This document shows positions 1 to 64,000 of a stretch of 64,000 nt of DNA, piece after piece (within the stretch, counting starts at the first letter, position 1; each line of letters begins with the position of its first letter). The position numbers and the translations under genes were made by a program. The stretch comes from Candidatus Saccharimonadota bacterium (GTDB lineage: Bacteria; Patescibacteriota; Saccharimonadia; Saccharimonadales; UBA10212). The notes below the pieces were generated by a model. That model had not been told where the DNA came from, ran no database searches, and saw nothing but the letters and a program-made list of their open reading frames with translations. The stretch spans positions 835-64,834 of the forward strand of contig JACPKF010000007.1 of assembly GCA_016187125.1 (NCBI GenBank), read 5' to 3'.

Positions 1-378
1 CTCAAGCAGTGGGAGCGGTTGGAAAATTACTTTGTCAAAAAACCATTTATCGATAACAAATCAATCAGCGGTGAAGTGCCGGCCATGATCCCTAAAAAAC
101 GGCTGATTGATAGCTGGCGAAAAGAAATTGGCAGCTATTTTTACTCAACCCGACATTTTATAAGGCGCCTGGCCGTAAGGATGCTTAATTCGCGCCGAGC
201 TAAAGTCAGTACTTTGGTTGAGCACGTCCACTATGTGGCTGATCGCGGTGACCGGTATGCCTGGACGGTTCGTGGCACGATTGACTACATTTTAGTTAAG
301 ACCGCGACTGACACCTGGAAAATCTCTCAGATGATATTTAAGGTTACTGACCAAGCCGTGAGGCCTATTAGTGCTTAA
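1..378 (+). CDS. hypothetical protein, C-terminal part (ORF open at window start)
   Basis: Frame 1 has no stop from nt 1 to 378. No recognisable motif. Confidence 0.35.
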   Translation, partial: LKQWERLENYFVKKPFIDNKSISGEVPAMIPKKRLIDSWRKEIGSYFYSTRHFIRRLAVRMLNSRRAKVSTLVEHVHYVADRGDRYAWTVRGTIDYILVKTATDTWKISQMIFKVTDQAVRPISA

Positions 379-797
379 CGTATTAGGCTTTCTTCGCTAA
401 CGCCTTCAGCGACCAGATAGTTATAAAGAACCTCTCTGTCGGCTTCGTTTAAAATATATCTTTTGCCTTTATTATCTATTACCTCCCGCGTAGCATGGGC
501 TTGATAAGCCCAGTATCTACGGACAAACGTGGATACATCCTTGGGATGGATTCCAAAACTATCATAGTTTCTGAAATCCCCATAAAATTCTATATCTCTG
601 CCGAGATTTGGGTAGCCTTCTATCGCCCCATCTAGGTATCTGATAGCATACTGCGATTGTTGGTCCATTAAGACTGTAGCTATTCCATCAATACCGACAA
701 ATCCATCTGGGCCTAAGTCAAATTGTCTGCCTAGCTCATCGGTGTAGTGGTGGCCCCCTTCGGCTAATTTAAACTGCATAATTTTCAAACTATACAT
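375..797 (-). CDS. hypothetical protein (140 aa)
   Basis: Intact ORF convergent with the previous one. No motif recognised. Confidence 0.45.
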   Translation of the reverse strand: MYSLKIMQFKLAEGGHHYTDELGRQFDLGPDGFVGIDGIATVLMDQQSQYAIRYLDGAIEGYPNLGRDIEFYGDFRNYDSFGIHPKDVSTFVRRYWAYQAHATREVIDNKGKRYILNEADREVLYNYLVAEGVSEESLIR

Positions 798-872
798 TAA
801 AAATTAGCCTCTGTCAAAGATGAGCGTCTGAGCAAGTCTGCGTTACAATAAAGCAATAAAGGTGGGTACGAT

Positions 873-1541
873 TTGAACATACTGATTGTCTATGCGCACC
901 ATGAACCGTCGTCTTTTGTGGCGGCTATGAAGAACACCGCTATTGAGATTTTGTCCAGGGAAGGGCATAGTGTTGTAGTTAGTGACTTGTATGGACAAGG
1001 CTTTAGCGCGGTTGCCCAAAAGTGGGATTTTGTAACAACTTCAGGCAACCACTTTAACTATATGTTCGAGCAAAAACACGCCGCTAAGTTAGATTTAGCC
1101 TTTTCGCCTGATATTTTAAGCGAGATTCAGAAATTACAAACCGCCGATCTGGTGTTATTTGTATCACCGATATGGTGGTTTAGCGTCCCGGCAATCTTGA
1201 AAGGCTGGTTTGATCGGGTGCTGGCCATGGGCGTAGCTTGGGACGGTGGCAAAATTTATGAAAAAGGCCTACTGCGGGGCAAGCAAGCGATGCTGATAGT
1301 GGCTGGTGGCGGACCGACCGAGTATTACCAAGAAAGTGGTCGGCACAAAGCCACAGCGGTGCAAATTCTGCATCCCATCAACCACGGCACGCTGGCTTTT
1401 TGTGGCTTTGACGTCCATGATCCGTTTGTCGCCCTCAATGTTTTAGGCCTAAGCGATCAAGGCAGACTCAAACTTCTAACGGACCTGCAGTATAGGTTGC
1501 AGCATATGCTGGATAGCCCCAACTGGTTAATCCGATATTAA
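873..1541 (+). CDS. NAD(P)H dehydrogenase (quinone) / flavodoxin-like fold oxidoreductase
   Basis: N-terminus MNILIVYAHHEPSSF and the FVSPIWWFSVPAILKGWFDRV segment are typical of the Flavodoxin_2/NQO1-like family. SD aaggtggg precedes a TTG start. Confidence 0.75.
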   Translation: MNILIVYAHHEPSSFVAAMKNTAIEILSREGHSVVVSDLYGQGFSAVAQKWDFVTTSGNHFNYMFEQKHAAKLDLAFSPDILSEIQKLQTADLVLFVSPIWWFSVPAILKGWFDRVLAMGVAWDGGKIYEKGLLRGKQAMLIVAGGGPTEYYQESGRHKATAVQILHPINHGTLAFCGFDVHDPFVALNVLGLSDQGRLKLLTDLQYRLQHMLDSPNWLIRY

Positions 1542-1560
1542 ATAACAGATTAGAATATGT

Positions 1561-1661
1561 AAATAGATTCAGCGGGCCTACTTCGCCGTAGTAGCGCTTG
1601 GGCTACGATCCATTCTCCGTAGTACTACGAAGGATGAAAGGCTGAATCGCTGAATCTATTC
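1561..1661. repeat. MITE-like palindromic element with termini aaatagattcagcg / cgctgaatctatt
   Basis: Terminal inverted repeats enclose internal hairpins (cgtagtactacg). The same termini occur as a minimal hairpin at 41646-41683. The related core ttcagcgatcgctgaa occurs at 12792-12829 and 32187-32216. Confidence 0.7.
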
Positions 1662-1731
1662 CTAACCCTAAGTACTTGTCCGAACCAGCTTGCTACAAGG
1701 ATAATCCTTGTAGCACTCTTGTAGCACTAAC

Positions 1732-2011
1732 CTACTTTTCCAAAGTAGCAAACTATCCTACTTTTTGGTCCGTCAATCCGCCAGCTGGCGGAGCCGCAAA
1801 ACTCCCGGGATATTCGCAAAGCTAGATTGAGTCTAGTTGCAGACAAAAGCCGCACCAAAACAACTCCCTATGGTCGGTCTCGTTCTATTATCGGCGGAGG
1901 AACTCGACTCAGTTTTGGCTGGACTCGACTTTTGCCTGCCTAGCCTCATCTGTTTGCTCGAGTCCCGCAATTAAAAAAGGGTCCGCTCAGGGCTCAGCAG
2001 ATGCCCGGACC
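1732..2011 (+). repeat. copy A of a structured non-coding repeat family (A/B/C/D/E)
   Basis: Aligns block by block with 29683-29917 and 18340-18545: ctactttNNaaagtag, caaaactcccggg, gccgcNccNaaacaac, agtttNggNt, catctg...cagatgcccggacc. It ends 1 nt into the stop codon of the minus-strand ORF. Confidence 0.7.
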
Positions 2012-2355
2012 TACTTGTACTTACTGAGAAGTTCGTCTAGTTTTACTAGGATAGGGGAGCGCCAATCAAATTCAAGCTGTGTTCTTATAAACCGTACGAA
2101 CTCTTTATCTGTAGCCGATAAATTTTGTTTCTCTAACTGATGAATTTTACTAAGTATTTCGTAGTCTGTATCTGCGGCTAGGACATATTGATTAGCTTCT
2201 TCCGACGAAACTTCATTGCTTGCTTGAAGTTTTGACTTACGTTCTTTAAGAAGTTTTTGATATTCTCGATCATTTTCAAGTGCCTCGCGTAATTTATCAC
2301 CACTTAAGCCTTGATTAACGTAATAATTTTGCACTTGTTGGAGTGACTTAGACAT
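2011..2355 (-). CDS. hypothetical protein (114 aa), cassette-like ORF
   Basis: Intact ORF bracketed by direct repeats of gcccggacct (2003-2012 and 2511-2520). Confidence 0.5.
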   Translation of the reverse strand: MSKSLQQVQNYYVNQGLSGDKLREALENDREYQKLLKERKSKLQASNEVSSEEANQYVLAADTDYEILSKIHQLEKQNLSATDKEFVRFIRTQLEFDWRSPILVKLDELLSKYK

Positions 2356-2520
2356 GTCTCAATCATAGCAAATTCATCTGTCTGCTCCGGATCACAGCCT
2401 GAGCGGAGTAGCCCCGCCCATCTCGATAAGCGGGGTTATGGAGCTTCAAGTTTTAGTGCTCGGGTTTTTACTAATGCTTGCCGTGTAGTGAGCTTTGCTC
2501 TACTACTGCGGCCCGGACCT
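2356..2520 (+). repeat. copy D: 3' module only of the A/B/C/D/E repeat family
   Basis: Starts with tagcaaattcatctgtc and ends with gcggcccggacct. The central part is expanded relative to copy B. Confidence 0.6.
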
Positions 2521-2522
2521 GC

Positions 2523-3059
2523 TTAGCCGCTTTTTGTAATAGAAAGGGTTATTGAATTAGGAAGAGAGCCGAAAAGCTTGCCGGGCACAAGTAACTTTGA
2601 CTTCTTTATCCCACTACCGATTACCACTTTCTCTGTTTCTAGCACCGCAGTATCTACTAACAAAGACCAGTCAGCGGGTAGGCCGATCGGTGTAATACCG
2701 CCGAACTCCATTCTTGTTAGCAAGACGGCTTTATTCGTGGGTGCAAAAGAGGCTTTTCGCGCCTCCAAATGCCTGCGGATTATACCGTTAATATCGGCTC
2801 TAGCGGTTGCTAAAATCAGGCAGGCCGCGTACCACACTTTATCTGCCCGCTTTGCTTCAACTATTACGCAATTAGCCGATACTTCCATGTTTATATTGTA
2901 ATGCTTGCAGAAGGCTGCTGTATCTGTTAACTGAGGATTTATTTCTGCTACCAGTACATCAGTAAGATTATTTGTTTTGGTACTTTCATTAACCGAGCTT
3001 GCAATTAAATCTAATCGTTCCTCAACAGGAACGAACTCTAATTTACCAAGTTTCATCAT
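2523..3059 (-). CDS. YbaK/EbsC-like aminoacyl-tRNA editing (deacylase) domain protein
   Basis: The segment CVIVEAKRADKVWYAACLILATARADINGIIRRHL...FGGITPIGLP matches the YbaK/ProRS-associated domain pattern. Confidence 0.65.
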   Translation of the reverse strand: MMKLGKLEFVPVEERLDLIASSVNESTKTNNLTDVLVAEINPQLTDTAAFCKHYNINMEVSANCVIVEAKRADKVWYAACLILATARADINGIIRRHLEARKASFAPTNKAVLLTRMEFGGITPIGLPADWSLLVDTAVLETEKVVIGSGIKKSKLLVPGKLFGSLPNSITLSITKSG

Positions 3060-3274
3060 TACTCCTTAAATTTAAAATACTCCGATTTGATCGGATTTAA
3101 CTCAGACAGTCGGGGTAATTAGAATCCTTTAAATGTTGCCATGTTTATTAACATATTAGCAAAGCCTACTGTTTTTGGAAGGCGGTCCGGAGGCGGAGGA
3201 TTTCACCCAGCATTTTGTTAGGATTTTCATTTTGTAATAATCAGCCCGCAATAGCTAACCTATTGCCAGTAAAC

Positions 3275-3856
3275 TTACTTGGCGCGGGCAGCGCTAAGGG
3301 CGTCGCTGTACCACCTCAACTCCTCTAGCAGACTGTGCAGCGCTGCAGCCGGCCCGTAAGGCTGGGCTTTAACCTCTTCGCTTAGCTCTCCTTCCTCGTT
3401 AAGTTTTTCAGCAGCTGCGCTAAGTGCGACTTGGCGCGGTGTTATTGCCGCGCCCGACTCACTCAAAACTTCCTTTAAGTGGACAATCGCCCGGGCTCCG
3501 CCAACGGAGCCTTGCGACACCACGGTTGCCGGTTTCTTAGTAAGTTCTACGGTTATATAATCCAGAGCGTTTTTTAAGACTCCCGGGATTGAGTGGTTAT
3601 ATTCCGGCGTGACAAAAACGTAAGCCTCGCCCTCGGCAATTTTATCCATCCATTTTTGGACTACAACGCTTGGTTTTCTCTCGGGGTTGTAGCGTGGACT
3701 TTTGGGTTCGTCAAAAAGGGGCATAGGGTAGTCTTTGAGGTCAACTAAGTCTACTTTGGTACCAGGCAGGTTGGCAGCTTCTTTGGCCACCCATTTAGCA
3801 ACTCGCTCGCTTACACGTCCAGGGCGTGTGCTGCCGATAACTACTATTAGTTTCAT
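3275..3856 (-). CDS. NADPH-dependent FMN reductase
   Basis: N-terminus MKLIVVIGSTRPGRVSERVAKWV and the FVTPEYNHSIPGVLKNALD motif are typical of the FMN_red family. Confidence 0.8.
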   Translation of the reverse strand: MKLIVVIGSTRPGRVSERVAKWVAKEAANLPGTKVDLVDLKDYPMPLFDEPKSPRYNPERKPSVVVQKWMDKIAEGEAYVFVTPEYNHSIPGVLKNALDYITVELTKKPATVVSQGSVGGARAIVHLKEVLSESGAAITPRQVALSAAAEKLNEEGELSEEVKAQPYGPAAALHSLLEELRWYSDALSAARAK

Positions 3857-3869
3857 AAAATCCTTTCGA

Positions 3870-4157
3870 TTACAGTTTATTTACGTTAATGCCGCTACGC
3901 AGCAGCAGGGCTTTATTCAAAGTATAGTTTTTGGCTGCACCGGCCTTCGATTCTATAATTACTCCGGATTCAACCAGTCGTTGAAAATGATGGCTGAGCG
4001 TCGGCTGGCTGAGGATGCTTTTTTGGCACAGTGCCTCGCCGCTGGTGCCGGCAGGGCAGGCGGCTAATTTGCGCACCATCGAAAGGCGCGTTGGGTCGGC
4101 CAAGGCCTTCAAAACTTTAATTGTACCGCTTTGTTTGGGGGCCATTACTTGATTCAT
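3870..4157 (-). CDS. ArsR/SmtB-family winged-helix transcriptional regulator
   Basis: LKALADPTRLSMVRKLA ... QPTLSHHFQRLVESGVI is the ArsR HTH signature. The start was chosen at the internal Met (ORF extends to 4202). Confidence 0.75.
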   Translation of the reverse strand: MNQVMAPKQSGTIKVLKALADPTRLSMVRKLAACPAGTSGEALCQKSILSQPTLSHHFQRLVESGVIIESKAGAAKNYTLNKALLLRSGINVNKL

Positions 4158-4333
4158 TACTCTTACACTACTTACTCTACTTACTTTATATAAACATGTC
4201 AATATTTAAATATAGAAATGTTTCAATGAAATGAAGGAAGCTGTAGAAGTGTGTGCAAAAGTGAGAATGAAGAGAGGCAGAAAGTGAATACGATGCGGGG
4301 AGGGTGAGTTGAAACTGAGATATAATTCAAGAT

Positions 4334-5005
4334 ATGAGTTTAAGCGGGGTGGAAAAGAGATACTTGCAGATGCTGGGACTGCTCAGCGGGCTATGCCTGA
4401 GCTTATTTAGCCTTAGGCTGCTGGCAACGGGTGTGTCGCGCTACTGGTTTGTACCGGAAAACTTGCTGCTGGCCTGGTTGGCACTAATTTTTGGCTGGCT
4501 TTTGATGAGGCAGCTGGACCGTAGCGGTTGGCGCAACTGGCGGGCTCTTGTTTTAACTGGGTTTTGGCTACTATTCTTACCGAATGCTTGGTACGTCATG
4601 ACCGATTTTATCCATGTCTTTGACAGCGGGGAGATAAGCTATATTTATGATATTGCCATGATCAGCACGCTGACACTAACCGGTTTTTTGCTGGGCTTTA
4701 CCAGTTTATTTATGGTACATCGACAAATGCTCAGGCGTATGGGCTATTTATCGGGCTTTGTGGTGATAGAAATAGTCATATTGCTGGCCAGCTTTGCTAT
4801 TTATCTAGGCCGCGATCTCCGCTGGAACACCTGGGATATCCTAACTAACCCCAGCGGCTTGATCTTAAGCATTACCGACCGGCTGATAAATCCCTTTGGT
4901 TTTCCGCGAGCGGTGAACGTTACGGCCATTTTCTTTGTAGTTATCAGTATTATGTACCTAGCTATCTGGCTGTTCCTTAAGCCAGTCGCAACCAGAAAGA
5001 CCTAA
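4334..5005 (+). CDS. polytopic membrane protein, DUF1361-like
   Basis: Multiple hydrophobic helices. The LFLPNAWYVMTDFIHV motif resembles the DUF1361 PNAPY..TD..H motif. Confidence 0.6.
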   Translation: MSLSGVEKRYLQMLGLLSGLCLSLFSLRLLATGVSRYWFVPENLLLAWLALIFGWLLMRQLDRSGWRNWRALVLTGFWLLFLPNAWYVMTDFIHVFDSGEISYIYDIAMISTLTLTGFLLGFTSLFMVHRQMLRRMGYLSGFVVIEIVILLASFAIYLGRDLRWNTWDILTNPSGLILSITDRLINPFGFPRAVNVTAIFFVVISIMYLAIWLFLKPVATRKT

Positions 5006-5021
5006 CTGGTATGATATCTCC

Positions 5022-6755
5022 ATGGACGAGTTAAAGGAGGTAGTCAAAAAAGCCTCCAAAGATCTTTTTGGTGTTGATATTGAACCGGAACTGGCGCGGC
5101 CGGAAGAGCAGTTTGGCGATTACAGCACCAACGTGGCTTTGCAATTGGCCGCCCAACTAGATAATCCACCAGCAGGCGGACCTCGCGAAATCGCCGAGCA
5201 ACTAAGCAAAAGTGTGATAGGTTTAACCTATCACATTAAAAAGGTTAAGGTGGCTGGGCCAGGATTTATTAATTTTTGGTTGGCTGACAGTGTCTTGTTG
5301 GACGAGCTTAGTAAAGTAGACTCCAGTTATGGCAAAAACCAGCTTCACGCTGGCAAAACGGTAGTTGCTGAATATTCCGATCCAAATCCGTTTAAAGTTC
5401 TGCATGTAGGACATTTATATACCAGCGTGGTTGGTGACAGCATTGCCAAATTATTTGAAGCCGCTGGTGCCAATGTCCACCGTGTCAATTTTGGCGGCGA
5501 TGTTGGCCTTCATGTTGCCAAAACCATGTGGGCGATTATAGGTAAGTTAGAAGGAGAACATCCCGAAAAACTGGCAAAAATACCGGCCGAGAAACGCGCC
5601 GACTGGTTGGCCAAAGAATATGTCACAGGCAGTCTTGCGTATGGGGATGACAAGAGGATTGATGATGAAATCGAAGAACTGAACAAGCGAATTTATCAGA
5701 TACAAAATGACCAGGATAAAACTTCTGAGCTAGCCCGGATTTATTGGACTACTCGGCAGTGGAGCTACGACTATTTTGATGAATTTTATAAGCGTATTGG
5801 CTCAGGCTTTGAGAAATATTATCCAGAAAGTGCCACAGTTGAGCCTGGAATGAAAATAGTTAAAGCCAACATTGGCAAAGTTTTTGAAAAATCAGACGGT
5901 GCGGTTGTTTTTAAGGGCGAAGTCCACAACATGCATACTCGAGTATTCATAAATAGCCAAGGGCTGCCGACTTACGAGACTAAAGATGTTGGGCTAATCC
6001 TCAAAAAGTGGGAAGATTACCATTTTGATCGCTCGGTTGTAATTACGGCCAATGAAATCTATGAGTATATGCAGGTGGTTTTGAAAGCAGTTGAGCAGTT
6101 TGCACCCGATCTGGTTCAGAAAACTACTCATATTACGCATGGCTTAGTAAAGCTGGCTGCTGAAAGTCCTGAGCAAGGTCGAAGGAGCGGCACAAAAATG
6201 AGCAGCCGCAGTGGCAACATTATTGGGGCTGAGGAGGTGTTGGATGCGGCCATGACCGCTAATAAACAGATTAACCAGCAAGAAAATGCCGATACGGCTC
6301 TTGGTGCTGTCAAATATGCCTTTTTGAAAAATCGCATCGGCGCCGATATTATTTTTGACCCGGCCGAATCAGTCAGTCTGCAAGGTAACAGCGGGCCGTA
6401 TCTTCAATATGCGCTTGTTCGCGCAAAAAGTATTTTGCGCAAGTCCTCAGTCCCTAGTCCTCAGTCCCTAGCTAAAGACTCTCAGCTCACAGCTCTGAAC
6501 TCTTCCGAGCGATCTCTCGCTAGGAAGCTCGGTGAATACCCGGAAGTGGTTGAAAAAGCCGTAACCGAATTGATGCCGCATCATGTCTGTACCTATTTAT
6601 ATGAGCTGGCACAGATTTTTAATCGGTTTTATGAAAGTAATCACGTGATTGGCGATCCTCGGGAAAGTTTGCGCCTAAAACTTGTTCAAGCCTATGCCCA
6701 AGTTTTAAAAAATGGCCTGGGGTTGCTCAACATTCCAGCGCCAGAAAGGATGTAG
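5022..6755 (+). CDS. argS: arginine--tRNA ligase
   Basis: 577 aa with a class I HIGH motif (HVGHLYTSVVGD) and the ArgRS anticodon-binding C-terminus. It contains a tandem-repeat insert at 6441-6500. Confidence 0.95.
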   Translation: MDELKEVVKKASKDLFGVDIEPELARPEEQFGDYSTNVALQLAAQLDNPPAGGPREIAEQLSKSVIGLTYHIKKVKVAGPGFINFWLADSVLLDELSKVDSSYGKNQLHAGKTVVAEYSDPNPFKVLHVGHLYTSVVGDSIAKLFEAAGANVHRVNFGGDVGLHVAKTMWAIIGKLEGEHPEKLAKIPAEKRADWLAKEYVTGSLAYGDDKRIDDEIEELNKRIYQIQNDQDKTSELARIYWTTRQWSYDYFDEFYKRIGSGFEKYYPESATVEPGMKIVKANIGKVFEKSDGAVVFKGEVHNMHTRVFINSQGLPTYETKDVGLILKKWEDYHFDRSVVITANEIYEYMQVVLKAVEQFAPDLVQKTTHITHGLVKLAAESPEQGRRSGTKMSSRSGNIIGAEEVLDAAMTANKQINQQENADTALGAVKYAFLKNRIGADIIFDPAESVSLQGNSGPYLQYALVRAKSILRKSSVPSPQSLAKDSQLTALNSSERSLARKLGEYPEVVEKAVTELMPHHVCTYLYELAQIFNRFYESNHVIGDPRESLRLKLVQAYAQVLKNGLGLLNIPAPERM

Positions 6756-6883
6756 CACCCGCCGAAACTTTTTATCAGTAAATGTCGCGTGGGTCATACA
6801 AAGTAGCTGATTTTCATTTCGTTAAAGACAATAAGTAGTGAGAGAATCAATCCATAAGACGATAAAAAGTTTAGGAGGGTAAA

Positions 6884-7300
6884 ATGGCAAAGAAGTTTAG
6901 GGATGAAGAGTTAAAGAAAAAACTTACGCTGGAGCAGTACCATATCCTGCGCGAAAAGGGGACAGAGGCTCCATTTACCGGCAAATATCTCGACCACAAA
7001 GAAGCCGGCATGTACACCTGCGCTGTCTGCGGCGCGGAACTTTTCAGCTCAAAATCTAAGTTTGAGTCCACGGCTCCGGGTCTGGCCGGTTGGCCAAGCT
7101 TCAGTGAGGCGACTAGTAACAAAGCTTTGGAACTAAAAGAGGATAATAGCAATGACCTGAACAGGATAGAAGTTACATGTGCTAACTGCGGCAGCCACTT
7201 GGGACATCTCTTCAAGGATGCACCCGACCATCCCTCCGGCAGGCACTTTTGCATTAACTCTGCCTGTCTGGGATTTGCGCCGACTGAAGATAAAAAATGA
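6884..7300 (+). CDS. msrB: peptide-methionine (R)-S-oxide reductase
   Basis: Contains CAVCGAELFSS...GWPSF...CANCGSHLGHLF, i.e. the SelR/MsrB Zn-Cys and catalytic motifs. Confidence 0.9.
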   Translation: MAKKFRDEELKKKLTLEQYHILREKGTEAPFTGKYLDHKEAGMYTCAVCGAELFSSKSKFESTAPGLAGWPSFSEATSNKALELKEDNSNDLNRIEVTCANCGSHLGHLFKDAPDHPSGRHFCINSACLGFAPTEDKK

Positions 7301-7600
7301 AGCCTCCACGGGTTTACCCCACGCACCAGAAGGCCACCGACTCCTGTCGGTGGATGATAGTTGGCGCATTGGCCTTCGGTGCGGGGTTTCGCACCGTAAT
7401 CTGGGAAGCCGCCAACTCCTGTTGGCGGTGCTTCACACCCGTGGTATCCTTCATTTCTTCGGCGGAATCCGCCGAAGCACCCTCCTTCGCTTTCCAAGCT
7501 TCGGAGGGTCCACCGTTTGCCTTCATCCATGGGCTTAGGCCCATGGTCTTTGTGCGAATGCGGATAAGCATAAAGAGGTTGCTAATAAGTAGGCTTAGGC
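7301..7600. other. hairpin-dense GC-rich non-coding block (candidate structured RNA or nested small repeats)
   Basis: Hairpins: ccaccgac-TCCT-gtcggtgg (7334-7353), gccaac-TCCT-gttggc (7411-7426), cttcggcgg-aat-ccgccgaag (7457-7477), catgggcttaggcccatg. Overlapping ORFs on both strands have no coding signal. Confidence 0.5.
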
Positions 7601-7639
7601 GTACATTTACAGTATAAGTATTAAGGAGGGGCGAAGGTC

Positions 7640-7867
7640 ATGAACGAGTTCAATAAAATGTTAAAAAACCAAACAGTTAATAATCTTGCCACGGCTTTTA
7701 TTTTTGGGGGAGCCACGCTAGGCTTCTTTACTAGCGTTGGTAACACGCTCTTTGGTAGTCTATTTAGTACTGGTGCTACTTGGGAATGGAAGCCATTTTT
7801 TACTGAACTAGTCGTCTATGTAGTCCTCATCGGCATCGCTTGGTGGGTCAATTTACAAGCCCGATAA
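7640..7867 (+). CDS. small membrane protein (75 aa)
   Basis: Two hydrophobic helices. SD aaggagg lies upstream of the ATG. Confidence 0.45.
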   Translation: MNEFNKMLKNQTVNNLATAFIFGGATLGFFTSVGNTLFGSLFSTGATWEWKPFFTELVVYVVLIGIAWWVNLQAR

Positions 7868-7946
7868 GAAATTTGCGCTGTAACTGGAGCCCTTGACTTC
7901 TTCGATAGAAGGCAGTTAGTCAACGACATTTGTTAAAATTGGCTAT

Positions 7947-8282
7947 ATGACGCATAAGCAGGTGGAAAAATATATATTGAGTATGCCTGGCGCTGAGCTA
8001 GATTATCCGTTTGGCGAAGACGTGGCGGTATATAAAGTCGGTCCGGCAGCTGCCGGTAAAATGTTCGCGCTAATTGCTGAAAATAAAGAACCAGTCCAAC
8101 TAAGTCTAAAATGCGATCCGCTGCTGGCCGAAACCCTGCGTGCCAAATATGAAACCGTTCTGCCGGGCTATCACTTAAATAAAAAACACTGGAACACAAT
8201 TTTACTCACTGGCCAGCTTTCCTGGGACGAAATTGAGGACTTAATCCGTCATAGCTACAACCTCGTCGCAGACTCGAAGTAG
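7947..8282 (+). CDS. MmcQ/YjbR-family protein
   Basis: The pattern YILSMPGAELDYPFGEDVAVYKV...LPGYHLNKKHWNTI matches the YjbR family. Confidence 0.7.
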   Translation: MTHKQVEKYILSMPGAELDYPFGEDVAVYKVGPAAAGKMFALIAENKEPVQLSLKCDPLLAETLRAKYETVLPGYHLNKKHWNTILLTGQLSWDEIEDLIRHSYNLVADSK

Positions 8283-8291
8283 CTTGTTGTA

Positions 8292-8333
8292 AGTACCCCA
8301 CTTTTGGTCCGATCGGACCAAAAGTGGGGTACT
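8292..8333. terminator. bidirectional hairpin terminator, perfect 42-nt palindrome centred on CCGATCGG
   Basis: agtaccccacttttggtccga|tcggaccaaaagtggggtact lies between convergent genes. A sister palindrome is at 25249-25288. Confidence 0.7.
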
Positions 8334-8346
8334 TTAGTATCTTAAT

Positions 8347-8961
8347 CTATTTGAATTGGGGCGCTGATAGAATTTGCTGAGTGCTGCTATAAGCCTCTTT
8401 TAAGGTCACGCCTAAATCCTTAGGGGCGCTAGCGTAAGCATTGTTAAGAGCCGAACTATAGTCCGCTAAATTTGTTTTTAGGTAGTTCAAGTAGGTTTTG
8501 TCATAATTGTTATTTTGCGACGCGGCTTGCAACTCGTCATCAGTAGATTTATTATGCCTAGCGTTTAATTTTTTAGGATCGGTCTTTATTTTATGAGCTT
8601 TTAAATATTTGGCTATTTCCTGCTTCTCGCTACTTAAAGAGTCGCCGGTAGTTAGAGCTAGAGCTTTAGTGTCGTCGGCCGTAGCTTGCTGACGGGCAAG
8701 CGTACTGACACGGGAAATCTCCTGAGCTCGAGCCATAATATCAATTAACTGAGCACTATTACTTACCCGTTTGCCAAAAAGGAGCGAAAATAGCAGAATA
8801 CCTATAATTAAAACTAAAGACACTCCAGCTATCAGCACGGCCGGTTTTGGTAAGCCAGACCAAGGGAAATGCCGGGGAGGTTTAGGCGAATCTTTTAAAA
8901 TAAAATCAAATTGCCCAGGAGCGGGGGAAGCTGGCTGCGTGTTTTGAGATGACATAAGCAC
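8347..8961 (-). CDS. membrane-anchored hypothetical protein (204 aa)
   Basis: Single N-terminal TM helix (AVLIAGVSLVLIIGILLFSLLF) followed by a polar domain. Confidence 0.5.
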   Translation of the reverse strand: MLMSSQNTQPASPAPGQFDFILKDSPKPPRHFPWSGLPKPAVLIAGVSLVLIIGILLFSLLFGKRVSNSAQLIDIMARAQEISRVSTLARQQATADDTKALALTTGDSLSSEKQEIAKYLKAHKIKTDPKKLNARHNKSTDDELQAASQNNNYDKTYLNYLKTNLADYSSALNNAYASAPKDLGVTLKEAYSSTQQILSAPQFK

Positions 8962-9063
8962 TATTGTAACAGGGGATTAGTGCTTGTAGGTAGGTCGAAA
9001 ATAATACCGATATCAATGCTGCTTAAGCTGTACGCTGAACCCTTCACGCTGTACGCTATTTAT

Positions 9064-10881
9064 ATGGATGCGGTGAGCGAAGTAAAATCTAGACTGAATA
9101 TTGAAGACGTGATTTCAGAGTACGTCCAACTGAAGCGAGCCGGGCGAAACTTTAAAGGCTTGAGCCCCTGGACCAATGAAAAAACGCCGAGTTTTATAGT
9201 TAGTCCGGAAAAGCAAATCTGGCATGATTTTTCCTCTAGTCGGGGCGGCGACATGTTTAGCTTTGTTATGGAAATGGAAGGTCTTGATTTTCGCGGTGCG
9301 CTGGAGCATTTAGCCAGGAAAGCCGGAATAGATCTAGAACAATTCCAAAGCTCAACAGCCGGTGCCAATAGCAAGTTTAAGGCTCGGGTTAGTGAAGCTT
9401 TAAGCTTGGCTGCCAAATTTTATCAAAAGCAGCTAACAGTTAATTACGCGGCTCTTTCATATCTGTTGAGTGTTAGAAAATTTAGTAAAAAAACGCTGCT
9501 TGATTGGCAGTTGGGCTATAGTCCTAATACCAGCCGCGGGCTGACCGATTTTTTATCTAAAAAGGGCTTTGAAGCTAGTGAACTGAAAGCCGCTGGACTA
9601 ATTACACAACGCCGCGATGGTAGTAACGCTGATATGTTCCGTGGACGGATAATGATCCCGCTGTGCGACAGCCGCGGCAATGTAATTGGCTTTACAGCCC
9701 GGTTTTTAGAAACCAGCCTTTCGCCAGCTGGCGAAGCCCCCAAATATATTAATACGCCCAGTACCCCGCTTTATGATAAAAGCCGTCATGTATTCGGACT
9801 GCATTTGGCCAAAGAAACTACCCGCAAGGCCGGTTTTGTGGTGGTGGTCGAAGGCAATATGGACGTTATTGCTTCTCATCAAGCCGGCGTGACTAACGTT
9901 GTAGCTACTGCCGGTACAGCCATGACCACGCAGCATCTGCGTGAGCTTAAACGTTTTACAGGTGATATTCGTCTATGTTTTGATTCCGATCAAGCCGGCA
10001 TCACAGCTACCGAGCGGGTTATACCGTTGGCTCAAAAAGTTGGCGTAAACTTAAACATTGTTAGCATAGATTCCAAAGACGGTAAAGACGCTGATGAACT
10101 GGTTCAAAAAGACCCGCAGCTATGGCAAAAAGCTATCAAACAAGCCAAGTATGCGCCGGATTGGTTAATCGAACACTACAAAGATTCTCTGGATCTGTCT
10201 TCGGCGCAGGGCAAGCGGGCTTTTACCGACGCGCTGCTAGTGACTATCAGACGCTTGAGCGACCCGGTAGAGAAAGAACACTACCTAAAAACTATCGCCG
10301 AAGCCACTAACACTAGCCTAGAGGCGATTAAGTCAAAATTGAGTGCCAGTGTTTCAGACGACTCGTTCGTGCCAAGAAGAAAAGTAGCGCCTCAGTCTCA
10401 GATTTTGGATCAAAGCGCCGTAGAATACCAAAGACTGCAGGATCATTTTTTAGCCAATGTGCTTATGCAACCTAAATTACGCGACTTACTGGATAATCTT
10501 AAGCCTGAGTATTTTAGCGAGGGCCCAGCCCGAACCACTTTTAAGTTCCTAGAGAAATATCCTGACTTTAAAGGGTTAAAAAAGGCCGCCTCGCCCGCCA
10601 ATCCGTCCAAGGCGGATCAGGAGAGCAAGGAGTTGCAGGAGATTGCTGATTATGTTAAAATTATATCATTACAGTTTGAGGAGCTCTATCAAGATCTGAG
10701 CCTGGAAGATTTAAGAATTCAGGCAGCTAGTCTCAAGAAACGCTTAATAGAGCGCTACGTAAAAAGCCAAAAGAGGCAAATTTCAGTTGCCATGCAAACA
10801 GAGGTTGATGAAAAGAAGCTGCAGGGGCTTATCCAAAAAGTTGATCAACTTAACAAACTGATCAACCCGCCCAAAAAATGA
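9064..10881 (+). CDS. dnaG: DNA primase
   Basis: Zn-ribbon region (KGLSPWTNEKTPSFIVSPEKQIWHDFSS) plus TOPRIM (VVVVEGNMDVIASHQAG...DSDQAG). The start was set at the ATG at 9064 rather than the ORF-track start. Confidence 0.9.
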   Translation: MDAVSEVKSRLNIEDVISEYVQLKRAGRNFKGLSPWTNEKTPSFIVSPEKQIWHDFSSSRGGDMFSFVMEMEGLDFRGALEHLARKAGIDLEQFQSSTAGANSKFKARVSEALSLAAKFYQKQLTVNYAALSYLLSVRKFSKKTLLDWQLGYSPNTSRGLTDFLSKKGFEASELKAAGLITQRRDGSNADMFRGRIMIPLCDSRGNVIGFTARFLETSLSPAGEAPKYINTPSTPLYDKSRHVFGLHLAKETTRKAGFVVVVEGNMDVIASHQAGVTNVVATAGTAMTTQHLRELKRFTGDIRLCFDSDQAGITATERVIPLAQKVGVNLNIVSIDSKDGKDADELVQKDPQLWQKAIKQAKYAPDWLIEHYKDSLDLSSAQGKRAFTDALLVTIRRLSDPVEKEHYLKTIAEATNTSLEAIKSKLSASVSDDSFVPRRKVAPQSQILDQSAVEYQRLQDHFLANVLMQPKLRDLLDNLKPEYFSEGPARTTFKFLEKYPDFKGLKKAASPANPSKADQESKELQEIADYVKIISLQFEELYQDLSLEDLRIQAASLKKRLIERYVKSQKRQISVAMQTEVDEKKLQGLIQKVDQLNKLINPPKK

Positions 10882-10918
10882 TAGAAATTTTACCAGTTAG
10901 AGGACATAATTAACAATA

Positions 10919-12088
10919 ATGCTAAAAAAGAAGACTAACGATCAATCGGCTGCCAAGCCCGATAAAGTTAAAAAACCGGGGCGAACTCCAAGAATGAAAT
11001 CGTTCGACCGAGAAATGGAGCAGCTGGTTACTCGGGGCAAAAAAGAGGGCAAGATTGAGCAGCGCGATGTTTTTGAACTAATTCCAGACACTCCGGCCAA
11101 CCTTGAAGTTTTGGACCAGCTGTATAACGAGCTGGCGGAAGCCGAAATTGAACTTATAGAAGTTGTTGAACCCAGCGTTACCGAGATTAGTGATGAGTGG
11201 GAAGAAGACGAGCCGGCAGCTGTAGTAGCACCGGTCAATACCACTTATCTAGACGATGTTTCAGACGACTCGGTCCGGCTTTATCTGCGTGAAATCGGCA
11301 AAATTCCGCTTCTGACAGCCGAAGAGGAATTAGCCCTGGCCAAAAAAGTTGTTACCGGCGACAAGCGCGCCAAAGACGCCATGGCCGAGGCTAATATGCG
11401 CCTGGTGGTTTCGATTGCTAAACGCTACGTTGGCCGAGGACTGGATCTACTGGATCTTATTCAAGAGGGCAATACTGGTCTATTGCGGGCCGTCGAAAAA
11501 TTTGATCCGGACCGGGGCTTCAAGTTCAGTACTTATGCCACTTGGTGGATTCGCCAGGCTATAACTCGGGCCATTGCCGATCAAGCCCGCACCATCAGAA
11601 TTCCAGTGCACATGGTCGAGACCATTAACAAGCTGCTACGGACTCAGCGCCGCTTGACCCAAGAGCTCAACCGCGAGCCAACCAACGAAGAAATCGGCGC
11701 CGCTATGGAAATGGACGTTGATAAAGTTGAGCACATTATGAAAATCAAGCAGGATATTTCCAGTCTTGATGCCAGCGTCCGCGACGACGAAGAAGACAGC
11801 GTGCTGGGCGATTTTATAGAGGATGAAGACACTAAAACGCCTACCGAGTCAGCCTCCGAACAGTTGCTCAAAGAACAAGTTAAAAGGATTTTAGGCACAC
11901 TGACCGAGCGCGAGCAAAAAATCCTCAAGCTTCGCTTTGGACTGGAAGACGGCAAAAGCCACACGCTGGAAGAAGTTGGCCAGGAATTTAGCGTTACTCG
12001 CGAGCGCATCCGTCAAATCGAGGCTAAAGCTCTGGCCAAGTTAAGAAAACATAAGGACACTAGAAAGCTTCATGAATATCTTCAATAG
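10919..12088 (+). CDS. rpoD: RNA polymerase primary sigma factor (sigma-70 family)
   Basis: Regions 1.2-4.2 are present: [56 protein letters not shown]. Confidence 0.95.
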
Positions 12089-12173
12089 TCATAGCACAAA
12101 CCCCGCATATTTTCATGGCGTTTCGCAATCCGCCGCAGGCGGACTGCTCCACCCAGAAAATTGGCGGGGCAGG
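12089..12173 (+). repeat. 85-nt hairpin element (family F1) with core cgcaatccgccgNaggcggactgctccaccc
   Basis: Outer inverted repeat ccccgcatattttc / gaaaattggcgggg with an inner hairpin tccgcc/ggcgga. A second copy is at 14733-14808. It sits between the two rpoD 3'-end copies. Confidence 0.75.
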
Positions 12174-12206
12174 GACACCCGCAAGTTGCATGAGTATTTG
12201 CAGTAG
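12174..12206 (+). pseudogene. displaced duplicate of the rpoD 3' end ([10 protein letters not shown])
   Basis: gac acc cgc aag ttg cat gag tat ttg cag tag encodes the same 10 aa as 12056-12088. Six codons differ, all synonymously. Its TAG abuts the ATG of the next gene. Confidence 0.85.
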
Positions 12207-12776
12207 ATGAGAATTATTGGACTTGCCGGCACCAACGGTTCAGGGAAGGATAGTTTGGGCCAGATTTTGGCTGATGGTTATGGTTACATGTTTGTGTCGG
12301 TAGCTGATTTTTTAAGGGACGAGGCTAAAAAACGCGGCTTGCCGATTGAAAGGGAAGTTTTGCGGACAATCAGCGCCGAGTGGCGCCGTGAGTACGGACT
12401 GGGGGTTTTAGTTGATAGGGCAGTAGAATTATTCCAAAAATCCGGCAAGAACTATAAAGGTTTGGCAATCAGCCCGATGCGTAACGGCGGCGAGGCCGAC
12501 AGATTAAAAGAGCTAGGCGGCAGATTAGTTTGGATAGACGCTGATCCTAAAATTCGTTACGGGCGAATAACCAATCGTGCCCGTAGCACCGAAGATAAGA
12601 AAACTTATGAGCAATTTTTAGCCGAGGAACAAGCCGAAATGCAGCCCAGCGGCGACGAGGCCACCTTGAGCTTGAGCGATGTTAAAAAACGAGCCGACAT
12701 TTTTATTCAAAATGATGTTGAATCTTTGGAAGATTTCCGCCAAATCATCGACCAAAAATTAGCTCAACTTTTGTAA
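12207..12776 (+). CDS. P-loop nucleotide/nucleoside kinase-like protein (dephospho-CoA kinase / dNMP kinase-like)
   Basis: Walker A motif GLAGTNGSGKDS at the N-terminus in a small 189-aa protein. The exact substrate is not inferable. Confidence 0.55.
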   Translation: MRIIGLAGTNGSGKDSLGQILADGYGYMFVSVADFLRDEAKKRGLPIEREVLRTISAEWRREYGLGVLVDRAVELFQKSGKNYKGLAISPMRNGGEADRLKELGGRLVWIDADPKIRYGRITNRARSTEDKKTYEQFLAEEQAEMQPSGDEATLSLSDVKKRADIFIQNDVESLEDFRQIIDQKLAQLL

Positions 12777-12791
12777 TTAACAGATCAAATT

Positions 12792-12829
12792 ATAGGAATA
12801 AATTCAGCGATCGCTGAATTTATTCCTAT
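12792..12829. terminator. perfect 38-nt palindrome centred on GCGATCGC, likely terminator
   Basis: ataggaataaattcagcga|tcgctgaatttattcctat lies 16 nt after the kinase stop. Confidence 0.6.
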
Positions 12830-13091
12830 GCAGCCTATTGACGCAAGGCGGGAAAATGCTGTATAAACTGACGCATGAGTTATTTACTCAGTCAGAATCA
12901 ATTGTTTTTTAGCTCCTCACGCGGGGGCTTAGCTTCATTTTGTAAGTAAACATAACTAAATAAAGTCAATCACAAGCCCCCAACAGGGGCTTTTTTAATA
13001 TTTAAATTTAACCCGCCATCCGCCTGAGGTGGATTGCGGGCTTGGCCGCACAAACTTCCAAAGAAGTTTAGGTGGCCGAAGGGAGAAAGAA

Positions 13092-13979
13092 ATGATCGAA
13101 ACTTACCAAAATATTCCGGTATATCACGTTGGCTCCAACGGCTCATATAGTCAAATCAATGCTGAGCGCTTGTTTGCCACAACCAGAGGAATTGAGTTTG
13201 TCCCCCAGCGAACATTTGATGATATTGCCGATGCTTTGGCAGAGAACTCTCGAGCATTGGCAGTGCTTCCCATTGAAAATAATAGCTCTGGCCGTGTGCA
13301 CGAAGTATCGGATATTTTGTTCGAAAGAAGACTAATCGTAGTCGGTGCTAATTGGCTAAGGATTCCTATGCACCTAATAGGTGTAGAAGGTGCTTCGGAA
13401 GAAACTGCGCAGATTGTGGTGTCGCAAAACCAAGCTTTAAAACAATCCAAAATATATATAGATAGTATGGATTTGAAAAGAAAACGCTATGACAGTACTT
13501 CTGAAGCAGCTCAATTTGTCGCCGCGGAAAACGATCCGCGGGTTGTTTGTCTGGGTGGTTTAACATTGGCAAGAGAAGCAGGGCTGCAAGTCATAAGAGA
13601 GCATGTTGCAAATAAAGGCGAAAATAATAAGACTAAATTCTATGTTGTCCGTGGTCGGCAAGGTGATGAAGTTCCGGAAATTCCCAAACCGAATGGTGAC
13701 GATTTAATGGTAACAATGGTGGTCGGCTTGAAAGACCGCAAAGGCTCACTCGGCCACTTCTTAGTCGAACTAGAAGATTCTGACTTACGAACAACTGTAT
13801 CTAACCCAGACCCGGAAGACGATGGCAGCCATCCGGACGAAGGCGACCACCTGTTCTGGATAGATTTTCAGGCAGCAAGTTTGGACGTTAGAAGATTATT
13901 AGAAATAGCAAGAAATAGATCACACACATTTGATTTGTTAGGTGTATATAAGTTGGGCGAAGATCAATTTGCTGAATAG
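13092..13979 (+). CDS. prephenate dehydratase-like protein (PDT domain plus C-terminal regulatory-like domain)
   Basis: GSNGSYSQINAERLF ... ALAVLPIENNSSGRVHEV matches the PDT pattern (G.GS.S, P.ENS..G.V). The start was set at the ATG preceded by gaagggag. Confidence 0.65.
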   Translation: MIETYQNIPVYHVGSNGSYSQINAERLFATTRGIEFVPQRTFDDIADALAENSRALAVLPIENNSSGRVHEVSDILFERRLIVVGANWLRIPMHLIGVEGASEETAQIVVSQNQALKQSKIYIDSMDLKRKRYDSTSEAAQFVAAENDPRVVCLGGLTLAREAGLQVIREHVANKGENNKTKFYVVRGRQGDEVPEIPKPNGDDLMVTMVVGLKDRKGSLGHFLVELEDSDLRTTVSNPDPEDDGSHPDEGDHLFWIDFQAASLDVRRLLEIARNRSHTFDLLGVYKLGEDQFAE

Positions 13980-14077
13980 AGCATCTCCTTATGATGTACT
14001 TGGTATCTACAAACCCAGACAAACCTACCCCAGCGAGTAAGAGCAGTTTTTTACGACCTACATAAACCATTCTAATA

Positions 14078-14107
14078 TTCTTAAGAATAATAGAATAGGA
14101 ATAATTA
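14078..14107. repeat. copy of the ttctaatattcttaagaatattagaa palindrome family (imperfect)
   Basis: cattctaatattcttaagaataatagaata lies about 45 nt upstream of ORF 14153. Other copies are at 48498-48523, 48780-48807 and 51421-51452. Confidence 0.7.
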
Positions 14108-14152
14108 AAGCATAAGTAGTCGCCGAGAAAACCCTGGGTTTATAATTGAAAT

Positions 14153-14692
14153 ATGTCAGAGGATTACACAGGCCCACTTCAGGTAGAAGAAATTCCTTTT
14201 AACCCTTTAAACAAAACGGGTTGGGAAAAAGAAGACGGACAAATAAATGAAGTTGTGATACGAGGAGAGCGAAAGCCAGTTCATCCAACAAATAACCTTC
14301 GAATGATTTTCGGTTTCCATAAAAGGCTAATTAGTGGCGATCGTACCGATCCTTTTATGCAGGTATACAAAGGTGTATTTCAAACAAATAGGCTAGGTGA
14401 AATTTTGGAACACTTTGGTAAAAAGTTTCCTCTTCTATATGCAAGAATGAGTGAGATTAGCGAGCAACATTATCAGAACGCGCAAGATCGGAATAATGCA
14501 TTAGTGAAGCTTGGGCCCAACTCCCCAGAATATGAGACTTTTGTCAAAAAACAAGGGCGCACTGTCGAAGAAGCGGTTGAGCAAGATTACATTTTTTCCA
14601 TGGGCTATGATGGTTTAGCCGAGTCAGCGGTTGAACTTGATCCCGAATATCCAGTAGAAAATCTTCGGGTGCTCACCGGCTATAACGGCTAA
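14153..14692 (+). CDS. hypothetical protein (179 aa)
   Basis: Intact ORF. A TATAAT (14141-14146) lies 6 nt before the ATG. No motif recognised. Confidence 0.45.
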   Translation: MSEDYTGPLQVEEIPFNPLNKTGWEKEDGQINEVVIRGERKPVHPTNNLRMIFGFHKRLISGDRTDPFMQVYKGVFQTNRLGEILEHFGKKFPLLYARMSEISEQHYQNAQDRNNALVKLGPNSPEYETFVKKQGRTVEEAVEQDYIFSMGYDGLAESAVELDPEYPVENLRVLTGYNG

Positions 14693-14732
14693 AATACCTA
14701 CCTACTATCTGTCTGGCGTATAATTTTAAGTA

Positions 14733-14808
14733 ACCCGCAGATCTTTTTGGGGAGTTGCGCAATCCGCCGAAGGCGGACTGCTCCACCCTGAAAAGGTATG
14801 GGGCAAGT
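14733..14808 (+). repeat. second copy of the F1 hairpin element
   Basis: The core gcgcaatccgccgaaggcggactgctccaccc (14757-14788) and flanking inverted repeats align with 12089-12173. Confidence 0.75.
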
Positions 14809-14819
14809 GGCAGAGACTT

Positions 14820-14852
14820 ATGAGTGAAAGAAAGAAATTAGCGATTATAGAC
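14820..14852 (+). pseudogene. displaced duplicate of the polA 5' end (MSERKKLAIID)
   Basis: atg agt gaa aga aag aaa tta gcg att ata gac parallels the real start gtg agc cgt aag aaa ttg gct atc ata gac at 14953. Differences are synonymous, apart from ATG vs GTG at the start codon and one extra codon. Confidence 0.8.
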
Positions 14853-14927
14853 CCCAGCACCAAAATCTTGAAATTCTGCAATAGGGATATTCTCCCTCTT
14901 CTGCATTCAGGATTTGGTGCGGGGCAG
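14853..14927 (+). repeat. 75-nt MITE-like element (family F2), termini cccagcaccaaaatc / gatttggtgcggggcag
   Basis: Inverted termini. The first 20 nt (23 counting the preceding gac) and the last ~20 nt are near-identical to 24539-24611. The centre is variable. Confidence 0.8.
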
Positions 14928-14952
14928 GTCGCGGCTATAGAAAGTTGGCGAA

Positions 14953-17643
14953 GTGAGCCGTAAGAAATTGGCTATCATAGACGGAAAGAGCGTTTTCTAT
15001 AGAGGGTACTACGCCTTGCCGAATTTAAGTACCAAAGACGGAATTCCGACTGGTGGAGTTTATGGTTTCGCGTCTATGAGCCTGGAGCTTATTAAAAAAC
15101 TCAAACCGGATTATGTGGCCGTAGCTTGGGATAAACCCAAAACCAACATTAGAGCCCGGCTAAAAATGTATCCGGAGTATAAGGCCGGCCGCAAACCGGC
15201 GCCGCCGGATTTTTACACCCAAATCCCGATTTTGCATGAACTGCTAGAAGCCTTCGGTTGGCCACTGTATGAACTGGACGACTATGAAGCCGACGATATT
15301 ATGGGCACCTTGGCAGTCCAGGCCCGTAAAAAAAATATCGAAACCCAGCTTATAACCTCCGATCTTGACGCCCTGCAGCTGATCAACGGTCACGTCAAGG
15401 TCTATGCCCTAAAAAAAGGCTTCTCTAATATCGAAGAGTTTCATACCGAGAGTTTTGAAGCCAAATACGGCCTCAAAGCCGAGCAATTTTTGGATCTAAA
15501 ATCTCTAAAAGGTGACAGCTCCGATAATATTCCCGGCGTACCAGGCGTGGGTGAAAAAACAGCTATTGCTCTGCTTCAACAATACAAAACCCTGGACGGA
15601 GTTTACAAAAACTTGGAGTTAGTTAAAGACAGCCTACGCAAAAAACTTGAGGACGGCAAAGACTTAGCCTATTTGAGCAAGCAACTAGCTAAACTTTGGA
15701 CTAATGCGCCGCTTAAATTGAACCTGGAGGCGATGGACACCAGTAAATGTGATACCGACCGTCTGCGGAGTTTGCTGCAGGAACTGGAATTTCGCAGTTT
15801 GCTGAACAACTTGCCGGAGAATATGCGGGTTACACCCGCAGTAACAAGTAATATGCCCCAAGCAAAAAGCGGAGATAAATTAAAGCTCCAGGAACATAAA
15901 TTAATTGATTCAGACGCTAAACTGGCTGAAATCAAGTTGGCTGGCGATAAGATTTTTATTCATTCTCGAGCTGCCGGCCGGCACGGTGCCGACCCGCAGG
16001 TTTTGATTATCGGCACCGACAAAATTTCTTACACGCTTGATTTAACCAAGCTGGACCATAAAAAGGTCCAGCAAGCTATCAGCCATCAGCTAAAGGTTAG
16101 TAGTTCGGTGGTTGGCTATGACTTGAAATCTGATATTAAAGTTTTAAAAAACCTTGGTATCCAACCGCCGCCTGTGGCTCATGACGTCCTGGTAGCGGCC
16201 TTTTTGCTAAATCCCTTAATGCGAGTTCAAACTTTGACCGAACTGGCCACGGTAAATTTGGGCTACGGCGGCACGAGCTTAGAAGATTTGCCAACTGAAG
16301 ATTTTATAGAACGCTCCGCCGAGCTTATGGCAATTCTCATTAAGCTTTACCACGTCCAGCAACACGAATTTGGCGAGGCGCCAACGCTCGAGCGCTTAGC
16401 TAAACAAATCGAATGGCCGCTTATTCCGGTGTTAGCCGATATGGAATACCGCGGTATTAAACTCGACGTTAAGTATCTGAAAAATTTTTCCAAAAAAATA
16501 GAAGATTCGATTAGCGATCTGGAGCAAACCATTTATGGCCACGCCGACTACGAGTTTAATATCAGCTCGCCGGCCCAGCTAGCAGACGTACTATTTACCA
16601 AACTCAATCTTCCCAAGCAGGGAATTAAAAAAGGCAAAACCGGCTTGTCAACGGCGGCCAGCGAGCTGGAAAAATTGCGCGGCCTGCATCCGATTATTGA
16701 TTTAATTAGCCAGTACCGCGAAGTAACTAAGCTCAAAAATACCTACGTTGACGCCTTGCCGGCCTTAGTGGACGCCAGTAGCCGCATTCACACTACTTTT
16801 AATCTGACAGTTGCTCAAACCGGCCGGCTATCGAGTGCCGATCCGAATTTGCAAAATATTCCGGTCCGCACCGAGCTGGGTAAAAATATCCGCACCGCTT
16901 TTATAGCGGAGCGCGGCAATGTTTTTGTCAGTGCCGATTACAGCCAGTTCGAAATAAGGCTAGCGGCCGCCTTTTCGGGCGACCAAGATATGATTGACGC
17001 TTTTAACCAAGATATGGACATTCATGCCGAAACCGCCGCGCTGGTGTTGGGTATCCCGGTTGATAAGGTAACTAGCGAACAGCGTTATGCGGCTAAAGCC
17101 GTCAATTTTGGCATCATGTACGGCCAAGGCCCGCATGGTCTGAGTGTTGGTACGGGTATGGATTACACAGCGGCCCGGGAATTTATTGCCAGATATTTTG
17201 AAGTGCGGCCCAAACTCAAAGAATATATAGATTCGATTCGTAGGGAAGCCGAAGAGCAGGGCTTTGTAGAGACAATCCTAGGCCGCCGCCGGCCAACTCC
17301 GGACGTTAAATCTTCTAACTTCGCGGTCCGCGAGGCTGCTTATCGGGCGGCAATAAACATGCCATTGCAAGGCAGTGCCGCCGATCTCATGAAAATGGCG
17401 ATGGTAGCGGTGAACAAAGAATTTGAGAGCCGCTACCATCGCCATCCTGAGCGGAGCGATAGCAGAGTCGAGGGATGGCCTCGAATGTTACTTCAGATCC
17501 ATGACTCTATACTTGTTGAAACCCCTGAGTCGTTAACTAAACAAGTGGGCGATTTGCTTAAGGACACCATGGAAAACATCCACAAACTACCCGTGAAGTT
17601 GGCAGTAGATATTTCTGTAGGTAAAAATTGGGGCGAACTCTAG
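14953..17643 (+). CDS. polA: DNA polymerase I
   Basis: 896 aa with a 5' nuclease N-terminus, a 3'-5' exo-like domain and pol motifs (DYSQFEIRLAA, KAVNFGIMYG, QIHDS). GTG start. Confidence 0.95.
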   Translation: MSRKKLAIIDGKSVFYRGYYALPNLSTKDGIPTGGVYGFASMSLELIKKLKPDYVAVAWDKPKTNIRARLKMYPEYKAGRKPAPPDFYTQIPILHELLEAFGWPLYELDDYEADDIMGTLAVQARKKNIETQLITSDLDALQLINGHVKVYALKKGFSNIEEFHTESFEAKYGLKAEQFLDLKSLKGDSSDNIPGVPGVGEKTAIALLQQYKTLDGVYKNLELVKDSLRKKLEDGKDLAYLSKQLAKLWTNAPLKLNLEAMDTSKCDTDRLRSLLQELEFRSLLNNLPENMRVTPAVTSNMPQAKSGDKLKLQEHKLIDSDAKLAEIKLAGDKIFIHSRAAGRHGADPQVLIIGTDKISYTLDLTKLDHKKVQQAISHQLKVSSSVVGYDLKSDIKVLKNLGIQPPPVAHDVLVAAFLLNPLMRVQTLTELATVNLGYGGTSLEDLPTEDFIERSAELMAILIKLYHVQQHEFGEAPTLERLAKQIEWPLIPVLADMEYRGIKLDVKYLKNFSKKIEDSISDLEQTIYGHADYEFNISSPAQLADVLFTKLNLPKQGIKKGKTGLSTAASELEKLRGLHPIIDLISQYREVTKLKNTYVDALPALVDASSRIHTTFNLTVAQTGRLSSADPNLQNIPVRTELGKNIRTAFIAERGNVFVSADYSQFEIRLAAAFSGDQDMIDAFNQDMDIHAETAALVLGIPVDKVTSEQRYAAKAVNFGIMYGQGPHGLSVGTGMDYTAAREFIARYFEVRPKLKEYIDSIRREAEEQGFVETILGRRRPTPDVKSSNFAVREAAYRAAINMPLQGSAADLMKMAMVAVNKEFESRYHRHPERSDSRVEGWPRMLLQIHDSILVETPESLTKQVGDLLKDTMENIHKLPVKLAVDISVGKNWGEL
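17442..17478 (+). repeat. in-frame hairpin insert (family F4, CCTGAGC...GTCGARGG) inside polA
   Basis: ccatcctgagcggagcgatagcagagtcgagggatgg is translated as HPERSDSRVEGW just upstream of the QIHDS motif. Related units are at 24445-24508 and 62650-62790. Confidence 0.65.
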
Positions 17644-17646
17644 CTT

Positions 17647-18285
17647 ATGAATAACTCGATTCCTGATCAAAGAGATTTTTGGAATAGAAGACACGGTAAT
17701 GAGCTAGAGGAAGACAGAGACGTTAATCCATTCGCTATCCTTGCTGAGCAAAGTTTTCAACCGCATTCTAAAGTTTTAGATTTGGGCTGTGGAAGGGCAA
17801 GCGATGCGGTTTATTTTGCGAGTAAAGGCCACAGTGTTTTAGCAACTGACTTTTCAGAGACAGTAATCGATCATAACAAAAAAACTTTGAGTAATTCTGG
17901 AGTTGATTTTCAAGTTTTTGATTTACGCCAGTCGCTTCCAGCAGGATCGGAAAGCTTCGACGCCGTTTATTCTAGCCTATCTCTTCATTACTTTGGCGAT
18001 AAAATTACCAAAGGAATCTTTAGTGAGATTCACCGAGTACTCAAGACTGGCGCGACTTTTGCTTTTAGTTGCAAGTCTGTCAACGATCAGCACTACGGCG
18101 AAGGAAGCGAAATAGAAAAGAATGTTTTCATATCCCCTAAAGGCTACCTTAGACATTTCTTTTCTGAGAGTTATGTAAAAGAACTTTTAGCTGATGGCTT
18201 CGAAATTGATCTGCTTGAAGAAGTGCAAGAGGATTATGTGGGAGAGGATTCACATATTATCCACTGTATTGCCCGGAAGTTATAA
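17647..18285 (+). CDS. class I SAM-dependent methyltransferase (cassette between two polA 3' ends)
   Basis: Motif I is VLDLGCGRASDAVYFASKGHSVLATDFS. The ATG lies 3 nt after the polA stop. Confidence 0.85.
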   Translation: MNNSIPDQRDFWNRRHGNELEEDRDVNPFAILAEQSFQPHSKVLDLGCGRASDAVYFASKGHSVLATDFSETVIDHNKKTLSNSGVDFQVFDLRQSLPAGSESFDAVYSSLSLHYFGDKITKGIFSEIHRVLKTGATFAFSCKSVNDQHYGEGSEIEKNVFISPKGYLRHFFSESYVKELLADGFEIDLLEEVQEDYVGEDSHIIHCIARKL

Positions 18286-18291
18286 ATTGTA

Positions 18292-18339
18292 AAACTCAAA
18301 GTCGATATCTCCACCGGCAAAAACTGGGGCGAACTATAA
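18292..18339 (+). pseudogene. displaced duplicate of the polA 3' end (KLKVDISTGKNWGEL*)
   Basis: Parallels 17596-17643 (KLAVDISVGKNWGEL*) with 9 synonymous and 2 replacement codon differences. Confidence 0.85.
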
Positions 18340-18545
18340 ATATCTTCCATTTTGTTTCGGCAAAACGGAAGCCAAAAACCGACGGACATTCGAAAACACT
18401 ATCGAATTTACTAACGCTGTCTGCCGCGCCAAAACAACGCAAGCGGTCCCTCACTTTCTAGGGCAGAGGTTCGGGATTGAGTTTCGGCTGGACTCGCCAG
18501 CCAGCTACCAAATTCATCGGTTTTCTCGAGTCCGGAGACAGAAAG
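18340..18545 (+). repeat. copy C of the A/B/C/D/E structured repeat family
   Basis: ctgccgcgccaaaacaacgcaagcggtccctc ... gagtttcggctggactcgccagccagctaccaaattcatcggttttctcgagtccgg aligns with copies A and B. Confidence 0.65.
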
Positions 18546-18659
18546 ATTCTTTTGTTAGGACGGTTTAACACTAAATCCAGAGAAGATAATCTCTTCGATC
18601 TCTCAGGGTATAATTTGATTAAGGAGCCAGGTATAAATAACGACTTCATTTTGCCGGAA

Positions 18660-19646
18660 ATGCGATCAAGATTTTCTGAAATCCGTTTGGGATTTGAACA
18701 ACTTAAGATTATTGGCCTAGAAACTGGCGATCGTTTTTTTGAAACATATGGCCCAGGTAATTTAATTGAAGGAATGGATCGTCCATACGAAAGATTTCAC
18801 GACTACGAGCTGCTGCTAGTAATTATTCAGGGTATTGACCCAGATAAATACCTGCACATACATAAAGGTACACCTTTTTACTTTTTGGCTTGGTTGGCAT
18901 TTGCAATCAGGGATTACGAAAAGGCGGTATTTTATATGGACTCTGCGCTATCGGAAGACAAAAGAAAAAGCCCAACTGAGCAATTTTCTTCTTGGATACA
19001 AAACCCTGCTGGCAAATTTTTCTGCCTTAATCCAAAAGATCACACTGCGAGGATCATTACACAGCAGTTAAAGGACATACTAGAAAGTCAGTTTACGAGA
19101 TTCAATACAATTTCTAACTTGCCCACTCTGCTTAATGTTGATAGTTGGGTAGGAAATTTCGTACATCCTATGATAAAGGCGGAGAAGTTTCCTTTCGTAA
19201 CTTCAATTTATAGCTATCTTTTAGAGTTTAAAGACCGGCACCAGATGTTAAACCTCAAACCATTACTTGATGGATCTACCGAACCATATACAGTGCATCT
19301 TTTTAAGGGAGGTTTAATATTTGAATCTCTAATGAAACACTATTACGAATCTAGAGCCAAAAAACTCAGTGAATGCCTAAAGAATGAAGATTTTAAAAGG
19401 GACTTCTCTTTGAAATTAGTTGATACTTCAGCTAACAGCCTACGAGAAATACTTGATAAGATTATTGATAATACTGCAGCAACTAGCTTCAATACAACAT
19501 CAAAGCTTCGAAATACTACGGGGCACAAGCTAGTCTGGGATAAAGTCTTTAATCTGCCAGAAAACTACCAGAAACTGTTTGAGCAAGAACTTAACGCAAT
19601 TTTTTTCGTTATCGGGAAGCAAATTGAGAAAGGCCTAGCTATATAA
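18660..19646 (+). CDS. hypothetical protein with a C-terminal HEPN-like RNxxxH motif (AbiD/Abi_2-like signature)
   Basis: KLRNTTGHKLVWD resembles the hRNxxAHHxxLWN signature of Abi_2 HEPN proteins. The start is uncertain: the ORF extends to 18477 but overlaps repeat C. Confidence 0.45.
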   Translation: MRSRFSEIRLGFEQLKIIGLETGDRFFETYGPGNLIEGMDRPYERFHDYELLLVIIQGIDPDKYLHIHKGTPFYFLAWLAFAIRDYEKAVFYMDSALSEDKRKSPTEQFSSWIQNPAGKFFCLNPKDHTARIITQQLKDILESQFTRFNTISNLPTLLNVDSWVGNFVHPMIKAEKFPFVTSIYSYLLEFKDRHQMLNLKPLLDGSTEPYTVHLFKGGLIFESLMKHYYESRAKKLSECLKNEDFKRDFSLKLVDTSANSLREILDKIIDNTAATSFNTTSKLRNTTGHKLVWDKVFNLPENYQKLFEQELNAIFFVIGKQIEKGLAI

Positions 19647-19704
19647 AACTTACAGGATTTTGAATAAATCCAGCGAAAGTATGACCATTGGAGGAATATT
19701 CTCT

Positions 19705-20454
19705 TTATTCCTTTGTGAATGCTTGTTTGGCGATTTGAGGTGCAACAAATAGTTTGATTGTTTGCACGATATCTTCAATTTCGCTTTCCGTCATCTCAAT
19801 TTTCATGCCTTTTTTTATAAGACTTGATTGTTCTGCAGTTTTGACGGCTATTGTAGTGTTTTTCAGAATTGTGGGTTTGTTTAAGAGCATAGGCTTTCCG
19901 CCTACTAGATACTCCATATGATAAAGGTTCATCTTAATATCCTTTTGGGCAACACCTTTGTGATGTTCGATAGTGGATCGAAGATCGAAATACCCATCAA
20001 CTGCGTCAGCTAAAAATTTCTTCAGTTTTCCCAAAATAGCTATTTTCTGAGGTTTTGAAAGATGCCCATCCTTGCCAATCTTCTGTGCCTTCATAGATAT
20101 TTGCTGGCTTATGTATTCGTCGAGCTCGACTTTAGTATGGATATCTCTATCTACCTTCTGAGGCATGGAGCAGAGTTTTCTAATAGCAAGCAACTCATCA
20201 ATAAAATCATTAAAGGAACGAATAATTGAACAGTAGGCATTACGAATTTCATTTTGAGCAGCGATTGAACTATTAATTTGTCTAGTTATTGCTATATTCG
20301 TCGGGCTATTTTCAGAAAGTACTCCTCTCTCGGCATAGCCCCCGCTTTCAATAGAACGTAAAACGCTACGTAAAGACAGAAGTTGTTCATCGAGCCGGCG
20401 ATATAGTTGGTCAACGTAATGGTTAACATTGATATTAATATTCATCCCCCCCAT
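19705..20454 (-). CDS. hypothetical protein with an Rx4H motif (LRSTIEHH)
   Basis: Intact ORF convergent with the previous one. It contains a possible HEPN-type Rx4H motif. Start chosen at an internal Met. Confidence 0.4.
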   Translation of the reverse strand: MGGMNININVNHYVDQLYRRLDEQLLSLRSVLRSIESGGYAERGVLSENSPTNIAITRQINSSIAAQNEIRNAYCSIIRSFNDFIDELLAIRKLCSMPQKVDRDIHTKVELDEYISQQISMKAQKIGKDGHLSKPQKIAILGKLKKFLADAVDGYFDLRSTIEHHKGVAQKDIKMNLYHMEYLVGGKPMLLNKPTILKNTTIAVKTAEQSSLIKKGMKIEMTESEIEDIVQTIKLFVAPQIAKQAFTKE

Positions 20455-20602
20455 TCTATACCTACGGGTCTTTAAATAAATCCGGCAGAATAACACTTTA
20501 TGCGGCAGGTCTGGATTTGGGTTTGGGGAAGTAGCGGCGGAGACAAGGCAGATAGAAAACGGGTAATCCCACCCCGTTGGTACAAGTCCATGTAAAAGCG
20601 TG

Positions 20603-20632
20603 TTGACTTTTCAGGATACTTATTGTAAAAAT
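20603..20632 (+). promoter_or_regulatory. sigma-70-type promoter TTGACT-17-TAAAAA, 8 nt before the ATG
   Basis: TTGACT (20603-20608), 17-nt spacer, a TG-extended A/T-rich -10, then the ATG at 20640. Confidence 0.45.
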
Positions 20633-20639
20633 ATCAATT

Positions 20640-21257
20640 ATGAGCATCTCATCTCCAACGGATATGAAGGTATTTAACCCACGTGATCTTAATGGACAAC
20701 CTCAAACAGCGTTCATTGAAGCAACTAGGCAAGCTCATATGAGGTTTGGAGTATTCCCAGAATTCGTGGGTTTGGCGTTAAGAGGTTCTCTGACCAAGGG
20801 TTATTCAACTGAGGGCTCTGATGTTGACGCAATAATGCTGTGGGACTCATTTTTGTCTAGTCAAAAATTGGCTCTTCAAGAACTTGCGCAAGCTGACTTT
20901 AAGTTCATGGTGGATGGGACTCCAACAGTTAATCTACAAGCTGAAGACATAAATGTTGCAGTAATTTTAGAGGACGTTATGTATTATCCGTCCAAACTCT
21001 CTAATATTTTTCGGCCTGTAACAGGGAAAAAAGTAGATCTTTATAGAAAATACTGGGCAATTCACTTGGCTGGTTTGCCGGAGTCTGAAAGACAAATTAT
21101 AATTCGCGGAATGGCGATAAGCCTTGCAAGGGACGACCTTCTTGGGTGGAGTAAAATGGTTGAAAGAGTGTCATCTGTACCAGGTCCACAAGACTACCGT
21201 AGACATAGACTGGAACTCTGGCTTGGAAGACTAGACCACTTCTTAGCAGAGCAATAG
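20640..21257 (+). CDS. minimal nucleotidyltransferase (MNT/pol-beta superfamily) domain protein
   Basis: LRGSLTKGYSTEGSDVDAIML fits the GS-x10-DxD NTase signature. Confidence 0.65.
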   Translation: MSISSPTDMKVFNPRDLNGQPQTAFIEATRQAHMRFGVFPEFVGLALRGSLTKGYSTEGSDVDAIMLWDSFLSSQKLALQELAQADFKFMVDGTPTVNLQAEDINVAVILEDVMYYPSKLSNIFRPVTGKKVDLYRKYWAIHLAGLPESERQIIIRGMAISLARDDLLGWSKMVERVSSVPGPQDYRRHRLELWLGRLDHFLAEQ

Positions 21258-21355
21258 AGAAATATGTAAGTATAAGCCCGGTAGTAGACCTGCCTAGGGC
21301 GGACTCACTACCGGGTAAGCACCTAGTTTTTGTCGACATCCGTACCTAGGATTTA

Positions 21356-21958
21356 TTAAGGTTTTAGAATTACTCTTTTACTGTGTCCAGGAGAATGAGA
21401 TCTATCAAATCGCGCTATTGGAAACTCTGGAGTTCCGGATACCACTGCATCAGCAAACTCCATTAAATCTGAATCCTCGGGTGTATAACGAAAGGCCGCA
21501 ACCTTTCCTAAGTAGCGACTCACACCAAAGCCACTTGCTCTATGGCTCCTCCTCTCCAAAACGGCATAGCCGGTTTCTCCTAGGCCACGCTCGCCAAGGT
21601 CAGATAAACCAAATAAGTCTCTAATAGCTTCCCCTACCGGCCTTTCGGGCTGGTAGTGAAGCTCTGCTAGGTTAAAGTAGCCTAGCAACACATCTTTATT
21701 GGCGCCCATTGGTGTGAGGTCAACCCTATGGCGACCTACGCTAAAATCAGTATTTAAAACGCCCAGCTTAGGGTACTCTCTACTCCCATCATATTGGGCC
21801 ATAAAATTTGCAACTGAAGCTAGATGACCAACAGCTTGAAAACGCTCGAACAGAGCCCTCTCCGCTTCAGCAATATGAATAACTGGGAATCCCGCGTGGA
21901 ATTCAAGTGGTGGACTTTGAACACTCAAAACTCCTGATCTTTCTATAGTTTTTAGCAT
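21356..21958 (-). CDS. hypothetical protein (200 aa)
   Basis: Intact ORF. No motif recognised. Confidence 0.4.
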   Translation of the reverse strand: MLKTIERSGVLSVQSPPLEFHAGFPVIHIAEAERALFERFQAVGHLASVANFMAQYDGSREYPKLGVLNTDFSVGRHRVDLTPMGANKDVLLGYFNLAELHYQPERPVGEAIRDLFGLSDLGERGLGETGYAVLERRSHRASGFGVSRYLGKVAAFRYTPEDSDLMEFADAVVSGTPEFPIARFDRSHSPGHSKRVILKP

Positions 21959-22083
21959 ACTAACTCCTTTGAATAGATAATAGTCTAAAAAGCTAGGAAC
22001 GCAAGCATAAGCACCTCTGTTTTTTTGTTGAAATGAATGATGAAAATAATAAACAGGATATAATTATGTCCGAGCAGGAGTTT

Positions 22084-22902
22084 ATGAATATCCCAAATTT
22101 GAAGATGAATAACGAGCAGAAGATTCCGCAAGTTGGGCTGGGCCTTTGGATGAACAAAGACGGTGAGGCTTGCAGGCAATCAGTTAAATTCGCGCTGGAA
22201 GCCGGATATCGGCATTTTGATTCGGCTCAGGCTTATGATAATGAGCAATTTTTGGGTGAAGCTATCAAAAAGGGCGGGGTCCCGCGTGAAGAATTGTTTA
22301 TTACCACTAAAATCTTGAATGACAACCAGTGGTGGAACGATATTATTCCCAGTTTCGAAAAATCGCTGGAAAATTTACAGACGGACTACGTCGATTTACT
22401 GTTACTTCATTTTCCGGTCACCGAAACACGTCGGCCGGCTTGGCGCAGAATGGAAGAAATTTATAAATCCGGCCGGGCCAAATCCATCGGCGTTAGCAAT
22501 TATATGATCCATCATCTTGAGGAACTGCTAAAAGAAGGTGATATTAAACCGGCAGTTAACCAAGTTGAACTCCATGTCTTTCTGCAACAGCCAGAGCTAG
22601 TAAAGTTCTGCCAGAAAAACGACATCGTGGTTGAAGCTTATTCGCCGCTGGCTCACGGTAATGGAATGGATGACCCGGTGCTGGCTAGTATTGCCAAAAA
22701 ACACGGAAAATCCACGGCTCAAATTATGATCCGCTGGTGTATCGAGATGGGAACGGTGCCTCTGCCAAAATCGACTCATCAGGGACGTATAAAAGAGAAT
22801 ATTGATATTTTTAATTTTAAGCTTGATAAGCAAGACATGGCCGATATCGCCAAGCTTGACCGCGATTTTAGAACCTGCTGGGATCCAACTCACGTACCAT
22901 GA
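22084..22902 (+). CDS. aldo/keto reductase
   Basis: IPQVGLGLW, GYRHFDSAQAYDNE, LLLLHFP and AYSPLAHG are AKR signatures. The ORF extends to 22033 and the start was chosen by N-terminal length. Confidence 0.8.
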   Translation: MNIPNLKMNNEQKIPQVGLGLWMNKDGEACRQSVKFALEAGYRHFDSAQAYDNEQFLGEAIKKGGVPREELFITTKILNDNQWWNDIIPSFEKSLENLQTDYVDLLLLHFPVTETRRPAWRRMEEIYKSGRAKSIGVSNYMIHHLEELLKEGDIKPAVNQVELHVFLQQPELVKFCQKNDIVVEAYSPLAHGNGMDDPVLASIAKKHGKSTAQIMIRWCIEMGTVPLPKSTHQGRIKENIDIFNFKLDKQDMADIAKLDRDFRTCWDPTHVP

Positions 22903-23804
22903 TGACTACTCAAGATAACCAAAAATTTGTCGAGTTAATTAAGTCCCACGAGCCCACGGCTGGGGATATTGAGTTTGTAGAACATGGCTACGACAACATT
23001 GTGGCGGTTGTTGATCGCCAGAAAGTTTTCCGCTTTCCGCGAACCGAAGTTGATAAGTACCGTCTTTGGTTCGAGGCCGAGCTTTTACAAAAAATGGCTG
23101 GCAAAATACCTAAAACGCCGCGAGTTATTAGGCTCAATCAACGACCATTTTACGCAGTTTATAGCTATCTTCCGGGCAACCATCTAAGCGAGGAAGAGAT
23201 TGGCGGCTTATCTGCTAAAGACCAGGCGGAGATTGGCAATCAGTTAGCCGACTTTATAGCTAGCTTTAATAAACTTATTTCGCCCAGCGAAGTATTATCA
23301 CTGCGCAGCAGTTCAGGCCTAGCTGCCCAACCGGGTGAAGAAACTTGGCCAATTTATTTAAAACGGGTTCTTGGCGATTCTTCTTTCCCCAGCAACCCAA
23401 AAATCGAACAACTAGCTAAAGATTACTATCAAAAATGGCTAAATTTAAAAGACGATTTGCCAATAATTACCGTCCATGACGATTTACATGCCGGAAATTT
23501 ACTTTTTAGCGATGGCCAAATAAGCGGCATCTTTGATTTTGGCAATGCTAGCGCTGGTACGGCTACTCAAGAAATGCGCAACATATTGAGGTTGGGAGAC
23601 GATGTTTTACGAGCCTCAATAAGTCGTTACCAGGACTTAACAGGCCAGACAGTAGATCCGGAAAAAGCCCGTTTCTGGATGATTGTTAACGATCTAGCCT
23701 CTATTTGTCTGCGCCTATTAGACGGCAAAACAGATGCTCCTGGCTTTGCCCGGGCCCAAAAAAATCTAAAAAAATGGGGAGTAATAAGCGATGTGGCGGG
23801 ATAG
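22899..23804 (+). CDS. aminoglycoside/choline-kinase-type phosphotransferase (APH family)
   Basis: HDDLHAGNLLF and GIFDFGNA are the Brenner and DFG-like APH motifs. Confidence 0.75.
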   Translation: MMTTQDNQKFVELIKSHEPTAGDIEFVEHGYDNIVAVVDRQKVFRFPRTEVDKYRLWFEAELLQKMAGKIPKTPRVIRLNQRPFYAVYSYLPGNHLSEEEIGGLSAKDQAEIGNQLADFIASFNKLISPSEVLSLRSSSGLAAQPGEETWPIYLKRVLGDSSFPSNPKIEQLAKDYYQKWLNLKDDLPIITVHDDLHAGNLLFSDGQISGIFDFGNASAGTATQEMRNILRLGDDVLRASISRYQDLTGQTVDPEKARFWMIVNDLASICLRLLDGKTDAPGFARAQKNLKKWGVISDVAG

Positions 23805-24522
23805 AGCTGAAGCTGGGCAGGAACTAGCTGGAGCCCTTATGAAATATAAAGACAGGAACGCGGTGGTTTATGGGCTGCCGCGGGGCGGAGTAGTGGTAGC
23901 GGCCGAAGTTGCCCATGCACTTAACGCCCCTTTGGATCTGATTATTGCTAGAAAAATCGGTCATCCGGCTCACGCGGAATACGCCATCGCCGCCGTAACC
24001 GAGGACTCAGAACCTGTAGTAAATGAAGCAGAAGTTGCTTCGATTGGCAAAGACTGGTTTGAGCGAGCCCTAAAAGAACAAAGAGTCGAGGCCAAGCGCC
24101 GCCGGGAGCTTTATTTAGGTGGTCGCAGACATATTTCACCGAAAGGCAAAATCGCAATCGTGGTTGATGATGGTATAGCTACCGGTTTAACGCTCCAAGC
24201 GGCAATTAAGAGCTTAAAGCCCCGGCGTCCAGCTAAAATTGTGGTGGCCGTGCCAGTGGCGCCGGATGATACAGTAGCTGAAATAGAAGCTGAAGTAGAT
24301 GAGATGGTATGCTTGCATAAGGAAAAAGATTTTTTTGGCGCCGTTGGCAGCTATTATCAATTTTTTGAGCAAGTAGAAGACAGCGAAGTTATTGATCTTC
24401 TGCAAGAGTTTGATACGTACGACCCATTCGATAAAACTCAGGCTCGTCCTGAGCAACGTCGAACGGACGACGAGCTCAGTATCAATCCTGAGCATAGTCG
24501 AAGGATTGAAAATGAGCATTGA
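23791..24522 (+). CDS. phosphoribosyltransferase-family protein
   Basis: The PRPP loop IVVDDGIATGLT is present. The N-terminus RDRAEAGQELA..YGLPRGGVVVA is typical of putative PRTases. The C-terminal ~30 aa are encoded by F4 repeats. Confidence 0.7.
   Translation: MWRDRAEAGQELAGALMKYKDRNAVVYGLPRGGVVVAAEVAHALNAPLDLIIARKIGHPAHAEYAIAAVTEDSEPVVNEAEVASIGKDWFERALKEQRVEAKRRRELYLGGRRHISPKGKIAIVVDDGIATGLTLQAAIKSLKPRRPAKIVVAVPVAPDDTVAEIEAEVDEMVCLHKEKDFFGAVGSYYQFFEQVEDSEVIDLLQEFDTYDPFDKTQARPEQRRTDDELSINPEHSRRIENEH
24445..24508 (+). repeat. two tandem F4 hairpins forming the C-terminal tail of the PRTase
   Basis: The hairpins are cgtcctgagcaacgtcgaacggacg and caatcctgagcatagtcgaaggattg. Confidence 0.65.
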
Positions 24523-24538
24523 AGCCGTAATATTCGAC
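24512..24538 (+). pseudogene. displaced duplicate of the HAD-hydrolase 5' end (MSIEAVIFD)
   Basis: atg agc att gaa gcc gta ata ttc gac overlaps the stop of the upstream gene. It parallels the real start gtg att aaa gcc gtg ata ttt gac at 24630. Confidence 0.8.
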
Positions 24539-24611
24539 CCCAGCACCAAAATCTTGAAGCTCCATAATCTGATTGCAGACTACTTAAGCTCAGGATTTGG
24601 TGCGAGGCAAG
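24539..24611 (+). repeat. second copy of the F2 MITE-like element
   Basis: cccagcaccaaaatcttgaa ... tcaggatttggtgcgaggcaag has the same termini as 14853-14927. Confidence 0.8.
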
Positions 24612-24629
24612 TTGCTTTGGGGTATCGCA

Positions 24630-25202
24630 GTGATTAAAGCCGTGATATTTGACTGCTTCGGTGTCTTAACGAAGGATTGGTGGCGGGAATTTTGTGCCTC
24701 AGTACCGCCCGGCCCGGGTCTGCAAAAAGCCAAAGAGCTCAACCACCTCTATGACGCCGGACTTATAAGCTTGAAAGAATTTGTAGCCGGTGTTGAACAA
24801 GTCACGGGCCGTGAACCCCAACCGATCGAAGACATTTTTGCTAGTCCCGAGCCAATTAAAAACACTACTTTGCTTGAATATATAAAAAGCTTAAAAACTG
24901 GCTACAAGATTGGCATGATTAGCAACGTGGGCACTAATTGGGTGAGGGATTATTTTTTGAGCCCTGAGGAGCAAAGGCTTTTTGACGATATGGTGTTTTC
25001 TTTTGAGGTCGGAACTACCAAACCTGACCCCAGGATTTACGAGCTAGCTACCAAGCGTCTGGGCCTTAAGCCCCAGGACTGCGTTTTTATAGACGATATT
25101 GAAAGATATTGCGAAGCCGCTCGGGCCACAGGCATGAAGGCTATCCTATACAAAGACTTTGAACAGATGAAAACTGAGCTCGATAAGCTTCTTCAGGCCT
25201 GA
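24630..25202 (+). CDS. HAD-superfamily hydrolase (subfamily IA-like)
   Basis: Motif I AVIFDCFGVLT, later SNVG and the DD motif FIDDIERY. GTG start; the ORF track starts at 24597 inside the F2 element. Confidence 0.75.
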   Translation: MIKAVIFDCFGVLTKDWWREFCASVPPGPGLQKAKELNHLYDAGLISLKEFVAGVEQVTGREPQPIEDIFASPEPIKNTTLLEYIKSLKTGYKIGMISNVGTNWVRDYFLSPEEQRLFDDMVFSFEVGTTKPDPRIYELATKRLGLKPQDCVFIDDIERYCEAARATGMKAILYKDFEQMKTELDKLLQA

Positions 25203-25248
25203 CCTTTAGTTTTGAGTAATCACGAAAAGTTTGCTGGCAGATAGTAAA

Positions 25249-25288
25249 TTACCCCAAAAAGTGTCCGATCGGACACTTTTTGGGGTAA
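25249..25288. terminator. bidirectional hairpin terminator, perfect 40-nt palindrome centred on CCGATCGG
   Basis: ttaccccaaaaagtgtccga|tcggacactttttggggtaa lies between convergent genes. Confidence 0.7.
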
Positions 25289-25305
25289 AATCATACTTTG
25301 ATTAA

Positions 25306-25557
25306 CTAAGAACTGTTTCTGATAACTAATTTTTTACCACCCAAATTACACTTTTTTATAAGTAGTTGTTTTTCCAGCTGCAAGGTGGCGGCCAGGCCCG
25401 AGCCAGGCACACTCAGGATAAAAGCTTCACGCTCTAATTTAACTTTGCAGCTGACGTTATATTTCCGCCGAACGTAATCTTTAATTACTGCCATTTCGTC
25501 CGGTGGCAAGGCTATTTTTCGACTACCTAAAATTTTCCTTAAGCTTTCCACACTCAT
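25306..25557 (-). CDS. DUF721/DciA-like small protein
   Basis: An ~83-aa basic protein whose layout resembles DUF721. Start at the internal Met, with TGcTATACT 6 nt upstream. Confidence 0.45.
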   Translation of the reverse strand: MSVESLRKILGSRKIALPPDEMAVIKDYVRRKYNVSCKVKLEREAFILSVPGSGLAATLQLEKQLLIKKCNLGGKKLVIRNSS

Positions 25558-25651
25558 GCTGCCAGTATAGCAATATAGATCAGCTGAACCCCCCAATTTA
25601 TCTGAAAAAAAGATTGCTAAAATAGCTAATCTGTGCTATAATTTACTAACC

Positions 25652-26638
25652 GTGACACAAAATCCAAATAATTTAGGATCTACCACTTTACCGGAAAATT
25701 TTGCCGGCCAAGTTGAATTAAGAACGTCTTTTGGCGAACAAGGGTCAGTAAGTTACAAAATTTTTCAAGGCGATAACAGTAAACCACCGGTTTTTATTGT
25801 TCCGGGTTTTCCCTTAGGCACTACGCAACTTGATAACTTTGCAGCTACGCTTAACAGATTAGGCAACAGAACAGTTATTTCACCTAACGAAATAGATTTG
25901 AAGGGCTTCAATGCGCCAACAGTAGAGAAAGAGGCAGATTTATACTTAGGTATAATCCAGCGAGAGGGGTTGGCTGATAGTGATGTTCAAGTCGTAACCC
26001 ATTCTTACGGCGCTGCGGTCTTTTCGAAAATGGCTGAACAAGCCGACAATAAAATTATTGGATGTTTCAAAGGCGAACATTCACGTGTGGTTATGATTGC
26101 TCCAGTTGGTACAACCAGTGAAGAAAAGTTTCCAAAGCTAGCCAAACGACTCGGTCGGTTCTTAAAAACAGGCGTGTCAAATGGCATTATTTCCGACGTT
26201 TTGCTGGCCCCTAGTAGACCGAGTTTATATAAAGAAAATATTAGAACAATTGTAGCTCATCCATGGAAAACTGCGGGTGAAATTCGGGCAATTAAAAAAA
26301 CCAAACTTGATTTTGAAAAATTAGGTCAGCTTGCCTGTTCACCAGACATCTTAATTTACCCGGTTGATCCAATGTTCGGCGAGAGCGTGCCAGAGGTAAA
26401 AGAGGGAATAGAAGCTCAAGCTGAACATATTGCTGGTGTTAGTATGCCAGTAAGAATAGGTGAAAATCTAGCATATCCATATGCAAGCGAAACTTGGTCT
26501 TATAAAAACGGACTAAGGACAATCTCACGTTCGAGCCATCTTGCCAGGCATGATGAACTTATAATGGATCCTGAAAGTACAGCTGGCGCTGTGCTAAATT
26601 GTCTTGAGCCTGATAGGCTTTTAAAAAACATAGACTAA
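25652..26638 (+). CDS. alpha/beta-hydrolase-fold protein
   Basis: Nucleophile-elbow-like VVTHSYGAAVF with a lipase/esterase-like layout. Confidence 0.5.
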   Translation: MTQNPNNLGSTTLPENFAGQVELRTSFGEQGSVSYKIFQGDNSKPPVFIVPGFPLGTTQLDNFAATLNRLGNRTVISPNEIDLKGFNAPTVEKEADLYLGIIQREGLADSDVQVVTHSYGAAVFSKMAEQADNKIIGCFKGEHSRVVMIAPVGTTSEEKFPKLAKRLGRFLKTGVSNGIISDVLLAPSRPSLYKENIRTIVAHPWKTAGEIRAIKKTKLDFEKLGQLACSPDILIYPVDPMFGESVPEVKEGIEAQAEHIAGVSMPVRIGENLAYPYASETWSYKNGLRTISRSSHLARHDELIMDPESTAGAVLNCLEPDRLLKNID

Positions 26639-26683
26639 TTTTAACGCTGGCTAAGAAGTTTATGCGCTATATATAATTAGTAA

Positions 26684-27796
26684 ATGCCTGAGCTTCCTGA
26701 AGTTGAGATTATAAAACAAGGCTTATCTAAACTATTGCCCGGGCGGATTATTGCCGACGTTTGGCACAACTGGCAAAAATCTTTTCCGAACGCGCCAGCG
26801 GATGTGGCCCGATTTTTGGTGGATGCCAAGATCATATCAGTTAAACGTCGGGCCAAAGTCTTGATAATTGAACTTTCCAGCGGCTACTCGCTGGTTGTCC
26901 ATTTAAAAATGACAGGGCAACTAGTTTTTGTGCCAAAAACCAGCGAGCAAAAAGCCCGCCTTCGCCAAAGCTACGGTCGACAGGCAAAAAGCAAAAAGCA
27001 AAAAGCCGAAAAAAAGTTTGGTGGTGGGCATCCGACCAAAAGCTTAATAGGTAAGCTGCCGGACAAATCAACCCGAGTCATTGTTGAGTTTTACCCCCCG
27101 AAAGGCGCGCGGGACATACGCTTGAGTACGTTGCAAGGAAAAGTTGAGCAACGGACTAAGCCGTATATGAAATACGGTGAAGGAGTAGCGCAGACTTTGA
27201 CACAGCAAAGTGCCAAGAGTGTCGCCGGAGTGCCAGGGCGACAGCCCGAGCAGCAGGGCGACACGGCGCATGGTCCGCGACTTTTTTTTAATGATCAGCG
27301 TAAGTTTGGCTGGATGCGCCTGCTGCCGACGGTTGAGGTGCCCCAGATTGACTTTATGAAAAAAGTCGGCCCGGAGCCGCTGGAAGATAATTTTACGGTT
27401 GGTGTGTTTATTGAAAGACTCAACCGCCGAAAAAACAGCTCGATAAAAGCTATGCTGCTGGATCAAACCGTGCTGGCTGGAGTGGGGAATATCTATGCTG
27501 ACGAATCCTTATTTGCCGCTAAAATCCATCCAGCTACCCCGGTTTTTAAAGTTTCTAAAGCAAAATTAGTAATGCTCCATAATGCCCTGCGCCAAATACT
27601 GCAGCAGGCAATAGATAAAGGCGGCAGCACGGACCGAAATTACGTTGATGTCAAAGGTAAAAAGGGGAGTTATCTGAACTTTGCCCAGGTTTTTAGAAGA
27701 CAAGGCCAAGTGTGTTCCCGCTGCGGAGGCGTCATACAGAAGATACGCGTAGCTGGAAGAGGTACTCACATATGTCCAAGGTGTCAAAAACGTTAA
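26684..27796 (+). CDS. mutM: formamidopyrimidine-DNA glycosylase with a ~62-aa internal insert
   Basis: N-terminal MPELPEVE, H2TH (GVGNIYADESLF) and a C-terminal zinc finger (CSRCGG...CPRCQ). It is 370 aa against about 270-290 aa for typical Fpg. Confidence 0.88.
   Translation: MPELPEVEIIKQGLSKLLPGRIIADVWHNWQKSFPNAPADVARFLVDAKIISVKRRAKVLIIELSSGYSLVVHLKMTGQLVFVPKTSEQKARLRQSYGRQAKSKKQKAEKKFGGGHPTKSLIGKLPDKSTRVIVEFYPPKGARDIRLSTLQGKVEQRTKPYMKYGEGVAQTLTQQSAKSVAGVPGRQPEQQGDTAHGPRLFFNDQRKFGWMRLLPTVEVPQIDFMKKVGPEPLEDNFTVGVFIERLNRRKNSSIKAMLLDQTVLAGVGNIYADESLFAAKIHPATPVFKVSKAKLVMLHNALRQILQQAIDKGGSTDRNYVDVKGKKGSYLNFAQVFRRQGQVCSRCGGVIQKIRVAGRGTHICPRCQKR
27092..27277 (+). repeat. in-frame translated insertion element (family F3) inside fpg
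   Basis: The core gagtacgttgcaagg...ccgtatatgaaatacggtgaaggagtagcgcag aligns with 37493-37583 in the UDG gene. Contains hairpins ccgtatatgaaatacgg and gtcgccggagtgccagggcgac. Confidence 0.75.
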
Positions 27797-28257
27797 GTTT
27801 TAAGCTCTTTAGAGTAAAATCGGCGATGGGTAACAAACAATACACTTGCAAGCAAGAGTGTAACTGACAAAAACCGCAGGATACGTGCATCTGCGATGCT
27901 AGAAGTAATAATGGCATACATAGTAGTTGCTATACCGCCAAGCGCCACACCTTCGCCAATGACATCTGAGCGCTTCAACCAATATGAACCGCCAACCACA
28001 AACACCACGGCCAACGGTAGTACTGCCAGAGTTACATTACGCTGGTATGCTTTCTCTTTTTTATCATAGGCTTCGGTGGCTTTTTCAAATTCCTTTTGCT
28101 GCTGTTGGTAAACTGTGTCATCAGCTGAGACTGAATTGTAATTGGGATATTGGGGATACTTTGGCGGCTGGTAGAAGGAATAAATACCTAATCCAACAAA
28201 AGTAACTACTGCCCCCGCGATTAGCAGTGCGTATAATAATCTAATCAATGCGTTCAT
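27793..28257 (-). CDS. membrane protein (154 aa)
   Basis: Four predicted hydrophobic helices. No family recognised. Confidence 0.5.
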   Translation of the reverse strand: MNALIRLLYALLIAGAVVTFVGLGIYSFYQPPKYPQYPNYNSVSADDTVYQQQQKEFEKATEAYDKKEKAYQRNVTLAVLPLAVVFVVGGSYWLKRSDVIGEGVALGGIATTMYAIITSSIADARILRFLSVTLLLASVLFVTHRRFYSKELKT

Positions 28258-28332
28258 TCTTAAACTGCTTTCTAGGTAAGCTCAATTGTACACCAAGTAC
28301 ATTCTTAAACTATAGACTGTTAAAATATCCTT

Positions 28333-29247
28333 ATGATCTTTGCGTTGATCGGGAGTAATTCCTTTGCGCTGAAACGACGACTTGATGAACTTATAAGTGC
28401 TTTTGTTACAAAAAATGGGGGTTTGGCGCTGGAGCGGATTGACGGCGAAGAAGTCGAGCCTCAAGCTATTCTTGAGGCTTTGCAAAACCTGCCATTTCTG
28501 GCAAAAAAAAAGATGGTAATCGTCAGAGATCCAAGCAAAAATAAAAAAATAGTTGAACAAATCGAACAAATAATTAGCTCAACAAAAGACGATGTGGATT
28601 TGATTTTTGTAGATCCTGAGATAGATCGCCGGACCAGCTATTTTAAGGTGTTAAAATCCCGAACTCGACTCGAAGAATTTAATGAACTTGACAGTCCAGG
28701 CTTGGCAAGATGGCTGGTTAACGAAGCCAAAAAACGGGGCGGTCAACTTAACCTTTCTGATGCTATTTATATGGTTGAGCGGTTGGGCACCAACCAGGCT
28801 TTACTAGCTAATGAGTTAGATAAATTATTGATTTATAAACCAGAAATAACGCGGTCTACAATTGATCTACTGACCACCGCAAATCCGCAAAGTAAAATTT
28901 TTGAGCTTCTGGATGCTGCCTTTAACGGTAAAAAACAAGCGGCACTTGATCTATATGATGAGCAACGAGCCCAAAGAGTTGAACCGCAAGCCATACTGGC
29001 CATGATCAGCTGGCAGCTTCAACAGATTGCAATCGCTAAATACGCAGAAGGTAAATCAGCCGGGGAAATAGCTAAAGACAGCGGCATGAAAGATTATCCC
29101 GTGAGGAAAGCTATGGGTTTGGCAACCAAATTAGAAGCAGAAAAACTTAAAAAACTGGTATCGGCTGCCCTCAACATTGACTTAAAAGCTAAAACTAGTG
29201 GCCTAGACATGGACGAAGCCCTAAAAACTTACATTGCTACAATGTAG
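28333..29247 (+). CDS. holA: DNA polymerase III subunit delta
   Basis: The N-terminal pattern IFALIGSNSFALKRRLDEL...LPFLAKKKMVIVRD and the size (304 aa) fit HolA. Confidence 0.7.
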   Translation: MIFALIGSNSFALKRRLDELISAFVTKNGGLALERIDGEEVEPQAILEALQNLPFLAKKKMVIVRDPSKNKKIVEQIEQIISSTKDDVDLIFVDPEIDRRTSYFKVLKSRTRLEEFNELDSPGLARWLVNEAKKRGGQLNLSDAIYMVERLGTNQALLANELDKLLIYKPEITRSTIDLLTTANPQSKIFELLDAAFNGKKQAALDLYDEQRAQRVEPQAILAMISWQLQQIAIAKYAEGKSAGEIAKDSGMKDYPVRKAMGLATKLEAEKLKKLVSAALNIDLKAKTSGLDMDEALKTYIATM

Positions 29248-29268
29248 GTTACAGTTTACAGTTTACAG

Positions 29269-29643
29269 TTATTTTTTTGCAACAGGTTTCTTAGCAGGCT
29301 TTTTTGTGGCAGGCTTTTTGATCGGAGTTTTTTTAGCTGCTTTTGGCGTGATGACTTTAGGGGTAGCTTTGGAAGGTTTTACGCCGGCGGATTTGGCTTG
29401 GGAAGCTAATCTGGCTTTTTGGCGGGCGGCCTTATTTTTATGAATAACATTTTTCTTGGCTGCCGTATCAATAGCGCTCGTGGCCTGGTTTTGGGCTTTG
29501 ACAATACCGGCAGCTTTACCGCTCTCCATAGCTTTGGCAAAGCCTTTTAAGGCTTCACGCAAATTGCGCCTGGTCCTGGTATTGCGAGCATTAGCTTTGG
29601 CAGCTGTCTTGACGCGCTTTTTAGCAGACTTGATTATTGGCAT
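29269..29643 (-). CDS. rpsT: 30S ribosomal protein S20 with a Lys/Pro/Ala-rich C-terminal tail
   Basis: MPIIKSAKKRVKTAAKANARN is the S20 N-terminus. The protein is 124 aa and ends in PKAAKKTPIKKPATKKPAKKPVAKK. Confidence 0.9.
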   Translation of the reverse strand: MPIIKSAKKRVKTAAKANARNTRTRRNLREALKGFAKAMESGKAAGIVKAQNQATSAIDTAAKKNVIHKNKAARQKARLASQAKSAGVKPSKATPKVITPKAAKKTPIKKPATKKPAKKPVAKK

Positions 29644-29651
29644 AGGAGGTT

Positions 29652-29680
29652 ACTATACAGAGTGGAGCCCCTCTTGTCAA
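29652..29680 (-). promoter_or_regulatory. rpsT promoter TTGACA-17-TATAGT, 8 nt before the ATG (leaderless type)
   Basis: Minus strand reads ctcTTGACAagaggggctccactctgTATAGTaacctcctATG. No SD is present. Confidence 0.55.
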
Positions 29681-29682
29681 AG

Positions 29683-29917
29683 AGTCGGAAGACCTACTTT
29701 GTAAAGTAGGCAAACATTTCGCAACCTTTAACCGTAAAGGTTGCGCCAAACTCCCGGGCGCAGTAAAAACCAGATTGAATATGCCTCAACGGCGACTGCC
29801 GCGCCGAAACAACGACAAGCGGTCTCGTTCGTTAAACATCGGAGGAACGAGACAAAGTTTCGGTTTTACCCGCCAGCCACCTAGCAAATTCATCTGTTTT
29901 CACTGATGCCCGGACCC
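29683..29917 (+). repeat. copy B (most compact) of the A/B/C/D/E structured repeat family
   Basis: Hairpins cctactttgtaaagtagg, gcaacctttaaccgtaaaggttgc and gtctcgttc...gaacgagac. It ends with aattcatctgttttcactgatgcccggaccc. Confidence 0.7.
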
Positions 29918-29993
29918 AAGAAATTATCCTCTTGCGTACTCATACTCCTTATGGTACTGTTTGAGCATAAACTACAAAACTAAAAAATAAAAA

Positions 29994-30110
29994 ATGGATC
30001 CCGTTAGAACTCAAAAGACCAACAAAAATCACAAAGTGTTTGAAACCTCTACTGCTTTTCAATCGTTAATCAACACTAGAAAGTTAAGTGAGTTCTAACG
30101 GGATGGATCC
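29994..30110 (+). mobile_element. 101-nt MITE with 12-bp terminal inverted repeats and an 8-bp target-site duplication ATGGATCC
   Basis: Layout is ATGGATCC|cgttagaactca...tgagttctaacg(gg)|ATGGATCC. The right copy of the duplication is the start of the downstream gene. Confidence 0.7.
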
Positions 30111-31743
30111 AGCGGCAGCCAAGCAGCAAATAGTCGAGCGCATTAAACAAGCCTCTAATATTTTAGTGACGGTCAGTAATAATCCTTCGGTGGATCAACT
30201 GTCGGCTTGTATCGGCTTAACCTTGCTTTTAAACAAAATGGACAAGCATGCTACGGCTGTCTTTTCCGGGCAGGTTCCCTCGACTATCGAGTTTTTGCAA
30301 CCCGAGAAAACCATCGAAACCAACACCGACTCGCTGCAAGACTTCATAATTTCTCTCGATAAAAATAAAGCCGATAAACTGCGCTATAAAGTTGAAGATC
30401 AAGTAGTTCGCATATTTATAACACCGTATAAAACGTCTTTGAGTGAAAAAGATCTGGTGTTTAGCCTGGGTGACTTTAATGTCGAAGTGGTACTGGCTTT
30501 GGGTGTACAGGAACGCACTCAACTAGACGCCGCCATTACCACCCATGGCCGGATTTTGCATGATGCTACGGTTATCGCCCTGGAAGCCGGGAAGGGCAAT
30601 GCGCCCAACATTGGCCAAATTAATTGGCAAGATCCCACGGCCAGCAGCTTATCAGAGATGTTAGTTAGTATTAGCGAGGCTTTTGGTACGGGGCTGATTG
30701 ATAATCAGATGGCTACAGCCTTTTTAACCGGAATAGTAGCCGAGACCCATCGCTTCAGTAACGACAAAACCTCGCCTAGGGTTATGGCTATGGCTGCTCA
30801 ACTGATGGCCGCCGGCGCCAACCAACAGCTAATTGTTTCTAAACTAGAACCGCCACCGCCTCCAGCCGCACCGGTCGCCCAAAAATATACGCCGCCGCCC
30901 CCGCCGCCTGGGCCGTCCACCGGAGTCTTAAATGTTCCGCATAAGGCCGAGAAAGATGACAGCCAGGAAGTGGAAGTAAATTCCGGCGAGATTCACATAG
31001 ACGAAAAGGGCAACATTGTCAGCGATGAATTGCCAGCGGGGCCACCGCCTGGGCCCAAGATAACCCCAGCCCGAGCCTTACCAGAACCTGAGGATTTTAA
31101 GCCGCCAGCTCAGCCGATCTCTCAAAATACTCAAACGGCTATTCCTGGTCCTCATAGCTTACTCAATCCTCGTGAGCATCAACCGTCTATTAGCCCGCCA
31201 TTTACGGCTGACACCAAGCCGGAGTGGTACGATCCTTACAATACCGTGCCGCTTGACCCGTTAAGCGGTGTTTCCCGGCCGGACGACATCATTATTGACC
31301 AGGCAGGGAGCTTACAACCAGCCCAGGCAGAGCCAAGCGCTTCTTCTGGGCAGACTTCTGCGCCGACCGCGCCGACTGTTAACAGTAGTGAAACTGAGCC
31401 GCCATCTGATTTGCCTACCCAAGCCGGTACGGCACAGGCTCAATTACCGGCGGCTCCGCCTCCAATCAAAAACTCGGCGGGAACGCCTGGGATCGATAGC
31501 GCCAGGGGAGCAGTCCAAGGCGCAATAGATGCGGCACCATTTGACCCTAGCGGAAAGCCACTAACAGCTCTCGGGGCTCAACCCCTGAGCTCTGATTTAC
31601 ATGGTAAGATGGCGCCTCCAACCGATCAAAAGCCGGCTGATTCTTTGCCTCCACCGCCGCCTCTACCACCGCCTCTAACACCTTCACCTGGAGTGGTTAT
31701 TCCTGATCCGGCGCCTAGCGCAGGGCAGAATAAGCCAAAATAA
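30103..31743 (+). CDS. degenerate DHH-like N-terminal domain protein with a long proline-rich C-terminal region
   Basis: The N-terminal ~240 aa have an NrnA/DHH-like layout, but the DHH catalytic residues are not evident. The C-terminal part has PPPPP runs. The ORF track starts at GTG 30088. Confidence 0.45.
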   Translation: MDPAAAKQQIVERIKQASNILVTVSNNPSVDQLSACIGLTLLLNKMDKHATAVFSGQVPSTIEFLQPEKTIETNTDSLQDFIISLDKNKADKLRYKVEDQVVRIFITPYKTSLSEKDLVFSLGDFNVEVVLALGVQERTQLDAAITTHGRILHDATVIALEAGKGNAPNIGQINWQDPTASSLSEMLVSISEAFGTGLIDNQMATAFLTGIVAETHRFSNDKTSPRVMAMAAQLMAAGANQQLIVSKLEPPPPPAAPVAQKYTPPPPPPGPSTGVLNVPHKAEKDDSQEVEVNSGEIHIDEKGNIVSDELPAGPPPGPKITPARALPEPEDFKPPAQPISQNTQTAIPGPHSLLNPREHQPSISPPFTADTKPEWYDPYNTVPLDPLSGVSRPDDIIIDQAGSLQPAQAEPSASSGQTSAPTAPTVNSSETEPPSDLPTQAGTAQAQLPAAPPPIKNSAGTPGIDSARGAVQGAIDAAPFDPSGKPLTALGAQPLSSDLHGKMAPPTDQKPADSLPPPPPLPPPLTPSPGVVIPDPAPSAGQNKPK

Positions 31744-31822
31744 GCCAAAATAGAAGTAGAAAGACCGTATTTACAAGGAGGCTCCTTGTAAATACGGAAA
31801 ATATTGTATAGTAGCTAACCAC

Positions 31823-32593
31823 ATGGATGGATTTTTGTTAGTTGATAAGCCAATTGGTATGACGTCGCATGATATTGTAGCGAGAGTGCGCGGCGTGCTA
31901 CGCACAGTCGCCAGTCAATACTCAACAGTCGCCAGTCGAAAAAAACTAGGGACTAAGGACTATCGACTAGTGACTCCTTCGGCGAAGCCGAAGGTTGGTC
32001 ACACTGGAACTCTGGATCCGCTGGCCACGGGATTGATGATTTTAGTGATCGGCAGTTATTGTAAACGGGCTAGCGAATTTAGCAAATTGGACAAAACTTA
32101 TGAAGTAGAACTGACGTTAGGAGCTACCAGTACAACCGGTGATACCGAAGGTCACATAACTTCAACTTCAGATAAGCACAACCTAAACAGAATTCAGCGA
32201 TCGCTGAATTCTGTTCCGAAAATAACGGAGGTGCTTAAGACATTTATTGGCGAAATTAAACAGGTTCCTCCAGCCTATAGTGCCATCAAAGTGGGCGGAC
32301 AAAGGGCCTATAAATTGGCGCGGCAAGGGAAGCCAGTCAAAATTGAGCCGCGAAAGGTTATGATCTACGAAATACGATCTACGATCTACGAGTACCCGAA
32401 GCTGTGTTTCACAGCCAGGGTGTCTAGTGGTACATACATCCGGTCACTGGCCGAAGATATCGGTAAAAAACTCGGCACCGGCGCTTATGTTTCAGCTCTG
32501 CGCCGCACCAAAGTTGGAGGCCTTAATATAGAAAATGCTCTCGAAATTGACAAGTTCTCGCTTCCAAACATCGAAAATCACTTGCAAAAGTAG
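31823..32593 (+). CDS. truB: tRNA pseudouridine(55) synthase with repeat-derived inserts
   Basis: Contains GFLLVDKPIGMTSHDIV, KVGHTGTLDPLATG and SSGTYIRSLAEDIG. Confidence 0.9.
   Translation: MDGFLLVDKPIGMTSHDIVARVRGVLRTVASQYSTVASRKKLGTKDYRLVTPSAKPKVGHTGTLDPLATGLMILVIGSYCKRASEFSKLDKTYEVELTLGATSTTGDTEGHITSTSDKHNLNRIQRSLNSVPKITEVLKTFIGEIKQVPPAYSAIKVGGQRAYKLARQGKPVKIEPRKVMIYEIRSTIYEYPKLCFTARVSSGTYIRSLAEDIGKKLGTGAYVSALRRTKVGGLNIENALEIDKFSLPNIENHLQK
32187..32216. repeat. perfect 30-nt palindrome (aacagaattcagcga|tcgctgaattctgtt) inside the truB CDS
   Basis: It has the same ttcagcgatcgctgaa core as 12792-12829 and is translated as NRIQRSLNSV. Confidence 0.75.
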
Positions 32594-32633
32594 CCAAAGT
32601 GTGATACTATAGAGCAGTTAAATCAAGACAAAA

Positions 32634-33635
32634 ATGACAGAAAGATACACTACAGCTCTATCCGACCCAGTCGAGACAGCCCAACCTGTGGCCGAAACCA
32701 CTGGTAGGATGTCTAAAATCGGTCGCCTTAAGCAGAGACTGGGACGATCAACAGCTCTCCAGCAGCTGGCTTCCTCTAGGTTGTCGGTAACTGAAGATAA
32801 CAACTCTGGGATAACCGCTGATTTACACCCCGGCACCGACCCGGAACCTAGTAAAGTATCCGATTACGAAACTGAAACTCGGGAGGAAGCGGCTGAGGAA
32901 AAATTGCACAGAGAGGACTTAGTGCGTCCCACGCCAAAAGAGCAGGCTTTGCTTTCAGGCAATATTGTTCGTGAGGAGTTCCGTGGAGGAGGGCAGCATT
33001 ATGTGGAGCTGGATAACGGCGAAGCGGGGTTATATTGGCCAGACATGAACACAACTGGCGGTAAGTATCGCAACGAGCGGGCTACTTATTTGGTAGATCG
33101 CGCTTGGCAATTCGGACTAGTCCCAACAACGGTTATGAGAGAAGTTACATATAAGTATGGGAAGAAGGACACAGTCAGCTTCCAAGAGTATATTCCTGAT
33201 GCGATTGACTCCAGAGAAATTAAGGATTTTGAAGCCGCAGAACAATTCTATAATGATTTCTATAAATTATGGATTCTCAACTACAGTATATGGAATACGG
33301 ATCCCCATAAGGGCAACGTTATAGCAACTGATAGACTCTATGCAATTGACCACGAGCATGCCTTTTGGGAAAACAGTAATAGATGGCGCCACTCGTTTAT
33401 GGATATTTACATCTTGGGCGCTAGTGCACCAAAGGACGTAATAGCAGCAGCAGAAATATTTTTAAGTGATAAAGTTCGCCAGGAAGTGCTTGAAGAACAA
33501 CTAAAAGAGGCACTGCAGTGCCCTGATCACATTATCCAAGCTTGCTTGGCGCGCATGATACACGTAGCCGAGATTTTGACCACCAAAGGTAGAATCGAAA
33601 CTCTAGAGGAATTATCAGAATATTCACCAAACTAA
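32634..33635 (+). CDS. hypothetical protein, possible atypical kinase fold
   Basis: NTDPHKGNV ... YAIDHEHAF weakly resembles the DxHxxN / IDxG catalytic motifs of PI3/4-kinase-like proteins. Confidence 0.35.
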   Translation: MTERYTTALSDPVETAQPVAETTGRMSKIGRLKQRLGRSTALQQLASSRLSVTEDNNSGITADLHPGTDPEPSKVSDYETETREEAAEEKLHREDLVRPTPKEQALLSGNIVREEFRGGGQHYVELDNGEAGLYWPDMNTTGGKYRNERATYLVDRAWQFGLVPTTVMREVTYKYGKKDTVSFQEYIPDAIDSREIKDFEAAEQFYNDFYKLWILNYSIWNTDPHKGNVIATDRLYAIDHEHAFWENSNRWRHSFMDIYILGASAPKDVIAAAEIFLSDKVRQEVLEEQLKEALQCPDHIIQACLARMIHVAEILTTKGRIETLEELSEYSPN

Positions 33636-33680
33636 TTCTCGATTCAATAAGTTGACATAATACATAAGTTCAGAAACATA

Positions 33681-33709
33681 TTGTCAGGCTACCCCTAATG
33701 TGCTAGAAT
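33681..33709 (+). promoter_or_regulatory. rpsO promoter TTGTCA-17-TGcTAGAAT
   Basis: The -35 is at 33681-33686 and the extended -10 hexamer at 33704-33709. The ATG at 33721 follows, so the leader is very short. Confidence 0.5.
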
Positions 33710-33720
33710 TGAGTCCAAGA

Positions 33721-33987
33721 ATGATATCTAGCGAGAAGAAGGCCAAGATTGCTTCCGGTCTTGCCACCCACCAGAACGATACCGGCTCGCCGGCTGTGCA
33801 AGTTGGTATTATGACGGCCCGAATTGCCGAGCTAACAGATCATTTGAAAAAAAATAAGCACGACTACGCCGCCCGCCGAGCACTACTGCAGCTGGTTGGC
33901 AAACGAAAAAAACACCTTAAATACATCGCCGAAGGCAGCAGCGACGCCTATTTAGAACTTATTAAAAAACTTGGTATTAGACGTTAG
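33721..33987 (+). CDS. rpsO: 30S ribosomal protein S15
   Basis: Contains TGSPAVQVGIMTARIAELTDHLKKNKHDYAARRALLQLVGKRKKHLKYI. It is 88 aa from the internal ATG. Confidence 0.9.
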   Translation: MISSEKKAKIASGLATHQNDTGSPAVQVGIMTARIAELTDHLKKNKHDYAARRALLQLVGKRKKHLKYIAEGSSDAYLELIKKLGIRR

Positions 33988-34085
33988 AGCCTAGACGCTG
34001 GATGTTAGAAAACTAATATCCAAAATCTAGAAACTAAATTCTAGAATCATTAAATAATTTGGGTGATAAAGCACAGCTACTTCAA

Positions 34086-34167
34086 AGGTATAAGGTATGC
34101 CGTATGAGGTATAAAGTATTAGAAGAAAAATTCTATACCAAATACCTGATACCAAATACGAAATACG
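34086..34167 (+). promoter_or_regulatory. long imperfect hairpin in the rpsO-pnp intergenic leader, built from short repeats
   Basis: The left arm (ggtat/cgtat units) pairs with the right arm (atacc/atacg units) around the loop agaagaaaaattct. Confidence 0.5.
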
Positions 34168-34250
34168 CATTTGAATGGTTGGACCTTGTCACCCAATCGC
34201 CGAAATTTCAAAGAAATTTTTGCGAGTAAAAGAAAGGTGAATAAAAAATT

Positions 34251-36404
34251 ATGGCTGAGACCATAAACCCCTTTGGTAAAAAAGTAATTAGAGTATCAAC
34301 CGATTTTTGCGGCCGCGAGCTGTCACTAGAGGTAAATCGCGTTGGTTTCCGGACTTCAGCGTCTGTGCTGGCCCGTTATGGCGATACGGTGGTGCTGGGC
34401 ACGGCTATGGTTAGCGACGGCCAAGTACAGGGACTGGATTATTTCCCCTTGAGTATCGATTACGAAGAAAAATTTTATGCGGCTGGCAAAATCAGCGGCA
34501 GCCGTTTTATAAAAAGAGAGGGCCGTCCCAGCGATGAAGCCATTTTAATCGGCCGGTTAATCGATCGCCCAATCCGTCCGCTGTGGCCCAAAGGTTATCG
34601 TAACGAAGTTCAAGGTGTTGCAACGGTCCTTAGCATGGACCCGGGCTTCCGCCCCGACATGGTAGCCATGGTAGCCATGAGCGCCGCCTTTATGTTAACC
34701 GGAGCGCCGTTTGAAGGTCCGGTGGCCGGATTACGCATTGGTCTGGTTGATGGTCAACTTACGGCTTTTGCCAGTCCCGAGCAGCTGGATAAAGGCCCAC
34801 TGGACTTAGTAGTTGCTGGCACGAAGGACGGTATTATGATGGTTGAAGCCGGCGCCAATGAAGTTTCCGAGTCCCAAGTCGTTGAAGCTTTGGAATTTGC
34901 CCACAAGATGGTCCAGCCAGCCATTAAATTGCAGAAAGAACTGGTTGAAAAAGTCGGCGTGGTAGCCCGTGAATATGAACTGCTGAAGCCGGATAAGGAA
35001 ATTGTTGATCGGGTTGAGACTTGGCTAGCTGGAAAAATGGGCGCCAACCTTCGTGCCCCCCATCCGGAGCGCGGTGACATAGTTAAAAAGTTGCGCGATG
35101 CTATGTTTGAACATTTTGAAATGAATCCGCCAGCTGGCGGAGGTGATGATTTTGCCGCCCAAAAAGCCGACTTTGACGAAGCTTTTACTATGGCCCTGCA
35201 TCAAGATTTGCGCCAAGCGGTGCTGCATGAAAATATTCGTCCCGATGGCCGCAAGACTACCGAAATTCGGCCACTTTCCAGTGAAGTCGGCTTTTTGCCT
35301 CGAGCCCACGGCTCCAGCTTGTTTACCCGCGGCGTGACTCAGGCTATGAACATCGTTACCTTGGCGCCGCTTTCCTACGCCCAGATGGTAGACACTATGG
35401 AACGCCAGGGCGAACGACGCTATTTGCATCACTACAACGCGCCGGGCTATACGATAGGTGAAGTCCGACGACTGGGCAGCCCCGGCCGGCGTGAAATTGG
35501 CCATGGTTATTTGGCCGAGCGGGCCCTATTGCCGATGCTGCCAGACGAAGCCGATTTCCCATACACTATCCGCTCAGTAACCGAAATTATGAGTCAAAAC
35601 GGCTCAACTTCGATGGCTGCCACATGCTCCAGTACTTTGGCGCTGATGGACGCCGGGGTGCCGCTAAAAGCCCCAGTTAGCGGTATTGCCATGGGACTAA
35701 TGACCAATGGCACAAAGTCGGTAATTTTAAGTGATATTGCTGATGCCGAGGATTTTGCCGGCGATATGGATTTTAAAGTTGCCGGTACCACCAAAGGCAT
35801 CACAGCTCTGCAAATGGACATGAAAGTTCATGGCTTACCGGTAGAAACCTTGGCCAAGACATTGGAACAGGGCAAAGCCGGCCGGGCTGAGATTTTGCAG
35901 CACATGCTTAGCACTCTGCCTGAAGTCCGGCAACAAATGAGCCCCTACGCACCACGAGTTGAAACCATCATAATCAATCCCGAAAAAATCCGTGAAGTTA
36001 TCGGTAAAGGTGGTGAAACGATCAATAAAATCATTGCCGAAACCGGCGCCGAAATTGATATTAAAGATGACGGTATGGTGATGATTGCCAGTCCGGACAA
36101 AAAATCTATCGATGCCGCCCGCCAGTGGATAGAGAGCATCACGGCCGAACCGGAGGTCGGGCGTATTTACGAAAACGTACCAGTAGTTAACGTCATGGAT
36201 TTTGGCGCTTTTGTGCAGATTATGCCCGGTAAAGACGGACTGGTGCATGTCAGCGAAATGAGCGAGCAGCGGGTAGAAAAACCCAGCGACGTCGTTAAAG
36301 AAGGTGATAAAGTGACCGTTAAATTAGTCTCAATTGACGACCGTGGCCGCTTGCAGCTAAGCATGCGAGCGGCACAGCGAGAAATGAAAGAGAAGAAAGA
36401 CTAA
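34251..36404 (+). CDS. pnp: polyribonucleotide nucleotidyltransferase (PNPase)
   Basis: 717 aa with two RNase PH domains, KH (GKGGETINKI) and S1 (GAFVQIMPGKDGLVHVSE). Confidence 0.95.
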   Translation: MAETINPFGKKVIRVSTDFCGRELSLEVNRVGFRTSASVLARYGDTVVLGTAMVSDGQVQGLDYFPLSIDYEEKFYAAGKISGSRFIKREGRPSDEAILIGRLIDRPIRPLWPKGYRNEVQGVATVLSMDPGFRPDMVAMVAMSAAFMLTGAPFEGPVAGLRIGLVDGQLTAFASPEQLDKGPLDLVVAGTKDGIMMVEAGANEVSESQVVEALEFAHKMVQPAIKLQKELVEKVGVVAREYELLKPDKEIVDRVETWLAGKMGANLRAPHPERGDIVKKLRDAMFEHFEMNPPAGGGDDFAAQKADFDEAFTMALHQDLRQAVLHENIRPDGRKTTEIRPLSSEVGFLPRAHGSSLFTRGVTQAMNIVTLAPLSYAQMVDTMERQGERRYLHHYNAPGYTIGEVRRLGSPGRREIGHGYLAERALLPMLPDEADFPYTIRSVTEIMSQNGSTSMAATCSSTLALMDAGVPLKAPVSGIAMGLMTNGTKSVILSDIADAEDFAGDMDFKVAGTTKGITALQMDMKVHGLPVETLAKTLEQGKAGRAEILQHMLSTLPEVRQQMSPYAPRVETIIINPEKIREVIGKGGETINKIIAETGAEIDIKDDGMVMIASPDKKSIDAARQWIESITAEPEVGRIYENVPVVNVMDFGAFVQIMPGKDGLVHVSEMSEQRVEKPSDVVKEGDKVTVKLVSIDDRGRLQLSMRAAQREMKEKKD

Positions 36405-36422
36405 GCGCGGGGAATAAATAAT

Positions 36423-36710
36423 ATGAAACTCTTTAAAATGGGTCCAGAGCCAACTCCCCAAAAACAGTATGAGATGCAACAAAGAATAAGACGCTCAGAT
36501 AAATACATGATCCCTATTTTTATAGGCGGCGCAGTTATATCAGTTATTAATGTTCATAAATATGCTAGTAAGGGTGATGGTGGTAATGCGGTATGGGCTG
36601 CTGTCGCGGTGCTAGCTTTTGGCTTAATTATCGGTCAAATCATAGCCCAAAGAGCCCTAATGAAAGCCCTAAGTAATATAAGAAAAAAGAATGTTAAAAA
36701 AGATATTTGA
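36423..36710 (+). CDS. small membrane protein (95 aa)
   Basis: Two hydrophobic helices. SD-like ggggaataaataat lies upstream. Confidence 0.4.
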   Translation: MKLFKMGPEPTPQKQYEMQQRIRRSDKYMIPIFIGGAVISVINVHKYASKGDGGNAVWAAVAVLAFGLIIGQIIAQRALMKALSNIRKKNVKKDI

Positions 36711-36927
36711 ACAGACCCGAGGCCAGCAACTAATGCGCAAATGGTGGGGCAGGCTGCTACTGGCTGTAATCTTTTGGGCAATTTCCTATGGTTTTATTTC
36801 GCTGGCCATTGACTCCGGTAGCTTGATTGAATACGCCGCGACACTAATTTTCTTAGCCTACGGTGTCAAGTTTGCCATCCGCGCTATTTATCCAGACCAA
36901 AAAAGGTCCGACCTTGGGAAAAGATAG
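36691..36927 (+). CDS. small membrane protein (78 aa)
   Basis: Two hydrophobic helices. It overlaps the previous ORF by 20 nt, and its 3' end runs into repeat F7. Confidence 0.4.
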   Translation: MLKKIFEQTRGQQLMRKWWGRLLLAVIFWAISYGFISLAIDSGSLIEYAATLIFLAYGVKFAIRAIYPDQKRSDLGKR

Positions 36928-36981
36928 GTAAAATCTAGTGATTTTGCATAAAATCTCTTTGCTTTTTCCAAGGTCGGACCT
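36904..36981. repeat. 78-nt hairpin element (family F7): aggtccgaccttgggaaaag ... ctttttccaaggtcggacct
   Basis: 20-nt inverted arms around a ~38-nt centre beginning with aggtaaaa. A second copy is at 42733-42811. It ends directly at the SD of the UDG gene. Confidence 0.7.
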
Positions 36982-36992
36982 CAAGGAGTAAG

Positions 36993-37859
36993 ATGACCAA
37001 ACAAGAAGAACTTGCAAAAATTAAGGCTGATATTGTGAAGCAAAAAATTTGCCCAGACCTGGCCGCCGGTGCCACGCAACTGGTTTTTGGCGATGGTGAT
37101 CCGGACGCCGAGCTAGTCTTTATTGGTGAAGCGCCCGGTAAAAACGAAGATGAGCAAGGTCTGCCATTTGTCGGCGCGGCCGGTAAGTTTTTAAATGAGA
37201 TGCTAGCACTTATAGGGCTAAAACGTGAGGACGTATACATTACCAACATTGTTAAATATCGCCCGCCGGAAAATCGTGACCCATTGCCTGATGAAAAAAC
37301 GGTCTTTTTGCCGTTTTTGCATGCTCAGCTGGCAGTGATTAAGCCCAAAATTGTGGTAACGCTAGGCCGTCACAGCATGGAGTGCTTTTTGCCGGATCTG
37401 AAAATTAGTGTCTGTCACGGCCAAGCCAAAAGGATCAGAGTGGAGAATGGAGAGGGCAGAGTGAAGAAAGTCGTGGCAGGTGGCCAAGTGGCGAGTACGA
37501 TGCAAGGCGCAGGCGAGCAGCGGACTGAAACGTATGGAAAATACGGTGAAGGAGCAGCGCAGCCTGCAACACAGCAGCGTGCCGCAAGTGACAACAGTGT
37601 CGGTGGCTCTGCCGACGACCAGGTTGTTACGTCCTTGGTCATCCTGCCGTTGTTTCATCCGGCGGCGGCCTTATATAACGGCGGAATGCGCCAAACATTA
37701 ATAGACGATTTTATGAAGATACCGCGTATTTTAGCTAAACTTGAGCAGACGCCTAACTCTTTTGATAAACAAAAAACGCGGGAGGTGCAAGTTTCTGTCG
37801 TGTCTCAGCCAGAAGTTAAAAAAGCTGGCCCGAGCCAACTTCAATTAGGTATTAAGTGA
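36993..37859 (+). CDS. family-4 uracil-DNA glycosylase with a ~65-aa internal insert
   Basis: GEAPGKNEDEQGLPFVGAAGKFL and HPAAALYN are family-4 UDG motifs. It is 288 aa against about 190-210 aa typical. Confidence 0.85.
   Translation: MTKQEELAKIKADIVKQKICPDLAAGATQLVFGDGDPDAELVFIGEAPGKNEDEQGLPFVGAAGKFLNEMLALIGLKREDVYITNIVKYRPPENRDPLPDEKTVFLPFLHAQLAVIKPKIVVTLGRHSMECFLPDLKISVCHGQAKRIRVENGEGRVKKVVAGGQVASTMQGAGEQRTETYGKYGEGAAQPATQQRAASDNSVGGSADDQVVTSLVILPLFHPAAALYNGGMRQTLIDDFMKIPRILAKLEQTPNSFDKQKTREVQVSVVSQPEVKKAGPSQLQLGIK
37436..37638 (+). repeat. in-frame translated insertion element (family F3) inside the UDG gene
   Basis: gagtacgatgcaaggcgcaggcgagcagcggactgaaacgtatggaaaatacggtgaaggagcagcgcag is homologous to the fpg insert. 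The peptide is QGAGEQRTETYGKYGEGAAQ. Confidence 0.75.
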
Positions 37860-37863
37860 TGAA

Positions 37864-38059
37864 CCCATCTCACACCTCCACTCCAGCTTCGGAAACTTTG
37901 TGCGGCCTACAACAAGCATACCGCTCGCCCGGCCTTCGTAGCCAAGGCCACTTCGGCGGAGTAGGCTCACCATACCTTACAGGTATGCTTCCTCACCTGA
38001 TGCTTGTTTCGTCTACACCTAAAGGTTTCTCACTTAACAGACTGGAGATATGAAATGGG
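37864..38059. other. ~196-nt rod-like structured element (long imperfect terminal inverted repeats); ncRNA or MITE
   Basis: The 5' cccatctcacacctccactccagcttcggaaactttgtg pairs with the 3' cacctaaaggtttctc...gactggagatatgaaatggg. The internal module cgcccggccttcgtagccaaggccacttcggcggag recurs inverted at ~45940-45975. Confidence 0.5.
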
Positions 38060-38098
38060 CTCAATGAAAACTAAATTTAACAGGAAGGAAAATCATCA

Positions 38099-40186
38099 AT
38101 GGATGACAAAGCAAAAAATCTAGACAGTCAACCATCCAATCAGCCAAATAGTAGAACCGCGCCCGGTCGTAACTTGGTTACTTCAACCGGCCGAAATGTC
38201 TCTAGAGGGGCGGCCATCCGGGCCCAAAAACAAGCGGTTAACGATGCTAATCGGGTAGCTAGTCAATATCTTGATGCAGCCAATAAACATCCGCTGGCTA
38301 GCGGAGACCGGCCAAGACGTGCCAACGTTATTGATGATAATCCGCGGCTAAAAATTATTGGCTTGGGTGGCATGGATGGTGGCGGTTCTAAAAATATGCT
38401 GGTGATCGAATACCAAAATGATGCAATTGTGATTGATTGCGGCAATGATCTAGGCGTTGATCTGCCAGGCATTAACTACGGTATCGCTGATACGACTTAC
38501 CTCGATCAAATAAAAAATAAGCTAAGAGGTTTTGTCATAACCCATGGGCATCTGGACCACATGGGCGGCCTACCTCACATTTTACCCAAATATAACGTGC
38601 CGGTTTATGGCGGCCGTTTTACCATCGGACGGGTGGAGGAAATCTTTCAAAACTTTGGCCTGCCAATGCCCAAGGGCTTTGAGCTTAAAACTGTCATCAT
38701 GAACGAAACAACCCACGAACGTCTTAAAATTGGCGTGTTTTTCGTGGAATTGGTGCGAGTAACCCATGCCATCCCAGGCAGCACCATGGTAGTGGTTGAT
38801 ACACCGGTGGGTAGAATTATAAATACCGGTGACTTTCGCCTAGATCCCAATCCTTTGGATCACGAAAGAACGGATACGGCACGCATTGAGGAACTGTCTC
38901 GTGAAAATGTGCTGCTACTGATGAGCGAAAGTACTACCACCGAAACCCTTGGCCGTACGCTATCGGAAAGCCAAATCGAGAAAAGCTTTATAGACATTAT
39001 GGACCAGGCGCCCGGACGGATTTTCGTGGCTATTTTCTCGACCAATGTCAATCGCATCCAGATGATAGTTAACGCTGCTGTGCACCACGGGCGTAAAGTG
39101 GCGATTGATGGACGCAGCATGATTAGCACGCTGGAAATGGCCGTAAAAAACGGCTTTATGAAGATTCCCAAGGGTACATTTGTACCGATAGCTTCAGTGT
39201 CTAATCTCAAAGATGATCAAGTTGTGGTAGTCAGTACTGGAGCCCAAGGCGAACCGAACTCGGCGCTTCAACGCATGAGTACGGGGGATCATAAATACGT
39301 TGCATTAAAAGAACAAGACACCGTCATTCTGTCTAGCCGGGCTATTCCGTACACCGGCAATGACGCCTTAATACGCTCTATGGTTGATGAGCTCTTTAAA
39401 AAAGGAGTACACGTTTTTCGTCACGAAACCTACGAGCTGGACGGCGGTGGGCCACTGCACGTTTCCGGGCACGGCGGTCAAGAAGAATATCGGGATATGA
39501 TTAAAATGGTCAAACCAAAATTCTTTTTGCCCATTTACGGCGACTATACCGCCAAAAAATACCATATAGATATTGCTTTGGAGGAGGGAATTCCGCGGGT
39601 CAATACACTGAACGTTGACAACGGCCAAGTCATAACGCTTGCTAAAGACAAAATGCAGCTTGGTGGCGAGGTGCCGCATGGCACCATCTTGGTAGATCAA
39701 ACCGGGGCTGTGGTTAGCACGGTGGTGGTTAAAGACCGGGTCCTACTGGCCGAAGAGGGCGTAGTGGCGGTGGTGCTGACTATCGACAAAAAAACCGGCC
39801 AGCTTCTAACTAGCCCAGATATAATCAGCCGCGGCTTTATCTACATGAAAGAGAATGAAGAGCTAATGAATGCTTTTCGCGCCGAACTGCGCCGAGCGGT
39901 TAGCCAGCGCTTTAAGCGGGTTGATCTGGACCGCTTTAAGGCCGAGCTAAAAGACTACGTCACCCACTTTTTGTACGAGCAAACCCAACGCAGCCCAATT
40001 GTCATCCCAGTAGTTAACGTTATTGGCGGCCGGGCAGAAAAAGCCAATAATAATCTGCACGGTGCCGGCCAAGTTGCGCCCAGCGGTGAAACTCCCAAGA
40101 CGCCTGAAGAGATTGCTTTAGAACAGCAGCGCCGATTTGCACAGATGAGGCAACGACTGCTCAACCAAGACGCCCGTGTGGACTAA
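38099..40186 (+). CDS. rnj: ribonuclease J
   Basis: Metallo-beta-lactamase HGHLDHMGG, beta-CASP layout and the conserved HVSGHGGQEE. There is a ~90-aa polar N-terminal extension. Confidence 0.9.
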   Translation: MDDKAKNLDSQPSNQPNSRTAPGRNLVTSTGRNVSRGAAIRAQKQAVNDANRVASQYLDAANKHPLASGDRPRRANVIDDNPRLKIIGLGGMDGGGSKNMLVIEYQNDAIVIDCGNDLGVDLPGINYGIADTTYLDQIKNKLRGFVITHGHLDHMGGLPHILPKYNVPVYGGRFTIGRVEEIFQNFGLPMPKGFELKTVIMNETTHERLKIGVFFVELVRVTHAIPGSTMVVVDTPVGRIINTGDFRLDPNPLDHERTDTARIEELSRENVLLLMSESTTTETLGRTLSESQIEKSFIDIMDQAPGRIFVAIFSTNVNRIQMIVNAAVHHGRKVAIDGRSMISTLEMAVKNGFMKIPKGTFVPIASVSNLKDDQVVVVSTGAQGEPNSALQRMSTGDHKYVALKEQDTVILSSRAIPYTGNDALIRSMVDELFKKGVHVFRHETYELDGGGPLHVSGHGGQEEYRDMIKMVKPKFFLPIYGDYTAKKYHIDIALEEGIPRVNTLNVDNGQVITLAKDKMQLGGEVPHGTILVDQTGAVVSTVVVKDRVLLAEEGVVAVVLTIDKKTGQLLTSPDIISRGFIYMKENEELMNAFRAELRRAVSQRFKRVDLDRFKAELKDYVTHFLYEQTQRSPIVIPVVNVIGGRAEKANNNLHGAGQVAPSGETPKTPEEIALEQQRRFAQMRQRLLNQDARVD

Positions 40187-40354
40187 TATTTCCGGACGCT
40201 GCCTCGACTCGATATAGCTGTTGATTAAAAACAGGCTCGCTCGGGAACTCCTCGGAATTCATCCACTGGATAAATTCTTCGTCAAACAGCCCTCGCACCC
40301 AAGGACGCCTCTTTTCAACAACATCTACTCGGGCCTCGCCAGATGCCCGGAAAT
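40187..40354 (+). repeat. copy E (diverged) of the A/B/C/D/E repeat family, starting immediately after the rnj stop
   Basis: Begins atttccggacgctg and ends cgccagatgcccggaaat (inverted ends). It contains the aattcatcc module. Confidence 0.55.
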
Positions 40355-40475
40355 ATTAGTCCATCCTCCAAAAAATCGAAGCCAAGGACAGACTGTTTTA
40401 CGCTCGCCCGGCTTCAGGTTCGCTGCGCAGGCCTAGAATTCAAACCGTTGGCCACTCTATTGAAGGTTTAGAAAA

Positions 40476-40504
40476 TTGACAAAAGCACATAAATTTGCTA
40501 CAGT
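40476..40504 (+). promoter_or_regulatory. cassette-internal promoter TTGACA-17-TACAGT
   Basis: aaaaTTGACAaaagcacataaatttgcTACAGT is followed by the SD aaaagga and the ATG at 40531. Confidence 0.55.
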
Positions 40505-40530
40505 ATATCTATATTATAAAAAGGATACGT

Positions 40531-41019
40531 ATGACAACTCACGATCATCCACCTTCACCAGAACAACCAGCCACACCTAATTTACTTGGCCTTTTTGAAA
40601 GAGTTGGAATGCTAGTACAAGCGCAGACTGATGAGGACCGAGGTCTTTATCAATCAGACCCTCCTATTCATTATAAGGAGTTCACTCCTGATATAGAAGA
40701 TGGCGAAGACCGAGATCCGGATGTTACTAGCATCACTTGGCCGCTTAAACCTGAATATGATAAAGCCGACCGGTTTCTTCCTAGTGGAGAACTAATGGTA
40801 GGAACAGATGAAAAGGAAATTGTCTATACATTCGGTCGGGTAATCGCTGAAGATTTGGACCAACCAAATACACCAAAAATAAAGAAACGCCAAAAGCTTT
40901 ATAATGTTGCAAATCCCGAATGGGAATCGGAGAGAGAGTTGAGCGACGATGAAGTTGAAGAACTACAAGAAATTCAGAAAGTTCTAGCGGAAATCGAACA
41001 AAAATTAGCAGTAGACTAA
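40531..41019 (+). CDS. hypothetical acidic protein (162 aa), cassette 1 cargo
   Basis: Intact ORF with its own promoter and SD. No motif recognised. Confidence 0.5.
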   Translation: MTTHDHPPSPEQPATPNLLGLFERVGMLVQAQTDEDRGLYQSDPPIHYKEFTPDIEDGEDRDPDVTSITWPLKPEYDKADRFLPSGELMVGTDEKEIVYTFGRVIAEDLDQPNTPKIKKRQKLYNVANPEWESERELSDDEVEELQEIQKVLAEIEQKLAVD

Positions 41020-41020
41020 T

Positions 41021-41050
41021 CTTCTCAACCAAGACGCCCGGGTTGATTAG
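41021..41050 (+). pseudogene. second copy of the rnj 3' end (LLNQDARVD*)
   Basis: ctt ctc aac caa gac gcc cgg gtt gat tag versus the real ctg ctc aac caa gac gcc cgt gtg gac taa. All differences are silent. Confidence 0.85.
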
Positions 41051-41283
41051 CCCTGTTTGCGGTTCTTAAGGAATTCTTCGGTTGTTAGTCCAATATCTTT
41101 ACAAATCTGTCTGAGCAAAATTGGTGAGATATCCCGAGATCCATGAACCGGCACAGTTGTTGCCCGTCCGTCTGGATGCCTGAATTGTTGATGCGAACCG
41201 CGCTGGCGCGCCAAGCTAAAGCCCAGCCTTTCCAAAATGGCGATTACCCCTTTTGGCTTTAAGACAGGCAGCTTAACAGCCAT
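41047..41283 (-). CDS. hicA: HicA-family mRNA interferase toxin
   Basis: The pattern ILERLGFSLARQRGSHQQFRHPDGRATTVPVHGSRDISPILLRQICKDIG is the HicA (YcfA) pattern. Confidence 0.8.
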   Translation of the reverse strand: MAVKLPVLKPKGVIAILERLGFSLARQRGSHQQFRHPDGRATTVPVHGSRDISPILLRQICKDIGLTTEEFLKNRKQG

Positions 41284-41284
41284 T

Positions 41285-41503
41285 TTAGACTGCGACTAAT
41301 TGCGTACCGACGAAATATGATTCTGGCTTCTGGTTATTATCATCTTCGAGCACTAAAGCCACTACCTCTTTGAGATTTTTGTTCAATTCCTCCAGCGTTT
41401 CGCCCTGAGTGTGGGCGCCGGGCAAATCAGGCACATAGGCTACGTACAGACCAGTAGCTACATCCTTTTCAATAATTGCGGTATAGGCTTGCGCGGATTT
41501 CAT
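41285..41503 (-). CDS. hicB: HicB-like antitoxin (UPF0150 fold)
   Basis: YTAIIEKDVATGLYVAYVPDLPGAHTQGETLEELNKNLKEVVAL is the HicB N-domain pattern. It lies 1 nt upstream of hicA. TGtTATAAT is 7 nt before the ATG. Confidence 0.75.
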   Translation of the reverse strand: MKSAQAYTAIIEKDVATGLYVAYVPDLPGAHTQGETLEELNKNLKEVVALVLEDDNNQKPESYFVGTQLVAV

Positions 41504-41538
41504 AATAATAATTATAACACGTTTCGGCTGTGTTCGGG

Positions 41539-41595
41539 CGCCGCTTCGCCCAGATGCGCCAACGTCTGCTTAACCAAGACGCTCGCGTCGACTAG
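41539..41595 (+). pseudogene. third copy of the rnj 3' end (RRFAQMRQRLLNQDARVD*)
   Basis: Of 19 codons parallel to 40130-40186, 10 differ and all are silent (the stop changes TAA to TAG). Confidence 0.88.
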
Positions 41596-41645
41596 TCTCA
41601 ATCCGAGGTCCGAGACTTACTTCATAATAGATAACAGATCAAGAT

Positions 41646-41683
41646 ATGAGAATAGATTCAGCGTTCGCTGAATCTATTCTCAT
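41646..41683. terminator. palindromic hairpin atgagaatagattcagcg-tt-cgctgaatctattctcat
   Basis: An 18-bp stem 50 nt after the last rnj-end copy. It has the same termini as the element at 1561-1661. Confidence 0.6.
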
Positions 41684-41780
41684 ACTCTTTGTCCACCTGC
41701 AGAACCTAGTTATCGACGCGTCGAGTAAGTTAACTGCAAGGGAAGAGAATATTTAATTAGTTAAGTACTTAATGATTTAC

Positions 41781-42599
41781 CTAGTGCCTGCCCCATCTTC
41801 TGCCCAATTCAGCCTGTCTGTACTCCGTAAAAGAGTTGGCAAACCGCATTACCGGCCAACGAGTGAGGTGCGAGCTATCAGAATAGAGAACAAGCGGTGT
41901 ATCATCGAAAGGCCAAGTTTGGCAGAAATCTTTGCTTTTAAGCCAGACATGTAAGCTAGTTAGGTTGGCAAAGGATATTCTTGTCCCAGTCTCGGCAGTG
42001 TAACTTTGAAGGCGTTCGCCGAAGCCTATGCTAGTAACATCTGCTGCAATCCAGCTGACGGGCGTAGACCTAAGAGCTTCTTGAGTTCGGGCAAAACGAT
42101 CAAGATCGGTCCAGTGATAATCCCCATATTCACCAGCCTCTAAACCAATCATTTTTATCAAGTATTGAATATGTGAATAAGAATCTGAATTAGCTGGATC
42201 AAGCTTACTGCCTGCGTAGGCTTTATCCCACAAGCTCTTTATAACTTCGGCTGGCATATTGCTGTGACTAATAAGTTCAGCTAAATCTGCATTAAATGAC
42301 AAGACATGCGGGTTATAATCAACCATAAGTACTCTATCCAGCTGTAGCTCAGGCAAAATTGAAAGCATGCCCCCAGCGCCAATAAATAGACCTATCCCAC
42401 CTCTTATACTCCTTAGACGATCCTGAATAATAGGCGCCAAATCTTTAAAACCTTGATCATTTGATACTGCCCATTTTGGTTTGTCTGTTCTTAGACTTCC
42501 GTAGTCACCGGAAAGGCTAGGATCACCGGAAGAGAAATCGTCATTGTTTAGTCCTACTAAACCATCTATAGGGAAACGTTCAGGAGTAGGAGAATTCAT
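41781..42599 (-). CDS. hypothetical protein (272 aa)
   Basis: Intact ORF. A GxGG stretch (LFIGAGGMLS) hints at a Rossmann-like fold only. Confidence 0.45.
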   Translation of the reverse strand: MNSPTPERFPIDGLVGLNNDDFSSGDPSLSGDYGSLRTDKPKWAVSNDQGFKDLAPIIQDRLRSIRGGIGLFIGAGGMLSILPELQLDRVLMVDYNPHVLSFNADLAELISHSNMPAEVIKSLWDKAYAGSKLDPANSDSYSHIQYLIKMIGLEAGEYGDYHWTDLDRFARTQEALRSTPVSWIAADVTSIGFGERLQSYTAETGTRISFANLTSLHVWLKSKDFCQTWPFDDTPLVLYSDSSHLTRWPVMRFANSFTEYRQAELGRRWGRH

Positions 42600-42732
42600 A
42601 GTTTATAACTCTAGTATAATTTTATCAAATTGTCAAAAAGAAGGTTTTTGCCGGTTTTATTTTTTTTGAGGTCTGTCCTTGTAAAAAGCTAGGGAAGATG
42701 GTCCTGCCGCACCATACTTGACAGCTCACTTA

Positions 42733-42811
42733 GAGGTTCGACCTTAAGAAAAGAGAGGTAAAACCTTATAGTTTTATATTTTCAATCTTGCTTTTCCCAA
42801 GGACGGACCTC
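42733..42811. repeat. second copy of the F7 hairpin element
   Basis: gaggttcgaccttaagaaaag ... cttttcccaaggacggacctc. An extra half-site gaggtctgtccttgtaaaaag is at 42668-42688. Confidence 0.65.
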
Positions 42812-42863
42812 CTCACGCTGCCAGAACGGAAAATTGACAAAGGCAGCGTGAGTGTGTTATAAT
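42812..42863 (+). promoter_or_regulatory. ftsK promoter TTGACA-18-TATAAT with an 11-bp inverted repeat bracketing the -35
   Basis: ctcacgctgcc (42812-42822) and ggcagcgtgag (42842-42852) flank TTGACA (42834-42839). TATAAT is at 42858-42863. Confidence 0.5.
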
Positions 42864-42918
42864 TACAACATTATGCCTGCCTGTTTTGGCGGGCATAAAC
42901 GGGTTATAATAGGCAGGT

Positions 42919-45075
42919 ATGGCAAGAAAACGCAAATATACAAAACGCAAAAAAGCCGAGGATAAGCAAAAAACCTCTAATTTTTGGCGAGGTGTCGGCG
43001 GGGTTCTGCTAATAGTTGGCGGCGTTGTACTGGGTTTTGGCGCTTTTATCAATGCCCCAATCCCACAAGATTTCTGGCACGGCGCCTGGTGGGCCTTTGG
43101 CGTCGGTGCGGTAATTGCTCCCTTGGCGTTGATTTATCTTGGTTCACTAAAATTTCTGACCGAAGATCAACAGATACCTTTGCCAAAAATGCTTAGCGTC
43201 TTGGGGTTATTGACTTTTTTTGCCGCTTGGATGCACGTAGCCTTTGGGCGTGGCGGCAACGTCGGACAAACAGTAGGTGAGGTGCTAGAAAGCGCTATGG
43301 GGAACTTCTTGTCCTCGTTGGTCTTTTTTATTCTAAGTCTATTCTTTTTTTTGTTCACCTTGGCGATTGATCCCCGCTCACTACTTAAACTGGCAGCACT
43401 GTTTAAACGGCAGCCCCGTGAGGGTAAAGGAGAAGAAGACCTGGCGGCTTTAAAAAGTAAAATGAGTCCGGACTTTCAACTGCATGAGGGCGTGCCGGTA
43501 GAACATCACTCCGGCAGAGGTCTGAGCAGTCTGCGCAACACTGCCCAAAAACTGGCGCCTTCAGAAGACCACGCCGCGCTAACTGTAGCCAGCGATCCCG
43601 ACTGGCAATTTCCGCCGCTTAGTCTACTCAGTGATAAGCAAGATAAAGCCGACGCTGGTGATGTAACCGGCAATGCTCAAACCATAAAAGAAACTTTTAC
43701 CAACTTTAATATTGATGTGGAAGTCGAGGGCGCCAATGTCGGCCCGCGAGTGACTCAGTACACGCTTAAGCCGCCCACGGGCGTTAAATTGTCGCGTCTG
43801 ACGACTTTAGAAAACAACCTGGCGCTTGATTTGGCGGCCGACACCATCCGTATGGAGGCTCCGATTCCCGGTAAACGGGCGGTTGGCATTGAAGTGCCTA
43901 ATGTAAAAGCCGCCACAGTCTCGATTTATGGCCTACTGACCAGTTCGGAATGGCAAGAACTAAAGTCGCCGCTGGGAATTACCATCGGTAAAGACATTTC
44001 CGGGAACCCGGTGGTTGGCGATCTGGACAAAATGCCGCACTTGCTGATTGCTGGCCAAACCGGCTCTGGCAAAAGCGTTATGATCAACACCATACTAACC
44101 AGCTTACTTTATAAAAAGAGCCCATCCGAGCTTAAGCTTATCCTAGTTGATCCAAAGCAAGTTGAGATGAACCTTTATAGCGATATTCCCCATCTGTTGA
44201 GTCCAGTGATTCATGAGCCCGAAAAATGCATCAGCGCGCTTAAGTGGGCGGTAGCCGAGATGGAACGGCGCTTGAGAGCTTTTGCCGCGGTGGCTAAGCG
44301 CAACATCGGCGAATACAACGAGCTTAAGCAAGAAGAAGGCATGCCCTACATTGTTATTGTCATAGACGAGCTGGCCGATCTGATGATGATGGCGGCCCGC
44401 GATGTGGAGGCCCTAGTGGTACGTTTGGCCCAAAAATCCCGGGCGGCCGGCATACACCTAGTAATAGCTACCCAGCGGCCCAGCGTAGATGTTATTACCG
44501 GCCTGATTAAAGCTAACATCCCAGCTCGCATCGCCTTCACGGTTGTTAGCCAAGTGGACTCCAGGACTATTATCGACCAAGTAGGCGCCGAAAAATTGCT
44601 GGGCCGCGGCGATATGCTTTACAGCATTCCGGAATTTAGCAAGCCAAAGCGCCTGCAGGCCGCTCTTATCAGCGACGCCGAAACCAACAAAGTTTGTGAT
44701 TTTTTGCGCAATCAACGCCCGCCGCAATACGATGATGAGGTGGTCAGCCAGCCAGTTCAGCTAACTGGCCGAGCAGCCTCAGCCCTGAGCATGGAAGGGA
44801 CTGTAGATGATAGCGCCTGGAAAGACGCCGTTGAGGTTGTCATAAATAACAATAAGGCTAGTACTAGCTTGTTGCAGCGCAAGCTGCGGATTGGTTACGG
44901 CCGGGCTTCGCGTTTGATAGATATGATGGAGGAGCAGGATATAGTCGGGCCGTCCGAGGGCTCTCGTCCGCGGGCCGTTTTGGTCCGTAGTATCGATGAT
45001 GTTTTTGGCTCAAGTGAGACTGAGGCCTCTAAAGACGACATCTATGATGAGAATTTCCCCGACGAAAAAATCTAA
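42919..45075 (+). CDS. ftsK: DNA translocase FtsK
   Basis: N-terminal TM helices, Walker A GQTGSGKSV, Walker B IVIVIDELADLMM and the gamma domain LLQRKLRIGYGRASRLID. Confidence 0.92.
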   Translation: MARKRKYTKRKKAEDKQKTSNFWRGVGGVLLIVGGVVLGFGAFINAPIPQDFWHGAWWAFGVGAVIAPLALIYLGSLKFLTEDQQIPLPKMLSVLGLLTFFAAWMHVAFGRGGNVGQTVGEVLESAMGNFLSSLVFFILSLFFFLFTLAIDPRSLLKLAALFKRQPREGKGEEDLAALKSKMSPDFQLHEGVPVEHHSGRGLSSLRNTAQKLAPSEDHAALTVASDPDWQFPPLSLLSDKQDKADAGDVTGNAQTIKETFTNFNIDVEVEGANVGPRVTQYTLKPPTGVKLSRLTTLENNLALDLAADTIRMEAPIPGKRAVGIEVPNVKAATVSIYGLLTSSEWQELKSPLGITIGKDISGNPVVGDLDKMPHLLIAGQTGSGKSVMINTILTSLLYKKSPSELKLILVDPKQVEMNLYSDIPHLLSPVIHEPEKCISALKWAVAEMERRLRAFAAVAKRNIGEYNELKQEEGMPYIVIVIDELADLMMMAARDVEALVVRLAQKSRAAGIHLVIATQRPSVDVITGLIKANIPARIAFTVVSQVDSRTIIDQVGAEKLLGRGDMLYSIPEFSKPKRLQAALISDAETNKVCDFLRNQRPPQYDDEVVSQPVQLTGRAASALSMEGTVDDSAWKDAVEVVINNNKASTSLLQRKLRIGYGRASRLIDMMEEQDIVGPSEGSRPRAVLVRSIDDVFGSSETEASKDDIYDENFPDEKI

Positions 45076-45089
45076 AATTTTTAAACTGT

Positions 45090-45118
45090 TTGACAATTCG
45101 ACTGAATGCTGGTATTAT
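45090..45118 (+). promoter_or_regulatory. promoter TTGACA-17-TATTAT
   Basis: ctgTTTGACAattcgactgaatgctggTATTAT is followed by the SD aggag and the ATG at 45142. Confidence 0.55.
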
Positions 45119-45141
45119 CCTTTCAATAACAGGAGTAAAAT

Positions 45142-45687
45142 ATGAGTTCGATTGAAGAACTAGACCATATAGTCAACCCCGATTATCAAGCCTTTTCATC
45201 CGCAATATTCCCCGGTGGATTACCGGGGGAATATGATCCTATTTGGGAAGCCTATTGGCCCCTTGCGCCTGGGGTTGACGGTCAAGTTGTCCCTGTAGTA
45301 GAAGTTACGCTTGTTAAGGATCAATCAATCGAATTTCGTACTCAAGAAGAAATAGAACATATGTTAGCAACCAACGGCTTAAGAGCCACTGCATTGATTC
45401 GTGGTGGCAAACGACCCAAAGAAGCTTTACCACCAAAACACATCAGAGATGCCAGTCGAGAACCCAAGCTGCAACCTCCCACAAAAGAAGTAGAGGTGCG
45501 CGATGAAAAAACTGGAAAAGTCGTAAGATTGGAAACAGTCCCTATGAGACTTGATGAAAGGGCTAAGCCACCTAGCTATGCGAAACATGTGGGCGCAACA
45601 ATTACTCCCGAAGTACGAGAAAGTGCTATTGACGTACTTCAAAGAGACAGCGAAACACATAAAGACAATCGCCAAAGGGTTCGGTAA
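45142..45687 (+). CDS. hypothetical protein (181 aa)
   Basis: Intact ORF with a good promoter and SD. No motif recognised. Confidence 0.5.
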   Translation: MSSIEELDHIVNPDYQAFSSAIFPGGLPGEYDPIWEAYWPLAPGVDGQVVPVVEVTLVKDQSIEFRTQEEIEHMLATNGLRATALIRGGKRPKEALPPKHIRDASREPKLQPPTKEVEVRDEKTGKVVRLETVPMRLDERAKPPSYAKHVGATITPEVRESAIDVLQRDSETHKDNRQRVR

Positions 45688-45828
45688 GGCTCTATATCAT
45701 ATTTGACTAACAGGGGTAAGTTAGTTAAAATAAAACCATTGTCAACTCAGCTTGCGGCGAAAGGCGCGTAGGTCCACCCGCCTAAACTTCTTAGAAGTTT
45801 TGGTGGGCAAGTCTAAAGGAGGTTCTAT

Positions 45829-46488
45829 ATGAGTGCACGAGCAACGCAGACTGGTGCAATACAAGGCGCGGGTGAGGAGCGCAACGAAGATGTACAAAAT
45901 GGTACATCGAGTAAGCACCGCAGCCCGCAAGCCGACTCCGCCGAAGTAGCTTCGGCTACGAAGGCCGGGCGCACTAATGCGTCTGAAAGCGCTAGCAGAA
46001 TCGGCGGCTCAGCCAGTGAGCAGTACAGTGCGGTGCGTGGGTCGGTGAATCAATATGAGATTGCGGTGTTATACCATCCGGATCTGGAAATTGATCTGGG
46101 AAAAGCCTCTGCTAAGGTAGAACAGATCATCGCTACCAGCGGGGGTAAAATTACCAAAACTGACAATTGGGGCAAGCGCAAGCTGGCTTATCCCATTAAG
46201 AAAAATGACTTTGCGGTGTATGTTTTTTACGATGTGGCAATGGAACCATCAGGCGTAGCCAAAATCGAGCAAACTTTTAATATAACCGATGAGATTATCC
46301 GTTTTTTGATAACCCGGCCGGATTTTAAAGCCAAAGCCAAAGCCGAAGCTCTGGCCAAAGAAAAGGCTAAGAAAGCTGCCGAGAGAAGCGAAAAAGATGA
46401 CGAAGATAAGGACGACGAGCGAGAGACTGAAAAACCTCGTCGTAGTAGAATAATAGCTAAGAACTTGGGACTAGGGACTAAGGACTAA
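45829..46488 (+). CDS. rpsF: 30S ribosomal protein S6 with a repeat-derived 72-aa N-terminal extension (alternative start GTG 46045)
   Basis: The S6 core is YEIAVLYHPDLE...KTDNWGKRKLAYPIKK. A strong SD aaaggagg serves the ATG at 45829. The conventional S6 N-terminus begins at 46045. Confidence 0.85.
   Translation: MSARATQTGAIQGAGEERNEDVQNGTSSKHRSPQADSAEVASATKAGRTNASESASRIGGSASEQYSAVRGSVNQYEIAVLYHPDLEIDLGKASAKVEQIIATSGGKITKTDNWGKRKLAYPIKKNDFAVYVFYDVAMEPSGVAKIEQTFNITDEIIRFLITRPDFKAKAKAEALAKEKAKKAAERSEKDDEDKDDERETEKPRRSRIIAKNLGLGTKD
45832..46044 (+). repeat. F3-related insertion immediately after the rpsF start codon, in frame
   Basis: atacaaggcgcgggtgaggagcgcaacgaagatgtacaaaatggtacatc parallels the fpg/UDG insert core (peptide QGAGEER). 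It also carries the ctccgccgaagtagcttcggctacgaaggccgggcg module. Confidence 0.65.
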
Positions 46489-46523
46489 GGACTAAGGACT
46501 AAATCCGACAAAGGAGGATTTTT

Positions 46524-47042
46524 ATGGCACGAAGTTTTAATCAAGTAGTTTTGATGGGAAATCTCACCCGAGATCCGGATTTGCGGACTACGCCCAGCGG
46601 ACAAAGCGTCTGTAACTTTAGTTTAGCGCTGAACCGAAGCTATAAGGGCCAGGATGGTGAATGGAAAGAAATGACCGACTTTATTGACATTGTGGCTTGG
46701 GGTCCTTTGGGTGAGCGAGTCGCCCAATATTTAACTAAGGGCCGACCGGCGCTGGTTAGCGGCCGGCTGCAAAGCCGCAGCTGGGAGCAAGACGGCCAAA
46801 AGCGTAACAAAGTGGAAGTGGTAGCTCAGGATGTAACATTCTTGGGCAGTCCCAGCGGATCGGCGGCTAGTAGCCTAGCAACGGATGAGCCGACAGCCGC
46901 GGCAAGCGATGATAAAAAAGCCGTTCCGAAAAAGAAAAAAGATGATAAAAATCCGCCAGCTGTCGGAACTAAAGACGAGGAAGATGTTGTGATTGAGGAC
47001 ATCGGCGACGAACCGATTAATTTGGATGATATACCATTCTAA
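46524..47042 (+). CDS. ssb: single-stranded DNA-binding protein
   Basis: OB-fold N-terminus NQVVLMGNLTRDPDLRTTPSGQSV and an acidic tail ending in DDIPF. Confidence 0.92.
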   Translation: MARSFNQVVLMGNLTRDPDLRTTPSGQSVCNFSLALNRSYKGQDGEWKEMTDFIDIVAWGPLGERVAQYLTKGRPALVSGRLQSRSWEQDGQKRNKVEVVAQDVTFLGSPSGSAASSLATDEPTAAASDDKKAVPKKKKDDKNPPAVGTKDEEDVVIEDIGDEPINLDDIPF

Positions 47043-47180
47043 CAATTTTCAATGTCTAATTTTCAATTTTTATTCAATCTTCAAACCACTAATTTACAAA
47101 CGTTTGAGACATTGAGAATTGGATCATTGATTGAAAACTGGTAATTGTAAATTGATAATTCTCGACTGAAAGGAGCATAA
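47043..47180 (+). repeat. ssb-rpsR spacer made of short A/T-rich repeats forming a long hairpin
   Basis: The left arm ttttcaatgtct... pairs with agacattgagaa... Its right part (47121-47160) is the inverted complement of the rpsR-efp spacer (47390-47431). Confidence 0.6.
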
Positions 47181-47384
47181 ATGGCTAAAATATTTAAACA
47201 CCGAACCGACGTAGCTTTTTTTGACTACAAGGATTTTAAAACCTTGCAGCGCTATGTCAACCAATATGGACAGATAGAGCAACGTAAAAAGACTGGTTTA
47301 ACTGAAAGTAAACAACGCCAGCTGGCGCGGGCTATCAAACGTGCTCGCCACATCGCGCTGCTGCCGTTTGTATCTAACGGCTAG
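47181..47384 (+). CDS. rpsR: 30S ribosomal protein S18
   Basis: FFDYKDFKTLQRYVNQYGQIEQRKKTGLTESKQRQLARAIKRARHIALLPF is the S18 pattern. Confidence 0.92.
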   Translation: MAKIFKHRTDVAFFDYKDFKTLQRYVNQYGQIEQRKKTGLTESKQRQLARAIKRARHIALLPFVSNG

Positions 47385-47446
47385 TAAAGCAATTTACAAT
47401 TCTCAATTCACAATTTTCAATCAATGATCGATAACCAATTTTCAAA

Positions 47447-48013
47447 ATGGCTTTAAGTATTACGGAACTCAAGAAGGGGACTATATTTCAGATGGATGGA
47501 ATCCCATACCGAGTTATCGAGTACAGTCAAAAAGTGATGGGGCGGGGCGGTTCGACCGTTAACGTTAAAATTAAAAGTTTGGTTGATGGCAAAGTTCTAG
47601 CCAAAACTTTCCATGGCGGGGAAAAACTAGACTCTGCCGACATAGCTAACCGGCCGGTCCAGTATCTATACGAAAAAGGTGGGCAGTACCATTTCATGGA
47701 CGTTGAAAATTACGACCAGTTCAGTCTGTCGACCGAAGACACGGAGGGCAAAGGGGGATATTTGAAAGAGGGAGATACAGTGACTGCCCAATTTTTTGGC
47801 GGGCGGGTGATAAGCATCGAACTGCCCAAAAACGTGCCGCTAAAAGTTACTTATACTGAAGACGCAGTGAGAGGGGACACCAGCTCGTCTATCACCAAAG
47901 ACGCAACATTGGAAACTGGCGCGACTGTTAAGGTACCAGCTTTTATCAAACAAGGCGATATAATCTCGGTGGATACAACCAATGGCACCTACAAGCAGCG
48001 CGTCAAAAACTAA
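47447..48013 (+). CDS. efp: elongation factor P
   Basis: 188 aa. Contains ELKKGTIFQMDGIPYRVIEY and KVPAFIKQGDII. Confidence 0.95.
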   Translation: MALSITELKKGTIFQMDGIPYRVIEYSQKVMGRGGSTVNVKIKSLVDGKVLAKTFHGGEKLDSADIANRPVQYLYEKGGQYHFMDVENYDQFSLSTEDTEGKGGYLKEGDTVTAQFFGGRVISIELPKNVPLKVTYTEDAVRGDTSSSITKDATLETGATVKVPAFIKQGDIISVDTTNGTYKQRVKN

Positions 48014-48491
48014 CCAGCATCGCTACCTTATTGCCTACTTGTTAGATAGTTTAGAGATTGGAGACAAGTTCCAGCCCTCAGCGCTACATATTACAATTCT
48101 ACCGTGGTTCGCATTGGAAACGGATGAAGGGCCATTTTTGACATGGTTTTATGACCATTTTGACAGAGTGCCGGCTTTTAATGCCGAGGTTGGTACCAGA
48201 AAATTATTTGGCCCTGACAAAGACGTGCCGGTAAGTCTGATGGAGCCAGAGCGTAAGTTTATGCAGCTGCACCTGTTGGCACTGAGCTGGTTTGGCAAAG
48301 TTGGCGCCCGTTGGGCAGAGAAGGATCCCTACGTTGGTAATGATTATATACCCCACGTTGCTCAACGACGGGGTTTTGTTCTCAACGAGGGCGATATTTT
48401 ACCCATATCTTCACTAACCCTGTTTAAAGCCGCCCGTCGCGAAGACCAAATCCGCCGAGTCGCTGCCAAAGCCGTACTTAAACAAGGATAA
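47982..48491 (+). CDS. hypothetical protein, possibly 2H-phosphoesterase-like
   Basis: One clear HxT motif (LHITILPWF) and a weaker second one (PHVAQ). The start is uncertain and overlaps the efp end. Confidence 0.35.
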   Translation: MAPTSSASKTNQHRYLIAYLLDSLEIGDKFQPSALHITILPWFALETDEGPFLTWFYDHFDRVPAFNAEVGTRKLFGPDKDVPVSLMEPERKFMQLHLLALSWFGKVGARWAEKDPYVGNDYIPHVAQRRGFVLNEGDILPISSLTLFKAARREDQIRRVAAKAVLKQG

Positions 48492-48497
48492 CCAATT

Positions 48498-48523
48498 TTC
48501 TAATATTCTTAAGAATATTAGAA
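48498..48523. repeat. perfect 26-nt palindrome ttctaatattctt|aagaatattagaa just upstream of the HTH gene
   Basis: It ends 7 nt before the ATG at 48531 and belongs to the 4-copy palindrome family. Confidence 0.8.
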
Positions 48524-48530
48524 TGTAACT

Positions 48531-48809
48531 ATGAAAACTATCTATTCTTCTCAAGATCTAGCAGATATTTTAAAAGGGGGAGCCAATCATCACAGAATTA
48601 ATATCCTTTTTTTGCTTGATAAGCGAGGCAAGCTAACACTCGACGAAGTTGCTGAGGCATTAAGGGCAAATTATAAAACTATTGCTGTCCACCTTAGCCG
48701 CCTACATAAAAGTGGGCTGGTTACCAAGCGCTATAAAGCTTCAGCTGTCGAGCATGATTTAACACCACGTGCTCGCCATATTCTAAATTTCTTAAGAATA
48801 TTAGAATGA
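48531..48809 (+). CDS. small winged-helix (ArsR-like) DNA-binding protein
   Basis: A 92-aa protein with HHRINILFLLDKRGKLTLDEVAEALRANYKTIAVHLSRLHKSGLV, an HTH pattern. The gene is bracketed by two copies of the palindrome. Confidence 0.6.
   Translation: MKTIYSSQDLADILKGGANHHRINILFLLDKRGKLTLDEVAEALRANYKTIAVHLSRLHKSGLVTKRYKASAVEHDLTPRARHILNFLRILE
48780..48807. repeat. imperfect copy of the palindrome spanning the HTH gene stop and the tlyA start
   Basis: attctaaatttcttaagaatattagaat encodes ILNFLRILE* and contains the tlyA ATG (48806). Confidence 0.75.
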
Positions 48810-49531
48810 CGAGTCTTAAAAGGGTAAGATTGGATCAAAGACTAGTGCAGCTTAGATATACTCCGACGCGTAGCCAGGCAGAAAATTATATTCGACTGGG
48901 TTTTGTAGAAGTCAATGAAAAAGCAGTAACTAAAGCCGGCTTTTTTGTTGCGGATAAAGACAAAATTAGATTAACTAACCCTGAGCATTATGTTAGCCGG
49001 GCCGGTTTAAAACTATCCGATGCTAACAAGTATCTAAAAGTAGACTTTAGCAATAAAGTAGTGCTTGATGTAGGTAGCAGCACGGGTGGTTTTACGGACT
49101 ATGCTCTGCACAAGGGGGCCAAAAAAGTTATTGCCGTGGATGTCGGTACCGACCAACTGCATCTAAAACTTCGTGCAGATGAAAGAATTGAGCTTTACGA
49201 AAAAACCGATATTAGAGACTTTAAGCTAAAATCTGCCCCCGACATTATTATGGTGGATGTCTCGTTTATTTCACTAAATTTGATATTACCTCATTTAGCA
49301 CGATTAAGCAGTTCCAAGACTATAATCATAACCTTACTTAAACCCCAATTTGAGGCTGGAAATGAGCAAATTAACAGGGGTATCATCAAAAATGATAGTA
49401 TACGCCGGACTATCCTAAAGGATTTCGAAAATTGGACAAAAAATTTGTTCAATATTGTCGGCAAAGTTGATAGTAATATTACCGGCTCCAAAGGCAATCG
49501 GGAGCGTTTTTACTTACTTAAAAAACTATAA
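48806..49531 (+). CDS. tlyA: TlyA-family rRNA 2'-O-methyltransferase
   Basis: S4-like N-terminus RLDQRLVQLRYTPTRSQAENYI and FtsJ motif VLDVGSSTGGFTDYALHKGAKKVIAVDVG. Confidence 0.85.
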   Translation: MTSLKRVRLDQRLVQLRYTPTRSQAENYIRLGFVEVNEKAVTKAGFFVADKDKIRLTNPEHYVSRAGLKLSDANKYLKVDFSNKVVLDVGSSTGGFTDYALHKGAKKVIAVDVGTDQLHLKLRADERIELYEKTDIRDFKLKSAPDIIMVDVSFISLNLILPHLARLSSSKTIIITLLKPQFEAGNEQINRGIIKNDSIRRTILKDFENWTKNLFNIVGKVDSNITGSKGNRERFYLLKKL

Positions 49532-49571
49532 GTACTTTTGATAGCCGTTTTTGTTTGTTTAAATTAACGTC

Positions 49572-50759
49572 ATGAGTCAGTCAAAGCAGCAAATAATATT
49601 TTCGCTTATTGGACTACTCCTATTAGTAAGTGGACTTTTCTTTTTAAGAACGTTTCATATTTTCGGAATATTTCCCAAGCAGGATTCTGCTTTAACCGAT
49701 CAACCCAAAACTTCACCACCTACTAAAACTTCTATCATGCAAGCAAGTTATCTAATCTCTGGCGATGTTTTTTGGGGAAGGGGCATTGATTACTTTGCCC
49801 AACAGAGCCCACTTAAATATGATTGGCCGTTTTCTCGCCTTAGTGAGTTTAACCCCGATAAATATGATGGCTGGATCGCCGACATAGAGTGCCCGGTAAC
49901 GGATAAGAAAATTCCATATCAAGTTCAGGTTGATTCATTAATTTTTGCTTGTTCGCCGGATTATTTGCCGGCAGCCAGCAAGTGGTTTGATGTTTTTACA
50001 CTTGCCAATAACCACACCAGCAATACCGGTCCTGACGGATTTGCCGATACCCGCACCAATCTGGCCAAAGCCGGGCGGCAGTTTTTTGGCCATTGGGATT
50101 TGTCCCAAAGACAGGATCTTTGTGAAGTAATAGCGCTTAAGGTAAAAGTTGATAGCCAAGCCAAAAAACTGCCGATTGCCATGTGCGGCTACCACTGGTT
50201 AGCCCGAATGCCCTCGGACGATGAACTGGCTCAAATTAGCCAATACGCGGCTTATTTCCCGGTTTGGGTTTTTCCACACGGGGGAACTGAATATTCCACC
50301 GTCGCCACGCCTGCTCAACAGGAACTGTACCGCAAGATGATTGATCTCGGTGCCGACGCTGTTTTTGCGGATCATCCTCATGTTGTAGAGCCAACCGAGG
50401 CTTACAAAGGCAAGTTAATCGTCTACAACTTGGGCAATCTAATCTTTGATCAGTGGTTTGATCAAGAAGTAACTAAGTCGTTAATTGTTAATGTGGCGCT
50501 GTCAGCTAGCGTGGATAAGAATCTTCAAGCTTATTTGGATATGGGCGAGTCCTGCGCAGTCTTTAAGGACAACTGTCTTGAGACCGCTCAAACTAAGGGA
50601 CTTAAAGCTTATAAGTTAAAATATTCATATAGTATTATTGCCGGTGATAGCTCAAACGCCAGCAGTGATGATCGCCTCAAACACCTCGGTAGCCCCACGG
50701 TTCAGGAGTGGCTGCTTAAGCGGACTAATTGGCCAACAACTCTCTCCGGTCTAAATTGA
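49572..50759 (+). CDS. CapA/PGA_cap-family metallophosphatase-like protein, membrane anchored
   Basis: N-terminal TM helix, LANNHTSNTGPDGFADT and the later FPHGGTEY, ADHPHV motifs typical of CapA. Confidence 0.7.
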   Translation: MSQSKQQIIFSLIGLLLLVSGLFFLRTFHIFGIFPKQDSALTDQPKTSPPTKTSIMQASYLISGDVFWGRGIDYFAQQSPLKYDWPFSRLSEFNPDKYDGWIADIECPVTDKKIPYQVQVDSLIFACSPDYLPAASKWFDVFTLANNHTSNTGPDGFADTRTNLAKAGRQFFGHWDLSQRQDLCEVIALKVKVDSQAKKLPIAMCGYHWLARMPSDDELAQISQYAAYFPVWVFPHGGTEYSTVATPAQQELYRKMIDLGADAVFADHPHVVEPTEAYKGKLIVYNLGNLIFDQWFDQEVTKSLIVNVALSASVDKNLQAYLDMGESCAVFKDNCLETAQTKGLKAYKLKYSYSIIAGDSSNASSDDRLKHLGSPTVQEWLLKRTNWPTTLSGLN

Positions 50760-50884
50760 TCTTAAACTATCGGGAAAATAGCCCGAGATGCGGATTCATT
50801 CCGCACCCGGCGTGATAATCGGGGTCCCCATGAAATTTATTTCATGGGGTATGGTAAGAAACCCCGAAGGGGTGTCTTATAGTT

Positions 50885-52021
50885 CTAGACATTGAAACGG
50901 AATTCGACTACGTCGTCGGGTTGCATAATGTAGTCTTTACCCTCGGTGCGCACCTTGCCAGCGGCCCGGGCGCCCGCTACTGAACCGGCAGTAATTAAAT
51001 CCTGGTAATTTATGACTTGAGCGGCGATGAAACCTCTCTGAAAGTCGGAATGAATAACCCCTGCGGCTTGTGGGGCAGTGGACCCTTTGCTAATTGTCCA
51101 GGCCCGAACTTCTTTTTCGCCGGCGGTCAAGAAACTCTGCAAGCCCAAAACACCATATGCGGCATGAATTAACTGAATTAGCCCACTCTCATTTTGTCCA
51201 TAACTGGCAAGGAGTTCCTGACGGTCAGTTTCGTCAAGTCCCCGTAGCTCACTTTCTAATTTTGCGCAAATAAATACGGCTTTTGCGGGCGCAATTAGAT
51301 CTGTTAATTCCTTTTGCAGGGATTGTCCCTGCAAACTGGCTTCGTCGATGTTAAACACGTAAATTACTGGCTTAGCAGTTAGCAGCTGGAGTTCGTCCAA
51401 GAAAACTGACTGGTCCTTATCCATTCTAATATTCTTAAGAATATTAGAATGGGACAGGGAAGAGTTGGTTTGTAGGTGGGTATTGATAGAATTTAGGGCG
51501 TCGAGTTGAGGTTTTAGTTTTGGGTTGGCTTTAGTTTCTTTTTCCAAACGGGGCAGGCGTTTATCAACCGTTTGCAGGTCGGCAAGTACCAGTTCGGTAT
51601 TTATTATTTCTATATCCTCCGACGCTCCGACCACTAAGTCGGAAGTCGGAGCCCCGATCGAAGCGTCGGGGTTTTTCACGCGGGCTACATTTGGATCATC
51701 AAAGGCTCTTACTACGTGGCAAATGGCATTTGCTTGTCTAATGTGGGATAAAAATTGGTTGCCCAAACCCTCGCCTTGGCTGGCGCCAGCGACTAAACCG
51801 GCAATATCTACAAATGTCACCGTGGCTGGCACGATTTTTTCGGTTTTATAAATCTCGGCCAGTTTTTGCAAGCGCGAGTCGGGAATCGGCACGATGCCGG
51901 TATTTGGCTCAATGGTCGCAAAAGGGTAATTAGCAATCAGGGCATTAGCGTCTGTCAACGCATTAAACAGCGTAGACTTACCGACATTGGGGAGGCCAAT
52001 AATTCCAATACTAAGACTCAA
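50885..52021 (-). CDS. ychF: redox-regulated ATPase YchF
   Basis: GIIGLPNVGKSTLFNALT, the TGS domain and the C-terminal DDVVEFRFNV. It carries a palindrome insert at 51421-51452. Confidence 0.95.
   Translation of the reverse strand: MSLSIGIIGLPNVGKSTLFNALTDANALIANYPFATIEPNTGIVPIPDSRLQKLAEIYKTEKIVPATVTFVDIAGLVAGASQGEGLGNQFLSHIRQANAICHVVRAFDDPNVARVKNPDASIGAPTSDLVVGASEDIEIINTELVLADLQTVDKRLPRLEKETKANPKLKPQLDALNSINTHLQTNSSLSHSNILKNIRMDKDQSVFLDELQLLTAKPVIYVFNIDEASLQGQSLQKELTDLIAPAKAVFICAKLESELRGLDETDRQELLASYGQNESGLIQLIHAAYGVLGLQSFLTAGEKEVRAWTISKGSTAPQAAGVIHSDFQRGFIAAQVINYQDLITAGSVAGARAAGKVRTEGKDYIMQPDDVVEFRFNV
51421..51452. repeat. perfect 32-nt palindrome ccattctaatattctt|aagaatattagaatgg inside the ychF CDS
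   Basis: It is translated on the minus strand as SHSNILKNIRMD in the helical insertion domain and belongs to the same family as the 48.5-kb copies. Confidence 0.85.
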
Positions 52022-52208
52022 AATTGACTCCTATATTCATCTGTTAATCATAGCACGATAGGGAAAACACTTGCAAAAATAGAGAAAACGTGCTATTTTA
52101 TATATGAGAGTTAAGTAATAAACAAAAATGGCAATATCGTATTCACAAGATAAAATAACCCCATCGTTATTATTTGTGCTAATGTAACAACATAGGATAA
52201 ATACAAAA

Positions 52209-53837
52209 ATGTCTACTTTGCCTATAGAAGTGTTGCGCGGAGAAACAAATGGTCTTCGTCTGGGCGATCCGGCTCCTCGTATTCTACCGGGCGAGCGTAT
52301 ACTCTCAATAGTATATCCAGGTATTTCATATCCAAAAGAGCACCCTCCTGCAACTGTCGTTCTTATGCAATTAACGGGAGTAAAAAAGCCTGAGGATATT
52401 GGCAACAATGGTCCCAGCATTGCTGCTACAGCCAGTGCCGAAAATGAGCATATAGAAATCCTGAATAATCTTAAGGCTTTATATGGCAGAGATTCATTAA
52501 TAGTAGGTAATTATGTAAGCGGGATTTTCCCCAAACTGCAGCAAGCAACTGTAATAAGGTTGGCTGAACTTCAAGGCATTGATTATAATTCTCTAGCCGA
52601 AGAAGAGCCTGGCCGTATTATTCATGAAGATCGCCCACCAGACAGTCCCATAGCCGTCCAAGCCACCGAAAAGTCTGGTTGGCAGTGGCCATATTATGGC
52701 AGCATTGACGCCACACCTTTATTCATAAGTGCTACTATTGATTGCACAAAAAACGAAATTCTCTTTCTTAAGAGACGGTTTGAGGGACGCGATGGTAAAA
52801 CCCATACGCTAGAAGAAAGCCTAGAAAATTCAGTTGGCTGGTTGATGCGTAAGCTGGATAGCAATCAGGAGAGTTTACTGGAATTTAAGCCGAGCTTTGA
52901 TGGTAGTATAGAAAATCAGGCTTGGAAGGATTCCTGGGATTCATATTTCCATAAAGATGGCACCATTGCTAATCACAGGCAAGGCATTGCTTCGGTTGAG
53001 GTCCAAGCCTTCGCCTATGACGCTTTATTGGATGTAGTAGAATTTTATAACTCTCGTTTAGAGGCTATTACTGATCCTTCAGAGAAATCGGTATTACAGC
53101 AAAAGATTGAAGGCCTGCAGTTACGAGCTGACAAACTAAAGCGGACAGTAATGGACAAGTTCTGGGTTGAAGATGAGAGGGGTGGTTATTTTGCTCTCGG
53201 CACGGATCGTGATGAAGATGGTAAATTGCGGCCTCTAGAAATCAGAACTTCCAACATGGGCTATTTGCTGGATTCGCGAATGTTAGACAGCAATGATCCG
53301 GAAATTGTTAGGCGGCGTGAGGAAGTTATAAAAACTTTGTTCTCTGAAGAGATGCTGGCTGAAGCTGGTATTCGAACACTTTCAAATCGGGAAGTGCGTT
53401 TTCGATCAGGGGCTTATCATAATGGTAGTGTTTGGCCGCATGATACTTACCGTATAAGCCGCGGTTTGGCTAAATGCGGCTACTACGGGCTAGCCTATGA
53501 TTTAGTTCAACGGATTAAAGGGGTCGTAGAGAAAACAAATATGTACGTAGAATTTGCCCGCGGCGGTGAGTCTGGGGATGAGCCCATAAACCGGCGAATA
53601 GTTGATGTATGGGATGAAAAATTAAGCCGGGAAAATAGAATTGAGGAACCGCCTAAAGAGCCCCAAGCTTGGGATGTTGCCGCAAATGTGGCGATTGACT
53701 ACTTTTACAATTCGTCAAGCCCCAAAAAGGCGTTACCAACACAAGCCACCGATCCAGCAAAGCAATTGTTTGAAGAAGCAATTCTATCTCAAATTCACAG
53801 ATCATATCCCCACCCCGAACGCCTACTAGCGGGTTAG
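52209..53837 (+). CDS. amylo-alpha-1,6-glucosidase / glycogen-debranching-enzyme-like (GDE_C) protein
   Basis: YGSIDATPLFI, ENQAWKDSWDS, GIASVEVQAFAYDAL and AYHNGSVWPHDT are typical of the six-hairpin GDE_C family. The N-terminal start is uncertain. Confidence 0.7.
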   Translation: MSTLPIEVLRGETNGLRLGDPAPRILPGERILSIVYPGISYPKEHPPATVVLMQLTGVKKPEDIGNNGPSIAATASAENEHIEILNNLKALYGRDSLIVGNYVSGIFPKLQQATVIRLAELQGIDYNSLAEEEPGRIIHEDRPPDSPIAVQATEKSGWQWPYYGSIDATPLFISATIDCTKNEILFLKRRFEGRDGKTHTLEESLENSVGWLMRKLDSNQESLLEFKPSFDGSIENQAWKDSWDSYFHKDGTIANHRQGIASVEVQAFAYDALLDVVEFYNSRLEAITDPSEKSVLQQKIEGLQLRADKLKRTVMDKFWVEDERGGYFALGTDRDEDGKLRPLEIRTSNMGYLLDSRMLDSNDPEIVRRREEVIKTLFSEEMLAEAGIRTLSNREVRFRSGAYHNGSVWPHDTYRISRGLAKCGYYGLAYDLVQRIKGVVEKTNMYVEFARGGESGDEPINRRIVDVWDEKLSRENRIEEPPKEPQAWDVAANVAIDYFYNSSSPKKALPTQATDPAKQLFEEAILSQIHRSYPHPERLLAG

Positions 53838-54020
53838 CTATTTAGTGGACGTAGAGTTGTGATTTTAACTTTAATATCCTCGGAAAGTACAGCCCGTCTT
53901 TGGTTTGGGGGTGAGCAGGAGCGGTCCCACTCAATTTGAATCAAATTGGGTGGGATTCGGACTTATTCCGAAAGCGACGATGAGAGAGGGAGTCGCCGCC
54001 TCTCATGAGCCGAAGGTGCT

Positions 54021-55655
54021 TTAGTGGGCATAAAAACCGCGGGCGGTGGCGTCGGGCAGAGTATAAAAAGCCACGCCGGCTTTTTTTAAGGCTTCGACTA
54101 CTTTATGGTCATTAACGGAGCCACGGGTGGCAAATATGGCCTTGATGCCGGCTTTGGCCAGCGTTTCCGCACCGTCAGGGAACGGAAAGAAACTGTCGCT
54201 ATAGGCTACGGCTCCATCGGTGTCGTGGCCAGCATCCCGGGTGCGTTTGAGCGCCAGCTGGGCCGCCGAAACTCTATCTTGCTGGCCGACGCCGTTGCCA
54301 ATTAACATGCCATTTTTAACTAAGGTTATAGTGTTGCTGTTACTGGTGCTGCCGATGGCCCAAGCTAGCAGCATATCTTTCTCCTCGTTTGCGAGACCGG
54401 GCCTCGCAAACGAGGATTGGCTGGCTTTTTCCAGCTCGGCTGATTTAAAATCTAGAACAAAGTCGTAGTTTTGCTGGGCCAAAACGCCGCCGCGGACGTA
54501 TCTAAAACGCCGTGCAATATCGAGTGATTTTTGGTTTAACTGCCCGAGAGCCGAGTTTTTAACCAGGCGTAGTTTGCCGCCCCTTCTTTGCAAAATTTCC
54601 ATGGCTTTATCCGTAAAGTCGGCAGCTGCCACTACGTCCAAAAGTCGTTTACCGCCGTTCATGGCATGCTCAAGTAGCAAGTTTGCTTCATCTTCATCAA
54701 CCGCAAAATTGATCATAACGCAGCCGCCAAAAATCGCTCGGCTGTCTCCTTCCAGCATTTTTTTAATAGCTTCATCCGGATTTTCTGAAACGGCAGCCCC
54801 GCAGACATTGCCGTGCTTGGCCCCCAGTGCAATCGCCGGTACTTGGTTAAAGTTTTTATCGAAGCCGGCGGCTATATGGGTAATGGTTTGCAGCAGCCGA
54901 TCAATATCAGCGTAGTTGTTATAGCTAAGCCCGGTGCCGCCAACTTGTGCAAAGTTGGCAATGGACAGAGGGTCTTGATCACTCCGTCTGGCATAAAGTC
55001 CGGCGCCACCTTGCCACGGATTTTCGCCGTATTTAGCCTGGGCGATTTGATTGCCTATAAAGCCAAAGGCTTCTGAGCCGTTTAGGTATTTAGCCGACTC
55101 TAAGATGTAGCGAGCAACTTCTAGTTCCGCGGCGGCGGCTAAGCTTTTAATAAATTGCTGCTCGTTCGGCCGGCCGGCTTTTAGCCAATCTAACACTGTT
55201 TGTCTTTGGCTGGGTTTGGATAGCACTATGCGGCGGCCTTTGGCCGCCGCATGTAGCAGAGTCGGGCCGCCGACATCGGTTTTTTCTATAATTTCGCTTT
55301 CTGGGGCTCCGTTGTTGATGGCCTCAGTCAGTGGGTACATATCAACACAAACTAAATCAATCCGCGGAATCCCCAAGCGTTTTAGTTCGGCGGCTTGCTG
55401 TTTGGTGTTATCGGCCAAAATGCCGGCGTGGATCTCGCGCGACAGAGTTACCACTCGGTGGCCTAAAATGGCCTGGCCACCGACCAGCTCGGAAACATCA
55501 GTAACTTTAACACCAGATTTTTTAATTGCTTGGGCCGTGCCACCGGACGCGTAAATTTTCCAGCCCAAATCAGCCAGTCCGTGGGCAAATTCCTCTATGC
55601 CGGTTTTGTCATAAACCGAAATAAGAGCATTAGGCTGGACTTGGTTCTCCATCAT
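54021..55655 (-). CDS. purH: bifunctional AICAR formyltransferase / IMP cyclohydrolase
   Basis: MGS-like N-terminus ALISVYDKTGIEEFA...ASGGTA and the AICARFT domain. The C-terminus ends in RGFYAH. Confidence 0.9.
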   Translation of the reverse strand: MMENQVQPNALISVYDKTGIEEFAHGLADLGWKIYASGGTAQAIKKSGVKVTDVSELVGGQAILGHRVVTLSREIHAGILADNTKQQAAELKRLGIPRIDLVCVDMYPLTEAINNGAPESEIIEKTDVGGPTLLHAAAKGRRIVLSKPSQRQTVLDWLKAGRPNEQQFIKSLAAAAELEVARYILESAKYLNGSEAFGFIGNQIAQAKYGENPWQGGAGLYARRSDQDPLSIANFAQVGGTGLSYNNYADIDRLLQTITHIAAGFDKNFNQVPAIALGAKHGNVCGAAVSENPDEAIKKMLEGDSRAIFGGCVMINFAVDEDEANLLLEHAMNGGKRLLDVVAAADFTDKAMEILQRRGGKLRLVKNSALGQLNQKSLDIARRFRYVRGGVLAQQNYDFVLDFKSAELEKASQSSFARPGLANEEKDMLLAWAIGSTSNSNTITLVKNGMLIGNGVGQQDRVSAAQLALKRTRDAGHDTDGAVAYSDSFFPFPDGAETLAKAGIKAIFATRGSVNDHKVVEALKKAGVAFYTLPDATARGFYAH

Positions 55656-55703
55656 CTAATCTAATTATTGGGGAGCTGAGCAGGGAATACAAGCTCAATT
55701 CTG

Positions 55704-56222
55704 TTATGCAGCTAGAGCTTCTGGCTCTGGTATATAAATACCGGCAATCCTAGCAAATGAACGGAATAAACGGGCATTGGCTGGATCCAGAGCTACAGCA
55801 GCTTGCTTTGCGTAGTCTCTCTCGACTACGTACCCCAAAATTTCTCTTGGTTTTAACTGACTAACGTTGCCCGGCCGCCTATTGGGCCGATCATTGTTGA
55901 ATATCAGACCGAGACGGTTAAAATACTCAGTTGGTGTATTTGCGTATTGACCTTTGAGCATTAAATTTGTCCAACGCAGGTCCAAAGCCGTCCATCCAAT
56001 CCGTTGATTGTTGGGATTGATATTGGCTACTACGGGAGCAAATTCTACTGCGTATGTCTTAACATCACTTAGTGCGTGGCGCAAAACACCAAGCTCTTGG
56101 CCATTTCTTACTCTTTTCTCAAGTACATCCAACCGCACGGCATGTGCTGTCCCAGCTAGAAACTCCTCGGGAGAAACAACGCCCTGATAAAAAATGGGCA
56201 GGGATTCTGGAGGTAAACTCAT
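55704..56222 (-). CDS. hypothetical protein (172 aa)
   Basis: Intact ORF. No motif recognised. Confidence 0.45.
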   Translation of the reverse strand: MSLPPESLPIFYQGVVSPEEFLAGTAHAVRLDVLEKRVRNGQELGVLRHALSDVKTYAVEFAPVVANINPNNQRIGWTALDLRWTNLMLKGQYANTPTEYFNRLGLIFNNDRPNRRPGNVSQLKPREILGYVVERDYAKQAAVALDPANARLFRSFARIAGIYIPEPEALAA

Positions 56223-56311
56223 AATATTAGCTCTATCTTATAACTTTAGACGTGATAGATTATCACAATTTAGCACAAGACGCAACGCTTGTAGTGGTCC
56301 AATACACTTGC

Positions 56312-56340
56312 TTGCGCCTGTAGGAGTAGCAACTTATAAT
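56312..56340 (+). promoter_or_regulatory. promoter TTGCGC-17-TATAAT, 8 nt before the ATG at 56349 (leaderless type)
   Basis: cTTGCGCctgtaggagtagcaactTATAATgcttatgtATG. Confidence 0.45.
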
Positions 56341-56348
56341 GCTTATGT

Positions 56349-57605
56349 ATGTCCAGTAGTAGACCCCGTAGTGAGCTTTTGCGACCATCCGCTAAAGCGG
56401 ATGCTAAGCCAACCTTCGGTTGGCAACGCAAAAGTCTACTACGGGGCTCACTACTGGATATGAAACGAGCCAAAAAAATCTCGGCTCTGGCCTTAGGCAT
56501 TATCTATTTATTTCTTAGTTCTGGCTTGGCTTTGGCCGACAGCCGGCCGTATTTTAAAGTTTTTGGCGGCGATGTCTTTAGTGGCGGCTGGTTCAATAGC
56601 GGCACCAACTGCGATACAGCCACTAGCTCTTTTTACCAATACCCTAGTTATCAGCCGGCCGGTTATAATCAAGACGATCGAACTGGCGGCATTTTGAGTT
56701 TTGCCAAGCAAAACGGTGATGGCAATTCGCTGGGCGGTGCCAGCTCGCAATATGGCGCTTTTGCCCTAGGCATTATTGAAGGCTCTGCCGCTGGTGATGC
56801 CAGTAGCCACGGATTTTATAGCGCTGGCGCCCAAGCGGCCACCGGGACACCTACCTCAAGAAATTTGCTAAGTTTTGCTAACGCTGGTAGCTCGGCTAGC
56901 GTCTGGGGCGGTAAGTTTGATGGCGATGTGCCTCAAAGTAATTGCATCGCAGATTATTATGCTAAATTCCCAGATCCCGCGCCGCCGGCTCTGGCTTCAC
57001 TTGATTCGTCTACGGCTTCGGGGGTCTATAGCGCATCGGCTGGCAGTGGCACGACTTATAGTCTAAACGTCTCAGCCGTTAGTTTAAGACCTGGCACCAA
57101 AATAACCATTTACGTTAACGGCAATGTGTTTATAAGCCAAAATATTGTTTATCAGCTTGACAAGGTAGACAACGTGCCCAAGTTCGCACTAGTAGCCAAG
57201 GGTAATATCTATATAGATCCGGGTGTTACTCAACTAGACGGAGTTTATATCGCCCAACCCACAAGCGGCACCGACGGCGGTGATATCTGGACTTGCCATC
57301 CCAATAACACCGACGTTGTGTTATACACCTATCCCAGTAGCTGCACCAACCAGTTAGTGGTTAACGGATCTTTGATAGCCAAACGGGTAGCCTTGCTGCG
57401 GATCAAAGGCGACGTGACCGCCGCCTCAACCAGTGAGGATAATCTCAGTACTGTCGCGGCTTGCACGTCTGCTCCTGGCAGTTGCAATATCGCCGAGATA
57501 ATTAACTATCCGCCGGCCATGGTTGTAGGCGGACCGTTTTTCAACCCGCCTCCGCCCCCCGGCTTGCCAGTTGATAGCCTGATTGCTTTACCACCGGTGT
57601 TTTAA
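56349..57605 (+). CDS. secreted/cell-surface protein preceded by a repeat-encoded 37-aa extension (alternative start ATG 56460)
   Basis: A signal-peptide-like MKRAKKISALALGIIYLFLSSGLALA begins at 56460. A Gly/Ser/Thr-rich body follows, with a PPPPPG C-terminus. It lies directly upstream of the pilus genes. Confidence 0.55.
   Translation: MSSSRPRSELLRPSAKADAKPTFGWQRKSLLRGSLLDMKRAKKISALALGIIYLFLSSGLALADSRPYFKVFGGDVFSGGWFNSGTNCDTATSSFYQYPSYQPAGYNQDDRTGGILSFAKQNGDGNSLGGASSQYGAFALGIIEGSAAGDASSHGFYSAGAQAATGTPTSRNLLSFANAGSSASVWGGKFDGDVPQSNCIADYYAKFPDPAPPALASLDSSTASGVYSASAGSGTTYSLNVSAVSLRPGTKITIYVNGNVFISQNIVYQLDKVDNVPKFALVAKGNIYIDPGVTQLDGVYIAQPTSGTDGGDIWTCHPNNTDVVLYTYPSSCTNQLVVNGSLIAKRVALLRIKGDVTAASTSEDNLSTVAACTSAPGSCNIAEIINYPPAMVVGGPFFNPPPPPGLPVDSLIALPPVF
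56353..56457 (+). repeat. 105-nt three-way-junction element inserted right after the ATG at 56349
   Basis: Outer arms ccagtagtagaccccgtagtgagc / tctactacggggctcactactgg, then stem ttttgcg/cgcaaaa, then hairpins catccgc-taaa-gcggatg and gccaacc-ttc-ggttggc. Confidence 0.7.
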
Positions 57606-57680
57606 GGAGCAAAACTAGCAAGCAACAGGGGAAGGAAAGATTAAGAAAGCACAGCGCTCATGCTATAATCGGAATCAATT

Positions 57681-58721
57681 ATGCATATACTAGGTGGGAC
57701 GTCGGACTTCTTTGGCTTAGACATGGGAGTCAGCGCAGTTAGGGTAGTGCAACTCAAAGGAACAGGACCCACTAAGACGCTGGATCGCTACGGGCAGACG
57801 CCTATCACTGGCACTGTGGCTCTGAGTGACTCTAAGGCCGACCGCCAAAGGATCGCCCAGGTGATCCATGAGTTAACGACGCGGGTAGGTATATCAACTA
57901 AAAATGTGGCGGCTAATTTACCCTCTAGCCGGGTGTTTACGACAGTTATTGATATAGATCGTCTACCGCCTGAAGAGCTTGCCAAGACCATAAGCTATCA
58001 AGCCGAGTCGTATATTCCGACTCCCTTGTCTCAGTCTAAAATTGACTGGGCAATTATTGGTAACTCGCCTAAAGACCCTGGCAAAATTGAACTCCTGCTA
58101 TCTAGTGTGCCCAATGATTTCATCGAAAGGCGGCTCGAGATATTGGAATCCATAGGTCTCAATGTAGTGGCTTTTGAGCCTGATAACATGGCTCTAGTGC
58201 GAGCTATTACTTCACCTGATACGGCTGCTCCTTGGCTAATACTTGATATTGGCAATGCTGCGACGGATTTGGTAGTTGTAGTTGGCGGTATGCCACACTT
58301 GGCTCGTTCTATTCCTATGGGTCAGCAAGCTTTTGTCCGGGCAGCTATTCAAGGTTTGGGAGTTGATCCTTCTCAGGCGGAGCAGTTTGTGTTTAAGTTT
58401 GGCCTGTCTCGCGACAAGCTAGAAGGCCAGGTCTATGACGCCATAATTGGGACTATTGACGGTCTGGTGGCGGAGATCGAAAAATCTATTAAATTCTTTG
58501 GCGAGCGCTACAGAGGCGCCAAGTTGGAGGGGATAGTTGTAACTGGTGGCGCTTCGACATTACCTGAACTGCCGCTTTATCTGGCTAATAAATTTAACTT
58601 GAATGTCGAAATTGGCAACGCTTGGCGGAATGTTAATGTGCCAACCGAACGGCAAAACGAGGTGCTGGCGGTTTCTAACCACTTTGCCGTAGCCGTAGGC
58701 CTGGCGGAGAGAGAGACATGA
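57681..58721 (+). CDS. pilM: type IV pilus assembly protein PilM
   Basis: Actin-like ATPase fold: FGLDMGVSAVRVVQLKG ... LDIGNAATDLVVV ... VVTGGAS. Confidence 0.85.
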   Translation: MHILGGTSDFFGLDMGVSAVRVVQLKGTGPTKTLDRYGQTPITGTVALSDSKADRQRIAQVIHELTTRVGISTKNVAANLPSSRVFTTVIDIDRLPPEELAKTISYQAESYIPTPLSQSKIDWAIIGNSPKDPGKIELLLSSVPNDFIERRLEILESIGLNVVAFEPDNMALVRAITSPDTAAPWLILDIGNAATDLVVVVGGMPHLARSIPMGQQAFVRAAIQGLGVDPSQAEQFVFKFGLSRDKLEGQVYDAIIGTIDGLVAEIEKSIKFFGERYRGAKLEGIVVTGGASTLPELPLYLANKFNLNVEIGNAWRNVNVPTERQNEVLAVSNHFAVAVGLAERET

Positions 58722-58844
58722 CTACGTCATTCCCGTTCACCGTTCACCGTGCACCGTTCACCGTTAATACATGGTCAACGGTCAATGGCAAATGTAAGGT
58801 AAATGGTAGATGGCTAATTGTAAATGCCTCCGAAGGAGGATCTT
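58722..58844 (+). repeat. pilM-pilN spacer: (ttcaccg)n / (cggtaaa-like)n heptad hairpin plus an SD-sequestering hairpin
   Basis: tcccgttcaccgttcaccgtgcaccgttcaccgtta ... caacggtcaatggcaaatgtaaggtaaatggtagatgg, then cctcc-gaa-ggagg (58827-58839). It is homologous to 63863-63997. Confidence 0.75.
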
Positions 58845-59555
58845 GTGGCTAGGATTCAATTTAACCTGCTGCCGGACGTTAAACTGCAATTTGATAAGGC
58901 CAAACGTGTCCAGAATCTAGTCTTTAGGGTAGCTACTGCTGCCAGCGCTACCATGCTGGGTCTCTTTTTGGTGATGCTGGTCGTGGTCCATGTAGTCCAA
59001 AAATCGCAGCTCAGTAGCGCTGCTAAGGCCCAAGATACACTTAGTAGCCAACTAAGCAATATCCCAAATCTAGGACAAATTATAACTATTCAGAATCAGC
59101 TCAAGACATTGGTTGGGTTGCATCAAGCCAAGCACGTTAGCTCGCGCATCTTTACATACTTACCCCAGGTAACTCCGTCAAATGCCAGTATTGGCAAGCT
59201 CGATATAGATCTGGCGGGCAGTACTATGAGCATATCGGGCAATGCCGATTCACAAAAAACGGTTAATACCTTCATTGATACTCTAAAGTTCACGACTTAC
59301 ATGGTTGGTGACCAAGATACCCCTCATAGCGCTTTTACTTCAGTGGTGGAAAGTACCTTTGCCATTAATGCCACCAATGTTAGCTATACCTTAGACATTA
59401 GCTTTGACCCCCAGCTTTTTGCCAACAACTTACTTGACAGCCAAGATCATCCCCAGGAGCCTAAGTTGTCCGTGCCTAAACTTACGACTACCAAGTCGGG
59501 AGTTAATGATGCCAACAATCCAATATTTAAAACTCAATCTGGCGGAGGACAATAA
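58845..59555 (+). CDS. pilN: type IV pilus assembly protein PilN-like
   Basis: N-terminus VARIQFNLLPD followed by a TM helix. GTG start 5 nt after the SD aaggagga. The ORF track start at 58824 lies inside the hairpin. Confidence 0.7.
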   Translation: MARIQFNLLPDVKLQFDKAKRVQNLVFRVATAASATMLGLFLVMLVVVHVVQKSQLSSAAKAQDTLSSQLSNIPNLGQIITIQNQLKTLVGLHQAKHVSSRIFTYLPQVTPSNASIGKLDIDLAGSTMSISGNADSQKTVNTFIDTLKFTTYMVGDQDTPHSAFTSVVESTFAINATNVSYTLDISFDPQLFANNLLDSQDHPQEPKLSVPKLTTTKSGVNDANNPIFKTQSGGGQ

Positions 59556-60238
59556 TGGCAATCGTTTTATCTAAAAAACGACTACAAATAGACAAAACTC
59601 AGTCTAGAATGCTGATAGTAATTGCCCTGTCTACGGTAGTCATTGTTTTTTGCTTGGTGAGCGCTAAAGCACTGCTGGCCCGCGCTACTTACCAAAACCG
59701 GGTGATTAATGCCCGCCACGCAGCCATTAAACAAATCGAGCAGAATATTAAAAACGCGAACACTTTAGTTACTCAATATAATGATGTTTTTGTAGGTACT
59801 AACCCAACTAATATCATTGGCGGGAAGAATGATCCTAGCCCCAATGCCTTGCCGCCAGACGGCGATAACGGCCGGATTGTGCTTGACGCCCTGCCGATAA
59901 GCTATGACTTTCCAGCGTTGCTGACAAGCGTCTCTAAAATACTGGCCAATAATAGTATAGGTGGACCGGCGATTGGCGGCAGCGATCAAAGCTCGGCGGT
60001 AAATAGCGACCCCTCAGCTCACCCAAGTCCAGCTAAAATCGACTTGTCAATTAGCGGCGGCGGCAGTTACCAGGGCGCCCAGACTCTCATTAAAGATTTC
60101 GAAAGATCTATCCGGCCTTTTGATATTACTAAACTATCGCTTTCGGGCAGCGAATCCAGTCTGGCTATAACGATTGGCCTTAATACTTATTTCCAACCGG
60201 CCAAGTCCCTAATGATAACTAGCAAGGAGATCCGCTAG
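59555..60238 (+). CDS. PilO-like pilus assembly membrane protein
   Basis: N-terminal TM helix, a coiled segment and an operon position after pilN. Assignment is by context only. Confidence 0.45.
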   Translation: MAIVLSKKRLQIDKTQSRMLIVIALSTVVIVFCLVSAKALLARATYQNRVINARHAAIKQIEQNIKNANTLVTQYNDVFVGTNPTNIIGGKNDPSPNALPPDGDNGRIVLDALPISYDFPALLTSVSKILANNSIGGPAIGGSDQSSAVNSDPSAHPSPAKIDLSISGGGSYQGAQTLIKDFERSIRPFDITKLSLSGSESSLAITIGLNTYFQPAKSLMITSKEIR

Positions 60239-60505
60239 ATGAAACACAAGGACATGGCAGTTTTAATTACGGTGGCTGTTATCACTGGCTTTATTTCCTT
60301 GATAATGGCCAGCATTTTCTTTAGCGTACCCCAAACCCGAAGCTCCAAAGTACCAGTGGTCGACACTATTACCACGTCCTTGCCTGATATTAAAAATGAG
60401 CCTGTTTATCAATCTATTTTTAACTCCAAGGCGCTCGATCCGGCCCAGCCGGTCCAAATCGGCAATACTCAAAACAACACGCCCTTCAACAGCCGTGGAC
60501 GCTAA
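60239..60505 (+). CDS. small membrane-anchored protein (88 aa) in the pilus operon
   Basis: Single TM helix AVLITVAVITGFISLIMASIFF. The ATG abuts the previous stop. Confidence 0.45.
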   Translation: MKHKDMAVLITVAVITGFISLIMASIFFSVPQTRSSKVPVVDTITTSLPDIKNEPVYQSIFNSKALDPAQPVQIGNTQNNTPFNSRGR

Positions 60506-60777
60506 GTTTGATAACGGAAGATTAGTAGCATGAATCCTATTAGACTCCAAAAAGATACGGGGGGGATTAATCCCGTTAGACCTATAGCAGAGAATTTCAC
60601 ATTTCACATTTCACATTTCACATTTATTTTACATTTACCATTTGACAGTTTAGACCAATGGTCAATGCTAAATACCAAATCATTGTCTTCGACTCTGAGG
60701 GATGAGACCTCAGGCTCAGACTCGAACGAGAAAATTGGTAATTGTAAATTGGTAATTGCCTCCAAAGGAGGCTGGGG
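60506..60777 (+). repeat. spacer upstream of pilB with (tttcaca)n heptads, an F4-like unit and an SD-sequestering hairpin
   Basis: Contains tttcacatttcacatttcacattt, gactctgagggatgagacctcaggctcagactcgaa and gcctcc-aaa-ggaggc (60758-60772) before the ATG at 60778. Confidence 0.7.
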
Positions 60778-62568
60778 ATGAATATTTTATCGCCTACAAC
60801 TCAACAAAACGTGGAAGGCGAGCTGATTGCTGACGGTCTGGTGTCCGAAAACCAACTTAATCTTTTAAAGAATGAAGCCAAAAAACAAAACCAATCAATC
60901 TTTAGCTTTCTTATTAAAGAGGGTCATATAACTGACGAACAGCTGACTAAAGCGCTAGCCGGTGCCAGCAATGTCCCATATGTAAATTTAAGCCGTGCCC
61001 GAATTAACCCGGCAATACTGGACTTGCTGCCTCAAGATATAGCCTCACGTTACATGGCTGTCCCCTTAGGAGAAATGCAAAATCGTTTAGTGGTGGCTAT
61101 GCTGGATGCCGACAATGTGCAGGCGGTGGATTTCTTGAGTAATAAAATCGGCCGTCCGCTGAAGGTTTACGTCGCCAGCGAAGCTGGTATTCGTTACGTG
61201 CTTGGACAATACGACAGCGCTAGGAGCATTAATAAAATGCTGAATCTGCCTAAAGAGGTAGAGGCCGAAACTAAGGCCGCGTCGGTCTCGCACGTCGGCA
61301 CACCCAATCAAAAAATTCAAACAATCGTTCAAGACTCGCCAATTAGCAAGGCTCTTAGCGCCATCATGGATTACGCCGCCAAAAACCGGGCTAGTGACAT
61401 CCATATCGAGCCGCTGGAAAAGGAATTAAAAATCCGCTGCCGAGTTGACGGTGTTCTGCGTGAAGTCATGAAATTGCCCAAAAGCGCCGAACTGCCACTG
61501 ATCAGCCGCATTAAAATATTGGCCAACCTAAAAATTGACGAGCACCGTATTCCTCAAGACGGCCAATTTTCGATTTCTGCCAGCGGACGGCCGATAGACA
61601 TCCGTGTGGCCATTAGCCCCACCGTTTGGGGAGAGCAGGTGGTTTTGCGGTTGCTGGATAAAACCGGTACTAGCATGCAGCTGGAAGACATGGGCTATAT
61701 CGGTCGGGCCTTACGCATGATTCGTCTAGGCTTGCAGCAGCCTCATGGCATGATCTTAACATCAGGACCGACGGGCTCTGGTAAATCTACTTCGATGTAC
61801 GCCATGATTTCTGAAATAAAGACCGACTCGGTTAATATAGTTACTCTTGAGGACCCGGTTGAATATAAGATTGAAGGCGTCAACCAGATTCAGGTAAATC
61901 CCGACGTCGGCTTAACTTTTGCTACCGGCCTGCGTTCGATTCTGCGTCAGGACCCCGACGTGGTCATGGTAGGTGAAATTCGCGATCGCGAAACAGCCAG
62001 TCTAGCGGTCCAGTCGGCCCTAACCGGACATCTAGTTTTTAGCACCTTGCACACCAATTCGGCAGCTGGCATTTTGCCCAGGTTGCTTGATATGGGCATC
62101 GAACCTTTCTTAATCGCCAGTACAGTTCATACGGTAATTGGCCAGCGTCTACTGCGCCGAACTGTGCCCGGCGGTGAAACTTATTCATCAAGCCTTAGTG
62201 AAACTAAGGCCATCAAAGCTACCATTGGTCATCTATTGCCTAAAACTCCAGCCGAAGTAAAACCGGTAGGCGAGAATCTAGGTTACAGTAACTTGCCACT
62301 AGCCGGCCAAAGCGCTTATACTTTGGTTAAGGGAAAGCCCACGCCCGAAAATAAATTGGGCCTGTCTGGACGCATGGGCCTTTATGAGGTATTTACTGTT
62401 ACTGATAAGATCCAGGATTTAATCTTAAAAAGGGCCACTAGCAATATGATCCAGCAAGTAGCCATTGCCGAGGGTATGATCACCATGCGTCAGGACGGCT
62501 ACCTCAAAGCCCTGGCCGGCCTAACTACTTTACTGGAAGTTAATCGAGTGGCATCAATAGAAGCCTAA
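60778..62568 (+). CDS. pilB: type IV pilus assembly ATPase PilB (GspE family)
   Basis: T2SSE N-domain, Walker A SGPTGSGKSTS, Asp box, Walker B VVMVGEIRD and His box TGHLVFSTLHTN. Confidence 0.9.
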   Translation: MNILSPTTQQNVEGELIADGLVSENQLNLLKNEAKKQNQSIFSFLIKEGHITDEQLTKALAGASNVPYVNLSRARINPAILDLLPQDIASRYMAVPLGEMQNRLVVAMLDADNVQAVDFLSNKIGRPLKVYVASEAGIRYVLGQYDSARSINKMLNLPKEVEAETKAASVSHVGTPNQKIQTIVQDSPISKALSAIMDYAAKNRASDIHIEPLEKELKIRCRVDGVLREVMKLPKSAELPLISRIKILANLKIDEHRIPQDGQFSISASGRPIDIRVAISPTVWGEQVVLRLLDKTGTSMQLEDMGYIGRALRMIRLGLQQPHGMILTSGPTGSGKSTSMYAMISEIKTDSVNIVTLEDPVEYKIEGVNQIQVNPDVGLTFATGLRSILRQDPDVVMVGEIRDRETASLAVQSALTGHLVFSTLHTNSAAGILPRLLDMGIEPFLIASTVHTVIGQRLLRRTVPGGETYSSSLSETKAIKATIGHLLPKTPAEVKPVGENLGYSNLPLAGQSAYTLVKGKPTPENKLGLSGRMGLYEVFTVTDKIQDLILKRATSNMIQQVAIAEGMITMRQDGYLKALAGLTTLLEVNRVASIEA

Positions 62569-62797
62569 AGACAATGAACAAAGAACAATGAACACAGAAC
62601 AAAGAATCTGCAGCCCACTGCTCACTGCTCACTGCTCACTGCTTATTGTAGCGACCGGTCATTCGACTCTGCCCATTCGACATGCTCAGGGCAGCCTGAG
62701 CGATAGTCGAAGGCTGAGGGATGGGCTCTCCGTTCGACGGCCTGAGGCCGCTCACGGCTCGAAGGCAGGCTCAGACTCGAAGAGAGGGAGCGTCTAA
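62569..62797 (+). repeat. pilB-pilT spacer with (gaacaaa)n and (cactgct)n heptads and three F4-like units
   Basis: Contains gaacaaagaacaatgaacacagaacaaag, cccactgctcactgctcactgctcactgct and gcctgagcgatagtcgaaggc. Confidence 0.7.
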
Positions 62798-63862
62798 ATG
62801 CAGCAACCAAAAATTGAAAGCCTGCTCGACGAGGTAGTCAAGCGCAAGGCATCTGATCTGCATCTTCAGGTAGGTTTGCCGGCTGTGATTCGGATTGATG
62901 GTAGTTTGACTTTCTCTCAAAACACCACTGCCTTGAGCGAGCAGATGGTCGAGGTAATGGTTTTCTCACTGCTTGATGAAGACCAAAAACAGATTCTGCT
63001 GCGCGACAAAGAGTTTGATTTTAGTTTTGCCTTTGGTGATCTAGGCCGTTTTCGCGTCAACGCCTTCCATGAACGCGGTAATCTGGCCGCCGCTATGCGT
63101 CTGATTCCTAACGAAATCCGGTCTATCGAACAGCTTGGCTTGCCTAAGGTCCTCAACAGTTTTGCCGACTATCCCCGGGGCTTGGTCCTGGTTACCGGTC
63201 CTACCGGTTCGGGTAAATCCTCGACTCTGGCGGCTTTGATAGACAAGATAAATAACGAACGGCCGGTACATATTATTACTGTCGAAGATCCTATTGAGTA
63301 CACCCATAAGTCCAAAAAAGCGGTGGTGGTGCAAAGGGAGGTTCACTATGACACCTATAGTTTTTCGGCAGCCCTTAGGTCAGCTCTACGCGAAGATCCA
63401 GATGTTGTTTTAATTGGCGAAATGCGCGACCTAGAAACAATTGCCGCCGCCATCACGATTGCCGAAACCGGCCATCTGGTGTTTGCCACCCTCCATACCA
63501 ACAGCGCCAGCCAAAGCATTGATCGCATAGTCGATGTTTTCCCGCCGCACCAACAGCCGCAAGTCCGGTCGCAACTAGGTAATATTTTAATGGCCGTGGT
63601 TTCCCAACGCCTGATTCCGGCGCTCGGTGGCGGCCGGGTGCCAGCCACCGAAATTATGGTTGCCACACCCGCCGTCCGCAATATTATCCGCGAAGGTAAA
63701 AACTATCAACTAGACGCTGTTATCCAAACTGGTGCTGAAGCCGGCATGCAAAGCATGGACAAAACGCTGGTTAGTATGATTCATTCTGGAGTGGTAAGTT
63801 ATGACGAAGCTCGAAATGTAGCTGTTGACGTTGAAGAACTTGACCGTCTGATGAGAGGCTAA
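62798..63862 (+). CDS. pilT: twitching-motility ATPase PilT
   Basis: 354 aa. Walker A TGPTGSGKSST, VVLIGEMRD, TGHLVFATLHTNSA and the PilT-type AIRNIIREGK-like motif AVRNIIREGK. Confidence 0.95.
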   Translation: MQQPKIESLLDEVVKRKASDLHLQVGLPAVIRIDGSLTFSQNTTALSEQMVEVMVFSLLDEDQKQILLRDKEFDFSFAFGDLGRFRVNAFHERGNLAAAMRLIPNEIRSIEQLGLPKVLNSFADYPRGLVLVTGPTGSGKSSTLAALIDKINNERPVHIITVEDPIEYTHKSKKAVVVQREVHYDTYSFSAALRSALREDPDVVLIGEMRDLETIAAAITIAETGHLVFATLHTNSASQSIDRIVDVFPPHQQPQVRSQLGNILMAVVSQRLIPALGGGRVPATEIMVATPAVRNIIREGKNYQLDAVIQTGAEAGMQSMDKTLVSMIHSGVVSYDEARNVAVDVEELDRLMRG

Positions 63863-63997
63863 AGTCGTGACTGCGTCACTCCCGTTCACCGTTCACTGTT
63901 CACCGTTCACCATTAAGGCACGGGTAATAGTTAACGGTAAATGCACGGTAAATGGTAAAAGGCTAATGGTAAATGTGGCTTCGAAGGGAGCCGTCTG
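63863..63997 (+). repeat. spacer after pilT, paralogous to the pilM-pilN spacer
   Basis: tcccgttcaccgttcactgttcaccgttcaccatta ... ttaacggtaaatgcacggtaaatggtaaaagg, then ggcttc-gaag-ggagcc (63977-63992) sequestering the SD before the ATG at 63998. Confidence 0.75.
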
Positions 63998-64000
63998 ATG

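What the first reader, a model, noticed from the sequence alone, without database searches (positions are those of the whole stretch)
29683..29917. Compact master copy of a 5-member structured repeat family directly upstream of the rpsT promoter
Copy B aligns block by block with copies A (1732-2011) and C (18340-18545), and partly with D and E. At one position, different sequences preserve a hairpin: gcaaccttta/taaaggttgc in B versus tccgcca/tggcgga in A. That pattern argues for selection on structure rather than on sequence. Copies sit after the polA relic, after the rnj stop, after orphan ORFs and next to rpsT. I could not match it to RNase P, tmRNA, SRP or 6S hallmarks.
Basis: seen in the sequence. 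Interest (0 to 1): 0.6.

Follow-up and report, generated by a model that had tools for sequence, protein, structure and literature searches.

The report
Structured dispersed repeat family in Saccharibacteria
The sequence next to the rpsT promoter is one copy of a previously uncatalogued, about 230-base hairpin-forming repeat that is scattered through some Saccharibacteria genomes; it looks more like a small mobile or selfish structured repeat than a regulator of rpsT, although an RNA function is not excluded.

Summary
The repeat is real. The window holds three full copies, all on the + strand: A 1728-2012, B 29686-29917 and C 18336-18550. It also holds two fragments made of accessory 3' pieces, not five full members.

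Models built from these copies find about 20 further distinct copies in Saccharibacteria/Patescibacteria MAGs and metagenomes. No Rfam family matches.

The fold is two small 5' hairpins followed by a roughly 160-nt rod. Covariation support is strong: 88% of cells pair, against 34-49% in slid controls, and 28 of 41 pairs show double changes.

Several results argue against a classical single-strand RNA gene:
- Pairs are kept as Watson-Crick on both strands (G-U 28, A-C 25).
- No promoter, open reading frame or partner protein is conserved.
- Insertion sites differ between close relatives.
- Seven syntenic relatives lack the element, including at the rpsT site.
- Copies are modular, truncated or decayed.

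B sits between two divergent promoters, so it is best read as an insertion unrelated to rpsT control.

Best reading: a new MITE/ERIC/REPIN-like foldback repeat (confidence about 0.5). A trans-acting sRNA family remains possible (about 0.25). The transcribed strand, expression and means of spread are unresolved.

The parts
29686..29917 (+). Copy B, the given finding: a full type-I element with P1, P2, rod and 3' terminal motif
   Evidence: R1 230 bits. R2 core 29766-29902, 123 bits. Fold z = -6.3 on + and -5.8 on -.
29692..29709 (+). P1 hairpin of B (CCTACTT TGTA AAGTAGG, 7 bp)
   Evidence: The same hairpin appears with different stems (CTTC/GAAG, GTTC/GAAC, TTAC/GTAA) in homologs.
29720..29743 (+). 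P2 hairpin of B (10 bp, loop ACCG)
   Evidence: a 9-11 bp hairpin in 15 copies, with at least 7 different stem sequences.
29753..29913 (+). Rod of B. Closing helix CCGGGC/GCCCGG, then CAGT/ACTG, AAAAC/GTTTT and AGAT.GAATAT/AAATTC.ATCT, then the conserved core and the apical hairpin.
29795..29875 (+). Conserved core of B. CTGCCGCGCCGAAACAAC (29795-12) pairs with GTTTCGG...CG.CAG (29856-75), with a 6-nt 3' bulge. The apical hairpin is 29821-29852, with GGAGG at 29840-44.
   Evidence: Invariant or nearly invariant columns. Part of this invariance was imposed by the search pattern.
29905..29915 (+). 3' terminal motif GATGCCCGGAC, a sharp right end of the family
   Evidence: Exact only at 29905 and 2000 in the window. 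Similarity between copies stops just after it.
1728..2012 (+). Copy A (type II). The 3' half of P2 is replaced by the hairpin at 1777-1792. An extra 3' module (1960-2012) ends in GATGCCCGGAC.
   Evidence: R1 214 bits. R2 core 1818-1958, 108 bits. 89% identical to L038..
18336..18550 (+). Copy C (type II, lacks P1)
   Evidence: R1 220 bits. R2 core 18393-18526, 115 bits. 83% identical to L029/L030.
2366..2522 (+). Fragment D: 3' arm of the rod (2366-2381 matches B 16/16) plus an accessory 3' module (2480-2519, 90% identical to the module that follows the L038 copy)
40250..40445 (+). Fragment E, after the RNase J stop codon: accessory-module pieces only (CAGATGCCCGGAA at 40340; similarity to sequence flanking the L008 and L040 copies)
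   Evidence: No core is present. A close relative (L018) has two copies of the element after rnj.
29652..29680 (-). Context, not part of the element: rpsT promoter TTGACA-17-TATAGT. The rpsT gene is 29269-29643 on the - strand.
   Evidence: The same promoter is present in relatives without the element.
29932..29960 (+). Context: promoter of the DHH-like gene (TTGCGT-17-TACTGT), conserved in L042 and L043
   Evidence: Read from the sequence.

Best explanation
Copy B is one insertion of a modular, dispersed foldback repeat that occurs in some Saccharibacteria. The family is non-autonomous and probably mobile, or was until recently. Its modules, in order, are hairpin P1, hairpin P2, a rod of about 160 nt with a conserved asymmetric internal-loop core and an apical loop carrying GGAGG, and a sharp right end GCCCGGACC(C). 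Accessory 3' hairpin modules are sometimes present.

Shown here:
- The family exists and occurs in several copies per genome.
- Its fold is maintained by compensatory change.
- Its sites differ between relatives.
- B is absent from seven syntenic relatives.
- Copies are often truncated, mosaic or decayed.
- No partner protein gene, ORF or promoter is conserved.

Inferred:
- The element acts and is selected as a folded single strand, because bulges and asymmetric loops cannot exist in duplex DNA.
- It is spread by an enzyme supplied in trans. The asymmetric ends with subterminal hairpins, the absence of target-site duplications and the orientation bias fit a single-strand (HUH/IS200-IS605/REP-RAYT-like) route better than DDE cut-and-paste.
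- Once inserted it is mostly co-transcribed with the upstream gene. There its hairpins and its roughly 25-bp near-perfect basal duplex would act as a 3'-end, processing or termination structure, as ERIC, REP and Correia elements do.
- B lies between two divergent promoters. It is probably a passenger with no role in rpsT expression.
For: Family and fold:
-.
- On a structure-blind MAFFT alignment, 88.0% of cells pair against 34-49% when partners are slid. 28 of 41 pairs show changes on both sides, and 0 of 500 shuffles reach any measure.

Symmetric complementarity:
- Core pairs are 729 Watson-Crick, 28 G-U and 25 A-C.
- Both strands fold equally well relative to shuffles (z = -4.9 and -4.7).

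Not a gene in the usual sense:
- No Rfam match.
- No conserved ORF, neighbouring protein or sigma-70-type promoter on either side.

Turnover:
- A, B and C are 61-68% identical to one another but 83-89% identical to copies in genomes whose proteins are only 58-86% identical, and they sit at different sites there.
- The closest relative sampled, L018 (79-86% aa identity), has two copies after rnj where the window has only fragments. No L018 DNA covering sites B and C is held, so those sites could not be checked.
- About 117 kb from seven relatives' loci holds no copy, and much of it is syntenic with window 14953-45075.

B as an insertion:
- The rpsT-to-DHH spacer is 459 nt in the window and 132-304 nt in six relatives.
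- Subtracting B (232 nt) and a 109-nt MITE footprint leaves 118 nt.

Decay and mosaicism:
- L018b and L026 lack a 3' arm, L007 lacks P1 and half of P2, and L028 has four diverged copies in 5 kb.
- Copy A carries a foreign hairpin.
- Fragments D and E are accessory pieces only.

Orientation and density:
- The nearest upstream gene is co-oriented in 16 of 19 copies (p = 0.004).
- Density in carrier genomes is about one copy per 20-30 kb.

Active small mobile DNA in this genome:
- A 103-bp MITE with a target-site duplication lies 80 nt away.
Against: - No target-site duplication, parent IS or transposase was found. The window has no transposase hit.
- The true ends (P1 side versus GCCCGGACC) are not inverted repeats of each other.
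- No conserved target sequence abuts the left end.
- Complementarity and covariation run through the whole rod, including the apical hairpin. The best-conserved positions are loops and bulges (AACGACAAGC, the 6-nt bulge, GAGG). This pattern is typical of functional RNAs or protein-binding sites.
- Cross-genome identity of 83-89% exceeds what neutral decay would leave, so either constraint or horizontal spread is needed.
- The orientation bias falls to 10 of 13 (p = 0.09) when one copy per contig is counted.
- No empty and filled site pair is close enough in sequence to define exact ends.
- Homologs were found with a pattern inside the core, so core invariance is partly ascertainment.
Confidence: 0.5

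Rival explanations
1. A family of paralogous trans-acting structured RNAs. Each copy would be its own small-RNA gene, or be processed from a 3' UTR. The invariant asymmetric core would bind a protein. The apical loop would present GGAGG (+ strand, Shine-Dalgarno mimic) or CCUCC (- strand, anti-Shine-Dalgarno mimic able to pair with mRNA ribosome-binding sites), with variable neighbouring loop bases giving specificity.
For: - Strong covariation.
- Conserved unpaired motifs; GAGG is invariant while its nominal partners vary.
- Subfamilies are conserved at 83-89% across genomes with much more divergent proteins.
- On the - strand every hairpin is followed by a U-rich tract: the rod by U3-5, and P2 is flagged as terminator-like.
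- On the - strand the H8 internal loop becomes a tandem G-A/A-G mismatch (read).
- The - strand has the lower free energy in 16 of 20 copies.
- G-U outnumbers A-C 78 to 37 on the + strand in the model-fitted alignment.
Against: - The strand cues conflict. In the structure-blind core alignment G-U equals A-C (28 versus 25).
- Of the 78 G-U cells, 30 come from the invariant GAGG, which is probably unpaired.
- No promoter is conserved on either side.
- B is flanked by two outward-firing promoters.
- Sites are not syntenic, and seven relatives' loci, much of them syntenic with the window, lack the family.
- There are many truncated or decayed copies.
- Density of about one per 20-30 kb is unusual for sRNA paralogs.
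Confidence: 0.25
2. A host-encoded cis-acting intergenic RNA structure that is not mobile, serving as a terminator, insulator, or mRNA 3'-end stabilising or processing element. It would have spread by duplication and recombination and be kept because both convergent transcripts need a hairpin.
For: - Of the 19 copies with a scorable upstream gene, 16 follow a co-oriented gene. The downstream gene is convergent in 15 of 25.
- Symmetric Watson-Crick conservation fits a structure needed on both strands.
- Terminator-like features are present on the - strand.
- One copy lies inside an operon directly upstream of trmD, in L026.
- Known repeats behave this way (PMC3184786).
Against: - B lies between divergent promoters, where no transcript needs ending.
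- Relatives manage without it at the same sites.
- A 230-nt conserved architecture with invariant loops is far more than a terminator needs.
- The upstream genes in L030 and L007 already have canonical terminators before the element.
Confidence: 0.12
3. A regulatory leader or upstream element of rpsT, or of the DHH-like gene.
For: Only its position: the left end is 12 nt from the rpsT -35 box and the right end 15 nt from the DHH -35 box.
Against: - Both promoters point away from it.
- The other copies are not near rpsT.
- Seven syntenic relatives keep rpsT and its promoter, and the DHH promoter, without the element.
- There is no ribosomal-protein-leader hit in Rfam.
Confidence: 0.02

Closest known systems
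ERIC/IRU elements of Enterobacteriaceae (about 127-bp imperfect palindromes; PMC3184786; Wilson and Sharp 2006 from my own knowledge)
   Same: Dispersed intergenic imperfect palindromes that fold into a long hairpin. They often lie at gene 3' ends and are co-transcribed. Size variants arise by internal insertion. Abundance is patchy among relatives. Pairing is maintained along the whole element.
   Different: No sequence similarity and a different phylum. This element is twice as long and has two extra 5' hairpins and an asymmetric conserved core. ERIC-type units have TIRs, target duplications and flanking TA; none of these is seen here.
REP / REPIN elements with RAYT transposases (PMC2817692 and PMC3733652 abstracts)
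   Same: Hairpin-forming extragenic repeats arranged in mosaics of modules. There are no TIRs or TSDs, they are orientation-biased, and they are thought to move as folded single strands. P1 and P2 often carry CTAC...GTAG feet.
   Different: REPs are 20-40 nt and REPINs about 100 nt. No RAYT gene was seen in the held sequence. GTAG lies inside the stem here, not as a 5' tag, and is not universal (GTTG, GTGG and GTAT also occur).
IS200/IS605-derived non-autonomous elements (PATEs) and their right-end omega RNAs (own knowledge)
   Same: Asymmetric ends with subterminal hairpins, no TIR or TSD, a sharply defined right end, strand and orientation bias, and a structured region of about 150-230 nt at the right end.
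   Different: No TnpA or TnpB in the window or beside any copy. No conserved target motif at the left flank. No match to the Rfam IS605-orfB motifs.
Correia (NEMIS) and other bacterial MITEs such as Chunjie, 178-235 bp (Table 1 of PMC3184786)
   Same: Size class, copy density, intergenic location, presence/absence between relatives, and RNA hairpins in co-transcripts.
   Different: Classical MITEs have short TIRs at the true ends plus TSDs. The 103-bp MITE at 30000-30102 in this same window shows both, and the element studied here shows neither.
Rod-shaped regulatory RNAs such as 6S RNA
   Same: A length of about 200 nt and a long interrupted helix.
   Different: No large central bubble, no Rfam 6S match, multi-copy, non-syntenic, and absent from relatives.

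Membership tests
Any Rfam 15 family | Covariance-model score at or above the family's gathering threshold | tested here: not met
   The whole window has 0 hits at gathering. Permissive scans of A, B, C and six homolog loci give only chance-level hits.
Classical (DDE-type) MITE | Multiple dispersed intergenic copies with presence/absence differences between relatives | tested here: met
   Three full copies in 64 kb. Sites differ from L018 and L014. Seven relatives' loci, largely syntenic, are empty.
Classical (DDE-type) MITE | Terminal inverted repeats at the true ends | tested here: not met
   The left end is P1 (or P2) and the right end is GCCCGGACC(C). The inverted repeat is internal, formed by the rod arms.
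Classical (DDE-type) MITE | Target-site duplication | tested here: not met
   No consistent direct repeat flanks the copies. AAGA at B is the only candidate and could be chance.
Classical (DDE-type) MITE | Parent IS with the same ends in the genome | not testable with these tools
   None in the window. The rest of the genome is not held.
REP/REPIN-RAYT | Short palindromes tagged by GTAG or CGTC, with a RAYT (Y1 transposase) gene in the genome | tested here: inconclusive
   CTAC/GTAG feet occur in many but not all P1 and P2 hairpins. No Y1 transposase appears among the window's top Pfam families. The genome-wide question is open.
IS200/IS605-type non-autonomous element / omega RNA | Asymmetric ends with subterminal hairpins and no TIR or TSD | tested here: met
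   (by observation only).
IS200/IS605-type non-autonomous element / omega RNA | Conserved tetra- or pentanucleotide target abutting the left end; TnpA or TnpB present | tested here: not met
   Left flanks differ. No TnpA or TnpB in the window or next to copies. The genome-wide question is not testable.
6S RNA | Rod with a large central bubble; one or two conserved loci; Rfam RF00013 | tested here: not met
Ribosomal-protein (rpsT) leader or operator | Lies in the rpsT transcript and is conserved with rpsT in relatives | tested here: not met
   It lies upstream of the -35 box and is absent in L041-L047.
Structured ncRNA (generic) | Covariation with strand-specific G-U tolerance, plus own promoter and terminator | tested here: inconclusive
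   Covariation is present. G-U is about equal to A-C. No promoter is conserved. Expression is not testable here.

The most novel reading that the evidence does not exclude
These are not junk repeats but a Saccharibacteria-specific class of about 230-nt structured RNAs made in dozens of paralogous copies. An invariant asymmetric core would dock an unknown protein. An apical loop would present an SD or anti-SD motif next to variable bases. This would give a reduced-genome epibiont an RNA-based layer of translational control. Alternatively, the conserved scaffold is an orphan guide-RNA-like module served in trans by an unlinked nuclease or recombinase.
Probability: 0.2. Interest if true: 0.75.

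Novelty: new member of a known kind. Interest (0 to 1): 0.42.

Why it matters
Saccharibacteria and other CPR bacteria have roughly 1-Mb genomes that are assumed to be streamlined, and for cultured TM7x no small RNAs have yet been validated (10.1101/2022.03.25.485537).

A 230-nt repeat that occupies about 1% of a genome region, turns over between relatives and keeps its fold by compensatory change shows two things. Selfish or semi-domesticated structured elements persist even in these genomes, and they reshape promoter-proximal and intercistronic DNA.

The two covariance models give a ready tool to census it. If it proves to be expressed from one strand, it would be the first large RNA family specific to this phylum.

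For annotation, it also explains several 'orphan ORFs' and long intergenic gaps in these MAGs.

Tried and rejected
- Rfam at gathering and permissive thresholds on the window, on A, B and C, and on six homolog loci: nothing.
- tRNA and tmRNA scan: none.
- Coding potential: no frame stays open across copies.
- Conserved neighbouring protein: none. Neighbours are housekeeping genes such as topoisomerase I, sigma factors, TrmD and CDP-alcohol transferase.
- Transposase or TnpB in the window: none found.
- Viral contigs: no match.
- Conserved promoter upstream on either strand: none.
- Target-site duplications or a target motif: none consistent.
- Strand assignment by G-U/A-C counts, free energy, z-scores and loop composition: contradictory or null.
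- Pseudoknot between the P2 loop and the 3' tail: only 3-5 nt of ad hoc complementarity; dropped.
- 6S RNA, rpsT leader, integron attC, retron, TIGR or CRISPR-like array, and IS110 bridge RNA: rejected on architecture, on lack of the partner gene, or on the Rfam results.
- A larger model built from all 30 hits could not be calibrated. A 137-position core model was used instead.
- RNAalifold on the plain MAFFT alignment of full-length copies recovered only the core, because the outer helices were misaligned.
- Whether the contig labelled Limnocylindria (L004) really is Chloroflexota could not be settled (GC 52%, no shared genes).

Full report
**Source and setting**

The window comes from an NCBI MAG named 'Candidatus Saccharibacteria bacterium' (locus tags HYW35_, contig 67,139 bp). 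Its DHH-like protein is 100% identical to window 30103-31743.

rpsT is 29269-29643 on the - strand (Pfam S20p). Its promoter is TTGACA-17-TATAGT at 29680-29652. The finding (29683-29917) therefore does lie directly upstream of the rpsT -35 box.

Yes, for three copies. A (1728-2012), B (29686-29917) and C (18336-18550), all on the + strand, align with 69% mean column identity.

- A covariance model (R1) built from them scores them 214-230 bits. Nothing else in the window exceeds 12 bits with filters off.
- A later core model (R2), built from 22 diverse copies, again finds only these three (108-123 bits; next best 14.8).
- B folds much better than dinucleotide shuffles on both strands: -85.7 kcal/mol (z = -6.3) on + and -98.3 kcal/mol (z = -5.8) on -.

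- D has 16/16 identity to B's 3' arm. It also has a 40-nt module that is 90% identical to the sequence following the L038 copy.
- E shares only accessory-module pieces with sequence flanking the L008 and L040 copies.
- Both are fragments, not members with a core.

In A, the hairpin tccgccagctggcgga is a separate repeat module also present at 35124 and 46950. It replaced the 3' half of P2, while the 5' half of P2 remains and matches the intact P2 of L038.

**Homologs elsewhere**

I ran one exact-pattern scan each of the genome and metagenome collections, using GCCGCNCCNAAACAAC-N35-60-AGTTTNGG. I then confirmed hits with R1. This gave 30 matches, 26 of them distinct.

- Three are on contigs of Patescibacteria MAG H41-bin145_1.
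- One is in Ca. Saccharibacteria UBA6824.
- One weaker core-only copy is in a MAG labelled Limnocylindria. That label is unverified (GC 52%).
- Viral contigs gave none.

Caveat: the pattern lies in the core, so the invariance of helices 6 and 7 is partly imposed by the search. However, four extra copies found only by the model, in L018 and L028, keep the same motifs.

**Anatomy**

The following is read.

- P1 is a 6-8 bp hairpin. It is absent in C, L022 and L007.
- P2 is a 9-11 bp hairpin with perfect Watson-Crick stems and at least seven different stem sequences.
- An A-rich linker, CAAAAC, follows.
- The rod comes next. It has a G+C-rich closing helix, then about 25 bp of nearly continuous duplex.
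- Two subtypes of that duplex differ by a fully compensated 4-bp block, CAGT/ACTG versus TCGA/TCGA.
- An internal loop follows.
- The conserved core is CUGCCGCGCCGAAAC paired with GUUUCGG-[6-nt bulge]-CG.CAG.
- An asymmetric loop comes next, either AACGACAAGC or AACUCCCUNNGGUC opposite AA.
- An apical hairpin carries an invariant GAGG in its loop.
- The right end is sharp, at GCCCGGACC(C).
- In several type-II copies (A, L038, L030, L040, L023) this terminal motif sits 25-70 nt beyond the rod, in an extra small hairpin module.

**Covariation**

On the model-fitted alignment:
- 87.7% of cells pair, against 34-50% with partners slid.
- 41 of 55 pairs show changes on both sides.
- 0 of 500 shuffles reach any measure.

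On a structure-blind MAFFT alignment of the core, with a structure I wrote by hand:
- 88.0% of cells pair, against 34-49% with partners slid.
- 28 of 41 pairs show changes on both sides.
- 0 of 500 shuffles reach any measure.

Selection for complementarity is therefore solid.

**Which strand, and RNA or DNA?**

This is unresolved, and that is informative.

- In the fitted alignment G-U outnumbers A-C 78 to 37 on the + strand. However, 30 of those G-U cells involve the invariant GAGG, whose partners often mismatch.
- In the structure-blind core alignment the counts are 729 Watson-Crick, 28 G-U and 25 A-C. There is no asymmetry.
- The - strand has the lower free energy in 16 of 20 copies, but it is also richer in G+U. 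Z-scores are equal at -4.9 and -4.7.
- Unpaired positions are not A-rich.
- Cues for the - strand: a U3-5 tract after the rod, U-rich tails after P2, a tandem G-A in the apical stem, and a CCUCC loop.
- Cues for the + strand: the nearest upstream gene is co-oriented in 16 of 19 copies (p = 0.004), though only 10 of 13 (p = 0.09) with one copy per contig.
- One copy sits inside an operon just upstream of trmD.
- No sigma-70-type promoter is conserved on either side.
- No frame is open across copies.

**Distribution**

A, B and C are 61-68% identical to one another. Yet B is 87% identical to L007, C 83% to L029/L030, and A 89% to L038. The proteins of those genomes are only about 58-86% identical to the window's, and the copies sit at different sites.

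- The closest relative sampled (L018, 79-86% aa identity) carries two copies downstream of RNase J. There the window has only fragment E.
- I fetched the syntenic holA-rpsT-DHH-truB-rpsO-pnp-...-rnj-ftsK region from seven relatives.
- None of about 117 kb holds a copy.
- Their rpsT-to-DHH spacers are 132, 195, 195, 205, 281 and 304 nt. One is 996 nt and filled with other ORFs.
- The window's spacer is 459 nt. Removing B (232 nt) and a MITE footprint (109 nt) leaves 118 nt.
- The rpsT promoter (TTTACA-17-TATAGT) and the DHH promoter (TTGCAA-17-TACTGT or TAGTGT) are conserved in relatives.
- In the window, B lies exactly between these two outward-firing promoters (29680 and 29932).

B therefore behaves as an insertion and is not part of rpsT control.

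**Other signs of a repeat rather than a gene**

- Copies are truncated or decaying. L018b and L026 lack a proper 3' arm, L007 lacks P1 and half of P2, and L028 holds four diverged copies in 5.3 kb on both strands.
- Copies are mosaic with other hairpin repeats. Copy A is one example. In L018 an 80-nt palindrome precedes both copies and recurs at window 42749-42811.
- One copy abuts a decayed rve-type transposase remnant.
- No partner protein family recurs.
- The window has no transposase or TnpB.

**Interpretation**

The best-supported reading is a new family of modular, dispersed foldback repeats. It is functionally comparable to ERIC, REP/REPIN, Correia or PATE elements. These are intergenic, often lie at gene 3' ends, are co-transcribed and can affect mRNA fate (PMC3184786).

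- The element must act as a folded single strand, because its conserved bulges cannot exist in duplex DNA.
- Equal tolerance on both strands, asymmetric ends with subterminal hairpins, no TSD and the orientation bias fit an ssDNA-type mobilisation better than DDE cut-and-paste.
- That step is inference. No enzyme, target or transposition event was seen.

Against a purely selfish element stand the conserved loops, the whole-length covariation and the 83-89% cross-genome identity. These keep a true sRNA family alive as a rival (about 0.25). In that reading, the - strand would have a CCUCC loop and terminal hairpins, or the + strand a GGAGG loop.

**Novelty**

I found nothing like it in Rfam or in the searched literature. 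For cultured TM7x no small RNAs have been validated. I file it as a new member of a known kind, bacterial small dispersed structured repeats. Membership in any named family is not established.

Noticed in passing
window 29994-30108: A 103-bp MITE (30000-30102) has perfect 13-bp terminal inverted repeats CCCGTTAGAACTC/GAGTTCTAACGGG and a 6-bp target duplication ATGGAT. It is inserted exactly at the start codon of the DHH-like gene. Relatives read AAAAATAAAAA-ATGGATCCAGCGGCAGC uninterrupted. The upstream ATG now opens a short ORF of roughly 30 codons ending in the right repeat, 8 nt before the real ATG at 30103. Logan contigs of the same strain break at this repeat.
   Followed up: partly
window 27124-27214 and 37493-37583: Two unrelated DNA glycosylase genes each carry the same in-frame insert. 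They are fpg (370 aa versus 290-324 aa in relatives) and udg (288 aa versus 187-211 aa). The inserts are 78% identical in nucleotides. The peptides are STLQGKVEQRTKPYMKYGEGVAQTLTQQSAKS and STMQGAGEQRTETYGKYGEGAAQPATQQRAAS. This may be an in-frame intragenic repeat, like the Rickettsia palindromic elements.
   Followed up: partly
window 14067-14100, 48495-48528, 48778-48811, 51421-51454: A 28-34-nt perfect palindrome family, TTCTAATATTCTTAAGAATATTAGAA, lies in intergenic positions. It could be an operator or another repeat.
   Followed up: no
window 1535-1582, 12770-12825, 41624-41679: A repeated hairpin module, GAATAGATTCAGCG-TTCG-CGCTGAATCTATTC, with a conserved 5' leader follows gene ends. 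It is terminator-like but has no U tract.
   Followed up: no
window 1775-1792, 35124-35142, 46950-46967; also 12098-12171 and 14732-14805: The hairpin AATCCGCC(N4)GGCGGA recurs. One copy lies inside element copy A. A related hairpin lies within a 74-nt repeat found twice, 77% identical.
   Followed up: partly
window 8291-8334 and 25249-25288; window 42749-42811; L018 5905-5998, 6634-6727, 8891-8969, 10181-10260: Further long palindromic intergenic repeats occur. An 80-nt palindrome precedes both element copies in L018 and has one copy in the window. These genomes carry several hairpin-repeat families.
   Followed up: partly
window 40129-40185, 41021-41049, 41538-41594: The last 57 nt of the RNase J coding sequence are repeated downstream at 82-86% identity. 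This suggests partial gene duplications in the variable region after rnj.
   Followed up: no
window 1691-1732 (+): A sub-threshold Rfam hit to the ssNA-helicase motif (24 bits versus a gathering score of 41.5, E = 0.03) lies just upstream of copy A, in a doubled CTTGTAGCAC segment.
   Followed up: no
L033 2419-2763: A decayed C-terminal fragment of an rve-type (IS3/IS481-like) transposase, ...MRYYNSERLHMSLNYQTPNE, ends right at the left edge of an element copy. A 17-nt tandem duplication, CTCGAGCCTGCTTATT(C), lies at the copy's right edge.
   Followed up: partly

Follow-up and report, generated by a model that had tools for sequence, protein, structure and literature searches.

The Rickettsia palindromic elements (RPE-1 to RPE-10; Ogata et al., 2000) are described as interspersed hairpin repeats of 100 to 150 or more nt that lie both between and inside genes (PMC10969869, PMC1779305). 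RPEs insert in frame in unrelated housekeeping genes, the host open reading frame (ORF) survives with a conserved extra peptide, and RPE-7 in PheT is an old insertion common to a whole clade; they are generally portrayed as multiplying and later decaying (PMC10969869, PMC1779305). By analogy, they are the closest counterpart of the element found here in a uracil-DNA glycosylase (UDG) gene of Saccharibacteria, in the sense that the two may work alike; homology is not claimed, nor is it to be expected between the two phyla. The likeness includes a small-genome bacterium, interspersed hairpins at intergenic and intragenic sites, in-frame insertion, the lack of an associated transposase, and old insertions spanning a clade (RPE-7 in PheT and the UDG copy described here). 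The element is multicopy, self-complementary, both intergenic and intragenic with preservation of frame, and inserted at loops or surfaces, and so meets all the criteria for an RPE-like class. Compared with RPEs, it belongs to an unrelated phylum, folds into a three-way junction and not into one palindrome, keeps its fold by compensation at a fixed site, and has one copy that is read in a second frame; the family looks old yet structurally intact.

Other short non-autonomous repeats, including Correia/NEMIS, ERIC, RUP, and the Coxiella QMITE1/2, give transcripts with stable stem-loops, and RNA-folding MITEs of this kind form occasional in-frame fusions, with some affecting mRNA stability or yielding sRNAs (PMC10969869, PMC5896051). 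The Saccharibacteria element resembles them as a short non-autonomous repeat with stem-loop transcripts and in-frame fusions. REP/REPIN sequences lie outside genes, have a unit of 20 to 40 nt (about 100 nt for doublets) with a conserved GTAG or CGTC foot, and are accompanied by a RAYT gene. Background on REP sequences is available (PMC3733652). The element is comparable to REP/REPINs in being strand-specific, long-kept, multicopy, vertically inherited, and plausibly recognized as single-stranded nucleic acid. It differs in that extragenic siting, the GTAG/CGTC foot, and RAYT were not found for it and in that it enters coding regions. A REP/REPIN-RAYT identity was rejected on the basis of the copies in coding regions, the unit length of about 172 nt, and the absence of a Y1 transposase from the sequence examined, which does not amount to whole genomes. 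The double-hairpin elements of fungal mitochondrial DNA (Allomyces and chytrids) are small and mobile; each is built from two neighboring hairpins, and they occupy intergenic sites as well as in-frame positions in coding regions. The adjacent hairpins and the combination of intergenic and in-frame coding sites are common to both families, but double-hairpin elements are organellar and much shorter, and, to our knowledge, no report describes a closing helix or deep covariation in them. A search of the literature on Saccharibacteria together with MITEs or palindromic repeats found nothing relevant.

The host gene (36993 to 37859) lies within the 64,000-nt stretch that was analyzed, referred to here as the window; all coordinates are positions in it, on the + strand. 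It is an intact ORF of 288 aa, assigned from the ORF list, Pfam, PDB, and AlphaFold as a family-4-type UDG. The protein matches PF03167 (UDG) in Pfam with an E value of 3e-34, and its best relatives in the PDB are the family-4 UDGs 4zbx, 1l9g, 1vk2, and 1ui0 (192 to 205 aa; E values of 3e-44 to 2e-33). Residues G45-E-A-P-G49 and H222-P-A-A-A are invariant in the alignment with relatives. Judged from these comparisons, the criteria for a family-4 UDG are met: a UDG-superfamily fold, the GE(A)PG motif, the C-terminal HPS/HPAAA motif, and closest solved relatives in family 4. Enzymes of this family have four Cys ligands for a [4Fe-4S] cluster, an N-terminal CxxC among them; the CKKC of 4zbx corresponds to QKIC in the window UDG, with Gln at the first Cys, and only the CxxC was mapped, not the other ligands.

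The original prediction of an oversized UDG with an extra block between HGQAKRI and LPLFHPAAA is borne out. The alignment and loop lengths place a protein-level insert of 69 aa at residues 149 to 217 (37437 to 37643), between HGQAKRI, which ends at I148, and LPLFHPAAA, which starts at L218. The alignment to 4zbx falls into two blocks that flank it (residues 5 to 132 and 214 to 246). Insert-less relatives have 5 to 9 residues at the same site, according to the alignment and the loop-length spectrum over 80 metagenomic UDGs, and the net gain is about 60 to 64 aa. The excess of 288 aa over a typical length of about 200 aa cannot all be assigned to the insert, because a C-terminal extension of about 37 aa is also present in the insert-less relatives P0006 and P0007. 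AlphaFold models the core with confidence (pLDDT, 80 to 96) and gives insert residues 158 to 209 a pLDDT of <50 between strands 146 to 151 and 212 to 220; the insert is probably a disordered loop joining two beta-strands in this model. Since an independent Logan assembly contains an identical UDG protein (P0001) and homologous UDG inserts are present across many other independent assemblies, an assembly artifact is unlikely.

In-frame insertion into conserved DNA metabolism enzymes is also a property of mini-inteins. However, the insert here is 60 to 69 aa with no HINT domain or splice-junction residues, noncoding copies exist, and selection acts on the nucleic acid. An intein was rejected on these copies, on length (69 aa compared with about 130 aa or more for HINT), and on Pfam, which recognizes only the UDG.

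The UDG insert was originally proposed to belong to the same element family as an insert in fpg, with an approximately 90-nt core about three-quarters identical between the two. The cores match at 78.0% over 91 ungapped nt (37493 to 37583 and 27124 to 27214; E value of 9e-14 within the window), which is far above chance, and a longer local alignment joins 37493 to 37640 with 27124 to 27275. Both copies are read in the same frame. The Fpg copy (27108 to 27279, from the covariance model [CM] and MFE fold) lies in frame in the ORF at 26684 to 27796, in the turn between ...STRVIVEF and LFFNDQRKFGW. It scores 142 bits with the CM (core, 27119 to 27270) and has an MFE of -77.4 kcal/mol. Filled Fpg sites are 171 to 174 nt longer than empty ones, insert lengths are always multiples of 3, and the insertion point is the beta-turn IDFTDGS|KLFFND. 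A third, degenerate copy (45848 to 45976, from the CM and nhmmer) falls within a 72-aa N-terminal extension of ribosomal protein S6 (ORF 45829 to 46488); it scores 44.8 bits (E value of 2e-8; nhmmer E value of 3e-8), and the Pfam S6 domain begins at residue 75. The CM built from copies thus detects the UDG and Fpg inserts as well as the S6 N terminus, and the single-family interpretation is supported by these sequence matches more strongly than when it was first proposed. A matching downstream hairpin with compensatory change had also been described. Compensatory change in this hairpin (P2) is real and extensive; the two stems named were mis-registered and are not homologous, in that the gtcgg...ccgac of UDG is the inner stem of P2 and the gtcgcc...ggcgac of Fpg is the outer stem.

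In UDG, the structured element is about 172 nt long (37476 to 37647) and forms a three-way junction in both the MFE fold and the 20-copy consensus; the single-sequence MFE is -79.5 kcal/mol (z, -3.3), with the consensus topology. It is preceded by a 5' linker (RVENGEGRVKKVV; 37437 to 37475) that, from the DNA alignment and MFE fold, lies outside the conserved fold and is missing from loci L001 and L002. The closing helix, P0, pairs its 5' arm (GCAGGTGGCCAAGTG; 37476 to 37490) with its 3' arm (CCTTGGTCATCCTGC; 37633 to 37647), as supported by the fold and by covariation at all 11 consensus pairs in the 20-copy alignment. Within the fold, P1 is an irregular rod hairpin of about 95 nt (37491 to 37585; apical stem, 37531 to 37545) with conserved purine-rich internal loops (CAAGG, GAGCAGCGGACUGA, and GAAGGAGCAGCGCAG), and P2 is a two-step hairpin of about 43 nt (37588 to 37630) with an outer stem GTGACAAC/GTTGTTAC, an inner stem GTCGG/CCGAC, and the tip GGCUCUGCC. 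Double changes are found at all 8 outer and all 5 inner pairs of P2. The 3' arm of P0 overlaps the S-L-V-I-L codons of the host beta-strand ahead of PLFHP, and across other UDG copies these codons change in step with the 5' arm (GCAGG/CCTGC, GTAGG/CCTAC, and CAGAAGATGATAG/CTATCATTCTTCTG). Conserved unpaired nucleotides are almost absent from the junction.

The fold is conserved far beyond the primary sequence. Among 12 copies, 94.6% of positions in the helices are paired, and double changes affect 37 of 46 pairs, compared with 17.9 ± 2.4 when shuffled and 6 to 13 when slid. For the 20 copies with P0, 92.4% of cells are paired, 53 of 57 pairs have compensatory changes, and double-change cells number 305 versus 84. 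G.U outnumbers A.C among copies by 96 to 21, and one strand therefore carries the fold; copies antisense to neighboring genes are skewed likewise (14 to 1). At the shared UDG site, 34 of 46 pairs are compensated among eight copies, compared with 16.2 ± 2.6, which indicates that the fold is maintained in place. The three-way junction is under strong structural selection, such that the nucleic acid fold is conserved and the peptide is not.

Several of these features would be expected if the element were primarily a functional structured RNA, with a role in protein binding, as a stable sRNA, or in transcript fate, and if its coding copies were in dual use rather than tolerated junk. Same-site UDG copies keep the fold by compensation that involves host synonymous sites; copies within one genome are old (41 to 69% identical, with no near-identical copies found), yet each retains about 40 to 45 of the 46 pairs; G.U strongly exceeds A.C; and purine-rich internal loops (CAAGG, GAGCAGCGGAC, GAAGGAGCAG, and GGAG/GCAG) are invariant across copies whose helices vary freely, which is a signature of functional RNA. 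However, Rfam 15 at the gathering threshold gave no match to the element anywhere in the window, intergenic copies occur in both orientations without an obvious promoter or terminator, the UDG copy has been lost or eroded in many lineages that retain the gene, and the sequence names no function. We consider this reading rather unlikely.

Translation of the insert is inferred from the preservation of frame and the avoidance of stop codons, and there is no direct observation of it. All 16 copies that the CM alignment places in genes (10 UDG, 4 Fpg, RNase J, PilM, and S6) can be read through in the host frame, and stops interrupt the canonical frame in 11 of 13 intergenic copies. This pattern bears on the possibility that the element is an intervening sequence, removed from the RNA by self-splicing or processing or else skipped by the ribosome, which would leave mature UDG without the loop. 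Such sequences are known from the rRNA genes of CPR bacteria, and the compact, RNA-like fold, with a closing helix that brings both host junctions together, would suit this role. Removal from the mRNA would nevertheless make it unnecessary to keep the frame, and all genic copies do so without stops, with length differences in multiples of 3 and compensated internal indels. Furthermore, the junction has almost no conserved unpaired nucleotides, and Rfam searches at E values of ≤10 gave no match on 37400 to 37700, to group I/II introns and self-cleaving ribozymes included, and nothing credible on 37840 to 38110. An intervening sequence is therefore very unlikely. No tRNA or tmRNA was found by scanning. 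Intron, ribozyme, hammerhead, SRP-like, 5S-like, DGR template-repeat, and intein readings were dropped as a group because no model matches, a junction core is lacking, and the frame is preserved throughout, and also because differences between copies are compensatory and not adenine specific.

The peptide itself is not conserved. In the UDG genes of L001 and L002, indels of +2 and +1 replace YGEGA with TAKEQ, after which the frame is restored, and the Fpg copy of locus L094 is in a different reading frame with the fold intact. A peptide-conserved module, such as a disordered DNA repair linker or interaction motif gained by both proteins, would account for the fact that both hosts are DNA glycosylases and for a peptide motif that is recognizable in many proteins (MQGAGEQRTE.Y..YGEG..Q..TQQ). 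It would not account for intergenic copies that contain stops and keep the fold, for base-pair covariation, which peptide selection cannot explain, for compensated frameshifts that alter the peptide and not the nucleotides, or for the Fpg copy in an alternative frame. The region is also predicted to be disordered, and the element is present in such unrelated hosts as FolD, DHFR, MsrA, NrdR, and PilM. This explanation has next to no chance of being correct and is effectively refuted already by the intergenic and frame-shifted copies.

The element is widely dispersed. CM R1 detects 29 copies in 283 kb of the window and related loci, with 3 in the 64-kb window, 4 in 17.5 kb of L097, and 3 in 13.8 kb of L003. 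In addition to UDG, Fpg, and S6, the CM places copies in RNase J and PilM and at >12 intergenic sites in related Saccharibacteria loci, in both orientations relative to neighboring genes. An exhaustive search of representative proteins with a peptide profile matched 119 proteins, about 80 of which are "hypothetical proteins" of 45 to 70 aa that consist of just the element. The matches include about 15 further unrelated protein families; among the larger ones, Pfam identifies RluA-type synthase, TsaD/B, methylases, MetK, Y-family polymerase, PrmC, FolD, Ogt, DHFR, MsrA, NrdR, Dus, a GTPase, and GATase. In S6, RNase J, MetK, and PilM, the element is within N-terminal extensions. On the evidence of these searches, it resides inside at least 20 unrelated Saccharibacteria genes and also between genes; a restriction to a few orthologous sites without intergenic copies is already contradicted. 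A strict degenerate pattern found 9 loci in genome contigs, one of them a chance gammaproteobacterial match, and a word-index protein search with the insert-peptide alignment found only 5 small ORFs. Metagenomic UDG relatives are mostly insert-less (CM matches in 3 of 80 loci), and no copy was found in the viral contigs searched.

The UDG copy is old and common to many Saccharibacteria rather than the product of a recent event. The hosts that have it in common show just 70 to 84% identity in their UDG proteins. At the DNA level, the window and L003 genomes are only 70 to 80% identical. Orthologous UDG copies are 66% alike, compared with 58% for UDG-Fpg pairs. Concerted evolution within a genome was rejected, given that same-site copies across genomes are on average more alike than UDG-Fpg pairs. 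The Fpg copy of L094 is an exception to same-site likeness and groups with an intergenic copy of L094. Insert-less UDGs are nested among insert-bearing ones, and the UDGs P0070 and P0113 have short insert remnants; the history of loss versus gain was judged from an NJ tree without bootstrap, built on about 185 residues.

The case for mobility is an inference that rests on distribution alone. An active classical MITE with TIRs, a DDE transposase elsewhere in the genome, and a recent insertion in UDG would likewise be short, noncoding by itself, dispersed, hairpin forming, and inverted-complementary at its ends, as P0 is. However, MITEs are marked by conserved TIRs, duplicated target sites, and a parental IS, and the Saccharibacteria element has a variable terminal helix, with no duplication or IS seen. 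The P0 arms are complementary within a copy and differ in sequence in every copy, so that the requirement for shared conserved TIRs is not met and the arms cannot be a common transposase binding site. Neither is that for flanking target-site duplications: no direct repeat of >5 nt was found at any of 20 copies, although the copies are old and decay is possible. No transposase, integrase, or reverse transcriptase was found among the 47 window ORFs or among the called genes of eight loci (L001 to L003 and L093 to L097), about 280 kb in all and not whole genomes. With within-genome identity never >69% and a UDG copy common to such divergent hosts, an active MITE is extremely unlikely.

We favor, as the likely explanation, that the UDG insert is an old in-frame copy of a short non-autonomous interspersed element, a translated passenger with a selected fold; its translation and mobility are inferences, and family membership, the fold, dispersal, strand specificity, frame preservation, and covariation in place are direct observations. 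An ancestor of a large Saccharibacteria clade would have gained the copy in a surface beta-hairpin turn of UDG that links the HG...KR and (V)ILPLFHP strands, after which it would have been inherited vertically and eroded or deleted in some lineages. The Gly/Ala/Gln/Ser-rich loop, probably disordered, would be translated and tolerated by UDG. Because the copy sits inside an essential-looking ORF, only stop-free, frame-keeping versions would survive; the peptide would be a passenger, with selection acting on the nucleic acid fold via compensatory substitutions, even at the same site. Spread is inferred to have occurred by transposition-like copying, by an unknown mechanism. Within the transcript, the fold is inferred to act as RNA, its most likely role being that of a protein-binding, stability, or processing module like REP/ERIC/Correia hairpins; action in transient single-stranded DNA remains possible. 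A role in host mRNA cannot be general, because five of about 12 intergenic copies are antisense to their neighbors.

Long-term upkeep of the fold at a fixed site would not be expected of a decaying selfish insert and points to an unnamed function. It is possible, and we suggest only tentatively, that the element represents an undescribed class of functional structured RNA, a three-way junction of about 172 nt with invariant purine-rich loops that is active at each of about 40 to 50 genomic sites and dual-coded in at least 20 housekeeping genes, with ORF and fold selected together. Suggested roles for such a class are a protein-binding, processing, or stability module or a source of stable small RNA.

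The genomes of Saccharibacteria (TM7, CPR) are tiny and leave little DNA to spare; even so, they contain dozens of copies of this strongly structured element, many of them in essential genes. The element accounts for a set of puzzling loops and N-terminal extensions that are lineage specific in CPR proteins, in which gene callers and structure predictors treat element-derived segments as protein features. It is a candidate new RNA class, with a covariance model ready for genome-wide annotation, and provides a clean natural case in which RNA or single-stranded DNA structure and an overlapping reading frame are selected together, pairing with host codons included. The phenomenon of "selfish DNA in protein-coding genes" described for Rickettsia is extended to an unrelated reduced-genome lineage, which suggests a general route to new protein segments in small genomes.

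The window (G+C content, ~46%) carries genes for ArgRS, DnaG, sigma-70, PolA, Fpg, PNPase, UDG, RNase J, FtsK, S6-SSB, EF-P, and the type IV pilus, a set typical of Saccharibacteria (TM7), and the closest relatives of its UDG are labeled Saccharibacteria or Saccharimonadales. The UDG open reading frame (36993 to 37859, plus strand; Pfam PF03167, E = 3e-34) encodes 288 amino acids (aa), compared with 192 to 205 aa in family-4 UDGs of solved structure, which align to it as two pieces flanking residues ~133 to 213. The original prediction that the protein is overlong between HGQAKRI and LPLFHPAAA is thus borne out, and the insert there (37437 to 37643, plus strand; residues 149 to 217) is real, although ~37 aa of the excess is instead a C-terminal extension. 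That extension (~37743 to 37856; EQTPNSFDKQ...LQLGIK) has low AlphaFold confidence, is common to the insert-less relatives P0006 and P0007, and takes a diverged form in the relatives P0003, P0013, and P0080. At residues ~17 to 21 (37041 to 37055), QKIC lies opposite the N-terminal CxxC of the family-4 UDG 4zbx, and one presumed Fe-S ligand therefore appears to be absent, as it likewise does from most Saccharibacteria relatives.

A ~90-nt core had been judged by eye to be about three-quarters identical to the Fpg insert; the measured value is 78% over 91 ungapped nt (UDG, 37493 to 37583; Fpg, 27124 to 27214; E = 9e-14 within the window), and both cores share one reading frame. Copies of the element (37476 to 37647 in UDG) were sought with an HMM and then with a covariance model (R1) built from element copies. 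R1 matches the UDG insert (154 bits), the Fpg insert (142 bits), and, in degenerate form, the N-terminal extension of S6 (45 bits), and the window still gives these three copies with the speed filters off. The interpretation of the UDG insert as a translated copy of the element family present in Fpg is supported.

Among related loci, which were obtained via UDG homologs and a DNA pattern, R1 places the element at the identical UDG position in nine more loci and at the identical Fpg position in three (L003, L012, and L094). It also locates copies within the N-terminal parts of RNase J (L013) and PilM (L097) and at 13 intergenic sites. Its distribution is mosaic: L003 carries it in Fpg and has an insert-less UDG, and the converse is true of L001 and L002. 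When the copy by which each locus was reached is excluded, ~12 further copies occur in ~218 kb, which extrapolates very roughly to ~40 to 50 per genome. A profile of the two window insert peptides had 119 matches among 1.84 billion representative proteins, ~80 of them open reading frames of 45 to 70 aa made up solely of element. By Pfam, the larger matches are an RluA-type pseudouridine synthase, TsaD/B, DNA methylases, MetK, a Y-family polymerase, PrmC (n = 3), FolD, Ogt (n = 2), DHFR, MsrA, PilM, NrdR, Dus, a GTPase, and GATase. No copy was found in the viral contigs searched.

RNAalifold consensus folds of MAFFT alignments of 7, 12, and 20 copies gave an identical architecture, a three-way junction of ~172 nt in which a closing helix (P0) joins an irregular rod of ~95 nt (P1) and a two-step hairpin of ~43 nt (P2). 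The window UDG copy alone reproduces this consensus (minimum free energy, -79.5 kcal/mol; z = -3.3). The hairpins likened to each other in the original prediction are not equivalent, as that of UDG is the inner and that of Fpg the outer P2 stem. For P1 and P2 in 12 copies, 94.6% of cells are paired (shuffled, 77.3%) and 37 of 46 pairs show double changes (shuffled, 17.9 ± 2.4; slid controls, 6 to 13). With P0 included, 20 copies give 92.4% (shuffled, 67.4%) and 53 of 57 pairs (shuffled, 35.3; slid controls, 26 to 32), with 305 double-change cells versus 84 in shuffles. The helices are free to vary in sequence, unlike the internal loops (CAAGG, GAGCAGCGGACUGA, GAAGGAGCAGCGCAG, and GGAG/GCAG), which, like the tip (GGCUCUGCC), are almost unchanged between copies. 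G.U pairs outnumber A.C mismatches (96 versus 21), also in copies antisense to adjoining genes (14 to 1). Selection therefore acts on a fold of the element's own strand, in the form of RNA or single-stranded DNA, and not on a double-stranded palindrome. The element is dispersed, strand specific, and structured. The main rival to a repeat, a genuine class of functional RNA put to use wherever it occurs, is a reading that we hold to be possible though rather unlikely, or somewhat less unlikely when framed as a previously undescribed class; no Rfam match to the element was found (window; 37400 to 37700).

Other repeats and structures were also noted. Between UDG and RNase J lies a 213-nt spacer (stop to start, 37858 to 38070) whose minus strand folds, with a G.U-rich closing helix of ~21 bp, to -90.9 kcal/mol (z = -6.3). 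It lacks an Rfam match and is possibly either a small RNA gene or a structured element of a second kind. The corresponding spacer in L001 is too short for the structure. A 42-nt segment of the window spacer (37926 to 37967, minus strand), containing the hairpin GCCGAAGTAGCTTCGGC, recurs with 90% identity in opposite orientation (45930 to 45971, plus strand) inside the S6 N-terminal extension (45829 to 46045; 72 aa), and the extension thus resembles a composite drawn from two families of repeats. Upstream of it is a strong Shine-Dalgarno sequence (AAAGGAGG); S6 relatives begin at the equivalent of GTG 46046, and the extension may be either translated or a 5' untranslated region. Another repeat family is an intergenic pair adjoining type IV pilus genes (63868 to 63987 and 58719 to 58836; 80% identity over 120 nt), each member a hairpin with arms of tandem heptads (GTTCACC/GGTAAAT). 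A 114-nt pair (29788 to 29901 and 18413 to 18525; 75% identity) has a strong internal hairpin in each member, one of which overlaps the start of the open reading frame at 18477 to 19646. The AT-rich near-perfect palindrome TTCTAATATTCTTAAGAATATTAGAA, intergenic at four places (14067 to 14100, 48498 to 48525, 48780 to 48808, and 51421 to 51452), looks like an operator or bidirectional terminator. Perfect or near-perfect palindromes of 38 to 50 nt centered on CGATCG or CGTTCG lie at 8291 to 8334, 25249 to 25288, 12792 to 12829, and 41641 to 41689, and the regions 12778 to 12825 and 41632 to 41679 are 85% alike. Small 23S_rRNA_IVP/bAvd genes and a GIY-YIG gene (L003, 2879 to 3238; L093, 17932 to 18333; L001, 3057 to 3350) occupy variable positions in the otherwise syntenic Fpg-to-S6 region, and no tie to the element was found in these three loci.

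At the fixed UDG site, the eight copies alone have 91.3% of cells paired (shuffled, 72.8%) and double changes in 34 of 46 pairs (shuffled, 16.2 ± 2.6; slid controls, 7 to 11). The P0 3' arm here is formed by codons of the host beta-strand S-L-V-I-L preceding PLFHP, and the 5' arm covaries with them: the arms are GCAGGTGGCCAAG/CTTGGTCATCCTGC in the window, GTAGG/CCTAC in L002, with a partner change that is synonymous (Leu), and CAGAAGATGATAG/CTATCATTCTTCTG in L096. Mean identity is 66% between UDG copies versus 58% between UDG and Fpg copies, and copies of one genome are only 41 to 69% identical, which indicates an old family with no recent burst and no homogenization by conversion. Despite this age, each copy retains ~40 to 45 of 46 pairs. 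The UDG copy is an old, in-frame one whose structure has been maintained.

In the covariance model alignment, the host frame is open in all 16 genic copies. Stops interrupt the canonical frame in 11 of 13 intergenic copies, and all three sense frames in most. Filled Fpg sites exceed empty ones by 171, 171, 174, or 153 nt, each a multiple of 3. Removal of the element from the mRNA fits poorly and is very unlikely; translation of the insert is inferred from the preservation of frame and the absence of stops, with the peptide as a passenger. In the UDG genes of L001 and L002, indels of +2 (P1 tip) and +1 (following GAGCAG) turn YGEGAxQ into TAKEQxQ and then bring back the original frame. The Fpg copy of L094 (415 to 563) uses another frame from end to end; its canonical frame contains three stops, and it keeps 41 Watson-Crick and 3 G.U of 46 pairs. 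The peptide is not conserved, and a module acting at the protein level fits poorly, to the point that we give it almost no credence. In an AlphaFold model (26-sequence alignment), the UDG core is confident and residues 158 to 209, between strands 146 to 151 and 212 to 220, have pLDDT below 50, a predicted disordered loop on a beta-hairpin; the Fpg copy is likewise located in a beta-turn.

The L094 Fpg copy, whose frame differs from that of every other genic copy, groups with an intergenic copy of the same locus, suggesting that this beta-turn was the site of a re-insertion or a conversion. The L095 UDG copy (10487 to 10692) has a 57-nt nested insertion in the P1 5' arm, with a small hairpin of its own, that adds 19 aa (TDMSSSDQARQSQAMAEVT). 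Fpg residues ~84 to 112 (~26933 to 27019) form a second, Lys-rich loop expansion (PKTSEQKARLRQSYGRQAKSKKQKAEKK) unrelated to the element, where relatives have GKKR and L012 has a different expansion.

Across 80 metagenomic relatives, loop lengths at the UDG site are 24, 28, 33 to 37, 41 to 49, or 88 residues, and P0070 and P0113 keep the element flanks with the middle deleted. A neighbor-joining tree of host-only columns nests the insert-less "KRYKGQVYLPLF" group among insert-bearing sequences and pairs the window UDG with the insert-less P0006. From these sequences, we read a single old gain followed by erosion and deletion, although the tree has little strength and more than one gain remains possible.

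The nearest analog is the Rickettsia palindromic element (RPE), a family of interspersed 100- to 150-bp repeats that occupy intergenic sites and also sit in frame within many housekeeping genes, with some insertions older than the genus (PMC10969869, PMC1779305). The present element differs in its unrelated phylum, its three-way junction, its covariation at a fixed site with host codons included, and its use of a second reading frame. REP/REPIN-RAYT systems, folding MITEs (Correia, ERIC, and QMITE), and mitochondrial double-hairpin elements have some traits in common with it but mismatch in location, termini, duplications, or partner genes. No target duplication, conserved termini, or near-identical copies were found among the element copies, and neither a transposase nor a reverse transcriptase was found in the 47 window open reading frames or in eight annotated related loci; an active classical MITE fits poorly and is highly improbable. 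No literature tying Saccharibacteria to such repeats was found. We consider it probable that the element is an RPE-like nonautonomous repeat, which would have spread by copying, that selection sees its fold, most probably as RNA, and that the UDG loop is its tolerated translation. The analysis yields a covariance model ready for use, accounts for many "protein insertions" and small hypothetical open reading frames of CPR bacteria, and provides a clear example of overlapping selection on fold and reading frame.

What the first reader, a model, noticed from the sequence alone, without database searches (positions are those of the whole stretch)
40130..41595. Tandem two-cassette array behind rnj delimited by three copies of the rnj 3' end
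The real rnj end (…RRFAQMRQRLLNQDARVD*, 40130-40186) is followed by cassette 1 (40187-41020). Cassette 1 holds repeat E, its own TTGACA-17-TACAGT promoter and a 162-aa orphan ORF. A 30-nt rnj-end copy follows (41021-41050, LLNQDARVD*). Cassette 2 (41051-41538) is hicA-hicB on the opposite strand with its own leaderless-type promoter. A 57-nt rnj-end copy follows (41539-41595). All codon differences among the three copies are silent. The layout resembles serial site-specific integration at one att site, or an integron-like array, but it is anchored in the coding 3' end of an essential RNase gene.
Basis: seen in the sequence. Interest (0 to 1): 0.85.

Follow-up and report, generated by a model that had tools for sequence, protein, structure and literature searches.

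The report
Gene cassettes stacked behind duplicated gene ends
In this Saccharibacteria genome, small accessory genes were inserted one after another behind the essential RNase J gene, each insertion supplying a new gene end and pushing the old one downstream; the same pattern at other housekeeping genes suggests a general, recombinase-free route of gene gain in these tiny bacteria.

Summary
Three same-strand copies of the rnj 3' end (40130-40186, 41021-41050, 41539-41595) bracket an orphan 162-aa gene and a hicBA toxin-antitoxin pair. All 11, 5 and 6 pairwise nucleotide differences are synonymous. Five independent Logan assemblies reproduce the array at 99.96-100% identity.

The "one att site / integron-like" reading is only partly supported. 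The cassettes are modular: hicBA with its 57-nt copy stands alone behind rnj in L090, and an orf162 homologue with its 30-nt copy is in L168. Extra rnj-end copies occur in 7 of about 150 Saccharibacteria loci. However, I found no recombinase and the repeats have no attC-like fold. Copy length varies from about 21 to 80 nt.

The same architecture also exists at other genes. In this window it is at polA and rpoD. In relatives it is at purB (nine copies, eight cassettes) and tRNA-Arg.

"Repeat E" is not cargo. It is a conserved, covarying hairpin that follows rnj in at least 7 species.

Best explanation (0.45): DNA from related lineages enters by homology-anchored additive recombination and displaces the resident gene end. 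Main rival (0.3): a trans-acting site-specific recombinase acting on circular cassettes. Novelty: new variant of a known kind. Interest: 0.68.

The parts
38099..40186 (+). rnj (RNase J), the anchor gene
   Evidence: Pfam RNase_J_b_CASP 6e-41 and RNase_J_C 4e-26; TIGR00649 461 bits, above its cut-off; udg-rnj-...-ftsK synteny in 80 genomes
40130..40186 (+). Functional rnj 3' end (copy 1), RRFAQMRQRLLNQDARVD*
   Evidence: peptide conserved across about 150 Saccharibacteria loci
40179..40363 (+). 'Repeat E': conserved long hairpin starting in the last rnj codons. It is the rnj 3' flank, not cargo.
   Evidence: 17-nt perfect arms; MFE -66.4 kcal/mol, z -5.5; found +1 to +35 nt after the rnj stop in 9 other loci (7 distinct sequences after collapsing near-identical contigs); 14 compensatory pairs, 91% of cells paired against 38-49% in slid controls; no Rfam match
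40476..40504 (+). Promoter-like site TTGACA-17-TACAGT (TG-extended) of orf162
   Evidence: -35 and -10 conserved in the L168 homologous cassette
40531..41019 (+). orf162, orphan cargo gene of cassette 1
   Evidence: No Pfam, NCBIfam or PADLOC family; only itself and one 59%-identical homologue among 5.8 billion proteins; that homologue also lies behind rnj followed by a decayed end copy
41021..41050 (+). Displaced rnj end, copy 2 (30 nt, LLNQDARVD*)
   Evidence: aligns with the functional rnj end of L090
41047..41283 (-). hicA toxin gene (cassette 2); its stop codon overlaps copy 2
   Evidence: PF07927 3e-21; 92% homologue in the database; L090 carries the homologous cassette, 82.6% nt identity over 574 nt
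41285..41503 (-). hicB-like antitoxin gene (cassette 2), with TGTTATAAT at 41519-41511(-) ending 7 nt before the ATG (leaderless-type)
   Evidence: PF15919 9e-9; promoter read from the sequence
41539..41595 (+). Displaced rnj end, copy 3 (57 nt), probably the oldest resident end
   Evidence: same -57 boundary in L090
41645..41684 (.). 18-bp-stem terminator-like hairpin after copy 3; member of a hairpin family also at 12778-12825 and 1535-1574
17605..18339 (+). Second example in this window: polA end (17605-17643, VDISVGKNWGEL*), SAM-methyltransferase cassette (17647-18285), displaced polA-end copy (18301-18339), then a hairpin
   Evidence: 10 nt differences, 1 amino-acid change; GC3 0.25 in the proximal end against 0.52 in the gene body
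12056..12206 (+). Third example in this window: rpoD end (12056-12088, [10 protein letters not shown]), 85-nt insert holding a structured repeat (12098-12171), displaced rpoD-end copy (12174-12206) abutting the next gene's ATG at 12207
   Evidence: 9 nt differences, 0 amino-acid changes; GC3 0.20 in the proximal end against 0.53 in the gene body

Best explanation
The locus is a serially built stack of small accessory-gene cassettes behind rnj. At each step, DNA from a related Saccharibacteria lineage entered. It carried that lineage's own rnj 3' end followed by its downstream cargo. It was joined on the left by homology within rnj. On the right it was joined inside the last roughly 20-80 nt of the resident rnj. 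That right join is an illegitimate or micro-homology join the first time, and afterwards a short-homology pairing between a displaced end copy on the donor and the recipient's functional end.

The incoming end becomes the working end of the essential gene. The resident end is pushed downstream as a non-coding copy. The newest cassette therefore sits closest to the gene.

Here the inferred order is:
1. hicBA was inserted at -57, leaving copy 3 and the old terminator.
2. Then rnj-end + hairpin E + promoter + orf162 was inserted at -30, leaving copy 2.

No cassette-borne enzyme is needed. DNA uptake and the host's general recombination suffice, so any conserved gene end can serve as anchor.

Shown: the structure, its reproducibility, cassette modularity, the coding-type divergence of the copies, the multiple anchors, and that no recombinase was detected in the DNA examined.
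Inferred: the direction of transfer and the recombination pathway.
For: 1. Each copy evolved as a working coding end before it was displaced. Differences are synonymous at rnj, rpoD, polA, L132, L158 and L090. The 8 displaced purB ends show 16-26 nt differences in 72 nt but only 3-6 amino-acid changes (apart from one copy, with 12 changes, that may carry an indel), and each has a distinct natural-looking C-terminal tail.
2. Copy 3 of W and the distal copy of L090 differ at 7 nt, 6 of them at third codon positions (sequences; my binomial estimate P about 0.007). So they diverged as coding orthologues, not as junk.
3. The distal copies keep native context: a genome-typical terminator after rnj copy 3 and after the polA copy, and the rpoD copy abuts the next gene's ATG.
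4. The proximal polA and rpoD ends have GC3 of 0.20-0.25 against 0.52-0.53 for the gene bodies, which suggests (on only 10-12 codons each) that they arrived with the cargo; the 18-20 kb bin just downstream of the polA insert is also AT-rich (GC 0.39).
5. Anchors are diverse: rnj, polA, rpoD, purB and tRNA-Arg. rnj copy lengths differ by cassette.
6. No recombinase was found in 142 representative cargo ORFs, the window or the flanks. No phage or plasmid contig carries the rnj-end or purB-end motif.
7. Tail copies are strongly directional: 10 downstream on the same strand, 1 upstream, 0 on the opposite strand, for 1411 ORFs.
8. Saccharibacteria are reported to be naturally competent and to be genetically manipulable through that competence (PMC10633639 and preprint PMC10187176, abstracts).
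9. The first 27 nt of W copy 1 are only 70% identical to the L090 functional end, while copy 2 is 90% identical to it (counted by hand from the sequences). This fits the second donor having replaced rnj sequence upstream of -30.
Against: - Copies are about 75-88% identical, so donors were quite diverged, and RecA-type recombination is inefficient at that distance.
- Several independent cargo genes end 0-7 nt before an approximately 30-nt rnj copy (W, L132, L158, L168). All 8 purB copies share one left boundary. Such regular boundaries are what a site-specific system would give. The homology model explains them only through inheritance of the boundary.
- No same-species genome lacking a cassette was found, so no event could be reconstructed directly.
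- A sliding-window search for a mosaic rnj 3' region was uninformative.
- The recombinase search was a motif scan plus a Pfam summary of nearby DNA, not of whole genomes.
Confidence: 0.45

Rival explanations
1. The cassettes are mobile circles. Each carries its own copy of the anchor gene's end (30 nt for orf162, 57 nt for hicBA, about 80 nt for the purB cassettes). A host-encoded, trans-acting site-specific recombinase inserts and excises them. This would be an integron-like or CIME-like system whose attachment site must encode a working C-terminus.
For: Boundaries are regular per cassette and per array: -57 for hicBA in both W and L090, and one left boundary for 8 purB copies. Cargo stop codons abut the copies. 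Cassette sizes are 0.4-1.5 kb and the cargo is rich in toxin-antitoxin modules, as in chromosomal integrons. An 11-nt core AACCAAGACGC is identical in all three window copies. Coding constraint on the copies is expected if the cassette-borne copy becomes the gene end after each integration.
Against: No recombinase was found in the 64-kb window, in about 160 loci around rnj, in the purB array or in the cargo. At least five unrelated anchor sequences would need several specificities in genomes of under 1 Mb. The repeats have no attC-like fold. Cassettes lie in both orientations relative to the repeats, and hicBA is in opposite orientation at rnj and at purB. The first 27 nt of W copy 1 do not resemble the L090 cassette-borne end.
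Confidence: 0.3
2. The cassettes are decayed remnants of ordinary integrase-carrying integrative elements (prophages, IMEs, tycheposon-like elements) that integrated serially into gene 3' ends. Deletions then removed the integrases and most genes, leaving cargo between the att repeats.
For: Serial integration with partial-tRNA repeats and degenerate remnants is documented for tycheposons (bioRxiv 10.1101/2020.12.28.424599). A tRNA-Arg-anchored array exists in L173. One hot-spot locus (L033) carries an IS1595 transposase and a Replic_Relax protein.
Against: Not one integrase or integrase fragment was seen in the Pfam summary of 142 representative cargo ORFs (which lists only 25 of its 46 matched families), in 8 purB cassettes or in 3 tRNA cassettes. 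Cassettes are uniformly tiny and compact, with a promoter, intact gene(s) and the copy immediately after the stop. That is not the look of random deletion. No viral contig carries the att-like motif.
Confidence: 0.12
3. The copies arose in place as identical duplications (a long target-site duplication, slippage, or tandem duplication followed by gene insertion) and have since drifted.
For: The repeats are direct and flank the inserts, as target duplications do.
Against: A non-coding copy drifting neutrally would not keep the peptide. Random substitutions matched the observed absence of amino-acid changes in 0-9 of 20,000 trials for the window's rnj copy pairs, and in none for the rpoD and L132 pairs. 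Lengths of 21-90 nt that vary by event do not fit any transposase target duplication. The displaced purB copies carry different natural C-terminal tails.
Confidence: 0.03
4. The repeats are an assembly artefact.
For: None beyond the presence of repeats. Some Logan contigs break at 40238-40327.
Against: Copies share at most 11-17 exact bases. One Logan contig spans all three copies, and contigs from 5 runs match the region at 99.96-100% identity. Homologous arrays occur in other species.
Confidence: 0.01

Closest known systems
Minimal mobile elements (MMEs) of Neisseria (Saunders & Snyder 2002; Snyder 2007; as defined in PMC3787668)
   Same: Different whole-gene cassettes lie between the same conserved flanking genes (here rnj and ftsK) in related genomes. 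There are no mobility genes. Exchange is attributed to natural transformation plus homologous recombination.
   Different: As far as I know (own knowledge), MMEs replace one another and are not described as leaving stacked copies of the flanking gene's 3' end. Here insertions are additive and each displaces a coding gene end.
Serial integration of tRNA-targeting integrative elements, e.g. tycheposons in Prochlorococcus islands (bioRxiv 10.1101/2020.12.28.424599)
   Same: The incoming element supplies a new gene 3' end. The old end is pushed into the island as a partial copy. Newer elements lie closest to the gene. Tandem stacks and remnants occur.
   Different: Those elements encode tyrosine or serine recombinases and are several kb long. 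Here cassettes are 0.1-1.5 kb without any recombinase, and most anchors are protein-coding housekeeping genes.
CIMEs (cis-mobilizable elements) of Streptococcus thermophilus ICESt1/3 at the fda 3' end (own knowledge, not checked in the library)
   Same: Integrase-less segments flanked by att repeats made from the 3' end of a housekeeping gene, in tandem.
   Different: CIMEs depend on a known resident ICE integrase acting on the same att site. No such partner element was found here.
Chromosomal integron cassette arrays
   Same: An array of short, mostly single-gene or toxin-antitoxin cassettes separated by a repeated sequence, with the newest expected next to the entry site.
   Different: There is no intI. 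The repeats are copies of a coding gene end with no attC hairpin. Cassettes have their own promoters and lie in either orientation.
Orphan C-terminal/immunity modules behind rhs and cdiA genes (own knowledge)
   Same: Incoming DNA with homology to the conserved part of the gene displaces the former 3' end downstream. The displaced piece keeps a fragment of the conserved coding sequence.
   Different: There the displaced tips encode different toxins. Here the displaced ends encode the same peptide, and the cargo is unrelated genes.
Homology-facilitated illegitimate recombination in naturally transformable bacteria (de Vries & Wackernagel 2002; Prudhomme et al. 2002; own knowledge)
   Same: One long homologous anchor plus a micro-homology join allows foreign DNA to be added.
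   Different: As far as I recall, the experimental events described usually delete recipient DNA. Stacked duplications of a gene end, as seen here, are not something I know to have been reported.

Membership tests
Integron | Integron integrase gene (intI) next to the array | tested here: not met
   No tyrosine-recombinase motif in the window or loci. No integrase among the listed families in the Pfam summary of 142 cargo ORFs, which shows only the first 25 of 46 families. None among the called genes of the purB array.
Integron | attC sites: imperfect palindromes that fold as single-stranded hairpins | tested here: not met
   ssDNA folds of 3 rnj and 4 purB repeats give z-scores from -1.7 to +1.1, no better than shuffles
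Integron | Mostly promoterless cassettes in one orientation, expressed from Pc | tested here: not met
   orf162 and hicBA have their own promoter-like sites and lie on opposite strands; purB cassettes lie on both strands
Integron | Array of short cassettes separated by a repeated recombination site | tested here: met
   3 copies and 2 cassettes here; 9 copies and 8 cassettes at purB in L175
Site-specific integrative element at a gene 3' end (prophage / ICE / IME / tycheposon) | Element-encoded integrase | tested here: not met
   Cassettes of 488 and 834 nt hold only hicBA or orf162
Site-specific integrative element at a gene 3' end (prophage / ICE / IME / tycheposon) | Direct repeats made of the target gene's 3' end flank the insert, and the gene stays intact | tested here: met
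Site-specific integrative element at a gene 3' end (prophage / ICE / IME / tycheposon) | One fixed crossover or core position for a given target | tested here: inconclusive
   rnj copies of about 21, 30, 44, 57 and 80 nt. However, the same length recurs for the same cassette (W and L090), and the purB copies share one left boundary.
CIME (cis-mobilizable element) | Flanked by att sites, with no recombination genes of its own | tested here: met
CIME (cis-mobilizable element) | A related autonomous element with an integrase uses the same att site | tested here: not met
   None among about 150 rnj loci or in viral contigs. Whole genomes were not searched.
Minimal mobile element | Different gene cassettes between the same conserved flanking genes in related genomes | tested here: met
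   udg-rnj-[65-6305 nt, 167 cargo clusters]-ftsK in 114 loci
Minimal mobile element | No associated mobility genes | tested here: met
   (one exception: the L033 IS1595 transposase)
Minimal mobile element | Host is naturally transformable and exchange is by homologous recombination | not testable with these tools
   Natural competence is reported for cultured Saccharibacteria (PMC10633639). It is not known for this organism.
Type II HicAB toxin-antitoxin module | HicA toxin domain and HicB-like antitoxin domain in adjacent small genes | tested here: met
   PF07927 3e-21 and PF15919 9e-9, with the genes 1 nt apart
Type II HicAB toxin-antitoxin module | Toxicity of HicA neutralised by HicB | not testable with these tools
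   Needs an experiment
Transposon target-site duplication | Short, fixed-length duplication that is identical at insertion | tested here: not met
   Lengths of 21-90 nt vary by event; copies differ at 14-40% of positions, almost only at synonymous sites in most pairs

The most novel reading that the evidence does not exclude
Saccharibacteria (and perhaps other ultra-small CPR bacteria) may have a dedicated but unrecognised cassette-capture system. In it, small promoter-bearing cassettes each carry a copy of the 3' coding end of a housekeeping gene as their attachment site. A host factor inserts them at that gene end, so the cassette's copy becomes the working C-terminus. This builds integron-like arrays (up to 9 repeats at purB) without intI or attC.
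Probability: 0.25. Interest if true: 0.85.

Novelty: new variant of a known kind. Interest (0 to 1): 0.68.

Why it matters
CPR/Patescibacteria have tiny genomes, and how they gain genes is poorly understood. These arrays show a repeatable way of adding genes next to essential genes without breaking them. The cargo is very often toxin-antitoxin modules and orphan genes.

Each displaced end is a datable fossil of a past donor. The stacks therefore record the order and sources of horizontal acquisitions.

If the process is recombinase-free, it shows that transformation can build integron-like arrays. It also gives a design rule for additive, marker-stacking genome engineering in the few cultivable Saccharibacteria. 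If a recombinase is involved, it would be a new cassette system.

The conserved hairpin directly after rnj is a separate candidate for a new structured RNA attached to an RNase gene.

Tried and rejected
- Nearest-neighbour analysis of each copy against about 130 functional rnj ends, and of rnj 3' bodies: the relationships are star-like, so no donor could be assigned.
- Sliding-window identity of W rnj against 12 relatives, to find a mosaic 3' segment: uninformative at 70-84% identity.
- Same-species contigs (L115, L124, L097, L165) and all Logan contigs: identical where they overlap, with no cassette-free or alternative arrangement.
- Codon-usage likelihood of the copies under the window's own usage: no discrimination for rnj. 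Only GC3 was suggestive, for polA and rpoD.
- Rfam at gathering threshold over the whole window: nothing.
- Degenerate rnj-end and purB-end motifs in IMG/VR viral contigs: 0 matches.
- dif/Xer idea: the cumulative GC skew over the window shows no evident switch near rnj and genes on both sides lie mostly on the + strand, so this is not an evident terminus. The repeat has no dyad symmetry. Dropped.
- Look-up of the methyltransferase cassette in other assemblies: not on record.
- PADLOC and NCBIfam for orf162 and orf272: no hits.
- Literature searches for integrons or such arrays in Patescibacteria found nothing relevant.
- Not done: structure prediction of orf162, and whole-genome recombinase surveys.

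Full report
**1. What is in the window**

The window comes from a Candidatus Saccharibacteria (TM7) genome. The best relatives of its RNase J are Saccharibacteria MAGs, and the order udg-rnj-...-ftsK is kept in 80 species-level genomes.

- rnj occupies 38099-40186. It has RNase J beta-CASP and C-terminal domains and scores 461 bits against TIGR00649, above the cut-off.
- Its last 57 nt (40130-40186, RRFAQMRQRLLNQDARVD*) recur as direct copies at 41021-41050 (30 nt) and 41539-41595 (57 nt).
- Between copies 1 and 2 lies ORF 40531-41019 (162 aa), preceded by a TTGACA-17-TACAGT match at 40476-40504.
- Between copies 2 and 3 lie hicA (41047-41283, minus strand) and hicB (41285-41503, minus strand). 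A TGTTATAAT box ends 7 nt before the hicB ATG.
- Copy 3 is followed by an 18-bp-stem hairpin (41645-41684). Relatives of that hairpin stand behind two other genes of the window.

**2. Is it real and non-random?**

Yes. The copies differ at 11/57, 5/30 and 6/30 positions, yet every copy encodes the same peptide and a stop. Random substitutions achieve this in 0 to 9 of 20,000 trials.

The copies share too little exact sequence to mislead an assembler. Logan assemblies of five sequencing runs match the region at 99.96-100% identity, and one contig covers 38845-42768 and so all three copies.

**3.

- Among 114 loci holding both rnj and ftsK, the gap ranges from 65 to 6305 nt. It holds 236 ORFs in 167 clusters, so it is a hypervariable hot spot.
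- Extra rnj-end copies, always downstream and on the same strand, occur in 7 distinct loci of about 150. These are the window, L012/L165 (80 nt; a 335-aa membrane protein), L090, L096, L132 (a PurM-like gene), L158 (two cassettes, copies of about 21 and about 33 nt) and L168.
- The cassettes are modular. L090 has rnj-hicBA-57-nt copy with nothing else. That cassette is 82.6% identical to the window's, against 76% for rnj.
- The only homologue of orf162 in 5.8 billion proteins (59% identity) also lies behind rnj in L168. It has the same promoter and a decayed 30-nt copy right after its stop.

So "0, 1, 2 cassettes with different cargo" holds.

**4. The anchor is not special to rnj**

A scan of 1411 ORFs of at least 150 aa looked for a second copy of the last 10 residues plus a stop. 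It found 10 cases downstream on the same strand, 1 upstream and 0 on the opposite strand. Besides rnj, the hits were two more genes of this window:

- **polA.** Its end (17605-17643) is repeated at 18301-18339 behind a SAM-methyltransferase gene.
- **rpoD.** Its end (12056-12088) is repeated at 12174-12206 behind an 85-nt insert. All six changed codons are synonymous, and the copy abuts the next gene's ATG.

Following close HicA homologues into other Saccharibacteria gave two larger cases:

- **purB in L175.** The adenylosuccinate lyase gene is followed by eight further copies of its last 75-90 nt. They share one left boundary and all but one (which may carry an indel) keep a readable coding frame, with different natural-looking C-terminal tails. 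They separate eight cassettes on both strands: adh_short + ACP_PD, DUF5678, rhodanese, an RHH pair, NYN, hicBA and others. None has a recombinase.
- **tRNA-Arg in L173.** It is followed by three toxin-antitoxin cassettes (PemK, PIN, HicBA), each followed by a partial tRNA 3' end.

**5. What the copies tell us**

A displaced, non-coding copy that merely drifted would lose the peptide. Instead, differences are almost purely synonymous. Even the two displaced 57-nt copies of W and L090 differ mainly at third codon positions (6 of 7; my binomial estimate P about 0.007). Each copy therefore spent its divergence time as the working end of an orthologous gene, and the copies were brought together by transfer between lineages.

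The distal copies keep native context: terminators, or the coupled start of the next gene. The proximal polA and rpoD ends have GC3 of 0.20-0.25 against 0.52-0.53 in the gene bodies (only 10-12 codons each), and the 18-20 kb bin just downstream of the polA insert is AT-rich. So the proximal end plus the cargo is the incoming DNA and the distal copy is the displaced resident end. The newest cassette is nearest the gene.

**6. Mechanism**

I found no tyrosine-recombinase motif in the window or loci. No integrase appears among the families listed in the Pfam summary of 142 representative cargo ORFs, which shows only the first 25 of its 46 matched families. No viral contig carries the motifs. The repeats do not fold like attC sites.

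Given five unrelated anchors and cassette-specific copy lengths, I favour homology-anchored additive integration, at 0.45:
- The left crossover is in the conserved gene.
- The right join is inside the resident gene end. It is illegitimate the first time. Later it is a short-homology pairing between the donor's displaced copy and the recipient's working end. That preserves the boundary and explains why arrays grow.

Natural competence of Saccharibacteria is reported (PMC10633639).

The regular boundaries, and the cargo stop codons abutting the copies, keep a trans-acting site-specific system on circular cassettes as a serious rival (0.3). Decayed integrase-bearing elements of the tycheposon type are less likely (0.12). 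In-place duplication (0.03) and artefact (0.01) are contradicted by the evidence.

**7. Correction on "repeat E"**

The 185-nt inverted repeat 40179-40363 starts in the last rnj codons. It folds into a long hairpin (-66.4 kcal/mol, z -5.5). Homologous sequence lies +1 to +35 nt after the rnj stop in L002, L095, L092/L093, L094, L121/L122 and L123, whatever the cargo.

In the seven-sequence alignment, 91% of cells pair against 38-49% in slid controls, and 14 pairs show compensatory changes. It is therefore part of the rnj unit, probably a 3' UTR structure. It is not in Rfam. The true cargo of cassette 1 is the promoter plus orf162.

**8. Relation to known systems**

- The hot spot behaves like the minimal mobile elements of Neisseria (PMC3787668).
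- The displacement of gene ends works like serial integration of tRNA-targeting elements, and, from my own knowledge, like CIMEs and the orphan modules behind rhs/cdiA.
- It is not an integron: intI, attC and cassette orientation all fail (section 6).
- I found no description of such recombinase-less, gene-end-anchored stacks in Patescibacteria.
- I class it as a new variant of a known kind.

**9. Limits**

- No same-species genome differing by a cassette was available.
- Donors could not be assigned.
- The recombinase search covered only DNA near the arrays.
- Function of orf162 is unknown.
- Logan contigs branch at 40291-40327 in two or three samples, which may mean population variation inside hairpin E. 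This is unresolved.

Noticed in passing
window 40179-40363: A conserved hairpin of about 170-185 nt begins in the last rnj codons. It is present right after the rnj stop in 9 other loci (7 distinct sequences after collapsing near-identical contigs), has 14 compensatory pairs, and has no Rfam family. It is a candidate structured 3' UTR of the RNase J gene.
   Followed up: yes
window 17605-18339: The polA 3' end is duplicated behind a SAM-methyltransferase gene. That gene's best PADLOC match is mad2 (6e-18). The copy is followed by a hairpin.
   Followed up: partly
window 12056-12206 and 14732-14805: The rpoD 3' end is duplicated around an 85-nt insert. The insert holds a 74-nt structured repeat (stem CCCCGC...GCGGGG, inner hairpin CCGCCGCAGGCGG). 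A second copy of that repeat (77% identical) lies before polA without any duplication. No Rfam match.
   Followed up: partly
L175 804-10400 (DPYZ01000076.1, GCA_003545255.1): purB is followed by 8 further copies of its 3' end separating 8 small cassettes, several of them toxin-antitoxin-like. This is the largest array seen.
   Followed up: partly
L173 1503-4260: tRNA-Arg is followed by PemK, PIN and HicBA modules, each followed by a partial tRNA 3' end. No integrase.
   Followed up: partly
window 58714-58836 and 63863-63987: A repeat of about 120 nt lies behind two unrelated genes. It is built of five CCGTTCA(C) heptamers followed by inverted GGTAAATGG-like units. It could be an iteron or a protein-binding array.
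   Followed up: partly
window 48498-48525, 48781-48808, 51424-51451: Three copies of a 28-nt palindrome, TTCTAATATTCTTAAGAATATTAGAATG, lie at gene boundaries.
   Followed up: no
window 41632-41689, 12778-12825, 1535-1574: A family of similar long terminator-like hairpins lies behind three different genes.
   Followed up: no
window 37980 and 40238-40327: Four independent Logan contigs (from four runs) start at 37980, in the 240-nt non-coding stretch upstream of rnj. Several break or overlap by 30 nt at 40291-40327. These are graph branches that may reflect strain variation.
   Followed up: no
window 41781-42599 (-): A 272-aa ORF between copy 3 and ftsK has no homologue in any of about 160 related loci and no family in Pfam, NCBIfam or PADLOC. 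It is another orphan cargo gene, without flanking end copies.
   Followed up: partly
L096 8882-9010 and 10173-10301 (also 5912-5992, 6641-6721): A repeat of 80-130 nt follows both the functional rnj end and a displaced copy (96% identical). It also occurs elsewhere in both orientations, so it looks MITE-like.
   Followed up: no
L088/L089 8023-12757; L092/L093; L132 2981-4141: Purine-synthesis genes (FGAM synthase-like, GATase, PurM-like) lie in the rnj-ftsK gap of some lineages. In L132 the PurM-like gene is bracketed by rnj-end copies whose 12 differences are all synonymous.
   Followed up: partly
L033 9345-11598: This is the only hot-spot locus with mobility-type genes: an IS1595-family transposase and a Replic_Relax protein.
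   Followed up: no
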